64,000 bases of DNA from Candidatus Gottesmanbacteria bacterium. Lineage in GTDB: Bacteria; Patescibacteriota; Microgenomatia; UBA10105; UBA927. Every line of letters starts with the position of its first letter. Position 1 is the first letter of the stretch. The stretch is taken from positions 104,392 through 168,391 of the forward strand of contig CAWEKC010000005.1 in NCBI GenBank assembly GCA_963809665.1, read 5' to 3'. This document shows, in pieces, positions 1-64,000 of this stretch. The translations under genes and the position numbers were made by a program. The notes below the pieces were generated by a model. It saw only the letters and a program-made list of their open reading frames with translations, did not search any database and was not told the DNA's origin.

Positions 1-1
1 T

Positions 2-184
2 TGGAAAAAAGTTCTTGTCGTCCACCCGGACTACCGCGATGCCTATATACAACTGGCGGCACTCTCCTATCAGGAGGGAAATCTCACCCAAACGTACACG
101 TATCTAACCCGGGCGCTGGATATTGATCCCAATAATACAAACCTCAATCGTCTGACTGAGTTTACTTCGAAGCTTTTGGAGTAG
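2..184 (+). CDS. 3' end of a gene entering the window; the last 60 codons look like a TPR/tetratricopeptide repeat
   Basis: Frame-2 translation ...HPDYRDAYIQLAALSYQEGNLTQTYTYLTRALDIDPNNTNLNRL...* gives a TPR-like A/Y/L spacing and ends TAG at 182-184; it converges on and slightly overlaps rplY. Confidence 0.35.
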   Translation, partial: WKKVLVVHPDYRDAYIQLAALSYQEGNLTQTYTYLTRALDIDPNNTNLNRLTEFTSKLLE

Positions 185-905
185 TCTCAACTGGTCCGCC
201 AGCTGGCGGAGGTTTTTCTGCGGCCGGTGCGCCCGCTTCCGGTGCGCCTGCCGGCGGTGCCCCTGCGGCCGGTGTGGCTGCAGCGGCGGCTTCTGCGGCG
301 GCTGCAGCGGCTGCGGCGGCTTCTGCGGCAGCTTCTGCTTCTGCTTCTTTACTTATCAGGGCCCCCACACGTACGACTGACTGATCTTTAGCGGTGAGCA
401 CGGTAACGCCTGCGGGAACTTTAAGATCCCCTACGTTGACTTCCTGATTCACTTCTGCCAATTTTGAAACATCAACATTCAGTTTTTCCGGCAAATCGGT
501 TGGTAATGCTTCTACCTCAACCTCATCAATAAGCGTCAAAAGCACGCCGACTTTCCCGACAACCGCCGGTGCATCACCGGTAAGAACCAGCGGTACTTTT
601 GTATGTACTTTTTCTTTCAAATTCACCTGATGAAATTCAACATGCAATACGTGGTTCGTAACGGGGTGCCGCTGAATCATGTGCACTAGTACCGGTCGTA
701 AATCCTTCCCTACCGCAAGCTCAACAAGTCCTGTCTCCCCTGCTTCTTTGTATATCTTATCGAATGCCGCTACCCCAACGGCAACCGAAACACTCTTGAC
801 GTTTTTGCCGTACACTGTTCCGGGAATCTGACCCTGCGCACGTAATTGTTTCACTTTACGTCCGACAACACTGCGCGGTTGGGCTGTTAAGGAATATTTT
901 TTCAT
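162..905 (-). CDS. rplY: 50S ribosomal protein L25 / general stress protein Ctc, with a long Ala/Glu/Pro-rich C-terminal tail
   Basis: N-terminus MKKYSLTAQPRSVVGRKVKQLRAQGQIPGTVYGK... is a canonical L25/Ctc fold; the C-terminal ~60 aa are poly-A/E/P, encoded by GC-rich gcggcggct repeats at 200-350. Confidence 0.88.
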   Translation of the reverse strand: MKKYSLTAQPRSVVGRKVKQLRAQGQIPGTVYGKNVKSVSVAVGVAAFDKIYKEAGETGLVELAVGKDLRPVLVHMIQRHPVTNHVLHVEFHQVNLKEKVHTKVPLVLTGDAPAVVGKVGVLLTLIDEVEVEALPTDLPEKLNVDVSKLAEVNQEVNVGDLKVPAGVTVLTAKDQSVVRVGALISKEAEAEAAAEAAAAAAAAAEAAAAATPAAGAPPAGAPEAGAPAAEKPPPAGGPVETTPKASK

Positions 906-907
906 TG

Positions 908-2776
908 TTATTTCGTAAACCGGATACGCGTAAGACGGTCTTCAGTAAGAACCGTATTGTACTCGAGTTGGCCTGTGTTTGCAATAAAGTCCTGGCCCGT
1001 GGTTCCGGATACCTGCTCCTCAAGGCCTGCGGTCCATTCAGGAGGATACCGCACAACCGTATGAACCGGCGTATCGCTCACGCCCGGCTGCTTCTGGACA
1101 AACAGGTCCAGAACAGCCCCCGACGGACCGAATGTGACGGCGTTTCCCCTCGTATACGTCACTTCTAACTGCTTTTCACTACCCGACGGAATATCTACGC
1201 CGATTCCCAGCACATACGAGGCACTGGTGAGATCCGTGCGTTCAAGATACGGCAAGGTCGGCGCTTTCGCCATGTCTTTCCTCGTCGTAACCTTCACCCC
1301 GTCAAGAGTGACTCCGGCAACCGACACATCCGCCGGCAATAGCAAGCGAAGATATGTGCGATAGGGTAAATTTTGATCCTGCGTGCTGTCATTCCTGATG
1401 ATCTCGCGTATTGTTTCGTTGATGATTCCATTGACGTCTATTGTTACCTGCCTGTCCACGATCCGTGATACAAAATAATTCGCTTTATTCACTCCCATAT
1501 TGGCTTCGACACTAATCAGCGGATCAAAACTGCAATTGACCTGCTCACTCCCCGTGCAACCGGTAGTGGACGGCACCCTGCCTGCCCAGCCGTAATGGTC
1601 GACGACCGATTCGAGCTCTTCACTCCCGAACATCATGAGAATATCATGCCCGGAAAGGGCTGAGGTCAAAGCGCGGAACAACGCGGGCATGTCGGTAGTT
1701 CTGCTGGTCGTAATTTTTGTGATAAGAGCGCGCGCCAGTGTTCCCAAAAAATCTTTTTTTTGGGTGGATCCCGGAAAAGAATCGTTTTGCGTATAGTAGA
1801 GAGATTTTCCGTAAAAATTATCCGCAGTGACACGGTCATTGTAGTCGGGTAGATCGATCGGTCCTGTGGCTTTTAGCACGCCGACGATCAGCGGTGTGTT
1901 GACGGCCAGTACCCCATCTACATTGGTCCCGCTTTCTTTCTGGAAAAACCATGCCGCTCTGGCGGCACTCACGGCAAAGTCAGGATCCCAGTTTGAATCA
2001 CGCAAATACCAGTGTTCCTGACCAAGCAACTCCCGCACGGGTACGGGAGGATCCACGTGTCCTTTCAACTGTCCGTCAAACGTATAGACGTCATGTATTT
2101 GCAGGTCAGTCATCCGTCCGTCAGCAAATGACGCAAGTGCAACGCTGCCGATAAATCCGCCGGTCGGCCGTAGTTCGGCGCTGTTTTGCAGTAAGATAAG
2201 ATACGTCCGGGGCTCTTTAAATCCTGCTAGTTGTAAAAATAAGGAAACGAGCTCATCCATATTTGATGCAAAATCCCTAAGTGTCGAAATCTGGGAAACA
2301 ATACGCGTTCCTTCCCGCGCGGCTACAGGAATACCAAACGGAAACGTCCGGTCTTTAAGAAGGAGTGTGAGTTCCGCCTGGGCAAGTCCCAACGTATTCT
2401 GAACCGAGTCTAATGACCTCCGGAGATTCGTTATGTCTGCCGCCGGCGTGGTCCCGCTCCCGGTAACATCCATCTGATTCAAAAATCCGGACGCGACTGA
2501 CTGACTCACGACCATCATGGATTGAACATCTTCCGCAGCCGCCTGTGCATCGGAAAAAAACGATATAAGTCGTTCCTGCCCCCGGATCGAATCCTGCATA
2601 CCGACCCACCGTAACGGGACTTCGGCGGCAGAAAGAACGATGCTCCCCTGTCCGATCCAGTACCCGGCAACCCGGGATTGCCAGCCTACCGCACCGACGT
2701 CTCCGGCGGCAATTGCACGTGCATTTGACGCCAGGGCGAGCACCGGCAATGGTAATACTGACGAGATACCAGACAA
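908..2776 (-). CDS. large extracytoplasmic hypothetical protein, possibly DUF4012-type; may be the C-terminal part of a frameshifted gene that continues upstream
   Basis: 622-aa ORF with no clear signal peptide at its annotated start, and motifs such as RDSNWDPDF; the upstream ORF in another frame supplies an N-terminal domain plus a TM helix. Confidence 0.45.
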   Translation of the reverse strand: MSGISSVLPLPVLALASNARAIAAGDVGAVGWQSRVAGYWIGQGSIVLSAAEVPLRWVGMQDSIRGQERLISFFSDAQAAAEDVQSMMVVSQSVASGFLNQMDVTGSGTTPAADITNLRRSLDSVQNTLGLAQAELTLLLKDRTFPFGIPVAAREGTRIVSQISTLRDFASNMDELVSLFLQLAGFKEPRTYLILLQNSAELRPTGGFIGSVALASFADGRMTDLQIHDVYTFDGQLKGHVDPPVPVRELLGQEHWYLRDSNWDPDFAVSAARAAWFFQKESGTNVDGVLAVNTPLIVGVLKATGPIDLPDYNDRVTADNFYGKSLYYTQNDSFPGSTQKKDFLGTLARALITKITTSRTTDMPALFRALTSALSGHDILMMFGSEELESVVDHYGWAGRVPSTTGCTGSEQVNCSFDPLISVEANMGVNKANYFVSRIVDRQVTIDVNGIINETIREIIRNDSTQDQNLPYRTYLRLLLPADVSVAGVTLDGVKVTTRKDMAKAPTLPYLERTDLTSASYVLGIGVDIPSGSEKQLEVTYTRGNAVTFGPSGAVLDLFVQKQPGVSDTPVHTVVRYPPEWTAGLEEQVSGTTGQDFIANTGQLEYNTVLTEDRLTRIRFTK

Positions 2777-3452
2777 CCGGAAGAATAATTATTCCTGCCC
2801 CTATCAGGATGCCGATTACCCACTGCCTTCGTTTTTTTCTCCGGCGGGGTGGCGGCTTCTCCTGTTCACCGAATACGTCTTTGATAATTTTCCCTATCCG
2901 TTCCTTATCGCCGGAGGTCAGCGGAGGGTCGGTGACGTGTGTTACGGCGGACGGGGTGTGAATAGGGGGCAGATTCTCATGTACAATTCGGGTTAGTCGG
3001 GGTTTTCGCAGATCCAGCACATTTTTTTCCGAGGTAAAAAAAAACTCGAATATATCGACTACCTGTACAGGGGAAATTTCCTTCGGGTCAACATAGATAA
3101 TTTTTTCATGATAGTCCGTCGGGACGGGACCGTTTTGCGTATTTCCCACAATAAGTGCGAGTCTTTTTTCTCCATGTCTTTTCGTACGGAAGAAAATATC
3201 TTTCACAAAATCGCCGTCGCCCATTGCGAGGTGATACATGGCGGTTTCCTCGGGAACTCTGTTGACAAACACAGCTACGCCGTGTGTCTCCAGGTATTCC
3301 CGAAGCGGTAATACTGATGGTTCATCCTGCGTGTCAATACGTGCTGCAGGTCGTATCGTTTGATCACCGGTTGAAATTGATGTTGCGGCAGAATGCATAA
3401 TTGGAAGCACGACAGGCGCTTGTATTATTACAAAAAAGACAACCGAAAACAA
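2355..3452 (-). CDS. N-terminal cytoplasmic domain plus a single TM helix (aa ~215-237), then an implausible Arg/Cys-rich read-through; probably the 5' part of the 908..2776 gene separated by a frameshift near 2780-2800
   Basis: A well-formed ~235-aa region ends in the TM helix WVIGILIGAGIIILPVVWYLVSI and then becomes low-complexity CRRRRRCGR... while overlapping the next ORF by ~420 nt in another frame. Confidence 0.35.
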   Translation of the reverse strand: MFSVVFFVIIQAPVVLPIMHSAATSISTGDQTIRPAARIDTQDEPSVLPLREYLETHGVAVFVNRVPEETAMYHLAMGDGDFVKDIFFRTKRHGEKRLALIVGNTQNGPVPTDYHEKIIYVDPKEISPVQVVDIFEFFFTSEKNVLDLRKPRLTRIVHENLPPIHTPSAVTHVTDPPLTSGDKERIGKIIKDVFGEQEKPPPRRRKKRRQWVIGILIGAGIIILPVVWYLVSITIAGARPGVKCTCNCRRRRRCGRLAIPGCRVLDRTGEHRSFCRRSPVTVGRYAGFDPGAGTTYIVFFRCTGGCGRCSIHDGRESVSRVRIFESDGCYRERDHAGGRHNESPEVIRLGSEYVGTCPGGTHTPS

Positions 3453-3502
3453 CGAATCAGAAGGGCTCCATCCACGTACAACAAGATCAAGCCGACATGA
3501 GG

Positions 3503-3916
3503 CTAAGAAAATTGGGAGTCAAGCGCCTGGTTGACCAGAAAATCCGCGCGCCGGTTCTGTTCGCGGGGTATAGTAGAATAATGAACCACTCCCCCGACCT
3601 CCTGTTCCAAAATCCGTATATTCGTCGCTAATTGCCGAAGGGTCGGATCTTTAATTTTAAATAATCCGTTGAGTTGGTTAACGACAAGCGTCGAGTCCAA
3701 AAAATATTCTATGTCCGGTGACTCCCCCGCCAGCGGCTTAAGGGCTTTCAAAGATTCGGCAACCGCAGTATATTCCGCAACATTATTCGTCGCCTTGCCG
3801 ATTCGTCTGCCGAATTTTTGAATTATTTTTCTCGTCCCGTCTTCGATAACCACCCCGATTGCCGCCGGACCCGGATTGCCCCTCGCTCCCCCATCGGTAT
3901 GCACAATAAATTTCAT
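3503..3916 (-). CDS. rnhA: ribonuclease HI
   Basis: MKFIVHTDGGARGNPGPAAIGVVIE...TNNVAEYTAV...REQNRRADFLVNQAL carries the RNase H catalytic signature. Confidence 0.85.
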   Translation of the reverse strand: MKFIVHTDGGARGNPGPAAIGVVIEDGTRKIIQKFGRRIGKATNNVAEYTAVAESLKALKPLAGESPDIEYFLDSTLVVNQLNGLFKIKDPTLRQLATNIRILEQEVGGVVHYSTIPREQNRRADFLVNQALDSQFS

Positions 3917-3920
3917 ATGC

Positions 3921-5162
3921 TTATTTTTTTGAAAGAGAAAATGATTGTACCAAAACGAGTCCGCTCAGTACCAGCACCAATCCTTCGCAGATACCGGTCA
4001 ACCACGCGGCTGCCATAAATCCGTAGATCGGAACAAATATACTGTTGCCGACAATGTTTAGTATCATCGACGCGCCGTAAATGACGGCGAGCGTTGTTGC
4101 TTTCTTTAACGCAATGAGTGCCCACATGGTTGCGCTCGTCACAAAGAAAAAGGGAAGACCCAACGATAACACGCGAAGGGCGCCGATGCTCGGAGCAAAA
4201 TCGCTTTTAACAAGCGTAAGAAGGGGAGCCGCAAACCAGACCACTGCTGCCGCCGTAACCGACATGCATAATAGAAATATAAATGACTGCGTAAATATTT
4301 TTGTCAGTCTCCCGTGACTTTTTCCGGCGGTCTGGGAAACCATGAAGGGATACACGGCGTTCATAAAAAATGTCGGAAACACCAATACCACTTCAAATAC
4401 TTTATACGCCAAGCCGTAGATGCCGACCTCTGCCGTGGGTCTCATAATCGTTATGATCACACTATCCGCGCGGAAATAGACAAGATTAAAAAGCAGGGTA
4501 ATCCCAAGCGGTATGGAAGGGAGAAACAGCCGCCTCAAATCTCCGCAGGAAATGGGGAGTATGGCAATCGGGTGTAAACGGAATGCAAAAAAGATTGTTG
4601 CTGCCGCGGTAACGACTGCGCCTGCAATCAGCGCAAGAATCGCCGCTGTCACTCCCGGCACCGTCCACACGAACAGAAGCGCCCATAACAATCCGACGGT
4701 TGCCACCGACCCGAAAAGAATTGCCCATGCAGAAAAATCATACCGGAGTTTTTTCTGGAATATCGCATTACCGGTCGTAATCCAGGCCTGGAATAATATG
4801 GTGGGGGAATAGAGTAATATTCCCAGCCTCACAAAAGACGTATACCCCGCGGTCCTCGTACCGGGCAGCAGCATGACAATTCCCAACGAGAGTGCTATGA
4901 GGATGAGCCCTCCCATGGTCCGAAGAAGAATAAGCGCCTGCCAACTTGTCTTGACGTCCGCCTGCTGCAGATAAATAGCATTGATCCCGAAATCCGCAAA
5001 CAAATAAAAGAATGCGATATACGTGGTTATTTTTACAAAATCTCCGTATCCTGATGCCCCCAGCTGCCGGGCAACCAAAAATGTGACGATAAACGTAACA
5101 ACAGCGCTCACCGCTCTCCCGATAAGCTGACTTGCCGTGTTGATTGCCACACTTTTCTTCAT
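3921..5162 (-). CDS. polysaccharide/oligosaccharide flippase of the MOP superfamily (Wzx/MurJ-like)
   Basis: 413-aa polytopic membrane protein with a Wzx-like N-terminus MKKSVAINTASQLIGRAVSAVVTFIVTFLVARQLGASGYGDF. Confidence 0.6.
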   Translation of the reverse strand: MKKSVAINTASQLIGRAVSAVVTFIVTFLVARQLGASGYGDFVKITTYIAFFYLFADFGINAIYLQQADVKTSWQALILLRTMGGLILIALSLGIVMLLPGTRTAGYTSFVRLGILLYSPTILFQAWITTGNAIFQKKLRYDFSAWAILFGSVATVGLLWALLFVWTVPGVTAAILALIAGAVVTAAATIFFAFRLHPIAILPISCGDLRRLFLPSIPLGITLLFNLVYFRADSVIITIMRPTAEVGIYGLAYKVFEVVLVFPTFFMNAVYPFMVSQTAGKSHGRLTKIFTQSFIFLLCMSVTAAAVVWFAAPLLTLVKSDFAPSIGALRVLSLGLPFFFVTSATMWALIALKKATTLAVIYGASMILNIVGNSIFVPIYGFMAAAWLTGICEGLVLVLSGLVLVQSFSLSKK

Positions 5163-5166
5163 ATCA

Positions 5167-6386
5167 TCATTGTATCAAAGACAGGGAAAGAAAAATGGTA
5201 AACAGCAATTGCCCCTGCTGGAGGGTGAGCGTGTAGTGATCGACAAGACCGAGAAGCAATAACATACAAAATGAAACATGAATAAAAGAAATAGTAGGCA
5301 CCATGGTCTTAACCGCTTTCCATACGATCCACAAAAAGATCGCAAATCCAATGATTCCGGTTTCCGACAGCAGTAATAAATAAATATTGTGGACAGGCTG
5401 TAAAAAATAAACAGTCCGTGAGACCAGATGGGTAGGGAGTTGCACGAGAAAATTTCCCAGTCCGTTGCCGATAACGGGGGACGTGCGGAACATAGAAATT
5501 GCAGACGCGTTTAATTGTTCGCGTACGACGACCGACTCGTCCTGAAACCCGAATGTGTTTCCGATATAAAAAATTATGAGAGCTGCAAATAATAAAACCG
5601 GAATAAATAATTTTTTCTTATTTTTAAATATCAGATATACACCACCCAATGCCGCGACAATCCATGCGCTTCTGCTGAATGTCAGTACTAATGCAATGAG
5701 TCCCAAAACAATGGTCGTTATATAAAAATATTTTTTTCCTGTCGCGTAATTGCGTAACTATAAGCGGCAGCGTTACCGCTAAAAATCCTCCAAATACATT
5801 CGGGTGGGGAAATGTTGCATAGCTGCGGAGTTTAAATAACGAAATATGAAAATTGAAAATTGAAACAGTATCATCGATCCGGGCAATACCCGGGGTAAAA
5901 GCTGAAAACGTCCGTTCTCCCAAAAACCAAAATATTCCTCCGATGGAATGCTGCAATAAAAATTGAATGATCGCGATACATGAAGAATAAAAAACACCTA
6001 TGGATAACGGGAAAATAATTTGCGGAAGTTTCGGTTTTGCATACATGATATATATTCCCAACGCCGCCAGTTCTAAAATTTTTATCCATGCAAAAAATGC
6101 GACCATCCTGTTAGCAGCAAATAATATATTCAGAAAAATAAAAAGAAAGAGACAAACGATTTTAATTCCGAGCTGAACGGCGAATTTTTTTGAAGTAAAA
6201 TATATTTATTTTTTTCTCAATACACCAACTGACAAGAAGTAAAACAATGAGGATGTCCGTGGCATAGAGAGTAGGGGAAATGTAATCAATCCGTCTTCCC
6301 AAAACCAGCGCCCAATCCGGCCAGACGTGGTACCCCAGTTGCGTCGGCAGGAAAACAAGAAGAAGGGAAAATAATAACATGTGCAT
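5167..6386 (-). pseudogene. O-antigen ligase (Wzy_C)-like membrane protein split across three reading frames (ORFs 6162..6386, 5624..6106 and 5167..5706)
   Basis: An N-terminal-like segment MHMLLFSLLLVFLPTQLGYHVWPDWALVLGRRIDYISPTLYATDILIVLL, a middle segment, and a C-terminal segment containing LTFSRSAWI (the O-antigen ligase SRSA motif) lie in three different frames on the same strand, with homopolymer runs nearby. Confidence 0.5.
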
Positions 6387-6401
6387 CCCATTAATAATAC
6401 G

Positions 6402-6857
6402 TTAAATCGTCTTTGGTTTCACCAGGAGCGTCCGGGCGGCGCCCTCGCCGACGGATTCCGTTTCCACCCGCTCGTCGCCGGCAAGTGTGAGGTGAATAAC
6501 ACGGCGTTCCGACGGTGAGAGGTGGGGGAGTTCTATCGGGCGGCCGGCGGCCAGTGCGCGCTCAGCGGCGTGCTGGGCCATAAGCATTAACGCCTCTTCG
6601 CGTTTTTCGCGGTAATCACCCACGTTGACGTAGACTTTTACCCACGCCTCCAATTCTTTGGAAACCAACAGTCCTAAAATAATCTGGAAACTCTCAAGTG
6701 TTTTCCCGTGGAAACCGATGAGCAATCCCGTCTCTTCCGTTTCGATGTGTACGCGGTACGCCCCGGTTTCATCGACATCAACCACGACCTGACCGGCAAC
6801 ATCGAGCCGCTTCAAAAAATCTTCCGTTATCTGTTTTACTTTTTCTATATGTTCCAT
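6402..6857 (-). CDS. jag: Jag/KhpB RNA-binding protein (KH + R3H domains)
   Basis: ...GYRVHIETEETGLLIGFHGKTLESFQIIL... forms the KH-like domain and the C-terminus ERRVIHLTLAGDERVETESVGEG is an R3H domain; it sits at the conserved position after yidC. Confidence 0.85.
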   Translation of the reverse strand: MEHIEKVKQITEDFLKRLDVAGQVVVDVDETGAYRVHIETEETGLLIGFHGKTLESFQIILGLLVSKELEAWVKVYVNVGDYREKREEALMLMAQHAAERALAAGRPIELPHLSPSERRVIHLTLAGDERVETESVGEGAARTLLVKPKTI

Positions 6858-6859
6858 GA

Positions 6860-7672
6860 TTATTTCTCTTTATTGATCGCGATCTGCTGCAGGATACCAA
6901 AAAGCCCGAAGATGTTCCAGTACAGTGCGAGCCCCAACGGGAACGTATAGGCGAAATATCCGAACATGATAGGGGTGATGATCGCCATTTGTTTTTGCAT
7001 ATCTGCCGCCATGTCCTGTTTAGGTTTTTCACCCTTGACCGCCAAAGCTTTAGCATCGGCGGTGAATTTGGTATCTGTGGGTGATATTGCGGGCATCATG
7101 AGTTTTGTCTGCCACCACTGGAGCGCGGCTGTAATCAAAGGAACCAGCAGAAGCAAATACCCGTATGTCTGAAACTGCGACGGCTTGAGCGCAAGGTTGA
7201 CGCCGAAAAAATTAAGATCCAAGTTGGTAATTTTAAATGCGGGCAGATACACGACCTGATTAATCTCACCCATTATTTTGGTTATGTTGCCGTTATTCAA
7301 CACCTGATAAAACACATTGTAAAGCGCAATGAGGACGGGCATTTGAATTAGGAGGGGAAGGCAGCCCGCGGCGGGATTTACCCCGTGTTCTTTATAGAGA
7401 GCCATCTGCGCGGCTTGGAGTGCTTTTTTATCATCTTTGTGTTTAATGGAAAGCGCGTCCATGTGGGGCTTGATCCGTGCCATTTTTTTGGCGCTCCGCA
7501 GTTGGGCCGCCATGAGAGGATAGAGTATAAGCCGGATAATGAGGGTAAGCCCGATGACGGCAAATCCCAAGGGGCCGGGAATGTGTAAATATTCAAAAAG
7601 TTTGTACAGGGCAATCAGGACGTTTAAAATCGGCCAGACGAGAATTTGGTTCCAGAGATTCGGATTTGTCAT
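6860..7672 (-). CDS. yidC: membrane protein insertase YidC (short form)
   Basis: LIIRLILYPLMAAQLRSAKKMARIKPHMDALSIKHKDDKKALQAAQMALYKEHGVNPAAGCLPLLIQMPVLIALY is the canonical YidC/Oxa1 core. Confidence 0.9.
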   Translation of the reverse strand: MTNPNLWNQILVWPILNVLIALYKLFEYLHIPGPLGFAVIGLTLIIRLILYPLMAAQLRSAKKMARIKPHMDALSIKHKDDKKALQAAQMALYKEHGVNPAAGCLPLLIQMPVLIALYNVFYQVLNNGNITKIMGEINQVVYLPAFKITNLDLNFFGVNLALKPSQFQTYGYLLLLVPLITAALQWWQTKLMMPAISPTDTKFTADAKALAVKGEKPKQDMAADMQKQMAIITPIMFGYFAYTFPLGLALYWNIFGLFGILQQIAINKEK

Positions 7673-7722
7673 AAATTAAATAATAAACAAATATTTTTTA
7701 TATTCTTTATTCACGTATCTTA

Positions 7723-7965
7723 TTATTTATTTGGTATTGGGTCGTACCCGCCGCGGCTGAATGGGTGGCAGCGGATAATGCGTTTAAACCCCAGCCACGA
7801 TCCGTATAGTATACCATAGCGCGAGATTGCGTCATAGGTATACTCGCTGCACGTGGGCCGGAAGCGGCATACGCTGTCCACAAGCCACAATGATTTTAAT
7901 ATACCTGTGTCAGGGGACAAATAGCGCTGGTAAAAGCGTATGGATTTTAAAATGAACCGTTTCAT
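7723..7965 (-). CDS. yidD: membrane protein insertion efficiency factor YidD
   Basis: [67 protein letters not shown]. Confidence 0.85.
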
Positions 7966-8279
7966 ATGGTAAGCAGCCTGCTGATAATTTTTTCTACTTC
8001 TGCTTGGGGTAATTCAGCAAAATTCTTTTTCGCGATAAGAATACCGTCAACCTGTCCGGTTTTGGGCAATAGAAGCCGCACCGATTCGCTCATGGTCCGC
8101 CGCATCCTGTTGCGGCTTGTCGCGCGTTTATCTATTTTTGTCGATACGATAAACGCAAAACGGGAGACATGAGTGGTTTTTTTATAAACAAGCTCAATAC
8201 TGTCGCTATGTACACGCATTCCGCGACGCAGAATCGCGGCGATCTCTTCTTTGGGAAGTCTATGATCAGGGGAAAGCAT
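7962..8279 (-). CDS. rnpA: RNase P protein component
   Basis: [27 protein letters not shown]...[22 protein letters not shown]; a 4-nt overlap with yidD. Confidence 0.85.
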
Positions 8280-8297
8280 ATGAAGTTGCCTGCCTTG

Positions 8298-8438
8298 TTA
8301 CACAACCGACACGCGGCGCCGTCCGACCAGTCTGCGGTGCTTCAAAACCTTGCGGCCGCCGATCGTACGCATCCGCTGCCGGAACCCGTGTTTCCGGATG
8401 TGTTTTTTCTTTTTCGGCTGATAAACGCGCTTCGGCAT
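8298..8438 (-). CDS. rpmH: 50S ribosomal protein L34, a 46-aa gene not in the supplied ORF track
   Basis: Hand translation of the minus strand gives [46 protein letters not shown], the canonical L34 sequence, at the expected position upstream of rnpA. Confidence 0.85.
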
Positions 8439-8471
8439 GAGGCAAGTATACCAAAATCATCGCTGTATTGT

Positions 8472-11400
8472 CTACGGGGCGACTTCCTGCCAACTCACAG
8501 ATAATTTCTTCATTGGCTCCGGCATGGTCATGAGTAGTTGCGGGTCATAGAGGAACAGCTCTGACGCTGTGGTGGTGTTGCCGGCGTCTCTCACGTTCCG
8601 CTGGAGCAGGAAGTTTCCTGCTATAAACGAACCCTGCCCGACAAACCGATCCGTAGCAGGTCCTGAACCGGTACCTGTAATGAAAGAATGTGACGGGTCC
8701 GTAATATATATTCCTTCAACTACCGGCACGCTGGATATATACGGCACGCCCACTGACGGATCAATGGTTATATTTCCATTAACAATGAATGCGACAAACC
8801 CGGTACCGGTAATATTAATCCTGCCTTCGATACTCAGGTTGCCGTCAACAATAAATATTACTTTTTGACCTGCTGTAACCACCCAGTCGCCTGATGTGCT
8901 CATATTTCCCTGCACATAATATGGGGTGGTTCTTGAAGCAGGTTTCGGAATGGGGGACGCGGGATCTGTCCAATCCGGGTTGTCAGGGAACCCGCCGAAC
9001 TGGCTCACCATCAGTTGGTAGTAGTCCGTGTCGGGCGCCGGCGCCGTGTCGTGTGCCAGCCATTTTTGACTTGACACCCAGTCCTGGCCGTTTGTTATGC
9101 CGCTCCAGTCAAAGTTGGCGCTGGTCCCGTACGTGGCGACGCCCGGATATCCGCCGGTTCCGTTCTTAATGAATACGTCATGTGGATTCGGCGGGATAGG
9201 AGGGGGTATGAGGGATTGCATCGCTAATGCCGCATACACGTCGCCGCCGCTGGCCTGGCTCCACGGAACGCCGTGCATGTAGCCGATGTCCCACGTAAGG
9301 GTATCGCCAGCGGGTAAATCCGCAGATTGGGTTTCACCGGTGGTTGGAGCCGTAGTCCGTTGCCAGCAATACCGTGCGGGCAGATATCCTGCCGGAATAG
9401 TAGGCTGGATCGTATATCCGTTCCCGGCTGTTGCCGGATCGTACACAATATACTGGCTGCCGACTTGGGACGGCGGGACTGGAGCGGGGTGGGAAGGGGA
9501 GGAGGGGGAGAATGTGAATGTTGAACCGGCGATGCCGCCCGTGCCGCCCGCGCGTATTGTGGCGCACGAGGTGTTCGTCGGGTTAACGGTCAGTGCTCTG
9601 GCCTGAATGGTGCCGGATGACAGGCAGTAAAATGGAAGGTTAGTAGATACACATGCAAATCCCTGCGGATTGCCGCCTATGGGCACAGCAAAGACACCGA
9701 TGTTGGAGGAATACTGTTTTATATCCGGAATAATACCGGGATATCTATGCGTACCTGAGAATGTGTTACCAAGGTTTAACGAGAGGTCGCCCTCTTCGTT
9801 CGGCCAATTGGGAAACGGTTCCGGATTTAACCGCCCCTGAATGGCATTGATGGGAAAGTTGCGTGATATAACATCCCAGTCTGTTTTTATAGTCATATCG
9901 TTCCCCACAAACTCGCAGGTATTCGTAGCGGAAACGTCACAGCGATACGGAACGTTTATGGTTGCGTCCCCTGCACCTGTTTCGTTCGATTCGTTTATAT
10001 GACACGTGGCGGTTACGGTGGTCGATCCGCCGTTGCCTCCGGTTACCTCTGTTTGGTATTGAAGAGTATCGTCACTGGCAGGGCTTACGGTAGCAATAGT
10101 GGTGTTATTTGAGACAAAAGTGACGCGGGCAATCGTGCTGTTTGTCGCCGTTACCGTTGCAAGAAGGGTTGCCTTGGCTCCGGTTTCGACCGTTACAGGA
10201 TTCGGGGTGAGGGTAACTGTGCAATCAGGCGTCGGAACCGTAATCGTTGACGTGCCTGTGCCCGTCTGTCCTCCGGGCATGTGGCACGTGGCGGTTAACG
10301 TAGATGACCCCGCAGTACCGCCTGTTGCAACGGTTTGGTAGGGGGAGCTGCTGTCGCTTGACGGGTTAATTGTAGCAACATTCGTATTGCCCGAGACAAA
10401 GGTGACATTGGATATAGTCCCGCCTTGTACGCTCGTATTGGCGGTGAGCGTTCCCGTTGACCCCGTATTTAGGGTCAGGGGGTTCGGAGATATGCTGTTT
10501 ACCTGGCATGCTACGCATACTTTCGTTCCGTCGCAGGTTCCGCCGCACCCATCTCCGCAGGTCGATCCAATGCAGGTGTCGGCTGCGCAACTGCAGTCAG
10601 GGGTCTTCGTTCCGTTACATGTTCCGCCGCAACCATCACCACACGTAGATCCTTGGCAGATATCGGCTGCGCAACTGCAGTCAGGAGAACAGGAGGGAAT
10701 CCATGTACAAAAATGTTCATTACTGGTATTGCAACTTATGTCACAACTCGCCACGGTATCTAGGTTAGTACACTGATTCTGAGTGCCCCATGCATTACAA
10801 TTCATTTGGTTTTCGCCTAAATCACACCATTCGTGGTAAACACACGATCCTCCACCGCCAAATTGGTGACAATAACCAATATTGTTAGGATCACACCATA
10901 TATGAGTGATGCTACACCAGTTGTCTCCAAGGGTCCCTCCACATAATATCGATCCCTGACATCCTGCCTCGACTTGTTCAAAAAGCCTCAGGCTTATCTT
11001 TTTTTTCGGCTTCACAAACCTACCCAAGTGAAAGCCGTTCGCCTTCTTTATAAAATCCTCTGCCTTTTGAGTACATACATCCCTTGCTGGTCTTCCGGGA
11101 TCAAAAATCATACACAAGTACGTATACATGTCCCTGCTCATCATATTTGGGTCTGTCTGCGTCTTGGCAAAAGCTTCGGGACTATATTGGACGGAGAGTG
11201 TTAACTGATCTCCTTGAGTTGTTGCTCCCAAGCTTGAAAACTCGATGTCATTTCCCGCGGTATCCTTTCCCGCAAGAAGCTGCACCGCGTGCTGAACTTC
11301 CGGGGTAAAAACTACCGTAACTTTGGTAATATTGCCTGTTATGCGTTTTGTCGAATATTTTTGCGAATACAGGAATACATTCCCGAGGATTTCCGAAACA

Positions 11401-11525
11401 CTGAAATTATACCCGGGGATTTGATTGACGGCGGTAAACTGAACGAGCTTTGTCTGAAGCAAAAGCCAGCCAACCAACCCCCACACAAGAACCACAATGA
11501 GTACCAGCCACTTGGCCCACTTCAT
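8472..11525 (-). CDS. large membrane-anchored surface protein with two tandem 28-aa Cys-rich repeats and two bacterial Ig-like (Big_2-like) domains
   Basis: N-terminal TM anchor MKWAKWLVLIVVLVWGLVGWLLL; the repeats CSCAADICQGSTCGDGCGGTCNGTKTPD / CSCAADTCIGSTCGDGCGGTCDGTK correspond to an 84-nt DNA tandem repeat at about 10580-10700; two ~90-aa repeats ...ARVTFVSNNTTIATVSP...TVTATC... are Big_2-like. Confidence 0.6.
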   Translation of the reverse strand: MKWAKWLVLIVVLVWGLVGWLLLQTKLVQFTAVNQIPGYNFSVSEILGNVFLYSQKYSTKRITGNITKVTVVFTPEVQHAVQLLAGKDTAGNDIEFSSLGATTQGDQLTLSVQYSPEAFAKTQTDPNMMSRDMYTYLCMIFDPGRPARDVCTQKAEDFIKKANGFHLGRFVKPKKKISLRLFEQVEAGCQGSILCGGTLGDNWCSITHIWCDPNNIGYCHQFGGGGSCVYHEWCDLGENQMNCNAWGTQNQCTNLDTVASCDISCNTSNEHFCTWIPSCSPDCSCAADICQGSTCGDGCGGTCNGTKTPDCSCAADTCIGSTCGDGCGGTCDGTKVCVACQVNSISPNPLTLNTGSTGTLTANTSVQGGTISNVTFVSGNTNVATINPSSDSSSPYQTVATGGTAGSSTLTATCHMPGGQTGTGTSTITVPTPDCTVTLTPNPVTVETGAKATLLATVTATNSTIARVTFVSNNTTIATVSPASDDTLQYQTEVTGGNGGSTTVTATCHINESNETGAGDATINVPYRCDVSATNTCEFVGNDMTIKTDWDVISRNFPINAIQGRLNPEPFPNWPNEEGDLSLNLGNTFSGTHRYPGIIPDIKQYSSNIGVFAVPIGGNPQGFACVSTNLPFYCLSSGTIQARALTVNPTNTSCATIRAGGTGGIAGSTFTFSPSSPSHPAPVPPSQVGSQYIVYDPATAGNGYTIQPTIPAGYLPARYCWQRTTAPTTGETQSADLPAGDTLTWDIGYMHGVPWSQASGGDVYAALAMQSLIPPPIPPNPHDVFIKNGTGGYPGVATYGTSANFDWSGITNGQDWVSSQKWLAHDTAPAPDTDYYQLMVSQFGGFPDNPDWTDPASPIPKPASRTTPYYVQGNMSTSGDWVVTAGQKVIFIVDGNLSIEGRINITGTGFVAFIVNGNITIDPSVGVPYISSVPVVEGIYITDPSHSFITGTGSGPATDRFVGQGSFIAGNFLLQRNVRDAGNTTTASELFLYDPQLLMTMPEPMKKLSVSWQEVAP

Positions 11526-11546
11526 GAATCCAGTATAACAAAGAGA

Positions 11547-13256
11547 TTATTTCAAAGTAAAGAGAGGGTCGTCGGATGTATAAGAATTAAAGGCTTGAAA
11601 ATCATCGGCTAGGTGTTGAGTACTATTTTCAATATCGCTAGCAAGCGGATCAGAAAGAGGATTCGGAATCCCGCATTCAGCCAGAACACCATGTGCCAAG
11701 CACGCGTCAGAATATATAGCCAAGTCCGAACTGGTAGTAAGCGCTCCGATTAAAAAAACCGTGTTAATATCCCGAAAATATGACGTGTCGCCCTGAAGAT
11801 TCAGGTGATAGATCCAAGCTTGATTCTCTGCCCGCATCAACCTTCCTGTTTCATCGGCCCCATAATAAAAACCGGAGGCGCTATTGTATTGATATTTAAG
11901 AGGCATCGTTCCCGGCCCATCCGCGGTGAGAACCAGAGAGAATCCCTGTCTCGGATCAATAAGGAATTCTTTTTTAGCCAGTATGTCATAGATTGCTATA
12001 TCACCTTTCCCTTGTTTTAACAAATCCAGATACTGATCATAGGTAACATCGGGGTGATTCATAACATACTTGTACCGCAACCAGCAGTCCTGAAGATATA
12101 CCTGGGCTATGTCATCAGCTCCCTTTTGGGTCATATGGACTTCCGTAAAATTAAAATCTTCCCCATCCTGGGCATTCTGGGATAAACCAATAGTCACGGG
12201 GATTTCAAAACCGTCTGTGTTTCCTATCTTTGTTTCATAATAGACGGCCGGATATGCCTCAGAATAATTTCGGGATTCCGGCAACCGCCAGACATCACCA
12301 TCTTTCACCAATAGGATATTATTGGCATTATCAACAAGCCGTGTGCCGTACTTATCCTCCATCAGATATCCCTCATATTGGTTGCCGTCTGTTGCTGTGA
12401 TTGTCTCCGGGTTTGATGTGTCAAAGGGCATTTCTATGCCTGCCGGAGTCGGGGCGACAGTTTCGATGGGGGTGATGGTGGCTGTTTCCGTGGGGGTCAC
12501 GGTGGGAGTTTCAGTTAGGGTAGGCTCAATGGTAACCGTTGAGGTGAGGGCTTGTGTTTCCGTCATAGCCGGAACAACATCCGTAGTTGTCGGTGCCGTC
12601 CCCTGGGTTGCAATGTCGGGAGTGACGAAATTAACCGTAACACCGTCGCATCCGGCAAGCGCCAGGACACCCAACATGGCTGCCTGGGCAACTTTCTGCG
12701 GATCTATGGTGCCCCGTGCCTTGGCAATGACATTCTTCAGTGTGAGTTTTCCCCAGTTGGGATTCCAGTCGCAGGCCAGCTTAGCAGCACGTTCCACAAA
12801 ATTCAGAGCCAGGCGGGCCTGAGTCTGGGCAGTCCCGTATGCCTCCGGTATCCCGCTTGAGGGGGTTAATAGTGCTTCCAGTCTGGCCGCCCGCTGTAGT
12901 AGGACAACCATCGTGAGGCTGCGGTCGGTTGCCATCTTGTTATCAGGGCTCATGCCAGCCAGTTGTTCCGCACTTGTCGTCACCCCGAACTTAGCCAGCT
13001 TCCGTGAGCCTACGATCTCTACGGCAATACCGGCTGCTTTATCAGCATCATACGTGGCGTGGTCCGAAAATTCCTTGGCGCTGTTGATGGAAATCCCTTT
13101 TTCAAACCGTTCCATGGAGGCTGGCTGTTCGTAAAACGAGTTGGGGACAATATAGGCGCGGGAAAGGCTTCGGGCAACATCCTTGAAGGCTTCGGCAAAA
13201 TTGATAAGCCGCGGGCTTTCTTTTGCGTACCGTATCTCTGCGCTCATATCAATCAT
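11547..13256 (-). CDS. hypothetical protein with a Thr/Pro-rich linker
   Basis: 569-aa ORF with a central low-complexity TETPTVTPTETATITPIETVAPTP linker; no recognised catalytic motif. Confidence 0.5.
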   Translation of the reverse strand: MIDMSAEIRYAKESPRLINFAEAFKDVARSLSRAYIVPNSFYEQPASMERFEKGISINSAKEFSDHATYDADKAAGIAVEIVGSRKLAKFGVTTSAEQLAGMSPDNKMATDRSLTMVVLLQRAARLEALLTPSSGIPEAYGTAQTQARLALNFVERAAKLACDWNPNWGKLTLKNVIAKARGTIDPQKVAQAAMLGVLALAGCDGVTVNFVTPDIATQGTAPTTTDVVPAMTETQALTSTVTIEPTLTETPTVTPTETATITPIETVAPTPAGIEMPFDTSNPETITATDGNQYEGYLMEDKYGTRLVDNANNILLVKDGDVWRLPESRNYSEAYPAVYYETKIGNTDGFEIPVTIGLSQNAQDGEDFNFTEVHMTQKGADDIAQVYLQDCWLRYKYVMNHPDVTYDQYLDLLKQGKGDIAIYDILAKKEFLIDPRQGFSLVLTADGPGTMPLKYQYNSASGFYYGADETGRLMRAENQAWIYHLNLQGDTSYFRDINTVFLIGALTTSSDLAIYSDACLAHGVLAECGIPNPLSDPLASDIENSTQHLADDFQAFNSYTSDDPLFTLK

Positions 13257-13320
13257 GAATTATAGGATTTAAAAATGAATAAAGCAAGTTCCCTCTCAGT
13301 CTATCACCAAAATGTCCCGC

Positions 13321-13367
13321 TTGACAATCGCCGGCAAGTTTCCTAGTATGTGGACAAGTTATCCACA
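13321..13367 (+). promoter_or_regulatory. dnaA promoter (TTGACA-N17-TAGTAT) followed directly by two DnaA boxes (TGTGGACAA inverted, TTATCCACA)
   Basis: ttgaca 13321-13326, 17-nt spacer, tagtat 13344-13349; DnaA boxes 13349-13357 and 13359-13367, consistent with autoregulation. Confidence 0.5.
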
Positions 13368-13388
13368 CGTTGCCCACGCGAGTATTAT

Positions 13389-14771
13389 ATGGATCTTATC
13401 AAACTCTGGAAGTCTGTGTTGTCGGAACTTGAGTTGTCGGTTTCAAAAGCCACGTTTCAAACGCATTTTGCCCATTCGACACTCGTCTCCTTTACCGACA
13501 ACGTGGCCACCATCGGATTTTCCAACCCCCTCATGCGTACGCTTGTTGAAACCCGCTATTACAGCCTTGTCAAAAGCGTCCTTGACCACCATGCAAAACA
13601 AAACACGAGCCTGATATTCGTGGTCGTTGCCAAAAAGGAAACGCTTGATCCCTCCAGCGCGGGACCGCTTTTCGCCCAGACGCTCGGCCGCGAGGAAATA
13701 AGCATTTCATCGGTTGCCCGCCGTCTTCATATCCGTCCCGACGCAACGTTTGAAAGTTTTGCCGTGTCAACCACCAACCAGATGGCGTATGCGGCAGCAA
13801 CCGCGGTTGCCAAACATCCCGGCACGTCATACAACCCTTTATTTTTTTACGGCGGCACAGGGGTGGGAAAGACCCACCTCATGCACGCCATTGCAAATCA
13901 ACTATTAGCTGCCCGTCCTGCGATGCGCATCGTCTATTGTATGGGAGAAGAATTTTTGAATGAAATTATTGAAGCTATCCAGACCAAGTCCGCGCGTCAG
14001 TTTAAACAGAAATACCGGAGTGCCCAACTTCTACTGGTTGATGATGTGCAATTTATTGCCGGCAAACAGACGGCGCAGGAGGAATTTTTCCATACATTCA
14101 ATACGGTCCACCGCGAGGGGGGACAGATCGTTCTCACGAGCGACCGCCCGCCGTCGGAGATTTCGCGGCTTGAGGACCGCCTCCGCAGCCGATTTGAGGG
14201 AGGGCTTACGGTTGATGTGGCTGCGCCGGATTTTGAGCTGCGGGTTGCTATTGCAAATATTAAAGCGGGGGCCATGGGGCTTGCTGTCCCGCCGGAAGCG
14301 GCACAGCTTATGGCGGCAAACATCACCGATACGCGCGCAATTGAGGGGTTTCTGCGGCGTCTTACGACCGAGGTGGCCACCCGCAAATCTGCTGTCACCG
14401 CGGAGATGGTCTCGTCGCTGTTAAACATTAAGAACCACGGAAACGGCGTCACCATCCCATCTAAGTCCGCAAAACGTGTGAGTCCGCAGGAAGTTTTAGA
14501 TTCCGTAGCGGCGTATTATGGTCTCAAAACCACGGCTCTCAAGGGTACCAAGCGCGACCGTCCCATTGCGCGCCCTCGGCAGGTTTTTATGTATTTGTGC
14601 CGCACGGAGCTCGGCCTCACCCACGAGGACATCGGCGGGTCCCTTGGAGGACGGGATCATACGACAATTATGCACGGGGTTGAGACGATAACGCGCGAAT
14701 TGTCCACAAACACGCGTCTCCGCGAAGCGGTGGAGGGGATAAAACAAAAATTATGGGCCCAATCAACATAA
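13389..14771 (+). CDS. dnaA: chromosomal replication initiator DnaA
   Basis: Walker A GGTGVGKTHLMHAIAN, sensor motifs and the C-terminal HTH (...KRDRPIARPRQVFMYLCRTELGLTHEDIGGSLGGRDHTTIMHG). The start is moved to ATG 13389 (MDLIKLW...) because the track's upstream start overlaps the promoter and DnaA boxes. Confidence 0.93.
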   Translation: MDLIKLWKSVLSELELSVSKATFQTHFAHSTLVSFTDNVATIGFSNPLMRTLVETRYYSLVKSVLDHHAKQNTSLIFVVVAKKETLDPSSAGPLFAQTLGREEISISSVARRLHIRPDATFESFAVSTTNQMAYAAATAVAKHPGTSYNPLFFYGGTGVGKTHLMHAIANQLLAARPAMRIVYCMGEEFLNEIIEAIQTKSARQFKQKYRSAQLLLVDDVQFIAGKQTAQEEFFHTFNTVHREGGQIVLTSDRPPSEISRLEDRLRSRFEGGLTVDVAAPDFELRVAIANIKAGAMGLAVPPEAAQLMAANITDTRAIEGFLRRLTTEVATRKSAVTAEMVSSLLNIKNHGNGVTIPSKSAKRVSPQEVLDSVAAYYGLKTTALKGTKRDRPIARPRQVFMYLCRTELGLTHEDIGGSLGGRDHTTIMHGVETITRELSTNTRLREAVEGIKQKLWAQST

Positions 14772-14773
14772 AG

Positions 14774-14894
14774 TTTTCCACTTATCCACTCCGCACGCGG
14801 AGTTATCCACATTGTTATCCACTCTCTTTCCACGATTTGAATAATTGTTTTGGGCCGTTGACACAATCAACTAAAAAGCATACACTTTTCCACA
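14774..14894 (+). promoter_or_regulatory. candidate oriC: a cluster of five DnaA boxes in the dnaA-dnaN intergenic region plus an AT-rich stretch
   Basis: TTTTCCACT 14774-82, TTATCCACT 14782-90, TTATCCACA 14803-11 (perfect consensus), TTATCCACT 14815-23 and TTTTCCACA 14886-94, followed by AT-rich tactattaatatgaacattgcaatactt. Confidence 0.6.
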
Positions 14895-14921
14895 CCGATT
14901 TCTATTACTGCTACTATTAAT

Positions 14922-16028
14922 ATGAACATTGCAATACTTCAGGAAAATCTTTTAAAAGCGCTCACAAGAACGGGGAGAATTGTCGCACAAAAGACCCAAT
15001 TACCCATCATGCAGAATGTGCTTCTTACCACAGATGACTCACGGCTCAGGATCGTTGCCACGAACATGGAGACCACGGAAGTTGTGTTGGCTGGGGCAAA
15101 AGTGGAGAAAGATGGGGGAATCTGCGTTTCTTCGCGTTTGTTGACCGACCTTGTTATGTCCCTTCCTCAGGATACGATTCACATGGTAGTCAAGGAAGGC
15201 TCTCTTCATATCCGGTGCAACGGCGTTAATGCAACCATCCCCGGTGTGGCGGCGTCTGAATTTCCCCCTGTCTCATCCCTGAAAAAGAAAACCGGAATGA
15301 AACTGGATAAAACGACGTTTCTAGACGCTCTCACGGGTGTTTTGTTTGCCGCGGCAACGGACGAGGGGAGGCCGCTTCTCACAGGCGTAAAGATTACCAC
15401 CCAGGAGGGGACAGCACTGTTTGCGGCAACGGACGGATACCGCCTGTCCATGAAAAAAATAACATCGGGGAAATTCGGTGACCTTAATTTCGTCATACCC
15501 GCACGCGCCCTTTCAGAGGTCGTGAAAGTGAGCCAGGAAGAAAAGGACGTGACGGCCGTAGAAATGATAGAGACGCAGGAAGGGCAGCTGGTGTTTAGCG
15601 TGGGGGATACGCAGGTTCATACCCGCCCGATTGCCGGTGAGTATCCCAATATCGAAAAAATCGTTCCCACGCGGCACAATACACGCGTGTTGGTTGATAA
15701 AACAAGCTTACTACGCGCGGTAAAGTCCGCGTCCATATTTGCCAGGGACAACGCGAACATTCTCCGTCTCCATATTGAAAACCAAAAAATGATCGTGTCT
15801 GCCAACACGCCGCAGGTTGGGGAAAACCACGTGGAGGTGGAAGCCAAGGTGGACGGCGACGGGGGAGACATTGCCTTTAACAGCAGGTTTCTGCTGGAGT
15901 TTCTCAACGGGTTTGCCGGTGAAGAGCTTTTATTTGAAATGACGGGATCTCTTAATTCAGGAGTGTTCCGGCCCGTGAAGGACGATTCCTATCTTCACAT
16001 CATCATGCCGGTGAGAGTTCAGAGTTGA
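14922..16028 (+). CDS. dnaN: DNA polymerase III beta sliding clamp
   Basis: MNIAILQENLLKALTRTGRIVAQKTQLPIMQNVLL... has three-domain clamp architecture and a length of 368 aa. Confidence 0.93.
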   Translation: MNIAILQENLLKALTRTGRIVAQKTQLPIMQNVLLTTDDSRLRIVATNMETTEVVLAGAKVEKDGGICVSSRLLTDLVMSLPQDTIHMVVKEGSLHIRCNGVNATIPGVAASEFPPVSSLKKKTGMKLDKTTFLDALTGVLFAAATDEGRPLLTGVKITTQEGTALFAATDGYRLSMKKITSGKFGDLNFVIPARALSEVVKVSQEEKDVTAVEMIETQEGQLVFSVGDTQVHTRPIAGEYPNIEKIVPTRHNTRVLVDKTSLLRAVKSASIFARDNANILRLHIENQKMIVSANTPQVGENHVEVEAKVDGDGGDIAFNSRFLLEFLNGFAGEELLFEMTGSLNSGVFRPVKDDSYLHIIMPVRVQS

Positions 16029-17014
16029 CCATTTCCTGCCGGTACCAGCCACAGAAACAGCGTTGCGTTTTGAACGGCGCCGGTCACTGTTTTTCCCGTA
16101 CCGGTCATATAGAGGGCGGGCAGTAATAGATTCTTCTGCGGCGCATACACGATCGCACTGTCTTCAATAACAAAGCTTGAAAAATCAGGGACCACTCCCT
16201 GTTCGGGCGTTTGAGGATTGTGTGTATCAAGAAGCGTGCCCCTCCCCGCAGTAAGGCTGCCAAGAACCTCGTCGCGTGTTAATAGCGGCGTTGCGGTTCC
16301 CGTCTGAAACGATGCGGGCGGCGGAATAATATTTGCGGAACGGATGATGCCTCCGCTGTCGGCGATGACGGAGACGGGAGAGATACTTAAGTCGGCAGTC
16401 AATAGCGGGTAAGAAGCCACAATATAGGAATAAAAATAATTCTTAAATGATGCCGGCGGGGGAGTATCTATAACAAGGAGCCCGTCAAACGGGCCGTTGG
16501 TAGTTCCCGCGGCTTTAATGCTGAGATTTTGCGTCGGAGGGATGACCGCTATCAAAAACTGTTGGACTGCGGCCTCCGGCGCGATCGGGCTCAGAGGCTT
16601 GGAACTTTTTACCTGGCGGAAGGTGATGGACATTGCGCCGTTTGTTTGTGTGACCGTAAGAGCTGCATCATTCGGCCGCGACCAGGTTTTGGTATACGAG
16701 CCTCCGCGGACAAGCGTGACGGGGGTTGGTTCCAGGCCAAGGGCGGGGGCGGCTTTTACCGCCGTTTGTTCAATTGACGAAAGACCTGGGGGCTGAAACG
16801 TATACGTTGGAAGCGATGTGGGGATTGAAGGCGGCATGGTAAACGAGAACGAAACCTTCGGCGGCTGGGGGAATATACCGGTCGGGCCCGGAGCGGCAAG
16901 TGTCGGAGACGGGGACGGGCCGGCAGGAGATGACGGTTGATGTACGGTCAAAACGATGGCCACTGCGACTACAACAATAAATATGGCCCCCACAATCAAC
17001 AATATTTTATTCAT
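16019..17014 (-). CDS. membrane-anchored Pro-rich hypothetical protein, last gene of the T4SS-like gene run
   Basis: TM anchor MNKILLIVGAIFIVVVAVAIVLTV followed by a Pro-rich extracellular region. Confidence 0.45.
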   Translation of the reverse strand: MNKILLIVGAIFIVVVAVAIVLTVHQPSSPAGPSPSPTLAAPGPTGIFPQPPKVSFSFTMPPSIPTSLPTYTFQPPGLSSIEQTAVKAAPALGLEPTPVTLVRGGSYTKTWSRPNDAALTVTQTNGAMSITFRQVKSSKPLSPIAPEAAVQQFLIAVIPPTQNLSIKAAGTTNGPFDGLLVIDTPPPASFKNYFYSYIVASYPLLTADLSISPVSVIADSGGIIRSANIIPPPASFQTGTATPLLTRDEVLGSLTAGRGTLLDTHNPQTPEQGVVPDFSSFVIEDSAIVYAPQKNLLLPALYMTGTGKTVTGAVQNATLFLWLVPAGNGQL

Positions 17015-17017
17015 ACG

Positions 17018-19246
17018 TTATGACCCCGCCTTAACAGGGGTTGACGGGCACGGCTTTGTACATCCCGCAGTTGTCACACATCCGCTAATCGCCTCCGGCG
17101 AAAGCGCGGAATCTCCCGTGGGCACGAAATCCAGAACATTGCCCCCCGACAGTACGCCAAAGTGCAGATGGGCACCACTGGAGTTGCCTGTCTGATCCAT
17201 CCACCCAAGCTGTGCGTTTGCGTTAACGTGTTGCCCCGCCTGAACACCCAGCGTGCTCTCCAGGTGCGCAAAAATGAGTGTATACCCATCGTCCGTTTTT
17301 AGAATAACATGATTGCCGTAGCCTGCATATGAGGGGCTTCCGCCGCACGTGTCTCCCAGGTGCCCGGAATTGGTTACGCAGCCGGCGTAAGCCTCAACAA
17401 CGGTTCCCGCCCTCGGCGTATAGACGGGGCCGCCGGAAAAACTGGCAATATCAATGCCGTTTGCCGCAGATCCCGACGAATGAGACGTGCTTACGGAACA
17501 AAATACTGCGGTATTAGGGCCTTGGGTTATATAGCCGCTGGTGGGCCAGCGGCAATCACCCGTACAGGCAATAAAACTACACAAGGGATCGTCAGGCGTC
17601 AGTTGGCAATTAACAGTCGGACCGCCCGTCATGCCGCCCCCCGCGTTGGTTGCAATAGACGTGTCAACCATGGATTGGTTGAACGAGGGCGTGTTTATCA
17701 AGGGAAACAGCGGGAGAAAAAAAACAGCTACAATTCCCACCATAGCAACAAGAATCAAATTGTCTTCAGGGTTTTTGCTGTTGCCCATGAACAGCAAGCT
17801 TTTGAGGATGGCGGCGCCCTTCCGGAGCAGCCCCTTGGCAAAATCCGATGCGATCATTGCAAGCGTGGCGATTCCACCCGTACTTGCTCCCGCCACAGCC
17901 TCAGCGCCCACCTTCATTGCTGTGCTGACAGCTGCTTTTGTCGCAGCCTCTTTAACACCCGCCTTAATCGCTTTCTTCATGACATAATTGGTGCCCATAC
18001 GGAGAAGCTGCTGGCCATAACCAAGCGCGATATTGCCGTAGTGGGAAACGCTGACCACCGTGTAACTCAATGGGGTGGTGATCCGGTAGGTTTCCATGTA
18101 TGTAATGACGTTTACGATCGGCGGTCCGCGGAAAACCGTTGTGGCGACATCGGATACAATTGCCGTAAATCTGGATGTAATTTTTAGTGCAGCACCCTGA
18201 TCACCCATCATGCGGTTTGCATCGGTCCTGAGCCTGGTAAACCACGCAGAGTTGACAAAATTTGTTCCCCACCTGTCCGTCATTGTCGCCAAAACATTCG
18301 GAGGGAGGGTTTCGGGATGATTGACGATAGTGTCCAGCGGTTTCAGCAGTATTTTATTAATGATGGTCCCTTTTTCTGCCGTCGGTACGACAGCGTCAAG
18401 TATTCCCGCGGCACCTTTTTGAAAATTATTTGTTGCAAGCGCGGAGAATGATGGCGCCCCCGGAAATGTGCCGATGGATGCGGAGAGAACCTTTGCGGCA
18501 TCCGTGACTTCGGCCGCGCGGGGCACAAACACTTTTACGTCACGGTCGGGTTGCTCAGAAGCAAACGACGTGAGCGCATGGAAAAAGAGCTCTTTTTCTT
18601 CCGGTGGTCCAGGGCGCTGGATCGCGGCGACGGCGATTTCCCTGATCCGTTCCGGCGTCACAGGTGTGCCCTGTGCCTCCTGCGCTTGCAAGGTCGACTT
18701 CTTACTACCAATAAAAATATCCAAGCTTTCAGCTTGATCCCCACTGTCCCACACATCACCCCAACCCGGTACCGACTCGAGGGGCGCGCCCTGAATTTCC
18801 TGCGGCGCTGGAGCTTGTGGAGAAGTTTGCTCAGGGTACGCACCAGAACCTCCCGCAATTGTTTCAGAAATAGTTACGTTTGATTTTTTTGCGTTTTCTA
18901 CTAACGCCCTGACGAATTTTTTTGACGCGGTAGCCGCATTGACACGCTGCGCTTTTGCGTCGGCAAATTCCCTATCAAACTCCTCAACCAGCTCATTCAA
19001 TTTTGCTTCTTCAATGTTGTTGGGAAGAAGTGCTGCCGCCTGAGCGCCCTGCTCACCCGCAGCCCCCGTTGTTTCAAAATAGCGTAAGAACGCCTCGGTT
19101 GGCCGTTTGGGAAACGGCCACGACGTGAACGGATTTGCCCCCGGGTATTTATTGAAAAACCCCTCGAGCGTTTCCGGATCTTCCTGGAGGTTTAGCAAAA
19201 TCCCGAGCGCCCTCTGTGTTTCCTGTGATGACGCAAATTCATCCAT
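17018..19246 (-). CDS. large protein with a C-terminal M23 (LytM-type) metallopeptidase domain and internal TM segments; putative cell-wall-remodelling component of a T4SS-like apparatus
   Basis: C-terminus ...GNHVILKTDDGYTLIFAHLESTLGVQAGQHVNANAQLGWMDQTGNSSGAHLHFGV carries the HxxxD / HxH M23 signature; it lies immediately downstream of virB4. Confidence 0.7.
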   Translation of the reverse strand: MDEFASSQETQRALGILLNLQEDPETLEGFFNKYPGANPFTSWPFPKRPTEAFLRYFETTGAAGEQGAQAAALLPNNIEEAKLNELVEEFDREFADAKAQRVNAATASKKFVRALVENAKKSNVTISETIAGGSGAYPEQTSPQAPAPQEIQGAPLESVPGWGDVWDSGDQAESLDIFIGSKKSTLQAQEAQGTPVTPERIREIAVAAIQRPGPPEEKELFFHALTSFASEQPDRDVKVFVPRAAEVTDAAKVLSASIGTFPGAPSFSALATNNFQKGAAGILDAVVPTAEKGTIINKILLKPLDTIVNHPETLPPNVLATMTDRWGTNFVNSAWFTRLRTDANRMMGDQGAALKITSRFTAIVSDVATTVFRGPPIVNVITYMETYRITTPLSYTVVSVSHYGNIALGYGQQLLRMGTNYVMKKAIKAGVKEAATKAAVSTAMKVGAEAVAGASTGGIATLAMIASDFAKGLLRKGAAILKSLLFMGNSKNPEDNLILVAMVGIVAVFFLPLFPLINTPSFNQSMVDTSIATNAGGGMTGGPTVNCQLTPDDPLCSFIACTGDCRWPTSGYITQGPNTAVFCSVSTSHSSGSAANGIDIASFSGGPVYTPRAGTVVEAYAGCVTNSGHLGDTCGGSPSYAGYGNHVILKTDDGYTLIFAHLESTLGVQAGQHVNANAQLGWMDQTGNSSGAHLHFGVLSGGNVLDFVPTGDSALSPEAISGCVTTAGCTKPCPSTPVKAGS

Positions 19247-19250
19247 AGCG

Positions 19251-21299
19251 TTACACCTTTTCTACGGTAAATGTCGGCCGGGCGCTCTTATCCTCTTCGG
19301 TTATCATCATTGCCTGCCCGCCATCGCTACGCTCCCCGGCCGCCTCGCCTGGTTTGGCTGGCGGGCTGGCAGGCGTTAGCGGGCGGGGTTTTTGTACGCT
19401 TGCTTTGTTCTCTGCCAATTCCTGCGGTTTGGTGGTGGCAAGCGCGTGCTCTTCGGGGCTTGATATGACGCGGATGGCCGCGTGAGCCGGACCGGCAAAA
19501 AACAAGCCCTCGCCGATGTCGGCAGAGAGAAGCAGGTGTTGTTCTCCCTCGGACAAATAAAACACCTGCGCCACCTTATCAATGGCGGCGGACGATTGTT
19601 TGAGAAGTATCTGGACACTGCTGTTCTGGATGATGGATTTGCCCAGGTCAACGGACAAAAAGTCCTCGACGTCCTGGGTAATGGTCGTGAGCCCCAGATA
19701 ATATTTACGCGCACGTTTGGCGATGGAATTCAAAAATTGCCCCGAGTCCGGATATTTCATCATATACCACGCCTCGTCAACGATAAGGATCCGGCGCTTA
19801 ATGTCCCTGCGGATTTTCGTCCAGATATAATCAAGGATGAGGTACATGGCGATAGGCCGCAGCTCGTCTTCCAGATCCCGTATCGAAAATACCGTCAGTT
19901 GGTTACGTATTTCTACGTTGGTCTGCCGGTCAAAGATGCCGACCAGACTTCCTTTAACAAATTTTTCTATACGGTCCGCAAGGCCCCGGGCCGCAGGATC
20001 TTCCATGCCGATAAGAGCTTTATATAAATCTTCCATAAGCGGCGGCTCTTTCGTTTGTGTGGCGGGGTCAGGGGTAATTCCTTTTTGTTTATAGGTAAGG
20101 ATGAGCGCGCGGTCCAGAATGGCGTCTTCCGTGGGGGTGAGTTTTCCCATAACCACGCGGAAAAACCCGTGCAGGGATAATATTTTCTGGTTCAGCTCGC
20201 TTTCTTCCTCTTCTCCCTTGGTTTGGGTGAAGAGCGAGAGGTCAAACGGGTTAATTTTTGTCGTTGATCCGAAATGAAACCGGATGTATTCGCCCCCGAG
20301 CGCGTGGGAGAGCGATTCATATTCGGATTCCGGATCTATGACAATCACTTCCGTGTCAAACATAAGGCTCCGCATGATTTCCAGTTTCACCATGTAGCTT
20401 TTCCCGCTCCCGGACTTCCCGAACACGACGGTATTGGCGTTTTCCATCGTAAACCGGTCAAAGATAACCAGGCTATCATTGTGTTCATTAATACCATAGA
20501 GAATTCCTTCGTTGGCGGTGAGCTCCGATGTGGTAAAGGGGAATGTGGTCGCGAGCGACGTGGTGTCCATATTGCGTGTGATAACGAGTTGGTCCCGCCC
20601 CATGGGAAGCGTGGCTTTAAACCCTTCTTCCATCTGCAGAATTGCGCGTTTGGTAATAATAAGAAGCGACGAAAGCGTTGCCTCCACCTGTTTTGTGGTC
20701 TTGTTGAGGTCTTCAAGATTTTTTGCGGGTATCGTGATATACAGGGCAAACTGGAAAAAGCGCTGGGCGCCCTTGGCCAGTTCCTGCTGGAGGGCAACCG
20801 CGTCCTCGAGGGCGACCTGGACCGAGGGCTCCACAACCCTCCCGCGCTTCATGTCTGACTGAATGGTTGCCTCCATTTCCCCGACCCTGCGCTTGAGGTT
20901 TTCCAGAACCTCCTCGCTTTTCGTAGGGTACACATACATGGCAATGTCCAGCGTGTGGTTGAACGATATAAGCGGCTCCAGCCAGTTTGCGGACACAAAC
21001 CGCGGGTACCCGGCGACAAACAGTGTACGGAAATACCTGTCGCCGATTTTTATCGTATCAAAATCCACTTCAATCGCCGGCGGGGCAATGAGATCTTTCA
21101 CGGTTAACGGCCCGCCTCGCGTCGACGGTGCGTCTTCGCGAGTCGAGGCGGGCACGGGATTGACGAATTTTTTGACTGCTGATTGAACGCTCGATACATC
21201 CATATGGTTACGTTCCCACCGCCTTCTCAATATTGGTGGGGTTGACAATCGGCGCGCCCTGGTTATAAATTTCATAGAACAGGCGCACAAGCTGCTCAT
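19251..21299 (-). CDS. virB4: VirB4/TrbE/CagE-family type IV secretion ATPase
   Basis: Walker A VVFGKSGSGKSYMV, DPESEY, Walker B RRILIVDEAWYMM and ARKYYLGLTTITQ; 682 aa with a Pro-rich C-terminal tail. Confidence 0.85.
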   Translation of the reverse strand: MSSLCACSMKFITRARRLSTPPILRRRWERNHMDVSSVQSAVKKFVNPVPASTREDAPSTRGGPLTVKDLIAPPAIEVDFDTIKIGDRYFRTLFVAGYPRFVSANWLEPLISFNHTLDIAMYVYPTKSEEVLENLKRRVGEMEATIQSDMKRGRVVEPSVQVALEDAVALQQELAKGAQRFFQFALYITIPAKNLEDLNKTTKQVEATLSSLLIITKRAILQMEEGFKATLPMGRDQLVITRNMDTTSLATTFPFTTSELTANEGILYGINEHNDSLVIFDRFTMENANTVVFGKSGSGKSYMVKLEIMRSLMFDTEVIVIDPESEYESLSHALGGEYIRFHFGSTTKINPFDLSLFTQTKGEEEESELNQKILSLHGFFRVVMGKLTPTEDAILDRALILTYKQKGITPDPATQTKEPPLMEDLYKALIGMEDPAARGLADRIEKFVKGSLVGIFDRQTNVEIRNQLTVFSIRDLEDELRPIAMYLILDYIWTKIRRDIKRRILIVDEAWYMMKYPDSGQFLNSIAKRARKYYLGLTTITQDVEDFLSVDLGKSIIQNSSVQILLKQSSAAIDKVAQVFYLSEGEQHLLLSADIGEGLFFAGPAHAAIRVISSPEEHALATTKPQELAENKASVQKPRPLTPASPPAKPGEAAGERSDGGQAMMITEEDKSARPTFTVEKV

Positions 21300-21906
21300 T
21301 GGTTAATTGTTTCGCCGCCAGGCCGATGCGGTTCAGAAGCCGGATGATCTGATCTCCTTTCGGCGCCAGGACGATAAGCGCCCGTTCAAAAATATAGGGT
21401 CTCGGGTACGGGAGGCCCCGTTTTTTTGACCCGCCCAAAAGTACGTTAGCGCTCACGCCCAGCTCCAGATATGAGAAGGGTACGACGATGTAAAATTTCT
21501 TATCCAGAACATCTTTTTCCTTAACGGTTGCTGCGACAAACAGGCGGTATCCGTGCATCGCTGCGGCAAGCTTCGGATTTTTCTGTATTTTTTCGCGGTC
21601 TTCCAGCGTCTGCAGATATGCCGTCACGTCTTTGTGTTGGGTGCGGATAAGAATTTCAATCGGAAACGACAGGGAGTTGAGGAGCCCCGCATACGCATAA
21701 ATAATGGCATCCTGTTCTTTTTCGGACAACAATCCGAAATTGACGGCGGTCGCCGATACGACCATGGAACACGAGCCGTCTGTATACATAACAATCCCGT
21801 GGTCGATAGTTTCTATTTCTGTGAATAGTTGTGTGGATGAGCGGATGGGCACGATTGAATCCGGCATACGATTACTGTGTTGTTGTCCCGAACAATTCTT
21901 TCTCAA
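21208..21906 (-). CDS. hypothetical protein in the T4SS-like cluster; its 5' end overlaps virB4 by ~90 nt
   Basis: 232-aa ORF with no recognised motif; the true start may be an internal Met. Confidence 0.4.
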   Translation of the reverse strand: MRKNCSGQQHSNRMPDSIVPIRSSTQLFTEIETIDHGIVMYTDGSCSMVVSATAVNFGLLSEKEQDAIIYAYAGLLNSLSFPIEILIRTQHKDVTAYLQTLEDREKIQKNPKLAAAMHGYRLFVAATVKEKDVLDKKFYIVVPFSYLELGVSANVLLGGSKKRGLPYPRPYIFERALIVLAPKGDQIIRLLNRIGLAAKQLTNEQLVRLFYEIYNQGAPIVNPTNIEKAVGT

Positions 21907-23122
21907 GTTTTGCTCGTGTTATTTCTTTTTCTGTTTTTGCAAAAATTTCAAGCGCGGGTACGATCGATCCGTTGAGCGTGATTTGCGCCCGATCAAAGGT
22001 AAAGCGCAGGCGCGGATCCTCTACTTCTACAAAATACGTGCCATTGGGAAGCTGGGTGGATGCCGCAAATTGCCCGAGACGGTTTGTTTTGAGGGCCCGC
22101 AGCGGCATACCCTCTTTGTCTTTCACCGTCACGAGGACACCGGGTAATAAATTTTTATCTTTATCCTTGACGATCCCCGTGACGATATTGGGGAACGTGG
22201 TAAGCCGCGGAAGACCCACTTTTGCCGCCCGTCCGGGACCAATGACTTGGATGGTGGGCATAGCGGGTGTGGAAGGCGTTTGCGTCGTAGTCGTCGTTGT
22301 GGGCTCAATTTTCGGGGCGCTGCTTTGCGCTCGCAGATGTGCCATTTCCGTCATCATTTTTTCCTGTTCGGCCAAGAGTTCGGTCAATTGCGTCTGCAGT
22401 TCCGCTACACGAGATTCCGCAGCGTTTTTACTTTCCAACTCCGCCGTGAGCTTTTTAAGTTTTTCTTCAAGGACCGATTCTTTGAGCTGGGTATCCGCAA
22501 GCTCCCGTGCGACGCTTGGGGCGGGTCTCACAATCGGGGGAGGCGAAAAATCCATCTGACGCGCCCGTATAGCCGCCTGCATGGCAACAGGAGGTGCCTT
22601 TTTGGGTTTGGGCGTCCAAAAGTCGGAAAGAATGTCAAACAGGCTTCGCTTGGGGGCAGCAACCGTAATGACCTCCTGGGACGTGGGAGGCGGTACGCTG
22701 AAGGAGGGAGCAGGAATAAAAATATTTTGCAGAATATCTCCGCGGCGCGTCTGGGGCTCGGCAGCCCGCGGCGGGACAACCACCGCCCTACCGGCCGGCA
22801 GGTTTGATTGAGGTTGTGGTTGAGCCGGAGGTGAAACCTGTTTTTTCCATACATACTGCGTCGGGTTATAAATACTCCTGATAAACGAAAGAACCCACAC
22901 GTCCATAGGACGCTCTTCAACCGGTACAAATGCCAGCCCGAATCCCAGAATCGCAGAAAATACTGCCAGCGGCACGGTAAAAATAAATGGCAGCGGTAGT
23001 TTGTATATGATGTAGGCGACGACTGCCCCGCCCACAAGATACCCGAATTGTTTCAAAGTCATATCGCCGATCAGGCGGAATTGAAACGTGGTGACATTTT
23101 GCGGTATCGGATGCTGTTCCAT
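21872..23122 (-). CDS. membrane protein with a VirB3/PrgI-like N-terminal TM hairpin, a central coiled coil, a Thr-rich linker and a C-terminal carboxypeptidase-regulatory-like beta-sandwich domain
   Basis: MTLKQFGYLVGGAVVAYIIYKLPLPFIFTVPLAVFSAILGFGLAFVPVEERPMDVWVLSFIRSIY forms the TM hairpin; coiled coil LKESVLEEKLKKLTAELESKNAAESRVAELQTQL; C-terminus GVLVTVKDKEGMPL...GQFAAS...NGTYFVEV. Confidence 0.45.
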   Translation of the reverse strand: MEQHPIPQNVTTFQFRLIGDMTLKQFGYLVGGAVVAYIIYKLPLPFIFTVPLAVFSAILGFGLAFVPVEERPMDVWVLSFIRSIYNPTQYVWKKQVSPPAQPQPQSNLPAGRAVVVPPRAAEPQTRRGDILQNIFIPAPSFSVPPPTSQEVITVAAPKRSLFDILSDFWTPKPKKAPPVAMQAAIRARQMDFSPPPIVRPAPSVARELADTQLKESVLEEKLKKLTAELESKNAAESRVAELQTQLTELLAEQEKMMTEMAHLRAQSSAPKIEPTTTTTTQTPSTPAMPTIQVIGPGRAAKVGLPRLTTFPNIVTGIVKDKDKNLLPGVLVTVKDKEGMPLRALKTNRLGQFAASTQLPNGTYFVEVEDPRLRFTFDRAQITLNGSIVPALEIFAKTEKEITRAKLEKELFGTTTQ

Positions 23123-23227
23123 AGATTGAATGCAAACATTCCCCGATTGACGTCGAGGGGATCATTTTTATTTTACGGGTGTTTTTTTTACTGCGCAATA
23201 GCACAAAGCGCATCAGGACCGTGAAAA

Positions 23228-23256
23228 CTTAAAAATTTTCCGTGAAAATTTTTAAG
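23228..23256. promoter_or_regulatory. perfect 13-bp inverted repeat in the divergent intergenic region between the T4SS-like cluster and nadD
   Basis: cttaaaaattttc-cgt-gaaaatttttaag; the motif CGTGAAAA occurs twice. Confidence 0.4.
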
Positions 23257-23300
23257 CCCGAGCTTGCCGAGGGATCTACCACCTATGGTACAATTGTCTC

Positions 23301-23870
23301 ATGAAAATCGGAATTCTCGGTGGCTCATTTGACCCTCCGCATTTCGGACACCTCTTGTTGGCCCGCCAGACGAGGGAAATTATGGGACTCGACGAAATCT
23401 GGCTTATGCCGTATTTTGCCCACAGCTGGGACCCGACCTTATCGCCGGCGGAAGAACGATTAGCCATGGCCCGGCTCATTGAAGAGCCGGGAATCGTCGT
23501 GTCGGAGGAAGAGACGAGTCAGAAAGCGACAAACTATACGATCGACACTATCCGCAGGTTGAAAACCAAGCACACACATGAATTTTTTTGGATTGTCGGC
23601 AGCGATATATTAGGAGAGTTTCCGCGGTGGAGGGACCACGAAGCGCTTTCCAAGGAAATACCGTTCTTTGTGTTTCCAAGGAACGGGTATCCCACGTCCA
23701 CGGCTCTCCCGCCCGGATTCCAGCTTATCGATTCTCCGGACATTATTACGTCAAATATTTCTTCCACTGTGGTGCGAAAGCGCCTGCAACAGTCACATTC
23801 GGTCGTCGGGCTCATTCCTGCCGATGTGCTTGCCTACATCCATGAGCACAAATTATATGACATCCGTTGA
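23301..23870 (+). CDS. nadD: nicotinate-nucleotide adenylyltransferase
   Basis: MKIGILGGSFDPPHFGHLLLA (the (H/T)xGH motif) and ISSTVVRKRL. Confidence 0.9.
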   Translation: MKIGILGGSFDPPHFGHLLLARQTREIMGLDEIWLMPYFAHSWDPTLSPAEERLAMARLIEEPGIVVSEEETSQKATNYTIDTIRRLKTKHTHEFFWIVGSDILGEFPRWRDHEALSKEIPFFVFPRNGYPTSTALPPGFQLIDSPDIITSNISSTVVRKRLQQSHSVVGLIPADVLAYIHEHKLYDIR

Positions 23871-24624
23871 TCCGAAAACGGTTTCAGGGCGCCTCTCCGA
23901 TTTTTTACATCACTCTTTTGCCGCGGCCGGTTTTTCCGATGCGGTCATCGGGCTGTCCGGAGGGGTGGATTCGGCCGTCAGTTGTATATTAGCCGTGCGT
24001 GCGATCGGGGTTGATCATGTGTACCCGGTCTTACTTCCGTACGGATCTTTAAGCACGCAATCAACACTCGACGCGATGAGTATCATTGAAATGGTAAAAA
24101 TATCCCCGTCTCATGTTGTACGGATTGATATACAGCCGGTTCTTAATTCTATTACTGCAAAAGAGTTCGGCATGGACAATATCCGGAAGGGAAATCTTAT
24201 GGCACGCGCACGTATGATGGTTCTGTATGATCATGCAAAAAAACGCCGTGCGCTGGTCGTGGGTACGGAGAATAAGAGTGAGTACCTATTAGGCTACTTT
24301 ACCCGCTTCGGGGACGAGGCAAGCGATATCGAACCCCTGCGCGGTCTGTATAAAACGCAGGTCTATGATCTTGCAAAATACTTGGGAGTGCCGGATACAA
24401 TTCTTGCCAAAAAACCCACAGCAGGTCTCTGGGAGGGGCAGACGGACGAGGGAGAATTCGGGTTTACCTACAAGGATGCGGACGAGATTTTATCGCTCTC
24501 ATTTGACGGAAAAAAATCAACCGAAGAGATTGTTGCCGCAGGATTTTCCAAGGAAATCGTTGATAAAGTTCTTGCGCATGTGCGCGCCAACGACTTCAAA
24601 CACCATTTGCCGATAGTACCCTAA
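23857..24624 (+). CDS. nadE: NH3-dependent NAD+ synthetase
   Basis: PP-loop VIGLSGGVDSAVS and ...LVVGTENKSEYLLGYFTRFGD; the start is set at MTSVDP (23857), 14 nt inside the nadD 3' end. Confidence 0.85.
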   Translation: MTSVDPKTVSGRLSDFLHHSFAAAGFSDAVIGLSGGVDSAVSCILAVRAIGVDHVYPVLLPYGSLSTQSTLDAMSIIEMVKISPSHVVRIDIQPVLNSITAKEFGMDNIRKGNLMARARMMVLYDHAKKRRALVVGTENKSEYLLGYFTRFGDEASDIEPLRGLYKTQVYDLAKYLGVPDTILAKKPTAGLWEGQTDEGEFGFTYKDADEILSLSFDGKKSTEEIVAAGFSKEIVDKVLAHVRANDFKHHLPIVP

Positions 24625-24668
24625 TCCAACCTCTTGCTTGCGTGACACCTCCGTGACGCGATACAATC

Positions 24669-27600
24669 GTGGTATCTATGGCAGAAGCGGAAACAAAATC
24701 CGAAACGAATGTCAGCAAAGTCATCGCAAATATTTTAAAGGCGGCGCGCGAACAGTCGAAACAGCCGAAACCGGAAGAGGTTGCCAAGATTGTACACCGT
24801 ATATATCCGGAAAAAAAAGCGGCTCCCGACGCGAAACAAGCCCGCACCGACCGCATTATTGAAAATGCCAAACATGTGGTCGTTGAAGCAAAAATCCAAG
24901 GTGTACATGTATCCACGGGGTTACACGAGTGGGTTGGCCGAAACAAGCTTCCCATATTAGACAAAGACCCCTCACAAGCGTTCAGAATTGCCAAAGCGGA
25001 TCTTTCTGTTGCCATAAAAGCGTCCGATTTAGCTGAAGACCACTGGGTTGTACGTGCAGCATCCCGGGTAAAAAACGCAGAATCAGCAGAAGCGCTTGCA
25101 ATTATCGCGCTTGCCCCCGAAGACGTGCGAGAGAATCCCAATTTTATGTTCCAGACTGCGGCGCAACTTGCGGGCTCTAATCTTGATCCCGAAACCCAGG
25201 TAACAACCAAAGCGTTTGTTGCGGAACTGAAAACCCTGCGGGGGGTTGACGGATTTGAGATGAGCGACCGCCAGTTGTCACAGGCACTGACGGAGCAGGG
25301 GCTAGGGGCGATGCCCGCGCCATCACCGGATTTTGACCCCGCACTATTTTCAACTTTACCCAATGAGGCACAGGATGTATTCCGCGCGCTTAATTCACAG
25401 TTATCAGGTGCAGCAACAGAAGTGGAAAAATTTGAAATTCTTGATTCTTTTTCTGACCAAATCCACGCAATTGATACCAAAGGGTTTAATCAATCTCAAC
25501 GTGAGGTTTTGTCTCGGTTGCTAGTTATAAAAAATAGTATAGAAAGAGATTTAAAGTTTAAAATTTCTCCCCGTATATCCGTGGATAAAGATTGGTTTAG
25601 GGATAATGACCTGCCCATTCCGAAGTCAAAGAATTTTACGTTTGAAACACGCCTGAGTAAAGAGGAAATTAAAGCCATGTGTGCCAAGGCGGACGAAGAT
25701 GGCTTTGATGGTTTTGACAGGGCATACGAACTTTTATCAGACCGCATTTTTACCAGTGGAAGCGAGGCACATCAACCGGATATTACGGACTCCTATGAAT
25801 ATAAGGAGATAGAAAATCTTCTCCGGTATGTGCACGGGGAAGAGAGTGCTATTGTGAATGCAACCAGGGAACGATGGGAAAACGATTACAGGAGAAACGT
25901 TGTCGCAACCCGTACTATTACTGGGGGTGCAAATGAAAAAGAACTCGTGGAAAGTTTACCAAGCGCCATCGCCTCGAACACCCTTAATTATGAGGCAAGC
26001 ATTAAATTTGCTCCCGAGGCCGTTGCCGCGGAAGAGCAGACGATCAGAGAACTAGCAGCAGAGCAGGCATTTAAATGTGAGAAAGACACGCGATATCTTA
26101 AGGAACTTATTCCCGATCCCGATCCGCATCATATAGGAGAACATATAAGTCGGGAAGAAGCGTGGCGCCGCAATCCAGCAGATTTTCATGGGAATGAGTA
26201 TATTCGGACAGAAGATGCAATGCGTGCAGCACGCGGGAGCATTGTTCATGACGAATGGTTTGTTCCGAACTCGCCGAAATTCGCCAGACTAATTGCCGTA
26301 ACTAAAGCCATGACGGATGAAATTGAGGATCCCGTCAATCCGATAACTGAAGCAGCTGCTCTAGTAAAATATAATGATAATGCAAACCACGAGTTGGAAA
26401 ACCTCTGGAAACTGGTGACCCTGGAAAAACATCCACCCCCAGGCGGGTTGTACAACCCCAAATACCTTAACGCAATCAAGGGATTTTCTCCGCTTGAGAT
26501 TCGTACACATAAACAACTCGAATCGTTTGTAAAGCTGAAATTTCTTCAGCAGGGGAGAACGTGGAATGAAGAGGTAGACAATATTAAGTTACGGCGTGCA
26601 ATGTTTTCCGCCCGGCGCTATATGGTGGGCAGCAAACGGCTGTTTTCTCTGGTTGGGCATCTTTCCAACATGCCGGGGCTCGAAATAGAGGCGGGAGCTG
26701 CAGACGTGATGCCCGAGACCCTCGAATACGTCATGCGGACCGAAGTACCCGAGCGCTTCGTGTTTGCGCGCTTTGGTATAGGAAAGGAAGTTGGCATCCG
26801 GATCATGTCTGTAGAACAGGAAGAGTTGTGTGCATTGCGGGGTGTGACGCTAGATAAAAACGAAAGACTTGTACCGATATTAAATAATAGTAAGAGTGCA
26901 AAGGAAGAATCAATTCCGAAGCGGCGGTACAGGACAGTACTCCAAAAAGCGAAAGAGAAATTCGGACTCAGATATACAACGCTAGCCACAGGAACACTGT
27001 TGGAATCAACGAGCCCGTTTGACTACAGTACGTGGAGGGCGGAAGAGGGAATCTGGCGGGTGCTGCAGGAAAAATTTGGGGAAAACGCACGACATATGGC
27101 ATATGGCACCCAGTTGAAGCTGCTCGGAACATATGAAGGTAGAATTCCAGAAACTCGAAAAGAAGTCGAAGCAATAAAAAATTATTTTGAGAGAAGAAGG
27201 GTATTAACCGAAATGACCCACAGAACGCCATCGTTTATTTTTCAGCTTATCGGTAAAGATCTGGATACGAGTTTAGAGAATCTGCGTACGACGGGCGCGG
27301 TACACATCGATGTTTCACCAGGAAGCACAGAAGGAAAGAAATTTTTCTCAATTTTAGGTTTGGCAGAGCGCAGGGTAACTACAGAGCGAAGCGCACCTCC
27401 GGGCCATAACTTTTTTGAGCGTGGGATATTTAACTTGGGTACCCCCACCGATTTTAATGAGGTATTTGATGATACGCTTTTTCATGCAGTCGGTATTACG
27501 GCTCGCGAACAAATAGACGCGCTTAAAGTTGATTATCTTAAAATCATCCAGACAGCGCAGCATGTCTTTAATCCGCGACCGGAAGAGGGGTATCTGGAGC

Positions 27601-28403
27601 AGTTTGCTCAGCGCGGCATGCCTATCACGCTCACCATGTCCGACTTCGACCTTGCGGATGCGGACTTTCAACGCATAGGCGCGTCGGGCCAACGGCGGAC
27701 CGACCAAGGCGACGCCATGTCAAGACTTGAGGCACGGAGCGCTCTGATGACCATACTAAACGACCCTGATGTTTCCCTTCCGGATAACCCAGAGAAGACA
27801 TTTATTCCCGTACTTAAGAAGCTTATGGGAGATATAAACAGTTATAAAGATGGATATTTTGCAGAAAAGCGATCTGCCATCATGCTAGATGCGGTATTAA
27901 GCCAGAATGTTGCAAAGGATTTTTACCGGGGCATAATTCAAGCAGTTCCGTTCTTGCCGGGGTTAATTCGCAATATTGTTGCACAGGACGCGCGGAAGCC
28001 GTTGGTCCGGGCGTTATTATGGCCCGCAAAGCAATTAGCCATGGGGTATGCAGACCTGAGCGGGCAATCCGAGTTACGTGAATTATTACAGTCGAATCCG
28101 GAAGAGTGGCCAAAAATATTCGGTCAGGAATTCATTTCGGAAGCTGCAGCGGTAAAGGGATTTCACGGTAATGCGCTTAAGGCGCTGGGGACAGAAAGAT
28201 TTATCCAGCAAATAGAGAAGTCGGGATTATTCACCCATCATGAGTTTCTTCACAATCTGAAGGATAAATATAAAACAAGGTTTCAGTTCAAGTTTGCCGA
28301 ATTCGGTATGCGGTATTGGTGGGTACCCTGGGCCGCAGCCCTCGCCGTGGGAATAATGATTGCGATGAAAGAGCAGGGGCTAGATTCGGACGGGCATAAA
28401 TAA
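24669..28403 (+). CDS. giant 1244-aa hypothetical protein with one predicted C-terminal TM helix (tail-anchored) and no recognisable catalytic motifs
   Basis: An uninterrupted ORF with balanced composition; the C-terminus RYWWVPWAAALAVGIMIAMKEQ is hydrophobic; it is convergent with the VirB6-like gene. Confidence 0.55.
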   Translation: MVSMAEAETKSETNVSKVIANILKAAREQSKQPKPEEVAKIVHRIYPEKKAAPDAKQARTDRIIENAKHVVVEAKIQGVHVSTGLHEWVGRNKLPILDKDPSQAFRIAKADLSVAIKASDLAEDHWVVRAASRVKNAESAEALAIIALAPEDVRENPNFMFQTAAQLAGSNLDPETQVTTKAFVAELKTLRGVDGFEMSDRQLSQALTEQGLGAMPAPSPDFDPALFSTLPNEAQDVFRALNSQLSGAATEVEKFEILDSFSDQIHAIDTKGFNQSQREVLSRLLVIKNSIERDLKFKISPRISVDKDWFRDNDLPIPKSKNFTFETRLSKEEIKAMCAKADEDGFDGFDRAYELLSDRIFTSGSEAHQPDITDSYEYKEIENLLRYVHGEESAIVNATRERWENDYRRNVVATRTITGGANEKELVESLPSAIASNTLNYEASIKFAPEAVAAEEQTIRELAAEQAFKCEKDTRYLKELIPDPDPHHIGEHISREEAWRRNPADFHGNEYIRTEDAMRAARGSIVHDEWFVPNSPKFARLIAVTKAMTDEIEDPVNPITEAAALVKYNDNANHELENLWKLVTLEKHPPPGGLYNPKYLNAIKGFSPLEIRTHKQLESFVKLKFLQQGRTWNEEVDNIKLRRAMFSARRYMVGSKRLFSLVGHLSNMPGLEIEAGAADVMPETLEYVMRTEVPERFVFARFGIGKEVGIRIMSVEQEELCALRGVTLDKNERLVPILNNSKSAKEESIPKRRYRTVLQKAKEKFGLRYTTLATGTLLESTSPFDYSTWRAEEGIWRVLQEKFGENARHMAYGTQLKLLGTYEGRIPETRKEVEAIKNYFERRRVLTEMTHRTPSFIFQLIGKDLDTSLENLRTTGAVHIDVSPGSTEGKKFFSILGLAERRVTTERSAPPGHNFFERGIFNLGTPTDFNEVFDDTLFHAVGITAREQIDALKVDYLKIIQTAQHVFNPRPEEGYLEQFAQRGMPITLTMSDFDLADADFQRIGASGQRRTDQGDAMSRLEARSALMTILNDPDVSLPDNPEKTFIPVLKKLMGDINSYKDGYFAEKRSAIMLDAVLSQNVAKDFYRGIIQAVPFLPGLIRNIVAQDARKPLVRALLWPAKQLAMGYADLSGQSELRELLQSNPEEWPKIFGQEFISEAAAVKGFHGNALKALGTERFIQQIEKSGLFTHHEFLHNLKDKYKTRFQFKFAEFGMRYWWVPWAAALAVGIMIAMKEQGLDSDGHK

Positions 28404-28407
28404 TAGT

Positions 28408-29820
28408 CTATCCTTCTTCTGCGGGAGGCGGTGGGGGATTGCCTTTGCCAGCCTCAATAGCATTATGAAGATCTCTATTACTTTGTAGTGTTTGTTTTTG
28501 AATTTTGTGGCTGGATATCATGCTTCCGATTTGAACTGCCTGCATGGCAATACCGCTTGCAGCACCCAGTCCTCCGCCCGTTCCGCCAAGAAGCGATTTA
28601 GTTTTAAGTGCCTGCTTGATGGAATTGGCCATACCCGGAATAGTGAGAAGTATTCCCAGACCGATAACTCCGATCCACCCCGAAGATCCTCCATTAGCGA
28701 GGAGCGGCGGGGTCCAGAGTTTGGTTGCACCCTGATCAAAATTGGCTAATATTGTCCCGACCATAAGCATCGCAGCGGTAACGGGGAATACGGCAATATT
28801 GGAAATTAAATTTTTGAACCACGACGAGAAGCCCGTACCGCCGGGGAATGCCTCGGTGAGAATTTGCAGCGGACCGATGAGCACGCTGATAAGAATTTGT
28901 ATATACGCGCCTACTAGCATAAATAATATACGAATCCACGCAATGACTAGTACAAGCGATACGATAATTGAAATGAGTGCACCGATGACCGGGGCGAGCG
29001 CACCCTCCGCGGCACCGGTAGCGCCTGCAGTAATGCCGCCGGTGAGAAGATCTGTAATGTTATTGACAGCAGCAAATCCCCCCCCGAACACCGCACTAAA
29101 GAGATTCCAGAATCCTCCGTTCACGTATGTTGATCCCGTTGTTGGCGCTAGTGCGCCGTTACTGACGGGAATCAACAGTGATGCGATGAGCGCGATCATC
29201 AAATACATGAGGTCAATCATAAATCCGACAATCGCATAAGAAAACGTAATCAGAAGAAGGGTAACGACGATTTTCGGTAGCGCATTCTGGACCGTCACAA
29301 CGGTCTTCGGATCGATTTTCTTCCGGAACATAACCATAAAACCAATAACAACCATCACGACCGCAAGCAGGGCATAGGCAATATTACGGAATCCCTTCCA
29401 GAGAGGAAGAAGAACGGAGAGACCGCTGAACCCGATTCCCTGCGCATTCACCTGACGCGGCATGAATCCGAGCGTTTGTCCGGTATCCCGTATCCACAGA
29501 GCCAGATCCGCAGGGGGATTGTTATACATGGCTACTGCCACGTTTTGCATTGAAGCAATTGCGCTCTTACCGTAATAGAATGCGCTTGCAGGGTTTGAGC
29601 TGCAGCCTGTAGCCATGCACGAGAATGTGTTCATGTAGAGCACCTGGGTATTTACGGTATACACTTCTTTGCTCATTTGTCCATTTTGAGATTTTTGGTC
29701 TACAACCGCGCCGAATTCTTCTGCGCTGGGCGCCGGATTAATCGCTTGTGCGTGGGCTGCCGGCACAAAAATCCAGCCAGTGAGAATGAGAACGAGGAAT
29801 ACGAGCAGCGTACGCTTCAT
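28408..29820 (-). CDS. VirB6/TrbL-like polytopic membrane protein with a signal peptide and a Pro-rich C-terminus
   Basis: Signal peptide MKRTLLVFLVLILTGWIFVPAAHAQA, a ~130-aa periplasmic segment, then at least six TM helices; it sits immediately upstream of the pilin array. Confidence 0.5.
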   Translation of the reverse strand: MKRTLLVFLVLILTGWIFVPAAHAQAINPAPSAEEFGAVVDQKSQNGQMSKEVYTVNTQVLYMNTFSCMATGCSSNPASAFYYGKSAIASMQNVAVAMYNNPPADLALWIRDTGQTLGFMPRQVNAQGIGFSGLSVLLPLWKGFRNIAYALLAVVMVVIGFMVMFRKKIDPKTVVTVQNALPKIVVTLLLITFSYAIVGFMIDLMYLMIALIASLLIPVSNGALAPTTGSTYVNGGFWNLFSAVFGGGFAAVNNITDLLTGGITAGATGAAEGALAPVIGALISIIVSLVLVIAWIRILFMLVGAYIQILISVLIGPLQILTEAFPGGTGFSSWFKNLISNIAVFPVTAAMLMVGTILANFDQGATKLWTPPLLANGGSSGWIGVIGLGILLTIPGMANSIKQALKTKSLLGGTGGGLGAASGIAMQAVQIGSMISSHKIQKQTLQSNRDLHNAIEAGKGNPPPPPAEEG

Positions 29821-29859
29821 AGATCTATTATGCTAACTATGTTGGTATGAGTCAATGTG

Positions 29860-30180
29860 TTAATAGCTGGGGATGGTAAATTGTGTGACATCTACGCCGG
29901 TAAATAAAGAAATCGTTTTCAGTATCAGGTAGGCAACAACGATAATAACGACGCCGGTGATAGCCGCCGTCAGCGTACCGCGCGCTTTCTCAAGTTTTTT
30001 CTGGTCTCCGCCGGATAACAGGAATCCGTAGCCCCCGACGATGAGCATCACAAATAAAGCAACGCCCACAAGCGCGGTGAGCGCCTGAACAACGCTGATA
30101 AATATCGGCTCAAAACATTTGAATGTTGCCACGTCCTGTGCATTTGGAAGTGTTGAGAAGCATCCTGACCAATCAGCCAT
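29860..30180 (-). CDS. TrbC/VirB2-like pilin family protein, copy 1 of a six-gene tandem array
   Basis: ~100 aa with two hydrophobic helices flanking the conserved motif LLSGGDQKKLEKARGTLTAAITGVVIIVVA. Confidence 0.55.
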   Translation of the reverse strand: MADWSGCFSTLPNAQDVATFKCFEPIFISVVQALTALVGVALFVMLIVGGYGFLLSGGDQKKLEKARGTLTAAITGVVIIVVAYLILKTISLFTGVDVTQFTIPSY

Positions 30181-30231
30181 GCAAACATTATCACGCAGAT
30201 TACGTTAGTAGGCAAGAGACAAGAGAGCGGT

Positions 30232-30561
30232 TTAGAACGGTGACGGTATTGAGATTGATCCGCCGATGATCTGTATGCCCAGGAAGTTCTGGACCAGAAT
30301 CATGACAGCCCATGCGGCGCCGACGATTATAAGTCCGACAATCGCGTGGGTAATTTTATTGCGGGCTGCTTCCATACCGGCTTTGTCGCCGCCGGACGTG
30401 ATCCACTGAATACCGCCCAGGATCAGGAAGAAGAACGCCATGAGTGCCGCAAGGATAAGGAGGAGACCGACGAGCGCACTGATGAGTTTCCCGATATCGC
30501 CGATTTTTACGTTCGTGGGTTGCGGGATAGTAATTTCTGCCTGTGCAAATACCTTTTCCAT
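30232..30561 (-). CDS. TrbC/VirB2-like pilin family protein, array copy 2
   Basis: ...ITSGGDKAGMEAARNKITHAIVGLIIVGAA. Confidence 0.55.
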   Translation of the reverse strand: MEKVFAQAEITIPQPTNVKIGDIGKLISALVGLLLILAALMAFFFLILGGIQWITSGGDKAGMEAARNKITHAIVGLIIVGAAWAVMILVQNFLGIQIIGGSISIPSPF

Positions 30562-30635
30562 AATTCCTCCTTATAACGATCGGTTTCTATTATATCCTTG
30601 CTCTCATTGTTGCGCAACCGTCTTCGGTTTGTCAA

Positions 30636-30992
30636 CTATTGATTAATGCCCGGAATGGTGAGGTGCGTGAGTTCAATACCGAAAAATCGTCCGACCAGCG
30701 TCATGATGGCGAACGCCGCCGCCACAATCACCAGCCCCATGATGGCGTTGGTGATACCATTCCGTGCCTTTTCAAGTGCCTGTTTATCTCCGCCCGCGGT
30801 AATCCATTGAAGGCCGCTGGTAATAAGAGTCATGAACGCGAGTAAGAACGCCGCGATAAACAGCGCACCGATCAGATTGCTGATAAGCAGTCCCAGCGCG
30901 TTGCCGCCCTGGCTTACATCAGGGTGTGAACCGCCCCCTAAAGCGGGAGGCAGGATGGGATTCCGGATTTGCGCAAGAAAATTTATTCTCAT
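30636..30992 (-). CDS. TrbC/VirB2-like pilin family protein, array copy 3
   Basis: ...ITAGGDKQALEKARNGITNAIMGLVIVAAA. Confidence 0.55.
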   Translation of the reverse strand: MRINFLAQIRNPILPPALGGGSHPDVSQGGNALGLLISNLIGALFIAAFLLAFMTLITSGLQWITAGGDKQALEKARNGITNAIMGLVIVAAAFAIMTLVGRFFGIELTHLTIPGINQ

Positions 30993-30995
30993 ACC

Positions 30996-31379
30996 TTATT
31001 TAATTTGTAATTGTTCTATGATTTTTGCGGGATCGCCGACAAGAATGTCATAGCCCAGGAACTGACCGACCGTCGCAATGATGATCCATGCGGCAACGAC
31101 GATAATGAGTCCGAAAAACCCGTTCATGATCCGCTGCCTGGCAGTTGTGAGCTTTTTTACGTCGCCCGCGCTGGAGATCCACTCATATCCGCCGAAGAGG
31201 AGCTGGAATAAAAACCAGATGCTGCCGGCGATCGTCATAAACCCGACGATTGCCGAAATAGCGTTGGTTACCTGGATAAGCGCTCCTGTGCCCGTTGTGG
31301 CGGGGTTTTTGCCGAATGGCCCCAATCCTTCACCCCCGATAGGGCCGAGCGGAACCTGTGTTTGTGCAAGAAGTGTCAT
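30996..31379 (-). CDS. TrbC/VirB2-like pilin family protein, array copy 4
   Basis: ...ISSAGDVKKLTTARQRIMNGFFGLIIVVAA. Confidence 0.5.
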   Translation of the reverse strand: MTLLAQTQVPLGPIGGEGLGPFGKNPATTGTGALIQVTNAISAIVGFMTIAGSIWFLFQLLFGGYEWISSAGDVKKLTTARQRIMNGFFGLIIVVAAWIIIATVGQFLGYDILVGDPAKIIEQLQIK

Positions 31380-31744
31380 GGGTTGGGTGCGTAAATCTTG
31401 GGATTTAAAATAAATCCTGCATCGCCGAATAATAAATATCCGAAGAGAGCGGCAAGAGCAAACGATCCGACGACAAGGATAAGTCCTATCAGCGACTGCC
31501 AGATTTTACTCATGGCTTTTTCAATCGCTTTGGAATCTCCGCCGGCACTCATAAATTGGAATCCCGCTAGGATAAGGTTAAAAAAGGCGAATAATCCCGC
31601 TACTACAAATACAAGCCGGAGAATATTAGTCAAAAACACTGTAAGACCACCGATGCCCCGATATGCTGGAGCAATCTGGTCGTTTGTGACCTTCCCGACA
31701 ATACTGGTTGCGTCCTGTGCGAATATTTTTTCTATACCGATCAT
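31376..31744 (-). CDS. TrbC/VirB2-like pilin family protein, array copy 5
   Basis: ...MSAGGDSKAIEKAMSKIWQSLIGLILVVGS. Confidence 0.5.
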   Translation of the reverse strand: MIGIEKIFAQDATSIVGKVTNDQIAPAYRGIGGLTVFLTNILRLVFVVAGLFAFFNLILAGFQFMSAGGDSKAIEKAMSKIWQSLIGLILVVGSFALAALFGYLLFGDAGFILNPKIYAPNP

Positions 31745-31749
31745 AATTA

Positions 31750-32133
31750 TTACAGTCCGACTATCTGCTTTAACATGGGCGAGCCCGTTATGGTGGCGAT
31801 CACCTGTACGATAAGTACAGACAGTACGACAATAAGAAGTCCTATGACCGCGCCGGTTATCGCATTTTTTCCCTGATTGGTTTGTTTTGCATCACCGCTC
31901 CCTGTTCCCATAATAACGCCGAATCCGCCTATAATCAATAAAACAAAGCTGATAATGCCGGCAAACACGACGGCATTTTTGACGATAAGGGTTACAATTT
32001 GACCAAAATCTGTAAATGTAGCCGCCGGAGCGAAAACGTTAGGGTCACCAATATTTACAGCCATGCATTTAGTGTACGGGAGTGTGATTCCACTGTCAAT
32101 TTGTGCTATAGTTATAGCCTGTGGACGACGCAA
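31750..32133 (-). CDS. TrbC/VirB2-like pilin family protein, array copy 6; probably starts at the internal Met (MAVNIGD, ~32064) rather than overlapping the sigma-factor start
   Basis: ...IMGTGSGDAKQTNQGKNAITGAVIGLLIVVLS. Confidence 0.5.
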   Translation of the reverse strand: MRRPQAITIAQIDSGITLPYTKCMAVNIGDPNVFAPAATFTDFGQIVTLIVKNAVVFAGIISFVLLIIGGFGVIMGTGSGDAKQTNQGKNAITGAVIGLLIVVLSVLIVQVIATITGSPMLKQIVGL

Positions 32134-32660
32134 ACATCATCCCTAAGATTCTTGCGCGCGACCGGCAGGCACTGCTGATATTTTACCGCAGGTATGCCCC
32201 GAAGCTCTCGCGTTTTATTGCCGGAAAGATCGCAAATCCGGCAGACGCGGAAGAGGTTTTGCAGGATACGCTCTACGCATTTCTGGAGGCTATCCGCGAT
32301 TTTCAGGGAAAGAGTAACATCCAGACCTTCTTATTTTCCATTTGCCAGCACAAAGTTATCGATTATTACCGGAGAAAGAAGCTGAAACACGCAGTCTTTT
32401 CCCAGATGCCGCAGCTTGAGGCGATTATTTCGCCGCTCGTAAGTCCCGAAGAACAGCTGGACGCCGTCCTGGTGCGTGAGAAAATCCATGCGGTATTGGG
32501 TAGGCTCTTGCCGCGCCACCGCCAGATACTGATGCTTAAATATCTGGACGGATTGTCCGTTGAGGAAATTGCAAAACGCCTGGCCATGACATTTAAGAGT
32601 GTCGAGTCCCAGCTTTTCCGGGCGCGCAAAGCCTTTGTTGAATATTTTATATCCATATGA
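32121..32660 (+). CDS. ECF-type RNA polymerase sigma factor (sigma-70 regions 2 and 4)
   Basis: Region 2 LQDTLYAFLEAIRDFQGKSNIQTFLFSICQHKVIDYYRRK; region 4 LSVEEIAKRLAMTFKSVESQLFRARKAFVEY. Confidence 0.8.
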   Translation: MDDANIIPKILARDRQALLIFYRRYAPKLSRFIAGKIANPADAEEVLQDTLYAFLEAIRDFQGKSNIQTFLFSICQHKVIDYYRRKKLKHAVFSQMPQLEAIISPLVSPEEQLDAVLVREKIHAVLGRLLPRHRQILMLKYLDGLSVEEIAKRLAMTFKSVESQLFRARKAFVEYFISI

Positions 32661-32887
32661 CCAATACCACATATCAGAAGTTTGTAAAGCGGTGGGAAGA
32701 GGTGACGGATCTGCCGCCGCAGACGGTGGGGCCGTTCACACCTCTCTATAAAGCAATTGCCCGGCGGCTTAAGGTTATGCCATGGCCGGTACTGGTGTTT
32801 TCAGCTGTCATTGTGGTTATCGGATTGTATTTACTTATCGGCTCTGCTATTACGCTCCTTGTCTCCATCCTCCAGCGAGGGTTTTAA
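32657..32887 (+). CDS. small single-pass membrane protein translationally coupled to the ECF sigma factor; candidate anti-sigma factor
   Basis: ATGA overlap with the sigma-factor stop; 76 aa with a short cytoplasmic N-terminus and then one TM helix. Confidence 0.35.
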   Translation: MTNTTYQKFVKRWEEVTDLPPQTVGPFTPLYKAIARRLKVMPWPVLVFSAVIVVIGLYLLIGSAITLLVSILQRGF

Positions 32888-32914
32888 CTCACACGTTACG
32901 ACTAATACGTATAC

Positions 32915-33532
32915 ATGGAAACATCGCTTATTGTCGCGCTCGTTGAATTCAGCAGGAATATTATAGGACTTGTTACCCGTCCATATGAGACTTGCCGCAG
33001 GATTGCGGATCGCGGTGGATTTGGAGAACTTGTATATGTAGCGGTACTTCTTTCCGTATATTTCGCTTTTGCGTCACTCGTAAAAGTTGCTTCATTCCGG
33101 CCGTTTTTACTTTCCCGCCAGTTTATCGTTCTTTGTGCTGCGACGGGGGGAACATATCTTTTTGCCGTTGCGCTTTTTTGGACGGCGGGAAAGTTGGTTG
33201 GGGCCCACGGACGGTTGAAGGGCCTTGCCGTCCTGTGGGGATATTCGCTTCTGCCTACGCTTCTTTGGTTTTTCACTACGTCTCTCCTATATCTTCTGTT
33301 GCCTCCGCCACGCACAACAAGCGTCCAGGGCATTCTTTTCAGTGTGTTATTCCTCGTGTTTTCCACCACGTTGTTATTATGGAAAATGACGATTGCGTAT
33401 TTATCACTCCGGTTCGGGCTCAGGCTGGGTTTAGGAAAAATTCTGGTTATATTGGTGGTCTCACTCCCGATTCTGGGACTGTATAGCTATTGGCTGTATC
33501 ATTTAGGGATATTCAGAATTCCATTTTTATGA
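32915..33532 (+). CDS. polytopic membrane protein, possibly Yip1-family-like
   Basis: 205 aa with ~5 TM helices; an ATGA overlap with the next gene. Confidence 0.4.
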   Translation: METSLIVALVEFSRNIIGLVTRPYETCRRIADRGGFGELVYVAVLLSVYFAFASLVKVASFRPFLLSRQFIVLCAATGGTYLFAVALFWTAGKLVGAHGRLKGLAVLWGYSLLPTLLWFFTTSLLYLLLPPPRTTSVQGILFSVLFLVFSTTLLLWKMTIAYLSLRFGLRLGLGKILVILVVSLPILGLYSYWLYHLGIFRIPFL

Positions 33533-34650
33533 ATATGAGGGATTACAAAACCGTTTCGGAAAGACGCAAGGCTTTTGAGAAAAAGCTTACCATAGATTTG
33601 AAACATATAGGCGCCTTTACGCTGGATGAATCGGCTGCTTCGACACGGAATTGCGAAAACATGATCGGCGCGGCACAGATACCCATAGGTGTTGCCGGCC
33701 CGCTTCGTATTACACATAAGGATTATTACGTACCGCTTGCAACGACCGAGGGGGCGCTTGTGGCATCCGTCAACCGCGGATGCAAGGCTATTACAGCATC
33801 AGGAGGTGCAATGGTTGACAGCTACAGGGTGGGTGCTACCCGCGGACCGGTATTTAAAGTAAAAAATCTCAAAGAAAGTGGTGAACTGAATGCTTTTTTG
33901 GTGAAAAATTTTGCGGAGTTTCAGAAGATTGCCGCTCAAACGTCACATCATCTCACATTGAAAAAATATATGGATCGCGGGGTAGGGCGATATCGCTATG
34001 TGCGTTTTGTTTTTGACACCCAGGATGCCATGGGCATGAACATGGTGACCATTGCGACGCAAAAACTTGTTAAGTTCATTGAAACACAAACGACAGCGCG
34101 CTGTATTTCTTTAGCAGGTAATTATGATGTGGACAAAAAGCCCTCGTGGCTCAACGTTATTGAAGGGCGTGGTGTCAAGGCGTGGGCAGAGGTCACAATT
34201 CCGGAGAGAATTCTACGGGGCGTATTAAAAGCCACCGCACAGAAAATGTATGACGTGTGGCTTGCCAAATGCATGATAGGATCGGCGATGTCCGGCTCGA
34301 TGGCGTTTAATGCGCACTATGCAAACATTGTTGCAGCGCTGTTTTTAGCAACAGGCCAGGATATTGCACATGTTGTGGAAGGAAGTTTAGGGATAACAAC
34401 AGCGGAGGTTATACAAAAAGATCTGTATGTAAGTGTGTATCTGCCGGATCTCATGGTCGGCACCGTCGGCGGAGGAACAGGGCTGGCGACCCAGCGTGAA
34501 GCATTGAAACTTTTTGGCGCGCAGGATAGCAGAAATTTTGCTGAAGTTATAGCGGGCACGGTTTTGGCAGGAGAAGTATCACTGTTGGCATCATTGTCCG
34601 AAGGGACACTGGCAAAAGCGCACAAAACGTTAGCAAGGGGAGGGAACTAA
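33529..34650 (+). CDS. hmgA: 3-hydroxy-3-methylglutaryl-CoA reductase (short archaeal/bacterial class I type)
   Basis: ENMIGAAQIPIGVAGPLRI...TTEGALVASVNRGCKAI...DAMGMNMV...GTVGGGT; the start is set at the ATGA junction MNMRDYK. Confidence 0.85.
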   Translation: MNMRDYKTVSERRKAFEKKLTIDLKHIGAFTLDESAASTRNCENMIGAAQIPIGVAGPLRITHKDYYVPLATTEGALVASVNRGCKAITASGGAMVDSYRVGATRGPVFKVKNLKESGELNAFLVKNFAEFQKIAAQTSHHLTLKKYMDRGVGRYRYVRFVFDTQDAMGMNMVTIATQKLVKFIETQTTARCISLAGNYDVDKKPSWLNVIEGRGVKAWAEVTIPERILRGVLKATAQKMYDVWLAKCMIGSAMSGSMAFNAHYANIVAALFLATGQDIAHVVEGSLGITTAEVIQKDLYVSVYLPDLMVGTVGGGTGLATQREALKLFGAQDSRNFAEVIAGTVLAGEVSLLASLSEGTLAKAHKTLARGGN

Positions 34651-35726
34651 TGGTCGGGATCGTTTCATACGGTACATATATTCCGGAGTATCGGATTAAA
34701 CTTGCCGATATTGCCTCGGCGTGGAAAAAGGACCCCCGGGAAGTGGTGGGATCATTAGGGGTCGAAGAAAAATCAGTGCCTGGCACGGATGAAGATGCGG
34801 TTACTATCGCGCTACAAGCCGCATTCAATAGTCTGGCGGCGTTTCGGGGAAAGCCTGCGGACATAGAAGCATTGTTCGTAGGTTCGGAAAGTCATCCGTA
34901 TGCCGTGAACCCCACTTCAACAATTGTCGGAGAACTATTGGGAGTCGGACACAATTATTTGGCAGCGGATCTGGAATTTGCCTGTAAGGCGGCAACTGCC
35001 GGTATACAGGCGGTTGCGGGACTTATTGAGTCCGGACAGACGGGCTTTGGTTTGGTCATCGGGGCGGACACTGCCCAAAGCAAGCCGCATGACGCGCTGG
35101 AGTATACCTCGGCGGCAGCGGGAGCCGCGTATCTTATGTCTGGCGAAGCTAGATCTCGCTCCGCGAGATCCGAGAAACAACAGCTCATTGCCAAGCTTCT
35201 CGCATACACGTCCTATTCCTCGGATACACCTGACTTCTGGAGGCGTGACGGTATCCGGTATCCCTCCCACGCCGGTCGGTTTACCGGTGAACCGGCATAT
35301 TTTGCGCACGTTATAGGGGCGGCAACCCGATTACTTACCAAGACTCATACGAAACCGGAGGATTTTGATTATTGTGTATTCCATATGCCTAACGGTAAGT
35401 TTCCGCGTGATGTTGCCCGCAGGCTGGGTTTTAGTAAAGAACAATTGTCTGCGTCCCTGACGGTGGATCACATCGGCAATCCGTACGCCGCGTCTGCCAT
35501 GCTGGGGCTTGCCGCAGTACTGGACAGAGCAAAACCGGGAGAGAAGATATTCATGACGTCGTATGGGTCTGGTGCCGGTGCGGACGCTTTTGTCTGGGAA
35601 ACGACCCCGCTATTGTCGCGGGTGCAAAGGATCCGCGGCAAGCGGGGTGATTTAGTCACCCAACAGATAGTGAAAAAAAATTACATCAATTATGTTGAGT
35701 ATTTGAAGCAGACACACAAAATATGA
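34650..35726 (+). CDS. HMG-CoA synthase, archaeal type
   Basis: MVGIVSYGTYIPEYRIKLADIASAWKKDP...GSESHPYAVNPTSTIV...FACKAATAG is characteristic of archaeal HMGCS. Confidence 0.85.
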   Translation: MVGIVSYGTYIPEYRIKLADIASAWKKDPREVVGSLGVEEKSVPGTDEDAVTIALQAAFNSLAAFRGKPADIEALFVGSESHPYAVNPTSTIVGELLGVGHNYLAADLEFACKAATAGIQAVAGLIESGQTGFGLVIGADTAQSKPHDALEYTSAAAGAAYLMSGEARSRSARSEKQQLIAKLLAYTSYSSDTPDFWRRDGIRYPSHAGRFTGEPAYFAHVIGAATRLLTKTHTKPEDFDYCVFHMPNGKFPRDVARRLGFSKEQLSASLTVDHIGNPYAASAMLGLAAVLDRAKPGEKIFMTSYGSGAGADAFVWETTPLLSRVQRIRGKRGDLVTQQIVKKNYINYVEYLKQTHKI

Positions 35727-36863
35727 ACGTATTTATAACCGGGGCAGCAACAACAAAATTCGGGGAGTTGTGGGCAACGTCACCCCGCCGGCTGGCGGGT
35801 GAGGCTGTCGGCAACGCACTGAAAGATGCCGGCATTGGTATCCGGCGGGTTCATGCACTATTCGTCGGAAACATGTTATCCGGTATTCTTGCCGGACAGG
35901 AGCATTTAGGTGCGTTTTTCGCCGAAGAATTAGGCCTTACCGTTCCCGCTTTTAAAGTAGAAGGCGCATGTGCATCCGGAGGCCTTGCGCTACATAACGC
36001 GGTAAACAGCGTCCTGTCAGGCCAATATGATACCGTGGTTGTTCTTGGGGTGGAGAAAATGACGGACCATAAACCGGAAGATGTCGCCACAGCCCTCATG
36101 GGTGCGGGATCGGAAGAAGAACGGGTGGCAGGTGCAACCTTCCCGGGTTTATATGCAATTCTCGCACGTGCGCACATGATGGAATACGGGACGACCCGGG
36201 AGCAGCTTGCCGCGGTTGCCGTCAAAAATCATTATCATGCATCCTTAAACCCAAACGCGCAATTTCACACAACCATTACCATTGAACAGGTTGCACAGAA
36301 GCCCACGTATTGCCGACCCTTTACGGCTTCTGGATTGTTCGCCCATTTCAGACGGCGCATCAGCAGTTGTGGTAAGTAATAAGAAATCGTCACACGGTAT
36401 TACTATTGCAGCAAGCACTGTCGCGACGGATTCATTGGGACTTGCGAAGCGAGCATCTTTAACACAACTTGCTGCAACCAAGGAATCAGGAAAACGCGCA
36501 TACACTAAGGCTGCCATTTCACCTGAGGATGTTGATGTTGCGGAGGTCCATGATTGTTTTACGATTGCCGAAATACTTGCGATGGAAGATTTGGGTTTCT
36601 ATGCAAAAGGAAAAGCCACCGCCGCGATTATGGCCGGCGAAACGCAGTTGGGGAAATCCCACCATTTGGTTGTTAATCCATCCGGTGGGCTTAAAGGATG
36701 CGGGCATCCGGTAGGAGCCACAGGGATTAAACAAGTGGTGGAACTAGTGGAGCAGTTGCGGGGGAGGGCCGGAGTACGTCAAGTAAAACAAGCGAAGATT
36801 GGTTTAGCACATAATGTGGGAGGTTCAGGAGCAACCGCCGTTGTGCATATTTTAAAAAAATGA
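35723..36863 (+). pseudogene. acetoacetyl-CoA thiolase (archaeal-type thiolase partner of HMGCS) interrupted by a single-nucleotide frameshift near 36298-36300
   Basis: ORF 35723..36379 (..KVEGACASGGLALHNA..) and ORF 36282..36863 (..IADPLRLLDCSPISDGASAVVV..) are in frames +2 and +0; deleting one a from cagaagccc restores the contiguous thiolase sequence EQVAQSPRIADPLRLLDCSP. Confidence 0.7.
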
Positions 36864-37165
36864 ATACGCAGAGTCCGGTAAAAATTTGGAGAAACCAGAA
36901 ATATATCGCGGGCATGCTCGGGCGTGAGGGCACTATTGTTTCCTGGACGGTCGTCCGCGTGCCGCCCGGCGGGTTTTCGAGCCTTGCCCCGTATCCGGTT
37001 GTTGTTGTTGACATAGGAGGAGACGGAAGAATTATCGCTCAACTGGTTGACTGGACTGAAAATGATTTAGCTGCCGGGCGAAAAGTCCGGGTTGTGGTAC
37101 GGCGCATATCCGAGCCCACAACCGAGGGTGTTATCCCGTACGGGATTAAAGTGAAACCCGTTTAA
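36860..37165 (+). CDS. DUF35 OB-fold protein, the scaffold subunit of the archaeal thiolase/HMGCS complex
   Basis: 101-aa ORF with an ATGA overlap with the thiolase stop; ...EGTIVSWTVVRVPPGGF...PYPVVVVDIGGDGRIIAQLVD is a DUF35-type OB fold. Confidence 0.65.
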   Translation: MNTQSPVKIWRNQKYIAGMLGREGTIVSWTVVRVPPGGFSSLAPYPVVVVDIGGDGRIIAQLVDWTENDLAAGRKVRVVVRRISEPTTEGVIPYGIKVKPV

Positions 37166-37175
37166 TGGTTTATAT

Positions 37176-38087
37176 ATGAAAATTACAGTATCGGTTCCCG
37201 GAAAAATATATTTGATGGGCGAGCATGCGGTGGTGTACGGAAGACCGGCTCTGCTTTCTGCAATAAACCTCCGTTTATCCGTTTCCGTTGAGCCGGCAAA
37301 ATCTCTGAAAATTATCTCAACGGAGTCTTCCGATTATGTACGCCATGCCGCGGAGTTTGTATCGAAAGAATACGACCTGCAGAAACCGCTAAACGTCAAA
37401 ATTACCGTCACATCGGATATTCCTGCGGGGTATCATCTGGGCTCATCAGCCGCGGTAGCGGTCGCGGTGGTCGGCGCACTGACGTATTATCTGAAAAAAG
37501 TCTGGAATCCGCAGATCGCGAATCAATTAGCCTATGAAATCGAGAAAAAACAACACGGAAATCCGTCGGGCGCTGATAACACGATGGTCACCTCGGGAGG
37601 GTTTTTGTGGTATAGAAAAGAGCTTGAGTTTTTACGGAGTTTTTGGCAGTTACCCTTCAAAATGCCCTCCACGTTACACCATTTTTTTCTCATTGATACG
37701 GGACGGCCGAAAGAAAATACGGGGAAGATGGTTGCGCTGGTCCGTGCGGAATATCAAAAGCACGTATCGCGCTACAAAAAATTATTTGATAAAAATGAAG
37801 ATCAGACAAAACGGATTGCCGTTGCGTTAAAAGAAGGGGATGAAAAAGCATTGATTTCGTCCATGAGGTATGGACAGAGGACACTTGAAGAAATGGGAGT
37901 TGTGAGTAAAAAAATTACTCCCCTCATCAGAAAGATAGAACGGGCAGGAGGAGCGGCAAAAATTCTAGGTGGAGGAGGACGGACCGCGGGAGTAGGTTAT
38001 CTATTATGCTATTCCCACCCGCGGCCGGGCGGCGGCATACCGATTACGTTGGGAGAAGAAGGGATACGGTTGGAAAAAAATATATGA
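37176..38087 (+). CDS. mvk: mevalonate kinase (GHMP kinase family)
   Basis: VSVPGKIYLMGEHAVVYGRPAL and the GHMP motif PAGYHLGSSAAVAVAVVGAL. Confidence 0.7.
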   Translation: MKITVSVPGKIYLMGEHAVVYGRPALLSAINLRLSVSVEPAKSLKIISTESSDYVRHAAEFVSKEYDLQKPLNVKITVTSDIPAGYHLGSSAAVAVAVVGALTYYLKKVWNPQIANQLAYEIEKKQHGNPSGADNTMVTSGGFLWYRKELEFLRSFWQLPFKMPSTLHHFFLIDTGRPKENTGKMVALVRAEYQKHVSRYKKLFDKNEDQTKRIAVALKEGDEKALISSMRYGQRTLEEMGVVSKKITPLIRKIERAGGAAKILGGGGRTAGVGYLLCYSHPRPGGGIPITLGEEGIRLEKNI

Positions 38088-38995
38088 CAATCAGCGCACC
38101 CGGAAAACTCATGCTGTTTGGAGAACACGCCGTCGTGTACGGTCATCCGTGTATTACGACCGCAGTGGACATCCGGCTATCAGTTTCCATTGAGTCTACC
38201 GGTGACGGAAAAATCACGATCAATGCGCCGGAGGTGAAAGACACGCGTTTTGTCGATGCGGCGATTACACTTGCGACTAACGAGTGGCATATTCGGCACA
38301 ACGGATTCCGCCTTTCGACCAAAAGTCCGTTTTCCGGATGCTACGGATTTGGTTCATCTTCAGCCGTGACGGTAGCCACGCTGAAAGCTCTGGCCGGCCT
38401 GGGTAATACAGATATTGATGAGCGGAAACTATTTGATGCTGCCTACAATATAGTCCTGTCCATACAGGGTACCGGGTCGGGATTTGACGTGGCATCAGCG
38501 GTATACGGCGGGACGTTATATTTTTTAAAAGGCGGCAAGGTCATTGATCCGCTTGCGGTGGATGATATGCCGCTGGTTATCGGGTATACCAAAGTAAAAA
38601 GCAATACGGTGGATGTTGTCAAAATGGTGGCAGGTAAACAGGAAAAGTATCCGGAAAAAGTGAACAGGATCTTCTTAGGGATTGCCGAACTCGTGGATCA
38701 GGCGAAGGCAGAGATCCTTGCAGGAGACTGGGAGCGCGTCGGCAGGCTCATGGATTTTGACCAGGAGTATCTGCGCGATCTCGGGGTAAGTTCGGAAAAA
38801 TTAGAGGCACTGATTACCGCAGCCAAAAGCGCGGGGGCATGGGGAGCAAAGCTATCAGGTGCAGGGTGCGGGGACTGTATGATTGCCCTTGCCTCACCGG
38901 ATACGCGGGTAGCGGTAGAAGAGGCCATAACCGGCGCCGGCGGAGAGGTAGTGCGGGTTTCCCCGAATGCAGAAGGGGTAAGGATAGATCCATGA
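38084..38995 (+). CDS. second GHMP-family kinase, probably phosphomevalonate kinase
   Basis: ISAPGKLMLFGEHAVVYGHPCITTAV and GFGSSSAVTVATLKALAGL; ATGA-coupled on both sides. Confidence 0.55.
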   Translation: MTISAPGKLMLFGEHAVVYGHPCITTAVDIRLSVSIESTGDGKITINAPEVKDTRFVDAAITLATNEWHIRHNGFRLSTKSPFSGCYGFGSSSAVTVATLKALAGLGNTDIDERKLFDAAYNIVLSIQGTGSGFDVASAVYGGTLYFLKGGKVIDPLAVDDMPLVIGYTKVKSNTVDVVKMVAGKQEKYPEKVNRIFLGIAELVDQAKAEILAGDWERVGRLMDFDQEYLRDLGVSSEKLEALITAAKSAGAWGAKLSGAGCGDCMIALASPDTRVAVEEAITGAGGEVVRVSPNAEGVRIDP

Positions 38996-39912
38996 AAGCG
39001 ACGGCGAAAGCGCCCGCAAACATCGCATTCATTAAATATTGGGGCAAGAAAAATGCCCGGTTACACCTGCCGTACAATGCCTCCATTTCGATGAACTTAA
39101 GCAAATGTACGACAACAACAACCGTAGAGTTTTCAGAGGATTTCGGAGAAGATGTAGTTTCTACGGGTTTCAATAAGAAAAGAATCATTGCGCATATTGA
39201 CCGGTTGCGGACATTAGCAGGCAACCGGCAAAAAGTACGTGTAACGACAAAAAATTCCTTCCCGACATCTGCCGGTATTGCGTCATCTGCGTCCGGATTT
39301 GCAGCGCTAACGATGGCAGCGGCCTCGGCGTTAGGATTAAAACTTTCCGAAAAGGAATTAACTGGTCTTGCGCGCCTCGGGTCCGGGTCCGCCTGCAGGA
39401 GTATTCCTGACGGATTTGTGAAGTGGGAGGACTCTTTTGCGTATTCGTTATACCCGCCGGAGTATTGGGACATACGGGATATTCTTCTCATTGTCGACAA
39501 GTCACAAAAACACGTGGCTTCTGCCTTGGGGCACGAGGGCGCAACTACAAGCCCGTATTTCGGCATGAGACTGGAGAGGCTGCTCGGTAGGATTGCGCGC
39601 ATAGAAGAAGCATTACGGAGGAAAAATTTTCAGGTATTCGGTGAGGTAACCGAGGAGGATTGCTTAGATATGCACCATGTCATGCAGACGCAGCAACCTC
39701 CGCTTATGTATTGGAATGATGCGACGAGGAAGATTATGAGTGATGTTATTGCCTGGAGAAAACAAGGAATATCCGCATACTTTACGATCGACGCCGGACC
39801 GAATGTACACCTGATTTGTGAAGGAAAAGACGAGAAACGTATTACGGATAAAATTGGAACTACATATCAAATTATTGTAAATAAGCCGGCACGGGGAGCG
39901 CACATTATATGA
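38992..39912 (+). CDS. mvaD: diphosphomevalonate decarboxylase
   Basis: APANIAFIKYWGKKN, NSFPTSAGIASSASGFAALTMAAA and GSGSACRSI. Confidence 0.8.
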   Translation: MKATAKAPANIAFIKYWGKKNARLHLPYNASISMNLSKCTTTTTVEFSEDFGEDVVSTGFNKKRIIAHIDRLRTLAGNRQKVRVTTKNSFPTSAGIASSASGFAALTMAAASALGLKLSEKELTGLARLGSGSACRSIPDGFVKWEDSFAYSLYPPEYWDIRDILLIVDKSQKHVASALGHEGATTSPYFGMRLERLLGRIARIEEALRRKNFQVFGEVTEEDCLDMHHVMQTQQPPLMYWNDATRKIMSDVIAWRKQGISAYFTIDAGPNVHLICEGKDEKRITDKIGTTYQIIVNKPARGAHII

Positions 39913-40580
39913 TTCCAAAACATATTGCCATAATTATGGACGGAAACCGACGGTGGGCCCGGGTGCACAATCTGCCGGTCCTTGAGGGGCACCGGCGCGT
40001 TGCCAATGAGGTGCTGGAAAAATTAGTGGAACACGCAGCGGCGCGCGGCGTGAAGTATCTGACATTTTGGGCGTTTTCCACGGAAAATTGGCATCGTGCA
40101 CCGGACGAGGTGAAAGGAATTATAACGATACTAAAGCAAAGTATCGGATATTTCGGCAAGCGGATGCATAAGAAAGGAGTGCGGTTATTGGCTATCGGAG
40201 ATCTTTCAGGGTTTGACAGCCAATTGCAGCGTTCTATTACGTCCGTAGTAGCGTTAACCCAACACAACAAGAAAATTACCGTCATCATCGCATTGAATTA
40301 CGGCGGAAGGGATGAAATTATCCGTGCGGTTAAGAAAATTACACGCCCTGATATGGTTACGGAAGAGGAAGTCTCGCACCTATTGGACACCCGCGGTATA
40401 CCTGATCCGGAATTACTCATACGGACCGGCGGCGAACAGCGCCTGAGCGGTTTTTTACCGTGGCAGAGTGTGTACAGTGAGCTCTATTTTCCAGCGTGGT
40501 ATATGCCTGATTTTACACCTCTACGATTAGACGAGGCGATTGAAGAGTATGCGCACCGGCATCGAAGATTTGGGAAATAA
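39909..40580 (+). CDS. uppS: undecaprenyl-diphosphate synthase (cis-prenyltransferase)
   Basis: HIAIIMDGNRRWA...LTFWAFSTENWHR...RTGGEQRLSGFLPWQSVYSELYF. Confidence 0.9.
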   Translation: MIPKHIAIIMDGNRRWARVHNLPVLEGHRRVANEVLEKLVEHAAARGVKYLTFWAFSTENWHRAPDEVKGIITILKQSIGYFGKRMHKKGVRLLAIGDLSGFDSQLQRSITSVVALTQHNKKITVIIALNYGGRDEIIRAVKKITRPDMVTEEEVSHLLDTRGIPDPELLIRTGGEQRLSGFLPWQSVYSELYFPAWYMPDFTPLRLDEAIEEYAHRHRRFGK

Positions 40581-40583
40581 TTA

Positions 40584-40934
40584 CTAAGGGACTCTGGGAA
40601 AGACACTGTTTATGGATTCAAGCCCGAAGATGGTGCCGACAAGCTGGACAATCCAGTATGCGGCAAACACGATGAAAAACCCCACGATTGCATTTGTGAG
40701 CTGCTGTTTTCCCTGTTGCATTTTTTTTGCATCACCCGCGCTGGTTAAAAACGTATAGCCGGCGGAAATCAGCATGAGGAGTAATCCCAGTCCTGCAAAC
40801 GCCATTACTAAAGGAACTGCAGTAGAGAGAATGGCGCCGATGGTCGGGTTGGGTCCAGCTCCAGGAATATTGAGTGGGCCTTTTAGAGTGTTGCCGCCCG
40901 GCAGAGTTAAATTTTGTGCCAATAGGTTGTGCAT
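40584..40934 (-). CDS. TrbC/VirB2-like pilin family protein (seventh paralog, outside the main array)
   Basis: ...LTSAGDAKKMQQGKQQLTNAIVGFFIVFAA has the same motif as the six-gene array. Confidence 0.5.
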   Translation of the reverse strand: MHNLLAQNLTLPGGNTLKGPLNIPGAGPNPTIGAILSTAVPLVMAFAGLGLLLMLISAGYTFLTSAGDAKKMQQGKQQLTNAIVGFFIVFAAYWIVQLVGTIFGLESINSVFPRVP

Positions 40935-40938
40935 ACTA

Positions 40939-42120
40939 TTATAAAAACCCAGGAATACCGAGGATAGTTACCCCGATAAGCCGCAATATAAATATTGAAA
41001 AGATTATAATGAGCAATCCCGTGATGGCGCTGGTGACCAGTTCTTTTCCGGCATTGAGTCTTTCCGGGTTTCCGCCGCTCATGAGTATCTGGAACCCACC
41101 GAAGAGAATGAGGAGAAACGCAATCCCGCCGCCGATACCCACCCCGATCCCGATAACTTGCCCAATGAAGGTGGCCGGATCAGTCGGGATGCATCCAAAA
41201 GCTGTCCACGCATGTAGCCCATCGGCCATGCACGCGTGACACGTATCAACGTTGGTTCCGGCAAATTCACAGACTTTGGTTGCTTGGTCAGAACTCGATT
41301 TTTTTACACAGCACCCGCTCGCCAGACATAGACCGATATCCCAGGCTTCATCCGGCAGTTTCTGATTGCAGTCTTGATTAGTCGTACAGACTCCTCTTCG
41401 ACCGTCACTTGTTTTGCAGGTTTGACCGAGGGTTGGCCTCTTTGTTTCCGGTGATCCAGGTCTGGCTGCGCAGCAGCCGGGTATTGCTGTAAGTTTATAC
41501 ACATCCATACATTGGTCAGGATCTGGATTAAAATTAATATTTGAATTATCTTTATTACACTCGGTAAAGAGTGAACATAACCCCGGCCAGCTTTCCGTCT
41601 TACTTATTATGAGCGTGCAGGTTTTTTGTCCTGTTGTGACGGGTTTTGTTGCGCAGCAGCCGCCTGCCTTACATGTTTTCCTGTCCCACACCCCATTATC
41701 CTGAAAGTCAATAACTAAGCAGTTAAACGTGTCTGTACAGATACCCGGCCATGTGTTTCCGGCGGTACATTTCTCACCAATGCCAGGCAACGCAGCATCG
41801 GGTGTTCCCGGTTTGATTCCGCAACAGCCGACGGGGTATCCCTTATCCGGATTCTCATCAGGCATGCATGTTGTGACTGCCGAATCCCATTTTCTATTGC
41901 CGCTTGATACGATACAATCCTGTTTTATTACACACTGTCCTGACCAGGCAGGGTCGTTGATGGTGGTACAAGGATCCCCAACGTGTTCATATTTTTGACC
42001 TGGTCCATACGGATCGGCTGCATGTGCTTTTGTCGCGAGCATTCCAAAAATTCCGGTGGCTAAAATGAAGAATAAGGAGGTCAGAATAACCTTTTTAAGC
42101 ATACGATATAAGTGTATCAA
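40939..42120 (-). CDS. secreted Cys-rich protein (~33 Cys) with a C-terminal TrbC/VirB2-like pilin domain; putative pilus-associated adhesin or minor pilin
   Basis: Signal peptide MIHLYRMLKKVILTSLFFILATGIFGMLATKAHA; recurring motifs such as GCCxxKP/GCCA; C-terminus GGFQILMSGGNPERLNAGKELVTSAITGLLIIIFS matches the pilin motif. Confidence 0.5.
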   Translation of the reverse strand: MIHLYRMLKKVILTSLFFILATGIFGMLATKAHAADPYGPGQKYEHVGDPCTTINDPAWSGQCVIKQDCIVSSGNRKWDSAVTTCMPDENPDKGYPVGCCGIKPGTPDAALPGIGEKCTAGNTWPGICTDTFNCLVIDFQDNGVWDRKTCKAGGCCATKPVTTGQKTCTLIISKTESWPGLCSLFTECNKDNSNINFNPDPDQCMDVYKLTAIPGCCAARPGSPETKRPTLGQTCKTSDGRRGVCTTNQDCNQKLPDEAWDIGLCLASGCCVKKSSSDQATKVCEFAGTNVDTCHACMADGLHAWTAFGCIPTDPATFIGQVIGIGVGIGGGIAFLLILFGGFQILMSGGNPERLNAGKELVTSAITGLLIIIFSIFILRLIGVTILGIPGFL

Positions 42121-43863
42121 ACATTTTTGTTAAACGCACGTGGTAAAATAGGAAGAATGAGAAAAATACTCCTCATATGCATGCTTCTTGCCGTATATTT
42201 TTTAACAGCCCCCCTGGTGTTTGCGCAGGAGTGTGATGCATCCAATATTTCTTCGATGAACTTGTCGGCACTTTCGGATATGGGCAACAAATGTCAGGAA
42301 GCGCTCAACAATCTTCAGAATGCGCTCAAGCCTAATGTTGACCAGCTCAACAAGATGAACGCAGCGATTGCCGCATTTGAGGCGCGCATCAAAACCATCG
42401 AAGCAGACGTGGCAGTAAAAACGCAGGAGATTGCCGTCGGCGAGCAGGAACTGGAGGCATCATTGACGCTGGCCAGTGAACGGATACGGCAGTTTTACAT
42501 GCGCAGTTATTCACTCAACCCTATGTATTTACTGCTTTCTTCCACAAATATCGGTTCGGTACTGCGGACGCTCGGGTATCAGCAGGCGGCAGTCAATGAG
42601 GATAAGAAAATCATTACCCAGACCGCCCTCACGGTGAAGGATCTCGAGGATAAAAAAAAGGCGCTGGAGGATGAGAAAACCACACTCGCCGCACTGAAAG
42701 CAGATACGGACAAAAGAGCAGAATCCGTCCGTAAACTTGTTGCAGAAGCGACCGCATACGAGAATAAATTACAGGGTGTTATATCTGCCGTGACGGCCGC
42801 CCAGCAGGCAATTCTGAATGCCCGCGGCGGCACGTTTACCACCAGTCTCGGTGACGTTCCTCTTGCGGATGATCCCAATGCGGCACCGAATTACAATCCG
42901 GGATTTTCCCCCGCGTTCGCCGGTTTTTCTTTCGGTGCGTATACGCACAAGAAAGGAATGAGCCAGTACGGCGCTAAAGGCAGGGCCCAACAGGGACAAA
43001 ACGCCAACCAGATTTTGCAGGCGTATTACGGGAAAACCCCCGTCAATAAGGATACCGGGGGAGACATCAGTGTTTCGGGGTTCGGTAACATGAATTTTGA
43101 GGACAGATATCTTATGGGTATTGCAGAAATGCCGTCAAGTTTTCCGAAAGAAGCGCTCAGGGCACAAGCTGTTGCGGCCAGAACATATGCATATCGTTAT
43201 AAAACACAGGGACAAACAATTTGTACGACACAAGCATGTCAGGTATTTTCCAGCTCAAAAGCGGATAATCCTCCGGGTGAGTGGAAAGATGCGGTTCAGA
43301 GTACGCGGGGACAGGTGATTGAGGATGTTGTGACGTATTATTCTTCAACAACAGGCGGGTATTTACTTACAATGGGATGGGATACAACGTGCGGCGGACA
43401 GGGGTGCTGGACCAGCGGCGCGTATGAAAGCATTGCCGGTTCCCCCTGGTTTTATAAAGGATGGTATACGTCGGATTACTACAACGATTCCGCCAAGTGC
43501 GGAAAAAGCAGCCCGTGGCTGACCCAGGAAGAATTCGCGGATATTTTGAACGCATGGCGTGTACTCAATAGCGGCGGCGATGCATCGCGCGTGTTGCCCA
43601 TAACATTGAATAGTTGCTCGATTTCCGGAGCTACCGGAAATCCATTTTCTATGGCAGAGATGCGCGCTGAAGCCGACGGGCACGGAGGTGCGTTCACAAG
43701 CGTTTCTTCTGTATCGGTCACCTATAGTACGGAGGGATATACCAATGCGGTTATAGTGAACGGCCAATCGATTCCGGGGGATCAATTTAAACAGGCATTT
43801 AATTTACGTGCCCCCGGCTATATTTCAATCAGGAGTTCTCTTTATAATATCGAGAAAAAATAG
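42112..43863 (+). CDS. secreted coiled-coil protein with a C-terminal SpoIID/LytB-like domain
   Basis: Signal peptide, ~230 aa of heptad coiled coil, then ...SQYGAKGRA...ALRAQAVAARTYAYRYK, a SpoIID-like motif. Confidence 0.5.
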   Translation: MYQTFLLNARGKIGRMRKILLICMLLAVYFLTAPLVFAQECDASNISSMNLSALSDMGNKCQEALNNLQNALKPNVDQLNKMNAAIAAFEARIKTIEADVAVKTQEIAVGEQELEASLTLASERIRQFYMRSYSLNPMYLLLSSTNIGSVLRTLGYQQAAVNEDKKIITQTALTVKDLEDKKKALEDEKTTLAALKADTDKRAESVRKLVAEATAYENKLQGVISAVTAAQQAILNARGGTFTTSLGDVPLADDPNAAPNYNPGFSPAFAGFSFGAYTHKKGMSQYGAKGRAQQGQNANQILQAYYGKTPVNKDTGGDISVSGFGNMNFEDRYLMGIAEMPSSFPKEALRAQAVAARTYAYRYKTQGQTICTTQACQVFSSSKADNPPGEWKDAVQSTRGQVIEDVVTYYSSTTGGYLLTMGWDTTCGGQGCWTSGAYESIAGSPWFYKGWYTSDYYNDSAKCGKSSPWLTQEEFADILNAWRVLNSGGDASRVLPITLNSCSISGATGNPFSMAEMRAEADGHGGAFTSVSSVSVTYSTEGYTNAVIVNGQSIPGDQFKQAFNLRAPGYISIRSSLYNIEKK

Positions 43864-43875
43864 TACACTAGTGCT

Positions 43876-44514
43876 GTGCCGACTATATTTGCATCACCGG
43901 ATAAAAGCGCTCCAAAAGACAGATACTTCTCCCCATCGAAGCTACCGTCCACCGTGATGAATCCACTGACTGCTTTTGCCGTTAACCCCGCGCATCTGCG
44001 GTTTGAAACCCAGGAAGATACGGAAAAAGTCATCCTTTTTTTACGGCAGCATTTCATCGTCAACGTGCCGTGGATTGTATTAACCGTACTTCTTTTGATT
44101 TCACCAACCGTTATTTTCCCCATATTATTCCGCGCATTGAGCCTGAATATGTCACTACCCGCCTCCTATTATGTCGTTGGCGCCATGTTTTGGTACCTCG
44201 CGACATTCGGGTTTGCTCTTTCCAGTTTCATCGGGTGGTTTTTTAACATATACATCGTGACGAATGAACGGATCATTGATATCGATTTTTTTTATTTATT
44301 GTATAAAAAGTTTTCGCAGGCGGAATTGATAAAAATTCAGGATATTAATTACACCAGTGGCGGAATTTTGGCAGCGATGCTTAATTTCGGGAATGTCGTT
44401 GTTGAGACCGCGGGAGAAGCTCCCAATATTGACTTTGAACTTATCCCGTTCCCTGAAAAAGTCGTGGAAACCATCCGCGGGCTTACAGATAAAGAGACTG
44501 GAGGATCCGTATGA
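43876..44514 (+). CDS. membrane protein with a bacterial PH (bPH_2/YdbS-like) domain
   Basis: Two TM helices followed by ...VTNERIIDIDFFYL...FGNVVVETAG. Confidence 0.4.
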   Translation: MPTIFASPDKSAPKDRYFSPSKLPSTVMNPLTAFAVNPAHLRFETQEDTEKVILFLRQHFIVNVPWIVLTVLLLISPTVIFPILFRALSLNMSLPASYYVVGAMFWYLATFGFALSSFIGWFFNIYIVTNERIIDIDFFYLLYKKFSQAELIKIQDINYTSGGILAAMLNFGNVVVETAGEAPNIDFELIPFPEKVVETIRGLTDKETGGSV

Positions 44515-44732
44515 CGCCGCTTGCAGTTCCGTCGTACGTTCTCATGACCCTGAAGATTTTCAGTATAGTAGGGCTTCTTCTCTATGCAGTTTTTGCCGGC
44601 GTACTTGTGCGCCAGGAACAGCTGATGGCGCATGTCCTGGAAGAACAGTTTCAACCGATCATCCGCGCGCTGGTGGTCGTTCACCTCGGGGCAACTCTCA
44701 TCGTTCTTCTGATGGCAATTATTGTTTTGTAA
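44511..44732 (+). CDS. small two-TM membrane protein, ATGA-coupled to the upstream gene
   Basis: 73-aa hydrophobic ORF. Confidence 0.4.
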   Translation: MTPLAVPSYVLMTLKIFSIVGLLLYAVFAGVLVRQEQLMAHVLEEQFQPIIRALVVVHLGATLIVLLMAIIVL

Positions 44733-44770
44733 TAATTCTCCCTTCCGCCCCGTCGTGCTAAGATAAAGAT

Positions 44771-46570
44771 ATGCATGTAAAACCCGTGGTGGGATCCGTC
44801 GTGGGACCGACGAGCGTTACCCATTGGGCACAGATACTTCAGCTGCCAAACGCTTATGGCGTCGTCGAGGTTGCTTTCGCCGACGGTGCCGCACGGGCTG
44901 CAGGAATTCACATTTTAAGCAGCTTAAGTCAACAATTAACGGATAGTCCCGTCAGTCTCAAAGCACTTTCCCGGGTTGTAGGGGATGCGATGGGTGACGG
45001 GGTGCGCACGATTGTCGTGGCGGTCCCGGTTGGTAACATTCTGTATATCGCCCTTCGTGGCGAAGGACACGTGTATCTGAGGCGCGGACAGGAATTTGCC
45101 GTACTTCTGTCTGGATCCGGGGAGATTTCGGGTGAGGTGAAAACCGGTGACACACTGTTGTTGACTTCCGCGGAATTTTCAAAAACGCTGCATCAGGAGG
45201 AACTCACAGGAGTGTTTGATCATTTGCCTCCCTCCGACGTAGCCGAACGCCTGACGCTACTTTTACATGAAAAAGAGTATGGAGAAGGGAGCGCGGCGTT
45301 GATTTTGCAGATAAATGATCTTGATGAAACAGAGATACCGGATACGAAAGTTCAGGGGGCACCGGTACCCAACGTTAAAAAAACCCTACAAACGCTTACG
45401 CACCTGCGGCGGTATGTGTCCCCGATGTACATAAAATCTGCCGTACGCCGCGCCAGGGCTCACCCCAAAAAAGCAACTGCGGTATTGACAATCGCTCTTC
45501 TGGCGGTATTCGGTATCAGCGTTCTGCTGGGGGTCGCCAAACAGTCAACGCGGATAAAAAATCAGTCAGTCATAAATACGTTAAACGATGCGCAACACGC
45601 ATTGGATGAAGGAGCGGCGCTCGCGTCGCTCAATCCGGTGAAGGGCCGTGAGCGTTTGGTTACTGCCAAGCAATTATTAGAGCCTCTGCGTACGTCTATT
45701 CCAGCCCGAAGTGCTGAGGGGGTGCAGGTGGCCTTACTCTACCGCCAGGTGACGGACAATCTGACTCAGTCCATGCAGATATATTCTGTGAAGCCGGAAC
45801 TGTTTTTCGATGCGGGACTCGTGAAGAAAGACGGAAAAGTATCCGCAATCGGTTTTGAAGTGAGTGAGATGGGAATTGTGGACAAGGCCACCAACACCGT
45901 CTATGCGCTTGATGTGACCAGTAAAAACGCTCAGGTTCTCGGCGGAGGCACCAACTACGCAGGACTTTCGTATGTGGCGATTCACGGGACTGACGTGTAT
46001 GTATTGACGGATTCCGGCGTACATATGGTCGGGTTAACGGATAAACAAACGACGGTAAATGTTGTGAAAAAAGATCCGCAGTGGGGAACTATCGGCGCTC
46101 TTGTTTCATTCGGGGGCAATCTGTATTTACTCGATACGCAAAAAAGTCGTATCTGGAAATATGTGGCAACCGAAACCGGATTTTCCGATATCCGCGAATA
46201 CCTCAATCCCGATACGTTTCCTGATTTGGGGACAGCCACGAGCTTATCCATTGACGGATCGGTTTGGATCGGGACTGCAGGCGGAAAAATTATGAAATTC
46301 ACCCAGGGGAGACCGGACACGTTTACTCCACAGGGCGTCGATCCTGCTTTCGGGGAAAATCTGAATGTCTACACCAGCGACACAACGACAAACCTGTATG
46401 TTCTGGACGGGCAAAACAAACGCGTTGTGGTCCTTGATAAAGACGGGACGTATCTTGCCCAATACGCGTGGCAGGAAAATATTATCCCCACCCAGATCGC
46501 AGTCTCCGAGGAACAGAAGAAAATATACCTTTTGGCAGCAGGCCAACTCTTCGCTATTCCCTTAAAATGA
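44771..46570 (+). CDS. hypothetical bitopic protein: N-terminal cytoplasmic domain, one TM helix, C-terminal extracytoplasmic domain
   Basis: 599-aa ORF; TM helix AVLTIALLAVFGISVLLGVA at about aa 236-256. Confidence 0.5.
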   Translation: MHVKPVVGSVVGPTSVTHWAQILQLPNAYGVVEVAFADGAARAAGIHILSSLSQQLTDSPVSLKALSRVVGDAMGDGVRTIVVAVPVGNILYIALRGEGHVYLRRGQEFAVLLSGSGEISGEVKTGDTLLLTSAEFSKTLHQEELTGVFDHLPPSDVAERLTLLLHEKEYGEGSAALILQINDLDETEIPDTKVQGAPVPNVKKTLQTLTHLRRYVSPMYIKSAVRRARAHPKKATAVLTIALLAVFGISVLLGVAKQSTRIKNQSVINTLNDAQHALDEGAALASLNPVKGRERLVTAKQLLEPLRTSIPARSAEGVQVALLYRQVTDNLTQSMQIYSVKPELFFDAGLVKKDGKVSAIGFEVSEMGIVDKATNTVYALDVTSKNAQVLGGGTNYAGLSYVAIHGTDVYVLTDSGVHMVGLTDKQTTVNVVKKDPQWGTIGALVSFGGNLYLLDTQKSRIWKYVATETGFSDIREYLNPDTFPDLGTATSLSIDGSVWIGTAGGKIMKFTQGRPDTFTPQGVDPAFGENLNVYTSDTTTNLYVLDGQNKRVVVLDKDGTYLAQYAWQENIIPTQIAVSEEQKKIYLLAAGQLFAIPLK

Positions 46571-46585
46571 CGTAAAATAGGGCCA

Positions 46586-47029
46586 ATGAAGATTTTCAAT
46601 AAGAAAGCCACGTTTGAATACGAGATCCTGGAACGATTTGAGGCCGGGGTTAATCTGACGGGTGCTGAGGTGAAATCCATAAAAGGGGGCCACGCACAGC
46701 TGACCGGCGCGTTTGTGCGGATTATCGGAAGTGAGGCGTACCTCGTCAACGCCCAGATTTTCCCCTATATTTATGCCCGTCCTGAAGGGTATGAGTCCAA
46801 ACGGACTCGCAAACTCCTGCTTCACAAATCCGAACTCATCAGGCTCAAAAGCAAGCTGGACGGCGCTAATTTGACCCTGATACCCCTCTCTTGGTATACT
46901 AAAGGCCCCCTAGTGAAGCTCGAAGTTGGCCTTGCGCGCGGTAAAAAAGAGTATGAGAAACGCGAGGCTAAGCGCAGGGAAGATCTGAAAATAGAACTAG
47001 AGCGGGATTATAGGGGGAAAGTAAAATAA
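46586..47029 (+). CDS. smpB: SsrA-binding protein
   Basis: ...NLTGAEVKSIKGGHAQLTGAFVRI...KRTRKLLLHKSELIRLKSKL. Confidence 0.9.
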   Translation: MKIFNKKATFEYEILERFEAGVNLTGAEVKSIKGGHAQLTGAFVRIIGSEAYLVNAQIFPYIYARPEGYESKRTRKLLLHKSELIRLKSKLDGANLTLIPLSWYTKGPLVKLEVGLARGKKEYEKREAKRREDLKIELERDYRGKVK

Positions 47030-47032
47030 TGG

Positions 47033-47416
47033 GGACGTACAAGATTCGACAGTCCGAAGTTCTTTAACATTGCAGGCCGACTTTGACTTTAGAGTCGTTA
47101 AACACAGAGTCAAAAACTAAATGCTGAAGCTGAACAAGCAGAAGCTGCCTTCTACGCACGAAATTTTGCATTCGCAAGATTGAACGCGTAACGGCCATCT
47201 CTCGAATGTTTCTTCAGTGACGTTCCTGAGGTGTAAACAAAGCTGAGGTGCAGCTATACGGGTTCGACGTTCCTGTATAGTGAAGTCAATACGTCTTAAT
47301 CCCGCCATTCACTTGTCAATCAGCGAGGGCGGGATGACAATTAAAGATTGACTACGCCTGTAGATATGTTTCGGGACATCGCTCTGGACGAGAGCTCACT
47401 ACTCTCCGTCTCCACC
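47033..47416 (+). ncRNA. ssrA: tmRNA (SsrA), standard one-piece form
   Basis: The 5' end GGGGACG..GATTCGACAG; the 3' end GGAC-GAGAG-CTCACTA-CTCTC-CGTCTCC-A-CC closes a 7-bp acceptor stem with the 5' end; an internal ORF ...GCT GAA GCT GAA CAA GCA GAA GCT GCC TTC TAC GCA CGA AAT TTT GCA TTC GCA AGA TTG AAC GCG TAA is a candidate tag; it lies directly downstream of smpB. Confidence 0.7.
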
Positions 47417-47438
47417 CTTCGCTCCTCCTGTATGATAG

Positions 47439-48107
47439 ATGCAGGAGGAGATTTTTGTGGCAATTTTAGATTTTATTTTCCCCAAACGGTGCGTCGGTTG
47501 CGGGAGGATCGGAAAATATTTTTGTACGACGTGCCGGCATTCAATCCGGATTATCCAACCCAACGAACGGACATGCCCAATGTGTGGCAGATTGGCGTTT
47601 GAGGGCATTACCCATCCGTATTGTCGAACACGATATTCAATTGACGGACTTACTAGTTTTTTCCATTACGACGGGCCGGTGCGGAGTGCAATAAAAGCGA
47701 TTAAATACCGTTTAGTTTCGGATCTTGCGGAGGAATTTATCAGTCTTATTCCACGAACCGATTTTAAAAACCATATAGTGGTACCAATACCCTTACATCC
47801 GAACCGTTTCCGTGATCGCGGATTTAATCAGGCGGAAGTTTTGGGAACTATCCTTGCAAAATGGTTGAACTTAACCCTGCGAACTGATATTCTTCGGCGG
47901 GTTAAGGAAACAGCGCCGCAGGCTTTTATCAAGAAACGGGCCAACCGGCTTGAAAACATGAAAAATATTTTTAACTGTAAAAAATTATCCGGTAATATCC
48001 TTCTCTTCGATGACGTATTTACGACAGGTGCGACCAGGAGGAGTGCGGCAGCTGTGGTAAAGCGGTCTGGAGCCCGGTGCGTTTGGGCTGTTTTTATGGC
48101 CAGATAA
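47439..48107 (+). CDS. comF: ComF/GntX-family phosphoribosyltransferase-domain protein (competence protein ComFC-like)
   Basis: N-terminal zinc-finger-like CVGCGR...CTTCRH...CPMCGR and a C-terminal PRTase motif NILLFDDVFTTGAT. Confidence 0.75.
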   Translation: MQEEIFVAILDFIFPKRCVGCGRIGKYFCTTCRHSIRIIQPNERTCPMCGRLAFEGITHPYCRTRYSIDGLTSFFHYDGPVRSAIKAIKYRLVSDLAEEFISLIPRTDFKNHIVVPIPLHPNRFRDRGFNQAEVLGTILAKWLNLTLRTDILRRVKETAPQAFIKKRANRLENMKNIFNCKKLSGNILLFDDVFTTGATRRSAAAVVKRSGARCVWAVFMAR

Positions 48108-48108
48108 T

Positions 48109-48747
48109 ATGAATAAGATAGTTGTTATTGTAGGAGGCGGAACGTTTTCAAAAAAATATCTGGGGATGATGAGGCCTCAGGATTATGTCATCGGGGTTGA
48201 CCGGGCGGCCTATTGGCTTATCCGGCAGGGGCGAAGACCCGATATCGCCATCGGTGATTTTGATTCCGTAACAGAAGAAGAGTTCTCGTTTATCAAAAAA
48301 TCCGTTCCGGTTATGAAGCAATTTCCGAAAAATAAGGACCAGACGGATATGGAACTTGCCGTATTGCACGCGATTGAAAAGAGGGCAACGGATGTGCTGA
48401 TATACGGCGGGACGGGGAGCAGGCTGGATCATACGTTTGTCACGTGGCAGTTGCTGGAATTGTTATTAACCGCCCGAATACAGCATCAATTGGTTAATGA
48501 AACCAACCGCGTCCGGATGGTGGATAAAGGTCGCACAATATTGGTTTCCGGGGGAGAGTACAAATATGTATCGGTTATTCCCTATACGGCAACAATTTCA
48601 CTCACTTTATCCGGATTTATATATAATTTACCTAAAACAACACTTCTACGCGGCACCACACGCGGCATCAGCAATGAGATCGCCGGCAGGCAGGCCCGGA
48701 TTACTATTTATTCAGGGAAAGCGTGGGTCGTGGAGAGTAACGACTGA
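48109..48747 (+). CDS. thiamine pyrophosphokinase
   Basis: IAIGDFDSV, KDQTDMELAV and YGGTGSRLDH. Confidence 0.7.
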   Translation: MNKIVVIVGGGTFSKKYLGMMRPQDYVIGVDRAAYWLIRQGRRPDIAIGDFDSVTEEEFSFIKKSVPVMKQFPKNKDQTDMELAVLHAIEKRATDVLIYGGTGSRLDHTFVTWQLLELLLTARIQHQLVNETNRVRMVDKGRTILVSGGEYKYVSVIPYTATISLTLSGFIYNLPKTTLLRGTTRGISNEIAGRQARITIYSGKAWVVESND

Positions 48748-48769
48748 TTTGGGGTATAATACGCACCAC

Positions 48770-48858
48770 GGAGGGTTGGCTGAGTGGTCCAAAGCGAAGG
48801 TTCGCTAAACCTTTGAGCCGTAAGGCTCGCACAGGTTCGAATCCTGTACCCTCCGCCA
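48770..48858 (+). tRNA. tRNA-Ser (anticodon GCT)
   Basis: Acceptor GGAGGGT/ACCCTCC, anticodon loop TCGCTAA, long variable arm, T-loop GGTTCGAATCC, CCA encoded. Confidence 0.85.
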
Positions 48859-48859
48859 G

Positions 48860-48946
48860 GGAGAGGTCGCATAGTGGTTTAGTGCGTTAGTCTTGAAAAC
48901 TAATGTCGGCGCAAGCTGACCGTGGGTTCGAATCCCACCCTCTCCG
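48860..48946 (+). tRNA. tRNA-Ser (anticodon TGA)
   Basis: Acceptor GGAGAGG/CCTCTCC, anticodon loop CTTGAAA, long variable arm, T-loop GGTTCGAATCC. Confidence 0.85.
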
Positions 48947-49005
48947 CACACGAATTTATCTTCATTCAACCACCAGGGAAGCTTAATAATTGATATAATG
49001 AGATC

Positions 49006-50082
49006 GTGGCCGAACTAATTGATAATCCCAACAGCGCAGGAACAAGTAATCAGCCTGTTGCTGATGTACCGGTTTCAAATCCGGATATTGTGCCGCCGTT
49101 TTATCAAATTCCTAAAAGAAAAATTTCTCCACTTCTATTACTTGTCGGTATTCTTATCGTGGTTGGTGTAGTAATAGGTGCCTCTGTGCAGATATATTAT
49201 AAAAATGCGTATAAAACAATTGTTAACCCATATGATAGTACAAAACTGACAAATACGAATCCAACTGTTGGTATGGGGTCTTTATCAACCATACAGATCA
49301 GCTCTACACCGATGACAATAATCAGTCCGACGAGCACACCGAAAATCTATCCTACAAATACACCAACGAATACGCCCACCCGCACTCCGACACCCACCCC
49401 AAAGCCCACACCGACACCCACAAGAACACCACGCCCGCCGATTATAAATATTTCTTTTCCCTCAGAGATGCAGGTAATCAATATGACGGGAAATCAGCAA
49501 CTCTGTATAGTAGATACTCCGAGCGGCGGTGATACGTCGGGAGTAATGAGACGTCATAATATTAACGACGGAGGATGGAGCGGGTACACCCAGGTGTTTA
49601 CTCTTTGTTTGACGCCGAATGAGGGTACGAACCGGATTCAACTCCAATATAAAAATTCATACGGAGATGAATCGGTTCAGTATACGAGGCAGTTTGTATT
49701 TCACCGGATATCTCCGATGACTATTACGTACAGCGGGCAGCTGTTTTTGGATGCAAACTGTAACGGAAGTTTTGACAGCGGTTCAGAACATTATCTAAGT
49801 TTGTCAACACCAATTACCATTATGCAACTTCCAGGAGCCCAAATACTTGCTACACCGACAACAAGTTCGACCGGAAACTGGAGTTATTCCAAGGAGATCA
49901 TGGATAATGAATCCATCACTCTTCAGGCTACCGTAAATACCTCCATACCGGTGCCGTATGTGTTGCATCCAGATTCCGATAAAAGAATATTCAATCGGAC
50001 GTTCGATCCAAATAACAGGAACTTTTCCATTCTGCAGCCGATTGTCACTACGACAATATTTACAACCGTTTGTCCCCACTAA
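49006..50082 (+). CDS. membrane-anchored surface protein with a Thr/Pro-rich PTNTPT repeat region
   Basis: TM anchor LLLLVGILIVVGVVIGASV; ...PTNTPTNTPTRTPTPTPKPTPTPTRTPRPP. Confidence 0.5.
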   Translation: MAELIDNPNSAGTSNQPVADVPVSNPDIVPPFYQIPKRKISPLLLLVGILIVVGVVIGASVQIYYKNAYKTIVNPYDSTKLTNTNPTVGMGSLSTIQISSTPMTIISPTSTPKIYPTNTPTNTPTRTPTPTPKPTPTPTRTPRPPIINISFPSEMQVINMTGNQQLCIVDTPSGGDTSGVMRRHNINDGGWSGYTQVFTLCLTPNEGTNRIQLQYKNSYGDESVQYTRQFVFHRISPMTITYSGQLFLDANCNGSFDSGSEHYLSLSTPITIMQLPGAQILATPTTSSTGNWSYSKEIMDNESITLQATVNTSIPVPYVLHPDSDKRIFNRTFDPNNRNFSILQPIVTTTIFTTVCPH

Positions 50083-50654
50083 CTGATCTGCGTCTTTCTA
50101 CTCTTTGGATTCCCTCGTTTTTGATATATACTGAATTCATGGCTGACACTGCCGATACACAGGAAGAAGTTAAACAGGAAGTGTTCCTGGCCTGGGTTTC
50201 CCCGTCACGGCTTTTTAAACGCCGAGATAAAGAATATTTTACCAACATTGGGGCAATCGTCTTTCTCCTTATTATCATTTTGGTTTTTGCCAGGGAGTTT
50301 TTACTCATTGCAGCGGTCGTCTCCATTGTATTTCTTGTCTATGTACTTTCTACGGTACCTCCCGAGGAGGTATCTCACAGAATAACGAACCTCGGCATTG
50401 AAAGCGCCGGGCATTATTACCGGTGGGAAGAACTCTCGGAGTTCTGGTTTGAAGAACAGTGGGGTCAGGGCACCCTGGTTTTGCAGCCGGCGCTGGGGAC
50501 GCGCATTATTATTCTTTTAGGTGCCCAGGATAAGACCCTTGTCCGTAAACTTATTGCCCAGTATATCCCGTTCCGGGAAAATCCTGAGAAAAGCTGGGTA
50601 GATAATGCCTCGTCGTGGTTATCAAAGAAAATTCCCCTGGATAAGCCTTCATAG
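50070..50654 (+). CDS. hypothetical membrane protein
   Basis: 194-aa ORF with two TM helices in its centre. Confidence 0.45.
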   Translation: MSPLTDLRLSTLWIPSFLIYTEFMADTADTQEEVKQEVFLAWVSPSRLFKRRDKEYFTNIGAIVFLLIIILVFAREFLLIAAVVSIVFLVYVLSTVPPEEVSHRITNLGIESAGHYYRWEELSEFWFEEQWGQGTLVLQPALGTRIIILLGAQDKTLVRKLIAQYIPFRENPEKSWVDNASSWLSKKIPLDKPS

Positions 50655-50682
50655 CCGTTTTGCGGTATAATAAAGCCCACTG

Positions 50683-50754
50683 GCTCCTGTAGTTTAACGG
50701 ATAGAATAGGGGTTTGCGGAACCTCTGATCGCAGTTCGATTCTGCGCGGGAGCG
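50683..50754 (+). tRNA. tRNA-Arg-like with an unusual anticodon GCG (loop TTGCGGA)
   Basis: Acceptor GCTCCTG/CGGGAGC (one U-G pair), D-arm with GG, anticodon stem GGGGT/ACCTC, T-arm CGCAG-TTCGATT-CTGCG, discriminator G; overall similar to the tRNA-Arg(CCG) at 53398. Confidence 0.5.
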
Positions 50755-50760
50755 CTAGCT

Positions 50761-50846
50761 GGAGGATTAGCCAAGTGGTTTACGGCGACGGTCTCGAAAA
50801 CCGTTCTCCCGCAAGGGAGGCACAGGTTCGAATCCTGTATCCTCCG
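50761..50846 (+). tRNA. tRNA-Ser (anticodon CGA)
   Basis: Acceptor GGAGGAT/ATCCTCC, anticodon arm ACGGT-CTCGAAA-ACCGT, long variable arm, T-arm ACAGG-TTCGAAT-CCTGT. Confidence 0.85.
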
Positions 50847-50849
50847 CTT

Positions 50850-51263
50850 ATGATTATTACCATCTGCGGAAGCATGCAGTTTCACCGGGAAATGACTCAG
50901 ACACAGCTTCTCTTGGAGGATCAGGGGCATACAGTGCTGGTGCCCAAAGATCTGACTGTTCTTGAGCGGAATGAGTCATATATGGAAACGGATGTCGAGC
51001 GCATTACTTCCAAAATTGAACACGATTTTATCCGTGAGCATTTTAAAAAGATTGAGAAATCCGACGCGGTAGTAATTCTCAATTACGAAAAAAAGAATAC
51101 TGCCGGGTATGTCGGCGGAAATACGTTTTTGGAGATGGGGTACGCATTCGGACTCGGGAAGAAAATATATCTTTTATATCCGGTGCCGGAGATGGATTAC
51201 AGCGTTGAAATGCATGCTATGAAACCAATAGTTCTTCACGGCGATCTCTCTGCACTACAGTAA
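50850..51263 (+). CDS. small cytoplasmic protein, possibly nucleoside 2-deoxyribosyltransferase-like
   Basis: MIITICGSMQF...SDAVVILNY...GGNTFLEMGYAFGLGKKIYLL; the start is set at the internal Met because the track's upstream start overlaps tRNA-Ser(CGA). Confidence 0.45.
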   Translation: MIITICGSMQFHREMTQTQLLLEDQGHTVLVPKDLTVLERNESYMETDVERITSKIEHDFIREHFKKIEKSDAVVILNYEKKNTAGYVGGNTFLEMGYAFGLGKKIYLLYPVPEMDYSVEMHAMKPIVLHGDLSALQ

Positions 51264-51575
51264 CACGTCTTCCCCGTTTCTCTTCTTTGAATCAATTAGC
51301 GACCGGATAATTTTACCCGTTTTGTCCATAATAACCAGCGACCCGCCGTTTTGACCTTTCAGCTTGGCATTAAACAATTGTTCAGGTCCGGAAATGCCGT
51401 CATATGCCGTTGTCGTATAGAGGTACGAACAGCATTCCCGGTACAGCGTATTGCCCACCATGCCGCTTTCCGGTGTTTCTAATCTTCCTATTGCCGGAGT
51501 GAGGGAAATACCAGAGTATGTTTTCAGGGTGTTGAGTATTGTTACGCCGGGATCTGCAACAACGCCTACCGGCAC
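51255..51575 (-). pseudogene. fragment of a class B penicillin-binding protein (end of the dimerisation domain into the start of the transpeptidase domain), truncated by a stop
   Basis: GISGPEQLFNAKLKGQNGGSLVIMDKTGKII matches the PBP G.sG.E..y...L.G..G ... vvmDp.tG.ILA block; the SxxK/SxN/KTG transpeptidase motifs are missing and the next gene follows immediately. Confidence 0.45.
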
Positions 51576-51627
51576 GGCCCGGTCCGGCTGGCTGTTGACC
51601 GCATAGCGGTGATAAAAGCCTACAGCG

Positions 51628-52935
51628 CTAAATCTCGGAAGCCCGTCCGAATATCATTTCCAAATATTTCAGCATCGATGTTTCTTTTGTCGTATCCACG
51701 TCTTTGGGAGTAATCCATATCATGTTTCCGGGGACATCTTCGGCAAGAATACGGCCGTTGCGGTCTCTGATCGTTCCCCGCCTGGCAATGATTACGGTTG
51801 TTTTGAGTGAGTCAGTCCGGCTAAATTCAGGGATAAAATACTTGCTGAGCCACGGGATATGCCACTGGCCGTCTTCATTGATAACCGGCAGGCGGATTGT
51901 TTCGGAAAACGCTCCAAGAGACCTTGTGCTGTATGTTACGTCCAGCCAAACGTATTGCGGACTGGTAAATTGTTGCCATACGGTCGGTCTTGCGGTAATG
52001 CTGATGGATTCAATTTCCCCGTCCCGCATAACCTGCTGCATACTTTTGTGAAAAACATACCTGTTTTCTTCGCCTTTTGCATTCATTGTAAAGCGTTCAT
52101 ACATATCCTGGAAAAAACCGTTTTTCCAGTCATACACGAATTGTTGTACATCCGCCTCCGGTGTTGGGAATATACTATGCCAACTCGCATAGCTATTTAA
52201 AAGTACAATCCCCAGGATAGAGACGATGACAAGCGTTTTATTTTTCAATAGACGCAGGACACCCGCGGCTCCCAGGTATAAAAACGGCATGATGATGAGA
52301 AGATACCGCGTCCAGAAAGAAATGAATGTATACGAGAATGCAATTGCGAGTATGGAAGCACCCATGATACATTCCCATGATAATTTTTTGTATTGTTTCA
52401 GTCTGATAAACCTAAAGACCATATATCCGCAGAGGATGGTGATGACTGGCCAGGTGATACTCCATTCCGGAACGGATTCCCAGAGTTTTGTGAAGAGATT
52501 CTGGTACCGGTTAACAAGCAGTGTCGTCCACACGCTTCCGATATTGGCTTCAAGCCGCCCGTTATACCAGAACGCGAACATCCATTTCTGGACCCCGATC
52601 CAATCAACAAACGTATGGCCCAAAAGGAAATATTTAGTATACGACGCGATATACGTCAACAGTGTTGCAAGAAAAAACGCAGCAGCATTGCGGATTGAAC
52701 GGGTTTTTTGCCAGATATACCATTGGGCAGCGGCAAACAGAACAACGGCGAAAATAGGATATTTAATGGAAGAGAAGATCCCCAGTGCGATTCCGCTTGT
52801 AACTACGAAGAACGGGATATGTTTTCCCCGGACGGACCGGTCAAGCAGGAGAAAAAACAGCAGGAGTGACACCGAGCTGCAGAGAATCGAGCATCGTTGC
52901 CGTCCATTGGGAGGTAAGGAGCGGATCAAGCGCAA
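51628..52935 (-). pseudogene. composite ORF: GT-C (ArnT/PMT_2-like) glycosyltransferase membrane domain continuing into a PBP N-terminal TM plus dimerisation-domain segment (RRGTIRDRNGRILAED); out of frame with the fragments on both sides
   Basis: The polytopic N-terminal ~250 aa continue the upstream 52841..53335 fragment; from about aa 260, TLVIVSILGIVLL...RRGTIRDRNGRILAEDVPGNMIWITP is a canonical PBP2/FtsI N-terminus; the frame breaks again before 51575. Confidence 0.45.
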
Positions 52936-53335
52936 GCCACGTGGTGGCGGCCACGGCGAGCGTAGTATGTTTCAGAACGGTACGTGCCAAAAGAAAAAAG
53001 AGTATCCAGACGAGCAGTGATGTAACGACTCCATACCAGGAACCATTATTGAAGAGTACGACTGCCGCTCCGATTGCGTACTTACCCAGCGGCGGGATCT
53101 CCGCATTATATTTCGTCGGATCGGTGCCGTGCATGAGTTGGTAGCCTTCTAGCGCGTACAACCCGTTGTCGCCGATGATACGCGGGGAAAGCGGGAGCTG
53201 CCATTGGGAATGTTCAAACCGGTCTTTCCAATATACGGCATCGTATGCTGAGGTAAGAATAGCCCGATTGGCGTAATAAAGTATCCCGGCAAGAATCACA
53301 AGAAGCAGAATCAGTACTGTCTGCAGTTTCTTCAT
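52841..53335 (-). pseudogene. N-terminal fragment of a GT-C glycosyltransferase (ArnT/PMT_2 family) separated from its continuation by a frameshift in the 52841-52935 overlap
   Basis: MKKLQTVLILLLVILAGILYYANRAILTSAYDAVYWKDRFE...EIPPLGKYAIGAAVVLF carries the PPLGKY signature of dolichyl/undecaprenyl-phosphate glycosyltransferases. Confidence 0.5.
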
Positions 53336-53397
53336 ACCCGCGCCATTGTATCAAAGTTTCATTTTTAGTGGGGAAACGGCTATAATTGCCGGGGTTA

Positions 53398-53469
53398 GCT
53401 CTCGTAGTTCAATGGATAGAATACGCCCCTCCGAAGGGTGTGATTGCAGTTCGACTCTGCACGAGAGCG
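53398..53469 (+). tRNA. tRNA-Arg (anticodon CCG)
   Basis: Acceptor GCTCTCG/CGAGAGC, anticodon arm CGCCC-CTCCGAA-GGGTG, T-arm TGCAG-TTCGACT-CTGCA, discriminator G. Confidence 0.8.
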
Positions 53470-53490
53470 CACGCTATAATCATATATATT

Positions 53491-53577
53491 GGAGAGGTCG
53501 CATAGTGGTCTAGTGCGCGCGCTTGGAGAGCGCGTATCGCCGCAAGGTGATCGCGGGTTCAAATCCCGCCCTCTCCG
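53491..53577 (+). tRNA. tRNA-Ser (anticodon GGA)
   Basis: Acceptor GGAGAGG/CCTCTCC, anticodon arm CGCGC-TTGGAGA-GCGCG, long variable arm, T-arm GCGGG-TTCAAAT-CCCGC. Confidence 0.85.
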
Positions 53578-53584
53578 CCCGAAT

Positions 53585-53863
53585 ATGGATGTTCACGATT
53601 TAACGGAAAAAATTGAAAAGATATCAGAGAATTACTCGAAAAAATATCAATTCGAGAGGGATTCTGACTGGTTCGTGCTCAAACTTCAGGAAGAAGTCGG
53701 GGAACTTATTCAGGCGTACCTGATGGTACAAAGGAAAGCCCGGCAAAAAGGAAAAAGCAAAGAACAAATCCGGGATGATTTCGAAAACGAGGTAGCGGAC
53801 GTATTGGCGCACACACTGTTTTTCGCTAAGCATTTTCACGTTGATCTGGACCGCGTTTTCTGA
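53585..53863 (+). CDS. MazG-like nucleotide pyrophosphohydrolase domain protein
   Basis: LQEEVGELIQA...ENEVADVL is an EExxE-type MazG motif; the start is set at the internal Met after the tRNA. Confidence 0.5.
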   Translation: MDVHDLTEKIEKISENYSKKYQFERDSDWFVLKLQEEVGELIQAYLMVQRKARQKGKSKEQIRDDFENEVADVLAHTLFFAKHFHVDLDRVF

Positions 53864-53899
53864 GGGGAAATGGGTGAAGTGGGCTCAAAAGGAAGATGC

Positions 53900-54391
53900 A
53901 TGATTACCTGCACGTTTGAAAAGTCCATGCCTGCCGGCAGGCAGGGAAATACGGCGAGCCTGCGGCATGTTGTCGTTCATGCCATTATTGAAATGGACGG
54001 GAAGCTGCTTCTTGAGAAACGCACCGGTGACCTTTTGGAAAGCGGCAAGTGGAGCTTACCCTCGGGATTTCTTGACCGCGATGAGACGGCAGCCGAAGGT
54101 GTTGTACGGGAGGTGAAAGAAGAAACAGGATGGGACACTGAGATCATTTCTCTTTTCCGTATTAATACGAAGCCCGACCGCCCGCATGAGGACCGTCAGA
54201 ATGTGGCGATTGAATTTTTAGTGAAACCGATAAAGAAAACCGGCGTACCGGACGCCGAGTCATCCAAAGTTGAATGGATTCCGATTGATAAACTTATCCC
54301 GTTATCAGAATTTGCGTTTGATCATGGCGAAAGTATAGCCTTGTACCTGAAATTCCGAAGGACTCCGTTTCCACTCCCCATTATGGTATAG
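53900..54391 (+). CDS. NUDIX hydrolase
   Basis: Nudix box GKWSLPSGFLDRDETAAEGVVREVKEETGW. Confidence 0.75.
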   Translation: MITCTFEKSMPAGRQGNTASLRHVVVHAIIEMDGKLLLEKRTGDLLESGKWSLPSGFLDRDETAAEGVVREVKEETGWDTEIISLFRINTKPDRPHEDRQNVAIEFLVKPIKKTGVPDAESSKVEWIPIDKLIPLSEFAFDHGESIALYLKFRRTPFPLPIMV

Positions 54392-54402
54392 TCGAGGTAC
54401 AT

Positions 54403-56166
54403 ATGAGCGATACAGACGAAATCAAATCCCGCATCAATATCGTTGATTTTATCGGGAAGCGCGTGACGCTGAAAAAAACAGGCAGAAATTATAAGGGTTT
54501 GTGCCCGTTCCACAACGAGAAGACGCCGTCATTTATCGTGTCACCGGAGCGCCAGACGTTTCACTGTTTCGGCTGCAGCAGGGGCGGGGACATATTCGCG
54601 TTTGTCATGGAATATGAACACGTGGATTTTGTCGAAGCGCTGGAGGAGCTGGCGGAGATTACCGGGGTAAAGCTCACCCGCAGGATGGGGGAAACACCGG
54701 AAGCTAAACTGAAGCAAAAAATCTTTGAGGTCAACCATCTTGCCAGCGAATACTACCAGTATATATTGACCAAACATAAACTCGGCGAAAAGGCTCGTGA
54801 GTATCTTAAACACCGCGGCATTACTGATAAATCCATCAAAACGTTCGGGTTGGGGTACAGCCCGAACAGCTGGGAGACAATGTCTTCCTATTTAAGGAAA
54901 AAAGGATACGATGCGGGACTATTGGCGGCTGCCGGGCTTACGATTTCCCGCGCCGGTTCCGGCGGCTACTACGACCGGTTCCGCGGCAGGGTGATGTTTA
55001 CTCTCCGGGATCACAGAGGAAATGTTGTGGGTTTTTCCGGACGGGTTCTGGATCCCACAGCAAAGGAAGCCAAATATATCAATACCTCCGAAACACCGGT
55101 GTATATAAAAGGGAATGTGTTGTACGGACTGGATGTGACGAAAGGAGCCATTCAAAAAGCAAATGAGGCGATCGTGATGGAGGGGGAATTGGACTTAATC
55201 TCTTCATTTCAGGCAGGGATCAGTAACGTCGTGGCAATCAAAGGATCGGCACTAACAGAAGGGCACGTTAACCTCATCCGCCGGTATACCGAGCGCCTTG
55301 CATTTGCACTGGATAGCGATATGGCCGGAGATGCCGCGTCACGGCGGGGGATTGAGATCGCGGACCGCGCGGGACTGGATATGCGCGTTGTTGTCCTTCC
55401 GTCCGGTAAAGATCCGGACGAGGCGGTGCGTGAAGACGCGGTTGCCGTCAAAAAGGCCATTAAAAACGCAATTCCCATTTACGATTATTTCATTTCATCC
55501 GCAGTCAAACGGTTTGATGCGGCCAGCGCATTCGGCAAGAAAAAAGTAAGCGAAGAACTCCTGCCGATATTAGCGAAAATAGAAAACCCGATCGTCCAGG
55601 GGCATTACATAAAGAAGTTAGCCGGTACGTTGGATACATCCGAAGAAACGATTGTGGAAAGCATGCACCGTCTTACTAAAGGCGGGGGATTTGGCGGCGT
55701 GAAGGCGGAAAAACCAGAGGAAACGACCCGTTCGCAGAAACTGGAGACATATATACTCGCACTCGTTCTTCAGGGGAAAACAGCGGAGTTGTTTGAGGAA
55801 TTATCCGACCGGATTGCAATAGCCGATATCGCTAATCCGGCCGTGCAAAAAATTTTAGAGCATTTGAAATCGTTTTTAGCCGCCAACAACGTATTTCTTA
55901 TCAAGGATTTCGCCGATTCACTGCCAATTGAGCTGATTCCCACTCTGGACGAGGCGTTTTTGTGGGATATCGGAGACCAGCTGACTGATGAAGAGCTTTT
56001 TGCCCGTGAATGGAACGCGACTCTCCGCGAGGTAGAGCGGGCTGTGGTGAAGCGGAAAATTCAGGAGATCACCGGCCTCATGCACCACGCGGACTCGACA
56101 AAAAAGGAAGATGATGAACTCCGGGGGCTTACAGACCGCCTAAAAGCACTGGAAAAAGAAGGATAA
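54403..56166 (+). CDS. dnaG: DNA primase
   Basis: Zinc ribbon [37 protein letters not shown] and [14 protein letters not shown]...DSDMAGD. Confidence 0.9.
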
Positions 56167-56233
56167 TTCTGGTATACTACGACTAATTAAGCGTCACCAT
56201 TTGTTCTCTGCAGGACAAAGGTGCACGGAATAT

Positions 56234-57325
56234 ATGGCTACCAAACCGAAAACCCTCGCTACTGTTGCCGATCTCATCAAAGAAGGAAAAAATAACGGAT
56301 TTGTCACGCAGGATGACATCCTTTTTCTCTATCCCAAGCCGGAAGACCACATTCCGGAGCTTGACGAACTGTACGGCAAACTCATCCGCGCCGGTATCGA
56401 TGTGTTTGAAACGACCTCGCTGGATATCGAAAAAGAGGCAAGTAAATCCATTCAGGACCTGGAAAAAGAAATAGAAGCCCTCGTTCGTGCGTCGGCCGAA
56501 GGCGTTTCTGATCCTGTCCGCATGTATCTGAAGGAAATCGGCAGGATCCCGCTTCTGACATTCGCCGATGAAATCTCGCTTGCCAAACGCTATGAAAAAG
56601 GAGACCGGAAAGCCAAGAAAAAACTCATCGAGTCAAACCTCCGTCTGGTTGTTTCCATTGCAAAAAAATACATCGGACGGGGCATGAGTCTTTTGGACCT
56701 TATTCAGGAAGGAAATCAGGGACTTATACGGGCTGTCGAGAAGTATGACTGGCGGAAAGGCTATAAATTCAGCACATACGCCACCTGGTGGATCAGACAA
56801 GCCATTACCCGTGCGATTGCAGATCAGGCACGCACCATCCGGATCCCGGTTCACATGGTGGAAACCATCAACCGGTTTGTCAGAGCATCCCGCCGTCTCA
56901 TGCAGGACCTGGGCCGCGAGCCTACACCGGAAGAAATTGCCAAAGTTATGGATGTGGATGTCACCAAAGTCCGTGAAATCATGAAAGTATCACAGGAACC
57001 GACGTCCCTTGAAACGCCGGTGGGTGATGAGGAAGACTCGCACCTCGGCGATTTTATTTCCGATCCGGGCCCGACACCGTATGAGCAGACCAGCCGGCAG
57101 CTTCTCAAAGAACATATGGAAGAGGTTCTCACGACGCTTTCCGACCGTGAAAAGAAAGTGCTTATCCTGCGGTTCGGACTTGAAGACGGGCGCCCCAGGA
57201 CACTTGAGGAAGTCGGCGCGCAGTTCGGCGTCACCCGCGAACGCATCCGTCAGATAGAAGCAAAGGCCCTGCGGAAACTCCGCCACCCCTCCCGCAGTAA
57301 AAAATTAAAAGATTATCTTGAATAA
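56234..57325 (+). CDS. rpoD: RNA polymerase primary sigma factor
   Basis: Region 2.4 [27 protein letters not shown] and region 4 [29 protein letters not shown]. Confidence 0.9.
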
Positions 57326-58478
57326 GATTTTTCTTTTTATCCTGTTTCTTGTAGCCGGCGCCCTCAGTGCGTTCGGTCTCATCTATATGCTGGGGACGGC
57401 ACCGGTGCGGTTTGATAATCCCATACTCACGACGTTCGATGTAAAAAAGCCGGAAATCGTAGGATTTTTGCCGTATTGGCTCATCGGTAAAGCGGACAAG
57501 GATTATTCAAAATACATTACAACGCTCACGTACTTCGGACTAACAGTACAGAGTGATGGTACGATACAAAAACTCAATAACCCCCAGGAAGAAGAACCGG
57601 GTTGGACCGCACTTAAGGCAAATGCATACCAAAAATATAATGCAAAACAGTCACTGCTCGTTGTCAGCGGGGATGACGGCGCCATCGGCGATATGATTGC
57701 GAGTCCGGTTGCCAGCGCGAATAACTTAATAGCGGATGTTGCCCCGATAATGAAAGATAAAGGATTTACCGATTTAAACCTCGACATCGAAAGCTTCATG
57801 GATGCATCGGAAAGCGCCAGGGTGAACTTTACATTGTTTGTGCGGACGGTGACAGAGCAGATAAAAGATCAGAAACTGGGAACGGTTACGCTTGATTTGA
57901 TTCCGATTTCGCTTGTCAAAAGCAAACTATATGACGCGAAAGCGCTCTCGTCGATTGTCGACCGGATAGTCCTGATGACCTACGACTATCATTACACGGG
58001 ATCGTTTACCGCCGGCGCAGTCGCCCCGCTTGGCGGGGCGGGAACTACAATCGAATATGATGTGGAGACGGCAGTAAAAGAGGCACTTAAAGCAATACCC
58101 GCAGGCAAAATACTTTTAGGGATTCCGCTCTACGGGTATGAATGGGAAACCATTGGTTCGGCCCCCGAATCGGCAACCATCCCCGGCGGATCATCGATTG
58201 CCAGCAGCAGCAGAGTCGAGGATTTTCTGAATACCTGCGCTACGTGTTCGGCGCAGTTCGATGCCGTTGCCCGCGAGCCATATGTCATTTATCCGGAAAA
58301 CGGATATTTCAACCAGATATATTTCGAAAATGAAGCGTCGGTGAAAGAAAAAATTGCGCTGGCCCAACAATATCATCTCGGCGGTGTTGCCCTGTGGGCG
58401 TTGGGGTATGAGGACGGTACAATGCTTGAGCCCTTATCAGCGTACAAAAATACGCTTGATTTATCTGGGCTTTATTAA
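57318..58478 (+). CDS. membrane-anchored glycoside hydrolase family 18 (chitinase-like/YaaH-like) domain protein
   Basis: [12 protein letters not shown] (a DxxDxDxE-type GH18 motif) and MTYDYHY. Confidence 0.6.
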
Positions 58479-59108
58479 TGTTACTTCGCGGGCTGCGTCA
58501 TCTATATTTGCCCGCTCACCGGCTTGTACGTCCCAGACATTCGTATTGTTGTCATTGTCTACGAGCGCAAATTTCACCGATCCGGTTTTGACCGTAATGG
58601 ACATATCCGTATCAATAATATTAATTGTCATATCTCCGGAATTTATAGTTACCAGCGTATGAAGCGCGCGTACGGAGATTGGCTGGGTGACAAGATATTC
58701 TATTTTTCCCGATTTTTGCTGAAGAACGAAATCAGCCGGGAACATATTGGCAAACACAAGTTCGCTCGTCGGCCCCATATTGATATTGGCTATACCTTGT
58801 ACCACGGCAGTGGCTGTAGAATTTTCCTTCGTTGCTACCGCTTCGCCAAGTAATATCTGTGCTCCCGTTGAAGCCTCTTTGTATTCCGTATCTTCCCGGG
58901 AGAATTTTTGGGCATGGCCGCTGGTGACGGTGAGCGTTCCCGATACCGCCTGGGTCGGGGGAACAAGTGCAAAAGTAGGTTCCGGCGTCGGTTGGACAGC
59001 GGGTGTAATCACCACGGGCAGTTCCTGTTTAGTTTTGAAATATTGGTAGCCTACGACACCGCCAAAACCAAGAACAAACGCGAGAAGCAAAAGTATAACG
59101 GTTTTCAC
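58461..59108 (-). CDS. hypothetical secreted/membrane-anchored protein; probably starts at GTG 59108 (VKTVILLLLAFVLGFGG)
   Basis: The ORF extends upstream to 59324, but that extension overlaps a better small membrane ORF in another frame and reads as low-quality sequence. Confidence 0.4.
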   Translation of the reverse strand: MKTVILLLLAFVLGFGGVVGYQYFKTKQELPVVITPAVQPTPEPTFALVPPTQAVSGTLTVTSGHAQKFSREDTEYKEASTGAQILLGEAVATKENSTATAVVQGIANINMGPTSELVFANMFPADFVLQQKSGKIEYLVTQPISVRALHTLVTINSGDMTINIIDTDMSITVKTGSVKFALVDNDNNTNVWDVQAGERANIDDAAREVTLIKPR

Positions 59109-59187
59109 CGGAGCACTCCGGAGAACAGCAACGCAAGCGAAATGACGGTCAGACACCCAAAAGCAAGGACCGTTTGCAGGAAAAGAT

Positions 59188-59409
59188 TTACCCCCTCTTT
59201 TTCTTCCCGCTAAAGTAAAGTTGGGCCGGTTCGTAACAGAAAATATATCCCATGACTGCAGCAGAAAGGGTGAAGAGCGAAATGACAGCGATCGGCGCCA
59301 AGAATGTTGGTCCCTTTGGTGCATACTTTGTGCCCCAATTCATCACAAGGCTAATGATACTTATGTACACGCCGGCAGCGATGGCATTGAGAATAGGATT
59401 TTTAGTCAT
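59188..59409 (-). CDS. small two-TM membrane protein
   Basis: MTKNPILNAIAAGVYISIISLVMNW...IAVISLFTLSAAVMGYIF. Confidence 0.4.
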   Translation of the reverse strand: MTKNPILNAIAAGVYISIISLVMNWGTKYAPKGPTFLAPIAVISLFTLSAAVMGYIFCYEPAQLYFSGKKKRG

Positions 59410-59510
59410 AGGAACTTTAGTATATTCCTTTAGAAAACATGGTCAAGTTCGTACAAGCGATTAAATTTTACTCAATTGATAATACTTAGTACATCAATTA
59501 TGATGAATAT

Positions 59511-60197
59511 ATGGGATATTATGGTCGATTGGAATTAAAATTAAAGGCGAGAAAGATGCGTAGCGATGGTAAATCGTATATAGATATTATGCGTACGTTA
59601 CGCATACCGAAGTCCACAGTTTCTGATTGGTGTCACGATGTACAGCTTACCAAGAGCCAATTACAGAAGCTTTACAAAAGTAAAATTGCAGGAGCATTAA
59701 AAGGAAGTATTATTGCTGCCAAAAATAAACAAAATCGGCGCATTGAGGAAACTAAAAAACTATTTGCTTTAGGTATGAAAGAGGTTGGTATTTTATCTAA
59801 AAGAGATAGATTATTAGCCGGAATCGCATTTTACGCATCTGAAGGAACTAAAAGTGATAAGGGTTGTAGTTTTGCCAATTCCGACCCAACTATTATTAAG
59901 TTTATGGTCGATTGGTTCCGCGAGTTCGGTCATGTACCTCAAAAGAAATTTTACGGAGCGATTTGGCTTCACGAGGGTTTAAATGAAGATAAAGCCAAGA
60001 GATTTTGGTCCAAGTTGACACGGATTCCTGTAGCCCATTTTTATAAAACATATATTGCGTTAAACAAAAAGGATAGTAAAAAAATCAGAAAAATTATTCA
60101 TCAAAACGGCGTTTTCTCCTTTTATGTGAGTGACGTTGTACTGTACCGTAAAATTCGAGGCTGGATTGGTGGCGTTCTGGCGGTGTCAATGGTATAA
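59511..60197 (+). CDS. putative LAGLIDADG-type homing endonuclease with an N-terminal HTH-like extension
   Basis: A single LAGLIDADG-like motif LLAGIAFYASEGTKSDKG at aa ~110, flanked by basic K/R-rich segments; N-terminal HTH-like IDIMRTLRIPKSTVSDWCH; lower GC than the flanking core genome; immediately upstream of the intron-containing tRNA. Confidence 0.4.
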   Translation: MGYYGRLELKLKARKMRSDGKSYIDIMRTLRIPKSTVSDWCHDVQLTKSQLQKLYKSKIAGALKGSIIAAKNKQNRRIEETKKLFALGMKEVGILSKRDRLLAGIAFYASEGTKSDKGCSFANSDPTIIKFMVDWFREFGHVPQKKFYGAIWLHEGLNEDKAKRFWSKLTRIPVAHFYKTYIALNKKDSKKIRKIIHQNGVFSFYVSDVVLYRKIRGWIGGVLAVSMV

Positions 60198-60216
60198 TGT
60201 TTAGGTTCCTTAATAT

Positions 60217-60479
60217 TCCCCTGTAGCTCAACGGTAGAGCGGCTTCCTGTCAATTAGGCAGCGCCCAGATGTAAATCTGGATGGAAAACTAGGCTAATTC
60301 GGGGGACTCCCGCCAGAGGCGGGATAATCCCGAGCTAACCCCGACATAGAGTCGGGAAAATGTGTAGAGACTATATACCTAGCTCCCGATTATTTGGGAT
60401 GATGAGATAGTCCAAGCCTTTTGGTAACAGAAGGGTTCTTGTAAGAAGAAGGTTGCAGGTTCGAATCCTGCCGGGGGAG
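60217..60479 (+). tRNA. tRNA-Asn (anticodon GTT) interrupted by a ~191-nt group I intron in the anticodon loop (exons 60217..60250 and 60442..60479)
   Basis: Spliced: TCCCCTG-TA-GCTC-AACGGTA-GAGC-G-GCTTC-CTGT/TAA-GAAGA-AGGTT-GCAGG-TTCGAAT-CCTGC-CGGGGGA-G gives a 72-nt cloverleaf with U1:A72, as in bacterial tRNA-Asn; the 5' exon ends in U and pairs with an IGS GCAG; the intron ends in G. Confidence 0.65.
60251..60441 (+). mobile_element. group I self-splicing intron (compact IC3-like) inserted after anticodon position 35
   Basis: P7-region sequence AATGTGTAGAGACTATATACC closely resembles the Azoarcus tRNA-Ile intron GGTGTAGAGACTAGACGG; an upstream CTAATTCGGGGGAC resembles CAAATTCGGCGAAAC; the P1 helix is ctgt/gcag with a terminal U.G pair and a 3'-terminal omega-G. 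Confidence 0.6.
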
Positions 60480-60514
60480 CTTAGACTTATGGTTGTGGAA
60501 ATCTTGTTATACGA

Positions 60515-61252
60515 TTGCTGCCAATGTTTCTGTTGTTTGTTTCACTTAAATTCTTAATAAATCACAATAATATGAGGAAATATAAACAAAGAACTAAGAG
60601 AGTAACTTTTTACGTTTTATTAATTTTTGTGATAGTTATTATTGTCTTATTCTTTTTAACCTTACAGATGTTCTCCTCAAAACCGATCCAAGTGTCACAA
60701 TTGTCACCAAATACTCCAACAATTTCATTCAAAACTAACAGCGATCCTAGAATTATCAAAGAGGGCAATAAGATTTCCTTTTATGATTCGGTTAATAATT
60801 ATTATTTAGACCTTTCTAGTTTACCTGATGTCAGTCTTACCGATCGCGACACAGATGATATTTACGAATTCGAAATGTATGCATCAAATGCCCATTCAGA
60901 TAAAGGAAGCATTGCCCGGTTTGGTCTATCCCAACCACTTCTAAATCCTCAGGGTTTGAACTTACCTGACTTTGCTAGTAAACAATATAACTACAAGATA
61001 GGAACTGATAACAGTACAGGATGGGGCCCTTTAACAACATCCGCATTGAAAGAAGTGGTAGTGGGAAATAATTATCCTGCAATCACATGGACTTCAGAGA
61101 GTCCGGGTAATGGCTCATATTTTTTTAATTACTATCTTATTCAAATTAAAGATAGAATTGTCTTTGCTAAACTAGTAGCATGGAATAAGAAAATTTTTGA
61201 TTCTAATATTACTGTTTTCAGAAATATATTAAATTCATTCCGTGCTGATTAA
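60515..61252 (+). CDS. hypothetical secreted protein encoded in the low-GC island
   Basis: AT-rich 245-aa ORF with an N-terminal TM/signal anchor LLIFVIVIIVLFFL. Confidence 0.45.
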   Translation: MLPMFLLFVSLKFLINHNNMRKYKQRTKRVTFYVLLIFVIVIIVLFFLTLQMFSSKPIQVSQLSPNTPTISFKTNSDPRIIKEGNKISFYDSVNNYYLDLSSLPDVSLTDRDTDDIYEFEMYASNAHSDKGSIARFGLSQPLLNPQGLNLPDFASKQYNYKIGTDNSTGWGPLTTSALKEVVVGNNYPAITWTSESPGNGSYFFNYYLIQIKDRIVFAKLVAWNKKIFDSNITVFRNILNSFRAD

Positions 61253-61387
61253 TCTAACCAAAGGCCGGTTTTTGTACAACAGATAAACAAAGAGTTCGAG
61301 TAAGGTCAGGCACAGGGAGCCAATTAGTTTAGCCTCAGTTTTTAAATACCTTCAGTTGAATATTCAAACTCATGCTATGATCATCTT

Positions 61388-61762
61388 ATGAGTGAATTAC
61401 CCCCACCTATTGATAGTCGAAATATATATATGCGAGAGATTGAGGAAAAAGGTTTAAATAACTTTTATTCAGATATGGTTGGAGGCTATAGAAGAGTTGG
61501 ATGTAAAAATATACCTGGAATGCTTACGAAAAAAGATTCAGGCAGTAGGATGGGGAAAAGTATGGAGGAGTATTGGAAAGATATAGACGAGGCGTTTATA
61601 CAAATGGATATTGACAAGAATAAGGTTAGTGGCTTACAGGAACAAATGAGAAACGGAAAAGGGAGGAGAGAAGATTTGCTCAGGGAATTAAATGCATTAC
61701 TAGTGCCGGTATATGTCCGATTAAGAGAGCAGGGTTATTCGCAAATAGATCTTTGGTCATAA
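61388..61762 (+). CDS. hypothetical cytoplasmic protein (low-GC island)
   Basis: 124-aa charged ORF. Confidence 0.4.
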   Translation: MSELPPPIDSRNIYMREIEEKGLNNFYSDMVGGYRRVGCKNIPGMLTKKDSGSRMGKSMEEYWKDIDEAFIQMDIDKNKVSGLQEQMRNGKGRREDLLRELNALLVPVYVRLREQGYSQIDLWS

Positions 61763-61928
61763 TATCTTTTTCGTAAATTTGTCTTCCAGAAAATTAGTAA
61801 TACCCGGTGAAATATCTGTTATTACCGATGATATGTAAATGGGAAGGCTTAGCCTCGAGCAGTTAAAAGAGCAGGAATAGGTTAGAAATTGATTAATCGT
61901 CGAAAATCACCGGTTTTGGGTATAAAGC

Positions 61929-61957
61929 AGGTTCGAACATCGTATACCGCTCGGAGC
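61929..61957 (+). repeat. degenerate copy of the tRNA-Asn 3' end (AGGTTCGAAC...GGAGC), first copy; candidate att-like scar
   Basis: GCAGGTTCGAAcatcgtataccgctcGGAGC compared with the tRNA 3' end GCAGGTTCGAAtcctgccgggGGAGC. Confidence 0.5.
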
Positions 61958-62020
61958 CAGTTGGCACTTAATATACTAAATTATTTTTACTATTCTTAGT
62001 TATTGGAATATAGTTAAGTT

Positions 62021-62263
62021 ATGAGATTTGCAAAAAGATTCTTTTTATTCCTACTTCTTGCTTTTGTTATTTATGCCCTTTTTTCATTAAAAGCTTACTT
62101 TGGATATAGAAGTGGCTATCGAGATTGCGATACAGTTAGGGGAACATCAGAATTGATCTCTCCTGATCCAAAAGCGTCTTGTAGATGGAATAACTCTTAT
62201 TTATTCTGGAAAGTATTATTTCCTTTTGGATGGCCAGTCTATCCGCATAGGGCACCTATATAA
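62021..62263 (+). CDS. small secreted/membrane protein (low-GC island)
   Basis: Signal-like N-terminus MRFAKRFFLFLLLAFVIYALFSL. Confidence 0.35.
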   Translation: MRFAKRFFLFLLLAFVIYALFSLKAYFGYRSGYRDCDTVRGTSELISPDPKASCRWNNSYLFWKVLFPFGWPVYPHRAPI

Positions 62264-62378
62264 TAGTTCTGACCTTTTCTACCTCTTTTTTTATTTGAAC
62301 TACTAACCTGAAATCTTCGAATGTCTTAATAATACTTGCTAATCGAGTGGTTATATTAGTGTTACGATTCTCGAGCAA

Positions 62379-62588
62379 TTATTTATCATTATGTTCTACT
62401 TTTAGAATAAGATTTGGCTTAATCCCTGACAACGCAGGCAACAAATGATTTAATACTTGCTCAGGTGTCATCCGAAATTTATTTCCCCGAGCTGAAATTT
62501 TGACCCATCCATCTTTATCTTTATAATATTTCTCAGTATAATTCTTAGTTCCAATACTAATCACATAGTTTTCATTCTTGAGATTCAT
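62379..62588 (-). CDS. small hypothetical protein (low-GC island)
   Basis: 69-aa ORF. Confidence 0.3.
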   Translation of the reverse strand: MNLKNENYVISIGTKNYTEKYYKDKDGWVKISARGNKFRMTPEQVLNHLLPALSGIKPNLILKVEHNDK

Positions 62589-62607
62589 TGATTAATTTTA
62601 GCATAAT

Positions 62608-62636
62608 AGGTTCGAACATCCTCTACCGCTCGGAGC
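62608..62636 (+). repeat. second degenerate copy of the tRNA-Asn 3' end
   Basis: AGGTTCGAACATCctctaccgctcGGAGC; 26 of 29 identical to copy 1. Confidence 0.5.
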
Positions 62637-62652
62637 ATAGTATAATAAACAT

Positions 62653-63027
62653 ATGGAAATTTCAGTTTATCTTGCAAGGTTTTGGGGAAGTTTGTTTATA
62701 ATCCTCGGTTTGGGCGCCATGGGAGTCAAATTATTAGGCAGGATTATACAATATACCGAAGATAAGACTATTACAGTTTCCACCGGATATATTACGTTTC
62801 TTTTAGGATTAATCACGGTAACACTGCACAATGTTTGGGTTGCCGATTGGAGAGTGGCTATTACCATTTTAGGTTGGACAACTTTATTAAAAGGAATTGA
62901 AAAAATTGCATTTCCGAACCGGGTCAATAAAATAGCAGTGAAGTTTAAAGGCGGACAAACACTTTGGGGATTTGTTATCTTTCTAATCGGAGTATTTTAC
63001 TTTTGGATAAGTTTAACCCTTCGGTAA
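62653..63027 (+). CDS. four-TM membrane protein of unknown function
   Basis: 124-aa hydrophobic ORF. Confidence 0.45.
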   Translation: MEISVYLARFWGSLFIILGLGAMGVKLLGRIIQYTEDKTITVSTGYITFLLGLITVTLHNVWVADWRVAITILGWTTLLKGIEKIAFPNRVNKIAVKFKGGQTLWGFVIFLIGVFYFWISLTLR

Positions 63028-63030
63028 GAT

Positions 63031-63297
63031 ATGTCATATTTATCCATATTGGCGACAATTGTTGGGATTGTGATGGCTTTGGCTGGAGTTCCACAGGCGA
63101 TTAAAATATTTAGGAGAAAAAGCGTGGAAGATATATCTCCAATAACTTATTTCATTATTAGTATTGGTGGTATTGTTTGGGTGTTCTATGGATTTGAGAT
63201 TCATAGTATTGCTGTGATAATTTCCAATGCTTTGGTTATGTTAACCTCAATCTTCGTGATTATAGAGTATTATCTATTTAGAAAATCTACCACGTAG
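63031..63297 (+). CDS. SemiSWEET / PQ-loop sugar transporter (three-TM unit)
   Basis: 88 aa with three TM helices and the PQ motif LAGVPQAIKIFRRKSVEDIS. Confidence 0.7.
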   Translation: MSYLSILATIVGIVMALAGVPQAIKIFRRKSVEDISPITYFIISIGGIVWVFYGFEIHSIAVIISNALVMLTSIFVIIEYYLFRKSTT

Positions 63298-63350
63298 GAA
63301 TTTGCGGTGGAATTGGATTTTGAAAAATCTGAGCAAGGTGTTTGCTGTAT

Positions 63351-64000
63351 TTACCTCGTCGGCAACGTAAAAGTAAAGGTAGAGCCCTTGCCGGGTTCGC
63401 TTGATTCCAGGACAACATCCCCATGCATGAGTTGGGCAAACTTTCTTGATATATAAAGTCCTAACCCGATGCTTTTTGCCGAAGACTGCAAACGGGCGCT
63501 GTCAATCTGCATAAACCGCTTAAAAAGCATCCGTTGATAGTCCTGCGGGATACCCCTGCCGGTATCTGTAATTTTTGTCGCTATCGCGGTGGGGCTCTCC
63601 TGATGCGTGATCGTGAGTCCTCCCTGCAGCGTGTACTTGATGCCGTTGCTCATCAGGTTTGTCAACACTTCTTTTGATTTCGTTTGGTCTGCGACAACCA
63701 TCCTGTGTTCAACGGAGAAAGGCTCGTGATTGATATAGAGTTTCCGGCTTTTAGCTAGGTCTGAAAGTTCCCGGATGACTTCATCGGTGAGCGCGACAAT
63801 ATCAAAAGGTTTTGTTTCCACCTGCAGTCTGCCCTGTTCAATCCGTGATATGTTCAGGTAATCATTAACGAGAACTACTAATTGTTCGGATGTTTTGTCA
63901 ATTTGCGTCAGGTGCTCAACTATTTTTTCGCGGCCCATTGTATCCATCTTTGTCAACAGTAAGGATGTTGCGAGGCGTATAACGGTTAGCGGCGTGCGAA
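63351..64000 (-). CDS. sensor histidine kinase (DHp + HATPase_c), N-terminus beyond the window edge
   Basis: N box LTNLMSNGIKYT, G1 box DTGRGIP, G2 box GLGLYISRKFAQLMHG; the ORF stays open to position 64000. Confidence 0.75.
   Translation of the reverse strand, partial: RTPLTVIRLATSLLLTKMDTMGREKIVEHLTQIDKTSEQLVVLVNDYLNISRIEQGRLQVETKPFDIVALTDEVIRELSDLAKSRKLYINHEPFSVEHRMVVADQTKSKEVLTNLMSNGIKYTLQGGLTITHQESPTAIATKITDTGRGIPQDYQRMLFKRFMQIDSARLQSSAKSIGLGLYISRKFAQLMHGDVVLESSEPGKGSTFTFTLPTR

Follow-up and report, generated by a model that had tools for sequence, protein, structure and literature searches.

The dnaA-dnaN spacer of a Candidatus Gottesmanbacteria genome as its very probable chromosomal replication origin

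Gottesmanbacteria belong to the Microgenomates within the CPR/Patescibacteria. Where does replication of the chromosome begin in such an uncultured bacterium, and what does the DNA at that place look like? Only two pertinent entries were found in the literature on CPR origins: a mention of GC skew and boxes for Peregrinibacteria (PMC4736985), and a study of Patescibacteria that takes dnaA as a proxy for the origin, in which the origin DNA itself is undescribed (PMC12102498). In the 64,000-nucleotide stretch of DNA analysed here (the window), dnaA is followed by dnaN with a spacer of 150 nt between them (14772-14921; the dnaA stop codon occupies 14769-14771 and the dnaN ATG 14922-14924), and a sequence-only reading had proposed that a cluster of DnaA boxes in this spacer marks the likely oriC. 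The proposal is supported by a box-spacer-trio unwinding module of the basal unwinding system (BUS) type, by a conserved footprint in relatives, by the divergence of gene orientation at dnaA and by the signs of the GC skew. What the sequence shows is the elements themselves, how they are arranged and conserved, and how far they exceed chance. Anatomy and conservation support the call of oriC well, and very probably the 150 nt constitute the chromosomal oriC or, if not all of it, then its unwinding half.

The spacer contains five DnaA boxes with at most two mismatches to the consensus (Table 1). They all lie on the + strand and together extend over 121 nt (14774-14894), as the sequence-only reading had stated. 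Its tally of one perfect box among five was also correct, while its count of four boxes with single mismatches was not: the box at 14774 has two mismatches, so the tally becomes one perfect box, three with one mismatch and one with two. An extra site in the spacer, at 14827, has three mismatches and is non-conserved, and a box with one mismatch occurs at 14700, within the 3' end of dnaA. Boxes with at most one mismatch number 24 in the window versus 15.0 ± 3.5 in shuffled sequences, and the densest 150-nt cluster of the window is the spacer, with four such boxes. Among 300 dinucleotide-preserving shuffles the largest cluster comprised three boxes, a size reached in three of the 300, and four boxes were reached in none. 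DnaA-box motif scanning had been suggested as a check on the proposed origin, and it singles out the spacer: neither the box scan nor the cluster scan found a second cluster elsewhere in the 64 kb. Loose box matches at 21.5-21.8 kb and at 63.0 kb were considered as origin candidates and rejected, as they formed no clusters. A palindrome (ACTCCGC-AC-GCGGAGT, 14788-14803) bridges two of the DnaA boxes. It was considered as a terminator of dnaA and rejected, being followed by no T run, uncalled by the terminator scan and not conserved.

Table 1. Features in and around the dnaA-dnaN spacer, in window coordinates. Identity is the mean pairwise identity in the footprint alignment of 12 sequences.
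Feature	Position	Strand	Basis or remark	Identity
jag, yidC, yidD, rnpA, rpmH	6402-8438	-	left of dnaA	
1017-aa Big_2 surface-type protein and 569-aa protein without Pfam match	8472-13256	-	between rpmH and dnaA	
dnaA promoter-like TTGACA-17 nt-TAGTAT	13321-13349	+	consensus scan, 10/12 matches	
Upstream box TTGTCCACA	13349-13357	-	1 mismatch	
Upstream box TTATCCACA	13359-13367	+	perfect	
Inverted box pair TGTGGACAA-g-TTATCCACA	13349-13367		over predicted dnaA transcript start	
dnaA, 460 aa	13389-14771	+	true ATG 13389; Pfam DnaA_N, Bac_DnaA, Bac_DnaA_C; identical to P0001	
DnaA box TTTTCCACT	14774	+	2 mismatches	
DnaA box TTATCCACT	14782	+	1 mismatch	
Distal tandem boxes TTTTCCACT and TTATCCACT	14774-14790	+	1-base overlap, 8-bp offset	0.86
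12-nt inter-box spacer				0.26
DnaA box TTATCCACA	14803	+	perfect (0 mismatches)	
DnaA box TTATCCACT	14815	+	1 mismatch	
Perfect box TTATCCACA, 3-nt gap, TTATCCACT	14803-14823	+	box scan	0.76
Variable middle	14824-14856			0.33
TTGACA (-35) block	14857-14864			0.90
Promoter-like TTGACA-17-TACACT inside origin	14858-14886	+	consensus scan	
CATACAC (weak box/-10)				0.90
Weak second proximal box GCATACACT	14878-14886	+	4 mismatches, 8 bp from next box; read from sequence	
Proximal DnaA box TTTTCCACA	14886-14894	+	1 mismatch; points at trios	0.93
GC-rich spacer CCGA	14895-14898	+	conserved as CCGn	
DnaA-trio array, eight trios	14899-14922	-	top strand TTT CTA TTA CTG CTA CTA TTA ATA	0.89
Least stable 41-mer of locus	14915-14955		nearest-neighbour stability, 99.5th percentile of window	
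dnaN, beta sliding clamp, 368 aa	14922-16028	+	three Pfam beta-clamp domains (all)	
dnaN third codon positions				0.41
M23 peptidase, VirB4/TraG-type P-loop ATPase, PrgI-family protein cluster	16019-23122	-	directly after dnaN	

The part of the spacer next to dnaN carries a second kind of signal. In Bacillus subtilis, the BUS of oriC incC consists of DnaA-box 6/7, a GC spacer and DnaA-trios (Richardson 2016/2019, Pelliciari 2021). A trio is defined by a central A on the bound strand, with the consensus 3'-GAT-5', and a spacer of about 4 bp is typical in the published description of the BUS. The same order follows the box at 14886 of the Gottesmanbacteria spacer, in which TTTTCCACA is succeeded by the 4-nt spacer CCGA and by eight DnaA-trios. 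These read 3'-AAA GAT AAT GAC GAT GAT AAT TAT-5' on the bottom strand, and the last of them overlaps the A of the dnaN ATG. The published search rules for a BUS comprise a box with at most two mismatches, a spacer of 0-16 bp, at least three NAN trios and a second box with at most four mismatches; box, 4-bp spacer, eight trios and second box are all present here. A BUS scan of both strands of the window, for which a box with at most two mismatches, a spacer of 0-16 nt and at least four trios were required, returned the 14886 box and its trios as the top candidate. Its score is 21; in 200 shuffles the mean top score was 10.5 and the highest 18, so that none reached it. The interval 14899-14922 is also the best trio run of the window on either strand when boxes are disregarded.

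An AT-rich stretch following the boxes had been noted from the letters as well. Positions 14890-14960 are indeed 68-73% AT versus about 50% for the window, a moderate AT-richness, and they contain the eight-trio array, which is more specific than what had been claimed. The least stable 41-mer of the locus (14915-14955) is about 71% AT, reaches into the first 34 nt of dnaN and is likely to be the zone into which unwinding would spread.

The evolutionary depth of this arrangement was examined in relatives. A scan of GTDB genomes with full-length DnaA was saturated by conserved motifs and gave relatives of only 33-51% identity, and 23 relatives came from scanning metagenomes with the N-terminal 133 aa of DnaA, a part that is poorly conserved. 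The whole spacer is contained in 11 of these 23, with DnaA 74-91% and DnaN 57-87% identical; two further relatives, L104 and L105, lie on contigs that are 1.09 and 1.00 Mb long. The name Candidatus Gottesmanbacteria is attached to relatives whose DnaA is 72-93% identical. The footprint alignment of 12 sequences shows conserved islands amid DNA that is otherwise unalignable (Table 1). The functional blocks are 0.76-0.93 identical, versus 0.26-0.41 for the DNA between boxes and for the third codon positions of dnaN. Box-to-box spacings of 21 bp and 12 bp are kept and the intervening bases are not, and the relatives differ in how far the distal cluster lies from the proximal module.

One feature of the alignment counts against the reading of the spacer as oriC. 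In 6 of 11 relatives a 1-nt insertion lies within the trio array, and the 3-nt register is lost after 3-4 trios; by the published BUS rules, 3-4 trios in register are still at the minimum reported to be sufficient. When whole loci were scored for their best BUS (±4-6 kb, 81 loci), it fell in the dnaA-dnaN spacer in 46 of the 81, and in 10 of 11 close relatives. The same box-spacer-trio design occurs before dnaN in distant Patescibacteria, including Amesbacteria (L002), Saccharibacteria (L006 and L051) and Magasanikbacteria (L029).

Likeness to Bacillus incC extends to the details of the layout. Orientation was compared in the fetched loci, all with dnaA on the + strand. In the Bacillaceae spacers L012, L027, L055 and L073, TTATCCACATATCCACA-agac-CTACTACTATTACTACTA is followed by an AT-rich tract. 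The Gottesmanbacteria element shares with incC its location between dnaA and dnaN, the succession of distal and then proximal boxes on the same strand, the 8-bp offset and the 4-bp GC-rich spacer. Its box strand, trio strand, order and orientation are those of the Bacillaceae loci, and its CTA/TTA repeats on the top strand correspond to 3'-GAT/AAT-5' on the bottom. There are also clear differences from Bacillus. Here the strong proximal box adjoins the trios and the second box is very weak, with four mismatches; the distal boxes all point one way; a sigma-70-like promoter, itself conserved, shares bases with the proximal boxes; the origin spacer is compact, at 150 nt; and the incA/B-like upstream part is cut to two boxes. 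A separate, strongly AT-rich 27-mer like that of Bacillus is absent at the locus, where the trios run directly into the dnaN start codon, and the DNA beyond the trios (14915-14955) is far less AT-rich than the Bacillus 27-mer.

A second point of comparison is the bipartite oriC1/oriC2 of Helicobacter pylori, whose trio-bearing unwinding element is reported to be in the part downstream of dnaA (PMC8235120, PMC8287927). The present locus resembles that of H. pylori in having DnaA boxes on both sides of dnaA. It differs in that the upstream part holds only an inverted box pair over a promoter, for which a role in initiation is putative.

The proximal boxes share their bases with a promoter-like site, TTGACA-17-TACACT, which is a candidate promoter for dnaN. 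Its TTGACA is invariant in 12 of 12 aligned sequences, its -10 hexamer is at the same time the weak box GCATACACT, and this -10 and the predicted transcript start fall on the proximal DnaA boxes. Part of the conservation of the module could therefore serve transcription, and the promoter-like motif, like the missing AT-rich 27-mer, counts against reading the spacer as oriC. The start codon of dnaN is aligned with that of its relatives. In the window, dnaN has no Shine-Dalgarno sequence or ribosome-binding site, because the DnaA-trios run directly into its ATG; in close relatives GGAGGA or AAGGA is kept between trios and ATG. The trios themselves were considered as a ribosome-binding site and rejected, since the relatives have this separate motif 3' of the trios.

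It is conceivable, though rather unlikely, that the unwinding module of the origin and the dnaN promoter have become one fused element in the Gottesmanbacteria lineage. The trios may then be the 5' leader of dnaN, with no dedicated AT-rich unwinding element. If the two are fused, the open complex of RNA polymerase, or transcription into the trios, could supply the initial melting, and occupancy by DnaA could gate the synthesis of the clamp, mechanically coupling the firing of the origin to the expression of dnaN.

Signals of replication direction were considered next to the anatomy of the spacer. Gene orientation changes over at dnaA: left of it, each of the nine credible genes lies on the - strand, and beyond 23 kb the + strand carries 30 of 41, with the type IV secretion cluster at 16-23 kb as the exception. 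The two sides of dnaA also have GC skews of opposite sign, negative on the left and positive on the right, both in the window and in relatives, whose pooled flanks have a skew of -0.019 on the left and +0.023 on the right. The cumulative skew of the window declines between 1 and 7 kb and climbs from about 24 kb onward, as far as the window end. In the 64-kb sequence it is only roughly consistent with an origin at the spacer: the global minimum is at 6938, 7.8 kb left of the spacer, and a second local minimum is at 15042, at the locus. At four-fold degenerate sites the minimum is at 6432 and the curve is flat over 13-24 kb, the sites being too few to place the turning point more closely than about 10 kb. 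The position of these minima, about 8 kb from the spacer, is a further point against the oriC reading, as is the positive skew, opposite to that of its flank, of the segment 6.9-13.3 kb, which looks like an insertion specific to the lineage. A cumulative minimum far from the locus had been named as what would refute the proposal; so far as 64 kb can show, this is not the case. Within ±10 kb, L104 and L105 have their skew minimum inside dnaA or 0.8 kb upstream of the gene.

The gene order of the locus, jag-yidC-yidD-rnpA-rpmH, then dnaA-dnaN, then M23 peptidase, VirB4 and PrgI, is like that described for Patescibacteria, in which type IV secretion genes beside dnaA, dnaN, rpmH and rnpA are a known feature (PMC12102498). 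The type IV secretion-like cluster is syntenic in L085, L086, L104 and L105. The interval between rpmH and dnaA varies in the lineage, from 105 nt in L086 to secA in L105 and a glycosyltransferase cluster in L104, so that the two genes occupying it in the window look like a lineage-specific insertion; the segment 8472-13256 is a variable cargo site adjoining the origin.

Could the spacer be a DnaA-controlled regulatory region only, composed of a dnaN promoter with its operators and perhaps a datA-like titration site, with the origin elsewhere? Such a region would account for the conserved TTGACA-17-TACACT and for a proximal box at the predicted transcript start, and it would agree with a global skew minimum (6938) that is not at the spacer. 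We regard it as quite unlikely. It leaves unexplained a trio array that is conserved, correctly oriented and spaced, and matches Bacillus incC, and the separate GGAGGA/AAGGA in relatives argues that these trios are not a ribosome-binding site. It is opposed as well by the lack of any other box cluster in the 64 kb and by the local skew minima of the relatives, which are at dnaA.

The second set of boxes, upstream of dnaA, has to be judged together with the gene that it precedes. The encoded DnaA is canonical: the motifs for ATPase activity, arginine finger and box reading are present (Walker A/B, RLRSRF and GGRDHTT), and its best solved relative is the B. subtilis DnaA bound to the BUS (8btg, E 1e-92). 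About 18 of 20 relatives have a promoter-like TTGACA-17-TAnTAT whose -10 is followed by TGTGGACAA-g-TTATCCAC; DNA farther upstream is unalignable. In L093 and L097 the boxes are found between -35 and -10, so that the operator is shifted within the dnaA promoter. The sequence-only reading had described a second pair of boxes overlapping the dnaA promoter, and this pair is found directly after TTGACA-17-TAGTAT. It had further taken the two sets of boxes as a bipartite origin architecture. The upstream pair is conserved, in keeping with that view, but a two-part origin is not established, as the upstream part consists of no more than two inverted boxes at the dnaA transcript start, beyond which the DNA is not conserved.

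In E. coli and B. subtilis, dnaA is autoregulated through high-affinity DnaA boxes that cover its core promoter or transcript start. The Gottesmanbacteria boxes resemble these in their position and differ from them in forming a tight inverted pair, 1 nt apart. Since the pair directly follows the promoter's -10, an autoregulatory operator reads better than one half of a bipartite origin, and such an operator is the most likely identity of 13349-13367, whose layout is what one would expect of it. By analogy with B. subtilis, in which a distal box helps by looping or by delivery of DnaA (PMC6669920), the pair could possibly also act as a distal DnaA-delivery site.

That analogy is one of the points in favour of an origin upstream of dnaA, towards rpmH, a location known from many other bacteria, or of a truly bipartite origin in which the upstream pair is essential. 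The conservation of the pair, the unstable AT-rich 41-mer at 13243 and the cumulative skew minimum at 6.4-6.9 kb, near jag/yidC, point the same way. An origin of either kind is nevertheless very unlikely. There are only two boxes, exactly over the transcript start of the dnaA promoter, and the box and trio scan detected no trio array or BUS candidate upstream of dnaA on either strand. The AT-rich tract is not conserved, and the upstream DNA is wholly different among relatives, with rpmH in L086, secA in L105 and glycosyltransferases in L104. As for a chance clustering of 9-mers in intergenic DNA, single boxes with one mismatch are common (24 in the window where about 15 are expected), but this explanation is refuted by the shuffles, of which 0/300 reach the cluster size and 0/200 the BUS score, together with elements that are 0.76-0.93 identical where neutral sites are 0.26-0.41.

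Returning to the spacer as oriC, a sequence of events can be proposed, in which DnaA binding, duplex opening, the loading of the helicase and what the two promoters do are all inferred from sequence. DnaA would bind the double-stranded distal boxes (14774-14823) and the proximal box (14886-14894), perhaps with the weak box at 14878. ATP-DnaA would then oligomerise one way from the proximal box, over CCGA, onto the bottom-strand trios (14899-14922), and the oligomer would stretch the bottom strand so that the duplex opens. Melting would then reach the start of dnaN, whose first 30-35 nt are roughly 70% AT, and the helicase would be loaded there. The inverted pair at 13349-13367 would allow DnaA to repress its own gene.

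Other features were observed farther along the window. A tmRNA gene is located at 47031-47417 (Rfam, 122.8 bits), and six tRNA genes (four Ser, two Arg) lie at 48.7-53.6 kb. A further tRNA gene, at 60217-60481, is split by a group I intron (Rfam Intron_gpI, 60236-60434, 65 bits). It was missed by standard ARAGORN, and an intron-allowing run called it as tRNA-Asp(GTC), with an intron of 176 nt and a long, odd-looking extra arm, because of which both the identity of the tRNA and its splice site are doubtful. Beside this tRNA gene begins a low-GC island (59000-64000; 35-39% versus about 50% elsewhere), whose ORFs have no Pfam matches except for a histidine-kinase-type ATPase fragment (63351-63956). 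The island may have been acquired.

An origin in the dnaA-dnaN spacer is an expected and ordinary feature, its Bacillus-type design is already known, and it leaves the understanding of replication initiation unchanged. What it provides is the placement of the origin of an uncultured CPR genome, that of a member of the Gottesmanbacteria, to within about 150 bases. This placement can be used to orient the genome, to estimate growth rate from coverage (peak-to-trough ratio) and to annotate related genomes. With it, the Gottesmanbacteria branch of bacteria joins Bacillus and Helicobacter among the bearers of the box-plus-trio design, and the presence of the design there supports the view that it is ancestral.

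Follow-up and report, generated by a model that had tools for sequence, protein, structure and literature searches.

A Chromosomal Type IV Secretion Operon of the Patescibacteria Kind Beside dnaN and dnaA in Candidatus Gottesmanbacteria

Introduction

The trs operon of pGO1/pSK41 and the prg operon of pCF10 are conjugation operons of Gram-positive cocci and the prototypes of MPF-FATA type IV secretion systems (T4SS). Their genes follow an order which we take to be that of a VirB3-like protein (TrsC/PrgI), TrsD, the VirB4 ATPase (TrsE/PrgJ), a wall hydrolase (TrsG/PrgK) and a small N-anchored protein, where PrgK also bears a LytM/M23-type domain. Chromosomal T4SS of Patescibacteria have been surveyed by Quinonero-Coronel et al. 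2025 (PMC12102498), whose work revealed the set of components met in the locus below, a position near dnaA and no relaxase across the group. In this line, the T4SS of Southlakia epibionticum (SEML1_0006-0019) proved to be essential, its machinery and pilins being needed for epibiotic growth (Wang et al. 2023, PMC10633639).

The locus described here lies in a 64-kb stretch of DNA, hereafter the window, which belongs to Candidatus Gottesmanbacteria (Microgenomatia) and not to a member of the Saccharibacteria. In common with the Patescibacteria T4SS it has a VirB4 of MPF-FATA affinity, a TrsD-like protein, PrgI/VirB3, an array of VirB2-like pilins, VirB6, an M23 or other peptidase in place of VirB1, no relaxase and, as in other Microgenomatia, a site beside dnaA/dnaN. 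It differs from them in a PrgI extended by a coiled coil and a CarboxypepD_reg beta-sandwich, and in a YycI/PepSY-like fold at the position expected for VirB8. Its order is that given above for the trs and prg systems, which unlike the window are plasmid-borne, encode both a relaxase and a coupling protein but no VirB2-like pilins, and carry SLT/CHAP hydrolases and NTF2-like VirB8 homologues.

Layout and Conservation of the Operon

All five open reading frames are present at the coordinates first proposed, on the minus strand from 23122 down to 16019 (Table 1), and they are confirmed as a single operon with junctions of 3-4 nt. The second and third frames, originally delimited as 21208-21906 (232 aa, TTG start) and 19251-21299 (682 aa), likely start at the ATG codons at 21867 and 21203; the resulting lengths of 219 and 650 aa agree with those of hundreds of orthologues. 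With these corrections, the successive junctions read TAA-N4-ATG three times and then TAA-N3-ATG. The 3′ end of the operon adjoins dnaN/dnaA, near the replication origin, where the stop of the last gene overlaps the dnaN stop by 10 nt.

Table 1. Features of the secretion locus and of the associated pilin genes in the window.
Feature	Position	Strand	Basis
Upstream element and promoter-like stretch	23171..23228	-	see text
VirB3-like PrgI protein, 416 aa	21872..23122	-	Pfam PrgI and CarboxypepD_reg
TrsD/TraC-like protein, 219 aa, soluble	21208..21867	-	NCBIfam matches, orthologue PF26593
VirB4 ATPase, 650 aa	19251..21203	-	conju_CD1110, PDB 4ag5
Bitopic envelope protein with M23 domain, 742 aa	17018..19246	-	Peptidase_M23, hydropathy
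N-anchored extracytoplasmic protein, 331 aa	16019..17014	-	YycI/YycH/PepSY-like fold
VirB6-like polytopic membrane protein, 470 aa	28408..29820	-	hydropathy, weak orthologue PF04610
Six tandem VirB2-like pilin genes	29860..32133	-	PF18895 T4SS_pilin
Extra pilin gene and Cys-rich pilin-domain protein	40584..42120	-	PF18895

The order PrgI-TrsD-VirB4 was found in all 82 related loci, about 60 of which, spanning several candidate phyla of the class, have dnaN/dnaA after the operon. Median identities to the window in 21 genomes were 76% for VirB4, 69% for DnaA and 55% for DnaN, but only ~24% for each of the two envelope proteins (the M23 and the 331-aa protein), a pattern consistent with an essential core and surface parts that evolve fast.

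Ahead of the operon lies GTTTTCACGGTCCTGATGCGCTTTGTGCTATTGC, a conserved 34-nt promoter-proximal element at 23195-23228 on the same strand, which continues into the promoter-like stretch TTGCGC-17 nt-TAAAAT (about 23171-23199); TTTTCACG occurs as a second copy at 23241-23248. The element is unique within the window, where 0 matches are expected by chance, and, aligned across 37 upstream regions, shows a conservation of at least 80%. It was found in 30 related loci at up to 7 mismatches (mostly 0-3); in every case it is on the strand of the operon, and in most it lies 31-74 nt 5′ of the prgI ATG. It may act as a promoter or operator.

Components of the Cytoplasmic Membrane

The PrgI protein matches Pfam PrgI at residues 5-90 (37.4 bits, cut-off 27), and its residues 314-370 match a beta-sandwich of the CarboxypepD_reg kind (28.4 bits). 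A two-helix membrane hairpin (~26-66) is followed by a Pro/Gln-rich linker, a coiled coil (~205-270), a Thr-rich linker and the C-terminal sandwich. Hairpin and C-terminal domain share one reading frame in 69 of 76 Microgenomatia loci, the sampled orthologous C-terminal domains all match PF13620 (40/40), and the C-terminal domain of relatives is up to 97% identical to that of the window.

The following protein had been labelled a small hypothetical, a label that can now be replaced, as it is TrsD/TraC-like and homologous to the N-terminal part of VirB4. It matches positions 104-233 of the NCBIfam model VirB4_plasma (6e-6), positions 11-71 of CD1110, and TrsD/TraD (0.017), and its orthologues carry the precomputed PF26593 'TraC-like' domain. 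Homologues number 2568, with ~219 aa in Gottesmanbacteria, and there is one natural TrsD-VirB4 fusion (P0166, 787 aa). Judged by these profiles, the protein is a detached, stand-alone N-terminal piece of VirB4.

VirB4 itself matches NCBIfam conju_CD1110 with 403 bits (cut-off 325; 1.9e-120) over model positions 184-730 of 752; compared with full-length VirB4 proteins of the CD1110 type, it is missing the first ~180 residues. A search against solved structures returned as best relatives the VirB4 C-terminal domain 4ag5 (1e-47) and TrwK (4e-8), and no FtsK or HerA match. Both the Walker A (GKSGSGKS) and Walker B (ILIVDE) motifs are intact, and identity to VirB4 in 80 Microgenomatia genomes is 57-89%. 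By sequence, it is an ATPase of the CD1110/MPF-FATA type.

The VirB6-plus-pilin locus (28408-32133) is found 5 kb from the operon. The 470-aa protein shows a signal peptide and at least five hydrophobic segments in a hydropathy scan; family profile searches gave no match for the window's own copy, and weak PF04610 TrbL/VirB6 matches for 3 of 14 orthologues (best 0.0015), which weakly suggests a VirB6-like protein. In 28 loci its orthologues are located ~10 kb upstream of virB4; in three others (L041, L043, L044) they follow virB4 directly, accompanied by a pilin gene. The six pilin frames (29860-30180, 30232-30561, 30636-30992, 30996-31379, 31376-31744 and 31750-32133) match PF18895 T4SS_pilin with E values from 2.4e-9 to 1.7e-5, five above the 26.6-bit cut-off and the sixth at 25.3 bits. 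A further pilin gene at 40584-40934 (116 aa, PF18895 at 41.5 bits) and a Cys-rich 393-aa protein at 40939-42120 that ends in a pilin domain (25.6 bits) probably belong to the same machine.

Envelope Proteins

The 742-aa protein starts with a ~495-aa region without signal peptide, crosses the membrane once (497-515; hydropathy) and exposes an extracytoplasmic Peptidase_M23 domain at residues 595-706 (69.5 bits). Among 13 homologues the N-module is conserved and the C-terminal enzyme domain exchanged, and an N-module HMM locates such a protein directly 3′ of virB4 in 29 loci. In the HxxxD motif the first His is replaced by Ala, while the D, FAHL and HLH are retained; because this His is the first zinc ligand, the domain may bind instead of cutting.

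The 331-aa protein has one N-terminal transmembrane helix (residues 4-22 or 4-24), a disordered Pro-rich linker and an ectodomain of three helix-plus-antiparallel-sheet units. A VirB8/TcpC-like fold, one of the checks proposed initially, was ruled out, as the confident model matches YycI, YycH, PepSY-type propeptides and YpeB instead; in the model the fold is YycI/YycH/PepSY-like, and no match to these families was found at the sequence level. Proteins of these families serve wall enzymes and proteases as partners or regulators. YycI and YycH are accessory proteins of WalK, whereas no WalK-type kinase is linked to the window operon and the neighbour of the 331-aa protein is an M23 protein inside a T4SS operon; the PepSY-type domains to which it is likened are those of YpeB and of M4/M36 protease propeptides. 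Its gene and the M23 gene are always paired across loci. A role as hydrolase regulator is thus suggested by fold resemblance and gene pairing; Foldseek gave no support for it.

In short, the reading of the initial annotation was sustained for the VirB3/PrgI-like hairpin with coiled coil and C-terminal beta-sandwich, the clear VirB4 ATPase (which it had set against a grouping with FtsK/HerA), the protein ending in an M23 peptidase and the membrane-anchored Pro-rich protein.

Relatives in Monoderm Bacteria

The best VirB4 match in the plasmid collection comes from an 898-kb replicon of Pontibacillus sp. ALD_SL1 (Bacillota; NZ_CP062975.1, 351-361 kb), which has the architecture and order of the window: two VirB2-like pilins come first, then a large membrane protein and a PrgI-like protein of 116 aa, followed by a TrsD-like protein (3e-48), a short VirB4 of 621 aa (37% identity, 1e-126) and, next to it, a large M23 protein. 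It differs in that the replicon is predicted to be non-mobilizable, its TrsD bears a membrane helix at the N terminus and its PrgI lacks the C-terminal extension; neither the 742-aa N-module nor the 331-aa protein had a detectable homologue in this locus. The CD1110-family VirB4 locus on a plasmid of Paenibacillus brasilensis (NZ_CP045297.1) likewise encodes PrgI, VirB4 (32% identity), an NlpC/P60 cell-wall hydrolase and a small protein, but its VirB4 is full-length (786 aa) with no separate TrsD, it includes a VirD4-like CD1115, an FtsK-like protein and a MOBP relaxase, and no pilins are annotated. In both, the hydrolase (M23 and NlpC/P60, respectively) is encoded immediately 3′ of virB4.

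Loss of the Adjacent Coupling Protein Gene

As the initial annotation had stated, no coupling protein, relaxase or VirB11 was seen among window reading frames, here those of at least 150 aa. A tblastn search of the window with a related coupling protein returned nothing even at E=10. The absence of a coupling protein, true for the window, is specific to the lineage: a divergently transcribed VirD4-like gene lies directly upstream of the operon in 32 related loci, and most Gottesmanbacteria carry it, although such an adjacent gene is rare in the survey (148/5713; PMC12102498). It is gone from its site in the window and its two closest relatives, where it has been cleanly deleted. A gene for a coupling protein could still exist in the part of the genome beyond the window.

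Interpretation and Proposed Mechanism

The operon is real, well preserved and of a known kind. The proposal, a reduced T4SS of Gram-positive style in which no DNA-transfer functions are visible, is supported gene by gene and agrees with the published architecture (Quinonero-Coronel 2025, PMC12102498; Wang 2023, PMC10633639). Probably, the five genes form the cytoplasmic-membrane and cell-wall half of a chromosomal, MPF-FATA-related T4SS of the Patescibacteria type, encoded as one translationally coupled operon and serving host contact. In such a machine the intact VirB4 would be docked at the membrane by the PrgI hairpin and the TrsD-like protein; the latter would contribute, as a chain of its own, the N-terminal segment missing from the 650-aa ATPase. 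VirB4 and the VirB6-like protein would then pull VirB2-like pilins out of the membrane and build a pilus or channel by polymerising them. The M23 protein would open peptidoglycan locally, a task of VirB1, PrgK or TrsG elsewhere, and might be held or regulated by the co-evolving YycI/PepSY-like protein.

Other explanations deserve consideration. An inward machine for the coupling-protein-independent import of host nucleic acids or other macromolecules, comparable to Helicobacter ComB or archaeal Ced, would feed a cell unable to make its own nucleotides. The housekeeping-level conservation of the T4SS core and the loss of the adjacent coupling-protein gene without decay of the remaining operon, with no relaxase, agree with it, and a cultivated Patescibacteria parasite is reported in a 2026 preprint to take up host RNA and to have tubular structures suggested to be T4SS pili (10.64898/2026.06.21.733656). 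VirB4 also matches the Ced DNA-import ATPases CedB (2.1e-13) and CedD (1.7e-6), but both far below cut-offs, and this likeness, as well as that to ComB, reflects only general VirB4 similarity, the conjugative CD1110 being the best match by far. Moreover, within the window the operon has no linked partner specific to ComEC or ComB, and in Southlakia competence needs type IV pili and ComEC, whose loss leaves viability unaffected while the T4SS is still essential (PMC12857230). Transport direction is not readable from sequence, and we regard import as unlikely. An integrated conjugative element or its remnant, still transferring DNA between cells, is very improbable, even though the nearest characterised families, CD1110 of CTn2-type elements and TrsD of pGO1, are those of conjugation systems, the closest plasmid VirB4 proteins belong to monoderm plasmids, 3623 of the top 5000 plasmid records by score are predicted to be conjugative and most Gottesmanbacteria keep the VirD4-like gene. 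Such an element hardly fits a fixed chromosomal site shared by several candidate phyla, a VirB4 diverging more slowly than DnaA, a GC content like that of the surroundings, or a 64-kb window with no integrase besides the missing relaxase and coupling protein; in addition, relaxases were found in only 103 Patescibacteria genomes (PMC12102498).

It is also conceivable, if improbable, that only the first three genes are secretory and that the M23 and YycI-like proteins are a co-transcribed pair for wall remodelling or division. Both genes are detectable solely within the Gottesmanbacteria clade (25-29 loci), virB4 abuts dnaN directly in some Microgenomatia (L045, L046, L054), the fold of the 331-aa protein is not VirB8-like, and YycI and YycH are regulators of wall homeostasis (PMC7355866). 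Against this stand the 3-4 nt junctions that tie both genes to virB4 and to each other, the rule that a wall hydrolase lies directly 3′ of virB4 in monoderm T4SS loci, and the essentiality of the Southlakia peptidase and lysozyme homologues downstream of virB4 (PMC12102498). Most inspected Microgenomatia loci likewise have a large bitopic protein and then small N-anchored proteins 3′ of virB4, a layout that persists even without sequence similarity.

The preferred reading, a T4SS for contact and exchange with a host cell, is drawn by analogy with Southlakia; host contact rather than conjugation is favoured because a relaxase is absent and the adjacent VirD4-like gene of sister lineages has been deleted. 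To the published picture this locus adds the YycI/PepSY-like fold, a VirB4 more conserved than DnaA, the deletion of the VirD4-like gene, the 34-nt upstream element and a Pontibacillus replicon with the same gene order.

Organization of the operon

The five co-directional minus-strand genes from which the initial annotation had read a reduced type IV secretion system (T4SS) were recovered as ORFs at exactly the positions it had assigned to them (see table below). Genes 2 and 3 have orthologues of 219 aa and 650 aa, lengths that place their real starts at ATG 21867 and ATG 21203, and the revised starts give four junctions of the form TAA-N4-ATG, TAA-N4-ATG, TAA-N4-ATG and TAA-N3-ATG, the mark of a single, translationally coupled operon. 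The final stop codon of the operon overlaps the dnaN stop by 10 nt, with dnaA just past dnaN, and upstream we find nadD and nadE in divergent transcription. GC content and composition are even across the region. Altogether, the operon is real, intact and strongly conserved. Two proteins of 569 aa and 1017 aa encoded past dnaA were considered as further parts of the system and excluded, as they are without homologues in the related loci.

Features of the window and of the related loci compared with it
Feature	Position	Strand	Remark
Gene 1 ORF, PrgI/VirB3-like, 416 aa	21872-23122	minus	
Gene 2 ORF, TrsD-like, 232 aa	21208-21906	minus	from TTG start
Gene 3 ORF, VirB4, 682 aa	19251-21299	minus	
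Gene 4 ORF, M23 protein, 742 aa	17018-19246	minus	
Gene 5 ORF, anchored protein, 331 aa	16019-17014	minus	
Coupling-protein site	23123-23300		compared with L005:5667-7909 and L001:6299-8488
34-nt element, region	23171-23248	minus	
1244-aa protein	24669-28403	plus	between VirB6-like gene and nadE
Polytopic protein, VirB6-like, 470 aa	28408-29820		~5 kb upstream of operon
Six tandem pilin genes	29860-32133		PF18895 matches
Mevalonate operon	33490-40580	plus	
Thiolase, two overlapping ORFs	35723-36863	plus	Thiolase_N 35723-36379, Thiolase_C_1 36282-36863
Seventh pilin gene	40584-40934		PF18895
Cys-rich secreted protein, 393 aa	40939-42120	minus	
Group I intron	60236-60434	plus	Rfam RF00028, 65 bits
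Intron-flanking ORFs	59511-60197 and 60515-61252		no family match
Pontibacillus locus	L084:2474-12027		

A split VirB4 and a PrgI fusion protein

Gene 3 matches conju_CD1110 (NF045971) with 403 bits (cut-off 325) over model positions 184-730 of 752, and its ATPase motifs are intact. The initial annotation had allowed that clustering with FtsK/HerA-type ATPases would speak against a VirB4; in a search of PDB sequences the best solved relatives were 4ag5 (1e-47) and TrwK (4e-8), with no FtsK or HerA among the matches, and the VirB4 identity thus holds. By its sequence, the protein belongs to the MPF-FATA / CD1110 type. The missing N-terminal part is found next door. Gene 2, formerly labelled a hypothetical protein of 232 aa, has to be renamed as TrsD-like, since against NCBIfam it matches VirB4_plasma (positions 104-233, 6e-6), CD1110 (positions 11-71) and TrsD/TraD, that is, the N-terminal region of VirB4 models, so that one full-length VirB4 is divided between genes 2 and 3. 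The Pfam search of the TrsD-like protein gave no match, although precomputed annotations of its orthologues bear PF26593 'TraC-like', and its profile met only low-complexity matches among PDB sequences, coming from the Q/P-rich tails of distant homologues.

The possibility that the small ORF is a frameshifted or pseudogene piece of VirB4 was ruled out, as the protein stands alone and is conserved, with 2568 homologues, adjoining virB4 in 82 of 82 loci and naturally fused to it only once (P0166, 787 aa) among the 150 representatives listed. The splitting of VirB4 is, to judge from these homologues, the rule and no assembly error. Among the 1635 hits to 50%-identity cluster representatives, the TrsD-like domain is always N-terminal and often followed by a long Q/P/T-rich tail. 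Such C-terminal tails, of 200-500 residues and rich in Q/P/T/S/N, occur in many of the more distant homologues (P0122-P0263), and the Gottesmanbacteria proteins have none.

Gene 1 matches PF12666 PrgI with 37.4 bits (cut-off 27) over residues 5-90, and its C-terminus matches a CarboxypepD_reg beta-sandwich. In 69 of 76 related loci, hairpin and C-terminal domain share a single ORF, with a linker between them whose length varies greatly; all 40 C-domains sampled match PF13620, and this domain is the most conserved portion of the protein, with identities of up to 97%. The PrgI fusion is no peculiarity of the window and is class-wide.

The M23 protein and its anchored neighbour

The M23 domain that had been assigned to the 742-aa protein was confirmed, C-terminal to a membrane helix: some 495 N-terminal residues without signal peptide precede a single transmembrane helix (497-515), and the peptidase domain follows. 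Its 13 homologues share a conserved N-module, with a near-invariant motif around the membrane helix, and have the C-terminal enzyme domain swapped: most carry M23, one carries Peptidase_C39_2, and in three no domain is recognised. The latter four proteins (P0296, P0297, P0299 and P0300) all retain the N-module of ~535 aa together with its membrane helix. Within the M23 domain of the window the Asp, the His of FAHL and the HLH motif are present, but Ala replaces the first His of HxxxD (GSAANGIDIA, versus GRMHNGIDIA in 9gy1), which leaves peptidase activity uncertain; a conserved His lies 9-12 residues upstream of this site in the homologues. An AlphaFold2 model of the N-terminal 535 aa, at pLDDT 42.7, was too low in confidence for use.

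For the anchored 331-aa protein, the predicted structure comprises tandem helix-plus-antiparallel-sheet domains behind an N-terminal anchor, of YycI/YycH/PepSY-like type. A VirB8/TcpC-like fold, which the initial annotation had put forward for checking, did not emerge: the model is not NTF2-like, and its top 60 fold matches include no VirB8, TcpC, TraM or PrgL. Foldseek of the model against the PDB returned only noise (TM-scores up to 0.14), and the profile found nothing significant among PDB sequences.

Pilins and the VirB6-like protein

The suggestion of a separate VirB6-plus-pilin locus stands in its pilin part, given by six tandem PF18895 genes, and is weaker in its VirB6 label. The 470-aa polytopic protein itself has no family match, three of its 14 orthologues weakly match PF04610 TrbL/VirB6, and its profile found nothing significant among PDB sequences. 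Twenty-eight loci have an orthologue linked to virB4, and in three loci it stands directly after virB4, alongside a pilin gene; this linkage to pilins and virB4 supports what is otherwise a weak assignment.

Between the operon and the pilin locus lie nadD, nadE and the gene of a 1244-aa protein that has no family match. A hydrophobic stretch is seen in its C-terminal sequence, below the hydropathy threshold used, and nine related loci have a weak positional homologue (21-30% identity) in the corresponding place; a connection with the secretion system may exist. Next to the seventh pilin gene we find that of a Cys-rich secreted protein, built from repeated Cys-rich modules and ending in a PF18895 domain (25.6 bits), which may represent a pilin displaying a large head.

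Elsewhere, the window holds a complete-looking mevalonate operon that encodes HMG-CoA reductase, an HMG-CoA synthase-like protein, thiolase, two GHMP kinases and diphosphomevalonate decarboxylase; the gene of undecaprenyl diphosphate synthase comes after them. The thiolase is divided between two ORFs in different frames, which may reflect a frameshift or an error in sequencing. A group I intron was detected at the low-GC end of the window (0.37-0.39), with no rRNA gene called nearby.

Conservation across Microgenomatia

The best matches to the window proteins are named Candidatus Gottesmanbacteria. A scan of species-representative genomes recovered VirB4 at 57-89% identity in 80 loci of Gottesman-, Woese-, Curtiss-, Levy-, Davies- and Beckwithbacteria, which together with two further loci make up the synteny set of 82. 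PrgI-TrsD-VirB4 is found in all of these whose contig extends far enough, and in about 60 of the 82 dnaN and dnaA then follow in convergent orientation. Median global identities to the window over 21 Gottesmanbacteria genomes were 76% for VirB4, 69% for DnaA, 63% for TrsD, 55% for DnaN and 49% for PrgI, down to 24% for both the M23 protein and the anchored 331-aa protein, indicating a cytoplasmic core constrained like a housekeeping gene and fast-evolving envelope-exposed parts. With iterated profiles, 29 loci were found to carry the gene 4 N-module and 25 to carry gene 5. Of the remaining Microgenomatia loci that were inspected, most have, in the same slot, a large bitopic protein and at least one small N-anchored protein, with similarity undetectable.

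Moreover, a 34-nt element, GTTTTCACGGTCCTGATGCGCTTTGTGCTATTGC, unique in the window and located 73-106 nt upstream of prgI, is near-invariant in 30 Gottesmanbacteria loci that show no alignable intergenic sequence around it. It runs into a promoter-like TTGCGC-17 nt-TAAAAT, and just upstream its first nine bases (TTTTCACG) occur a second time, inverted in most loci and in direct orientation in the window and in L004, one of its closest relatives. We regard the element as a candidate promoter and operator for these genes.

Loss of the coupling-protein gene from its ancestral site

A VirD4-like gene encoding ~729 aa lies directly upstream of prgI, in divergent orientation, in 32 loci, which amounts to most Gottesmanbacteria. 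Its product matches TrwB_AAD_bind (33 bits), TraG-D_C (29 bits) and the TraD and CD1115 coupling-protein models (~1e-9). The window lacks the gene at that site, as do its two nearest relatives, L003 and L004 (VirB4 88-89% identical); the site spans 73 nt in the window and, with the gene, 2243 nt in L005. Neither a coupling protein nor a relaxase had been visible at the outset, and this was borne out over the 64-kb window, with no relaxase domain in ORFs of at least 150 aa and no coupling-protein remnant detectable even at E=10. Relative to L005, the coupling-protein gene has been cleanly deleted from its ancestral site.

Relation to known systems

A distinct Patescibacteria clade of VirB4, related to MPF-FATA, has been described (Quinonero-Coronel et al. 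2025, PMC12102498), in which TrsD is the most frequent companion of VirB4, PrgI/VirB3 is also found, VirB2-like pilin arrays are abundant in Microgenomatia, relaxases are nearly absent and, in Microgenomatia and Paceibacteria, the loci lie close to dnaA/dnaN. VirB8 homologues are almost limited to ABY1, and VirB6 is scarce in Microgenomatia (PMC12102498). Indirect evidence for membership of the window VirB4 in this clade comes from its identities, 57-89% with VirB4 of 80 Microgenomatia genomes and no more than 37% with any plasmid VirB4. The window shares with these systems the VirB4 type, the TrsD-like neighbour, PrgI, the pilin array, the lack of a relaxase and the site beside dnaA/dnaN. The reading of a reduced, Gram-positive-style T4SS was therefore correct, and its kind is already known (PMC12102498, PMC10633639).

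Outside Patescibacteria, the closest plasmid-borne VirB4 proteins are of the CD1110 family from monoderms (Bacillota, Actinomycetota), at 31-37% identity. The layout typical of conjugative systems is seen on a plasmid of Paenibacillus, with FtsK-like, VirD4-like, PrgI, full-length VirB4, NlpC/P60 hydrolase, a small protein and a MOBP relaxase. The best match in the plasmid collection (37% identity), from Pontibacillus sp. ALD_SL1 (NZ_CP062975.1), lies on a secondary replicon of 898 kb predicted to be non-mobilizable, in a locus ordered as in the window: two pilins, a large membrane protein, a 116-aa PrgI-like protein, TrsD-like (3e-48), short VirB4 (1e-126) and a large M23 protein. The combination of pilins, TrsD, split VirB4 and M23 is thus not confined to Patescibacteria.

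Proposed function

The coupled operon encodes an intact VirB4 with a detached N-domain and a VirB3-like partner, an extracytoplasmic M23 domain carried on a bitopic protein and an anchored YycI/PepSY-like partner, with pilins and a polytopic membrane protein nearby. PepSY-type and YycI-type proteins are known to hold or gate proteases and wall enzymes. From established T4SS biology and the example of Southlakia, VirB4, kept at the membrane by PrgI and TrsD, would power the extraction of pilins, and a pilus or channel would be assembled on the VirB6-like platform. The M23 protein would open the wall locally, held or gated by the 331-aa anchored protein, and the apparatus as a whole would serve host contact and exchange, not conjugation. 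Southlakia, the only case where this is known, strictly requires both its T4SS and the pilins for epibiotic growth, and protein export or another non-conjugative role has been suggested for it (Wang et al. 2023, PMC10633639).

Conjugation, to which the kinship with plasmid-borne CD1110-type proteins and the coupling-protein gene of relatives might point, is less likely. The relaxase and coupling protein of conjugative MPF-FATA systems (pCF10, pIP501, pGO1, CTn2) are both missing from the 64-kb window, and the position of the locus, fixed beside replication genes across the class, and its even composition are not those of a plasmid or integrative element; it corresponds to the chromosomal, relaxase-less, dnaA/dnaN-adjacent arrangement of Microgenomatia T4SSs. 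It is also less likely that genes 4 and 5 are an unrelated wall-remodelling pair. In a few genomes virB4 abuts dnaN; wherever the gene 4 N-module or gene 5 was found, the order is always virB4, big protein, anchored protein, dnaN, and the VirB1 role in Patescibacteria is filled by M23 and other peptidases (PMC12102498).

The main rival is a role in import. A core as constrained as the replication genes, together with the clean loss of the coupling-protein gene while the rest is intact, leaves room for an import conduit. In its fullest form, which we consider improbable, the Microgenomatia T4SS would be a coupling-protein-independent conduit drawing nutrients or macromolecules, RNA or DNA for example, from a host, and the PrgI-fused beta-sandwich and the fast-evolving M23 and YycI/PepSY-like pair would together act as a lineage-specific module to breach and gate the two cell walls.

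The preferred reading remains an apparatus for host contact and exchange. No T4SS before that of Patescibacteria had been shown to be essential to its own bearer, and the present locus, adding nothing categorical, offers handles on the Microgenomatia version of it: a natural and clean loss of the coupling-protein gene from the site where it usually lies, within a system otherwise strongly constrained, a predicted fold for the protein in the slot where a VirB8 homologue had been sought unsuccessfully, a PrgI fusion found class-wide, a candidate control element that is sharply conserved, and a Bacillota locus of the same architecture, pilins included, which bears on the origin of the system.

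Follow-up and report, generated by a model that had tools for sequence, protein, structure and literature searches.

Introduction

Patescibacteria, which live in dependence on host cells, represent a large part of bacterial diversity. Quinonero-Coronel et al. (2025, PMC12102498) reported in these bacteria, especially in Microgenomatia, 441 tandem arrays of 2-11 VirB2-like genes, and described the type IV secretion systems (T4SSs) of Patescibacteria as devoid of relaxases and located near dnaA; VirB6 was mostly missed by published HMM profiles in Microgenomatia (PMC12102498). In Southlakia epibionticum, an array of six genes is reported to be essential (PMC10633639, PMC12857230). The T4SS of S. 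epibionticum ML1 corresponds to SEML1_0006-0019 (Wang et al., 2023, PMC10633639), and a pilus conduit has been proposed for its six divergent VirB2-like pilins (PMC12857230). According to these reports, the Patescibacteria T4SS is the only one shown to be essential for the growth of its carrier (PMC10633639, PMC12857230).

We analyzed here a stretch of 64,000 nucleotides from the chromosome of a member of Gottesmanbacteria, within Microgenomatia (hereafter the window), which carries six tandem pilin-like genes. Since the literature on Patescibacteria already contains such VirB2-like arrays (PMC12102498, PMC10633639, PMC12857230), the kind is known and the locus is in this respect nothing new; the initial annotation of the window had called a six-copy array unusual, a view that the 441 reported arrays and the six-gene array of S. 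epibionticum do not support. The constancy of gene order, the orthology by position and the asymmetry of expression signals described below were not found in the accessible parts of the published accounts (PMC12102498, PMC10633639).

Results

Organization of the array

Six consecutive small open reading frames (ORFs), pil1 to pil6, are indeed present on the minus strand (Table 1). The first of them (32133..31750) most likely starts at the ATG, as judged from the start of its orthologues (consensus MAVD); with the alternative TTG as its start, it would run into the divergently oriented gene for a sigma factor. Next, pil2 starts 5 nt past pil1, pil3 and pil2 overlap by 4 nt (ATGA), and a gene for a polytopic membrane protein follows pil6. 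The initial annotation had placed the pilin genes after the latter, but on the coding strand they come first.

Table 1. Coordinates of the array, of its expression signals and of the neighboring genes in the window.
Feature	Coordinates	Strand	Observations
M23 peptidase-domain protein	17018..19246	-	PF01551, 69.5 bits; directly past virB4
VirB4-like ATPase, monoderm CD1110 / MPF-FATA type	19251..21299	-	NF045971, PF19044 and PF12846 matches
PrgI-family (VirB3-like) protein	21872..23122	-	PF12666, 37.4 bits; long C-terminal extension
VirB6-like polytopic membrane protein	28408..29820	-	470 aa, divergent; ORF 3' of the pilin genes on the coding strand
pil6	29860..30180	-	PF18895 paralogue, position 6; 37.6 bits; same-position best match 55/57
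pil5	30232..30561	-	PF18895 paralogue, position 5; 35.8 bits; candidate major subunit
Promoter-like site and SD before pil5	30566..30635	-	TTGACA-18-AACAAT at 30635..30606; SD AAGGAGG at 30572..30566
pil4	30636..30992	-	PF18895 paralogue, position 4; 31.4 bits; same-position best match 55/57; 3 nt past pil3
pil3	30996..31379	-	PF18895 paralogue, position 3; 29.0 bits; same-position best match 56/57
pil2	31376..31744	-	PF18895 paralogue, position 2; 29.0 bits; same-position best match 57/57
pil1	31750..32064	-	PF18895 paralogue, position 1; 25.3 bits, E 1.7e-5; position-1 orthologues in 57/57 arrays
pil1 start	32064	-	Putative ATG start (MAVNIG..., 104 aa); ORF extendable to TTG 32133
ECF-type sigma factor, divergent	32121-32660	+	Sigma70_r2, Sigma70_r4_2; syntenic in 62 loci
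76-aa membrane protein	32657-32887	+	Syntenic in 58 loci
pil7, second locus	40584..40934	-	PF18895, 41.5 bits
pil8, second locus	40939..42102	-	PF18895, 25.6 bits over residues 317-381

The PF18895 (T4SS_pilin) profile matched all six proteins with E-values from 1.7e-5 to 2.4e-9, so that the likeness is not due to chance; five scored above the gathering cut-off of 26.6 bits (29.0-37.6) and pil1 below it. The same profile matched 55/55 relatives tested. Pairwise identities to paralogue 1 are only 23-33%, close to the mutual identity of about 25% in the reported Patescibacteria arrays (PMC12102498). The shared motif noticed at the outset is real, with the consensus ITSGGDxKxLEKARNxITxAIxGLIIVVAA in which G, D and G are invariant.

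Architecture and relationship to VirB2/TrbC

Hydropathy analysis confirmed two hydrophobic segments in each small protein, separated by a short loop that bears a slight net positive charge, in line with the hallmark of PF18895 (about 100 aa, two hydrophobic helices, short polar loop). The AlphaFold model of pil5 is a helical hairpin (H20-55 / H60-94, pLDDT 77) that matches generic helical hairpins, with no pilin-specific match. No hydrophobic signal peptide was detected by hydropathy ahead of helix 1 in pil1-pil7, and the tight gene spacing leaves no room for a long N-terminal one on the pilin-like genes. VirB2 and TraA typically carry a cleaved signal peptide, which the six proteins of the array lack.

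The pilin identity proposed in the initial annotation thus holds as far as membership of PF18895 is concerned, but not for the classical family: the search against PF04956 (TrbC/VirB2), suggested there as a check, gave no match for any of the six proteins. PF04956 was weakly matched by 7/55 relatives (best E 4.1e-4) and TrbC PRK13871 by pil2 only (E 0.011). Weak matches to NF045849 (NCBIfam) were obtained with 5/6 window proteins (E 7.6e-6 to 3.3e-3), all of them below the cut-off of 40 bits, at 17-25 bits. An hhalign comparison with a 20-sequence TrwL profile gave 0.4% probability, with no significant sequence homology to TrwL, and no match was found in the PDB sequence search with the pilin-like proteins. 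On these sequence comparisons, the homology to bona fide VirB2/TrbC is weak.

A second locus of the window encodes two further PF18895 proteins, of which pil8 is composed of a signal peptide, the only one among the PF18895 proteins of the window, four Cys-rich repeats and a C-terminal PF18895 module (hydrophobic segments 1-26, 312-346 and 353-388), the whole being an ectodomain anchored by a pilin module. Because this fusion puts the signal peptide and the Cys-rich ectodomain directly before helix 1, the small proteins would span the membrane with both termini outside and the loop on the cytoplasmic side.

Conservation across related genomes

In 57 loci (56 related species and the window), the VirB6-like gene is immediately preceded by a row of exactly six pilin-like genes, so that the check for copy-number variation among relatives proposed in the initial annotation returned a constant number. 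Best cross-genome matches fell at the same array position in 335/342 cases, and the order 1 to 6 was kept also in truncated arrays and in distant lineages with arrays of 7-8 copies. The window proteins and their orthologues have identities of 52-74%, versus 47% for the VirB6-like protein, 65% for HMG-CoA reductase and 41% for nadD; the pilin orthologues diverge no faster than neighboring housekeeping genes. At the DNA level, the paralogues share no repeat of more than 27 nt. The six pilin-like genes are thus an ancient, non-interchangeable set in fixed order and not a variable array.

These data bear on the suggestion, made in the initial annotation, that the array serves antigenic or adhesive variation, interchangeable pilin variants broadening the host range or evading recognition. 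According to PMC12102498, the Bartonella Trw copies are products of tandem amplification that would function in antigenic variation or in binding to host surfaces, and a role of this kind is suggested there for the Patescibacteria arrays by analogy with Bartonella Trw and Anaplasma. The low identity between the paralogues would fit such a role, as would the presumably exposed N- and C-terminal tails, which are less conserved (0.18-0.63 column identity) than the helical cores (0.51-0.75). However, constant copy number in loci from different species, strict positional orthology reaching distant lineages, the lack of repeats able to drive gene conversion and expression signals that are distinct and conserved for each position (see below) all argue against it, and redundant variants fit poorly with the essentiality of the pilin series reported in S. 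epibionticum (PMC10633639). We observed neither variable copy number, nor within-genome closeness of the copies, nor divergence faster than that of the neighbors. Between species, the variation reading is therefore largely refuted, and we regard it as quite improbable overall. The greater variability of the tails relative to the core nevertheless leaves room for some lineage-specific surface adaptation. Some tail features are retained, including the C-terminal tail of pil2 (0.63 column identity), a PLGxIGGEGLGPFG motif at the N-terminus of pil3 orthologues and the two Cys of the N-terminal tail of pil6 (consensus DWSGC...C).

The Bartonella and Anaplasma genes (tandem trwL/trwJ and virB2 paralogues, respectively) resemble the present array as tandem VirB2-type genes of T4SSs devoted to host interaction and not to conjugation. 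They differ in that the TrwL copies recovered from Bartonella are true PF04956 members, 50-63% identical to TrwL of R388, whereas the window array is of ancient origin, constant at six members, orthologous by position and matched by PF18895 only.

Expression signals

The gene pil5 is the only one with both its own promoter-like site and a Shine-Dalgarno (SD) sequence. In 47/57 loci, gene 5 has an SD-like sequence ahead of its start, versus at most 6/57 for any other gene, and a promoter-like site is located about 42-52 nt upstream of gene 5 in 46/57 loci. Median gaps are 2-4 nt before genes 2-4 (4 nt before pil2, which has no SD sequence) and reach 88, 71 and 39 nt before genes 5, 6 and 7 of the row. 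A -35/-10-like site (32099..32071) ends 6 nt before the ATG of pil1, and a -10-like GATAAT 6 nt before that of pil6.

Noticeably, conservation is also highest for pil5 among the paralogues (mean pairwise identity 0.69; orthologues 74% identical to the window protein), with more than 120 clusters having identities of at least 72%. Since it combines these properties, we infer from the consensus promoter and SD motifs and from conservation that pil5 would be the major subunit and the five others minor ones. Six conserved components that differ from one another, with expression signals particular to each position, therefore suggest a defined heteromeric structure, not variation.

The VirB6-like protein

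The 470-aa protein encoded next to the array in all 57 loci has, as first described, a signal-peptide-like segment (1-27) and a polytopic organization, with an ectodomain of about 115 aa followed by at least 5 TM segments in the hydropathy profile. It matched no Pfam or NCBIfam profile, including PF04610 (VirB6/TrbL), which was matched by 1/25 relatives tested (E 5.2e-4). The hhalign comparison with TrwI was not significant (E 0.16 over 26 columns). The structural model, of medium confidence (pLDDT 70), has TrwI/VirB6 as its best structural match (identity 12%) and is predicted to contain the helical polytopic core of the VirB6 fold. The protein also shares with VirB6/TrbL the trait of being a polytopic membrane protein encoded among T4SS genes, and it is a candidate for the VirB6 largely missed by profile searches in Microgenomatia.

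Other T4SS genes and genomic context

The PrgI and VirB4 genes are located downstream of the VirB6-like gene, the PrgI-family gene being on the same strand at about 7-9 kb in 45 loci; the linkage to VirB6/VirB4 genes proposed initially is thus retained in related genomes. The VirB4-like protein scored 403 bits against NF045971 (cut-off 325). The M23 protein is a candidate cell-wall hydrolase of the system, analogous to VirB1, and dnaA/dnaN (13350-16028) lie beside the M23 and VirB4 genes. Among the larger ORFs of the window that were tested, none had a VirB11, VirD4 (T4CP) or relaxase domain, in agreement with the initial annotation for the first two, and VirB5, B7, B9, B10 and B11 were not identified in the window.

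The window therefore shares with the reported Patescibacteria systems (PMC12102498), which are abundant in Microgenomatia, a chromosomal T4SS near dnaA, an MPF-FATA-like VirB4 with PrgI, no relaxase or T4CP in the ORFs tested and tandem PF18895/VirB2-like genes; it also has the same number of divergent pilins as S. epibionticum (PMC12857230). It differs from the arrays as reported in that about 5 kb of opposite-strand genes separate the array from virB4 and in the direct coupling to a VirB6-like gene.

The family of the VirB4 protein is conjugative, and the names of both PF18895 and NF045849 refer to conjugal transfer, as would be expected if the region belonged to an integrated mobile element and encoded its conjugation machinery. 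Against this stand the lack of relaxase or VirD4-type domains in the ORFs tested, a neighborhood (mevalonate genes, sigma factor, nadD/nadE, dnaA/dnaN) that is syntenic across species, a uniform GC content of about 0.47-0.53 across the region and the absence of any tblastn match in 72,556 plasmids. We consider a mobile element highly improbable.

Discussion

The region is fairly probably the pilin/VirB6 module of a chromosomal Patescibacteria-type T4SS, an MPF-FATA derivative, that would build a heteromeric pilus-like conduit. The VirB4 ATPase would pull the small proteins from the membrane, and the extracted proteins would then be added in a stack to the VirB6-like platform, following the scheme proposed for VirB2 and VirB6 of R388. 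In such an assembly, pil5 would provide the bulk of the subunits, while pil1-4 (tightly coupled, without SD) and pil6 would be low-abundance minor subunits acting at the tip, in initiation or as adaptors. The product could mediate epibiotic interaction with host cells and not conjugation.

A similar division of labor exists in type IV pili and type II secretion, in which one abundant subunit is accompanied by low-abundance minor (pseudo)pilins encoded in fixed order and co-transcribed. The likeness is by analogy only, since fold and assembly machinery are unrelated and the window proteins have no prepilin-peptidase motif. In the VirB2-VirB6 pilus-biogenesis module of R388 and Agrobacterium (PDB 7o3v), the gene of a small two-helix pilin is also found together with those of VirB6, a polytopic platform, and of the VirB4 ATPase, whereas the window system is monoderm, has six pilin paralogues instead of one, none with a signal peptide, and has no VirB5, B7, B9, B10 or B11 identified in the window. 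The Mbov_0395 family of pilin-like conjugal transfer proteins from mycoplasma ICEs (NF045849) likewise comprises small proteins of two helices that belong to a monoderm T4SS, unlike the array a single gene on a mobile element.

Alternatively, the six two-helix proteins could stay in the cytoplasmic membrane as a fixed hetero-oligomeric part of a channel formed with the VirB6-like protein, PrgI and VirB4. To our knowledge, filaments have not been observed on Patescibacteria, which counts against a pilus, and a channel would agree with the missing signal peptides, with helical cores being the best conserved parts, with the lack of a specific structural match to solved pilins and with a fixed paralogue set, as suits a complex of defined stoichiometry. 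Monoderm MPF-FATA T4SSs, moreover, normally have no pilus (PMC12102498, PMC12857230). However, one paralogue far exceeds the others in expression signals and conservation, a better fit to a polymerizing major subunit than to an equimolar ring; PF18895 proteins are weakly linked to TrbC/VirB2 as well as to the pilin-like family of mycoplasmas; and pil8 displays on a pilin module a large Cys-rich ectodomain, as expected of something presented away from the membrane. A channel without a pilus thus seems to us rather unlikely.

Returning to the pilus-like conduit, a more specific version is possible but doubtful: the six paralogues could be obligate non-redundant parts of a single heteromeric filament of the VirB2 type, five of them as minor subunits and one as the major subunit. 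In it, the four coupled genes would encode a tip or priming complex replacing the missing VirB5, and the six-gene set would date back at least to the ancestor of Microgenomatia and Saccharimonadia. If true, this filament would be the first case of a T4SS pilus with multiple subunits and also of a pilus in a monoderm T4SS. Our comparative analysis singles out pil5 as the subunit to seek in filaments. Finally, the sigma factor and the 76-aa membrane protein encoded divergently from the array are possible regulators.

Gene organization and family assignment

Six small ORFs, pil1 to pil6, are arranged head to tail on the minus strand and followed by a 470-aa ORF encoding a VirB6-like protein (see table). 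The ORFs, their alignment and their PF18895 matches confirmed the six consecutive small genes described in the initial annotation; it had placed them after the VirB6-like gene, whereas the direction of transcription puts them before it. The aligned proteins share the consensus ITSGGDxKxLEKARNxITxAIxGLIIVVAA, with only 23-33% identity to paralogue 1. Hydropathy profiles indicated in each protein a pair of strongly hydrophobic segments on either side of a short, slightly net positive loop, with nearly uncharged tails, and the AlphaFold model of pil5 is a helical hairpin (H20-55 and H60-94, pLDDT 77). The pil1 start is most likely the ATG at 32064, since orthologues begin with MAVD and the longer TTG-initiated ORF overlaps the divergent sigma-factor gene.

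Features of the pilin loci and of the neighbouring type IV secretion genes (window coordinates)
Feature	Position	Strand	Remarks
pil1	32133/32064..31750	minus	ORF
pil2	31744..31376	minus	ORF
pil3	31379..30996	minus	ORF
pil4	30992..30636	minus	ORF
pil5	30561..30232	minus	ORF
pil6	30180..29860	minus	ORF
470-aa VirB6-like gene	29820..28408	minus	ORF, after pil6
-35/-10 pair, pil1	32099..32071	minus	sigma-70-like
-35/-10 pair, pil6	30215..30187	minus	sigma-70-like
-35/-10 pair, VirB6-like gene	29855..29827	minus	sigma-70-like
ECF-type sigma factor, 76-aa single-pass membrane protein, Yip1-domain protein	32121-33532	plus	divergent from pil1
1244-aa ORF	24669-28403	plus	convergent; 4 nt between its stop codon and that of the VirB6-like gene
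PrgI-family (VirB3-like) gene	23122..21872	minus	
232-aa ORF	21208-21906	minus	between PrgI-like gene and virB4
VirB4 ATPase, monoderm CD1110 type	21299..19251	minus	NF045971, 403 bits (cut-off 325)
M23 peptidase protein	19246..17018	minus	
1017-aa Big_2-domain, 569-aa and 331-aa proteins	8472-13256 and 16019-17014	minus	flank dnaA/dnaN and T4SS genes
pil7	40934..40584	minus	116 aa, PF18895
pil8	42102..40939	minus	~388 aa, PF18895; signal peptide, Cys-rich repeats, C-terminal pilin module

All six proteins matched the Pfam family PF18895 (T4SS_pilin), five of them above the gathering cut-off (pil1 scored 25.3 bits for a cut-off of 26.6), as did 55/55 scanned relatives. The family calls of the initial annotation were largely right, but none of the six proteins matched PF04956 (TrbC/VirB2), the family that it had proposed to search, and only 7/55 relatives did so (best E 4.1e-4). 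The TrbC NCBIfam model gave one sub-threshold match (E 0.011) and the mycoplasma pilin-like family Mbov_0395 (NCBIfam) weak, sub-threshold matches only. In hhalign comparisons, the pilin profile was not significantly similar to R388 TrwL, taken alone or as a 20-member profile, and a profile search with the pilin family among PDB sequences returned nothing relevant. The link to classical TrbC/VirB2 is therefore weak. Moreover, VirB2/TraA propilins carry a signal peptide, whereas hydropathy revealed none before helix 1 in the six proteins. We therefore assign pil1-pil6 to PF18895, with a plausible VirB2-like role, and do not count them as demonstrated members of the VirB2 family. Signal peptides hidden by mis-called starts were rejected, since none of the listed ORFs could be made any longer and neighbouring genes adjoin or overlap one another. 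For the 470-aa family, the PDB profile search gave no meaningful match, and hhalign found no significant similarity to TrwI, though a GP..IL...P..F..W stretch aligns.

Comparison with related genomes

Searching one genome per species for homologues of the 470-aa gene gave 80 loci, almost all of them in Gottesmanbacteria or other Microgenomates. In 57 loci, including the window, the array HMM matched exactly six same-strand genes directly upstream of this gene; the others were mostly cut by contig ends or belonged to distant lineages with 7-8 copies further upstream. When each of the 342 proteins from the 57 six-gene loci was compared by BLASTP with those outside its own genome, 335 of the best matches fell at the corresponding array position. 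Position-specific HMMs recovered the order 1 to 6 in truncated and 7-8-copy arrays as well, the extra copy of the latter falling among positions 4-5. Such a copy, related to positions 4/5, was seen in four loci from more distant Microgenomates with 7-8 pilin genes (L068, L071, L074, and L078), and in several of these the array lies ~3 kb from the VirB6-like gene.

Mean orthologue identity to the window proteins was 52-59%, and 74% for pil5. For comparison, the VirB6-like protein reached 47%, HMG-CoA reductase 65%, the sigma factor 61% and nadD 41%. Between orthologues this far apart, synonymous sites are saturated. Column identity was 0.18-0.63 in the exposed tails versus 0.51-0.75 in the helices, and several tails carry conserved motifs specific to one paralogue. 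No direct DNA repeats longer than 27 nt link the paralogues, which, together with the positional orthology, led us to reject recent tandem duplication or gene conversion.

The array consists of six ancient orthologous groups whose order is fixed, and each of them is under purifying constraint of ordinary strength. Antigenic or adhesive variation, suggested in the initial annotation and also in PMC12102498, which draws a parallel with Bartonella and Anaplasma, is contradicted as the primary explanation by this pattern, the array being neither copy-number-variable nor rapidly diversifying, and we consider it very unlikely. Nor can the array be called unusual for its group, contrary to what had been supposed: that paper lists 441 arrays, each of 2-11 pilin genes, from 383 assemblies, with Microgenomatia and Saccharimonadia prominent among them. 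The pilin series of S. epibionticum is described as essential (Wang et al., PMC10633639), and a 2025 review (PMC12857230) attributes to this species six divergent VirB2-like pilins and proposes a pilus-like conduit. This kind of system is already published and our locus is one more member. What this analysis adds is modest: positional orthology within a fixed set of six, the expression signals gene by gene, and, for the VirB6 largely missed by profile searches in Microgenomatia, a structural candidate.

Genomic neighbourhood

The array is flanked on one side by conserved genes for an ECF sigma factor, a 76-aa membrane protein, a Yip1-like protein and the mevalonate pathway; synteny of the first three extended to 57-62 loci, and the 76-aa protein is a possible anti-sigma factor. 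On the other side are the convergent 1244-aa gene and nadD/nadE, with PrgI and VirB4 beyond. The 1244-aa ORF has a C-terminal hydrophobic segment and no significant Pfam family match; found at this position in 26 related loci, though only ~26% identical, it is a fast-evolving conserved neighbour. The 232-aa ORF, also without a Pfam match, recurs at ~65% identity in 36 related loci and probably encodes a further T4SS component. Beyond the M23 gene, dnaN and dnaA lie on the strand opposite to the T4SS genes. The Big_2-domain, 569-aa and 331-aa proteins, the last two without a Pfam match at E<=0.001, may serve the system as surface or accessory proteins; none of the three fell inside the flanking sequence covered at related loci.

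No relaxase, VirD4/T4CP or VirB11 domain was found in the larger window ORFs scanned, in agreement with the initial annotation as regards VirB11 and VirD4. A mobile conjugative element seems extremely improbable and was rejected because the neighbourhood is syntenic across related loci and the larger ORFs scanned lack a relaxase. A tblastn search of 72,556 plasmids with pil4 gave no match.

Expression signals

The expression architecture, read from consensus motifs, is no more than suggestive. Spacing in the window is tight among genes 1-4 (5, -4, and 3 nt, so that they abut or overlap) and wider before genes 5, 6, and 7, the last being the VirB6-like gene (74, 51, and 39 nt). In pil1, pil6 and the VirB6-like gene, exactly 6 nt separate the -10 hexamer from the ATG, which suggests leaderless mRNAs. 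Across the 57 loci, a short spacing of 6-9 nt recurs for genes 1, 6, and 7 and not for genes 2-4. Upstream of pil5 we observed a TTGACA-18-AACAAT site, a ~45-nt leader and a perfect AAGGAGG. In 47/57 loci gene 5 has an SD-like sequence ahead of it (no other gene in more than 6/57), and in 46/57 a promoter-like site lies ~42-52 nt upstream of the gene. These signals and its much higher conservation mark pil5 as the likely abundant subunit, the other five being likely low-abundance partners.

A second pilin locus and the proposed mechanism

Two further PF18895 genes, pil7 and pil8, form a second locus, and similar pairs occur ~8-9 kb upstream of the array in three related loci (L009, L031, and L080). 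The pil8 repeats (four, of ~55 aa with six Cys each) make it a possible pilin-anchored adhesin. Since its secreted Cys-rich domain directly precedes helix 1, we infer that the PF18895 module has its N-terminus out, its loop in the cytoplasm and its C-terminus out; mature VirB2 has the same topology.

The locus is very probably a Patescibacteria T4SS pilin/VirB6 module. The pilin-like proteins would enter the membrane with an outward N-terminus and a cytoplasmic loop, be extracted by a PrgI-anchored VirB4, and be stacked by the VirB6-like platform. A body of pil5 would be joined by a tip, initiation or adaptor complex of pil1-4 and pil6, and the wall would be opened by the M23 hydrolase. The resulting structure would touch the host cell for exchange or uptake; a role in conjugation was set aside because neither a relaxase nor a coupling protein was found in the ORFs scanned. 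We regard this mechanism, a module building a major/minor heteromeric pilus, as reasonably probable when taken as a whole, and the heteromeric pilus itself as tentative, at slightly less than even chances. Its main rival, in which the six proteins remain in the membrane as part of a fixed hetero-oligomeric channel, we consider unlikely.

The N-termini of pil2-pil5 and pil7 (e.g., 30561..30538 and 30992..30966) share a motif, M-x(1-5)-[FL]-[FLA]-A-Q, located at the start codon itself and kept among orthologues. It is similar to the end of a signal peptide, yet no hydrophobic core lies ahead of it, and the mature N-terminus of the VirB6-like protein (AHAQA|INP) resembles it.
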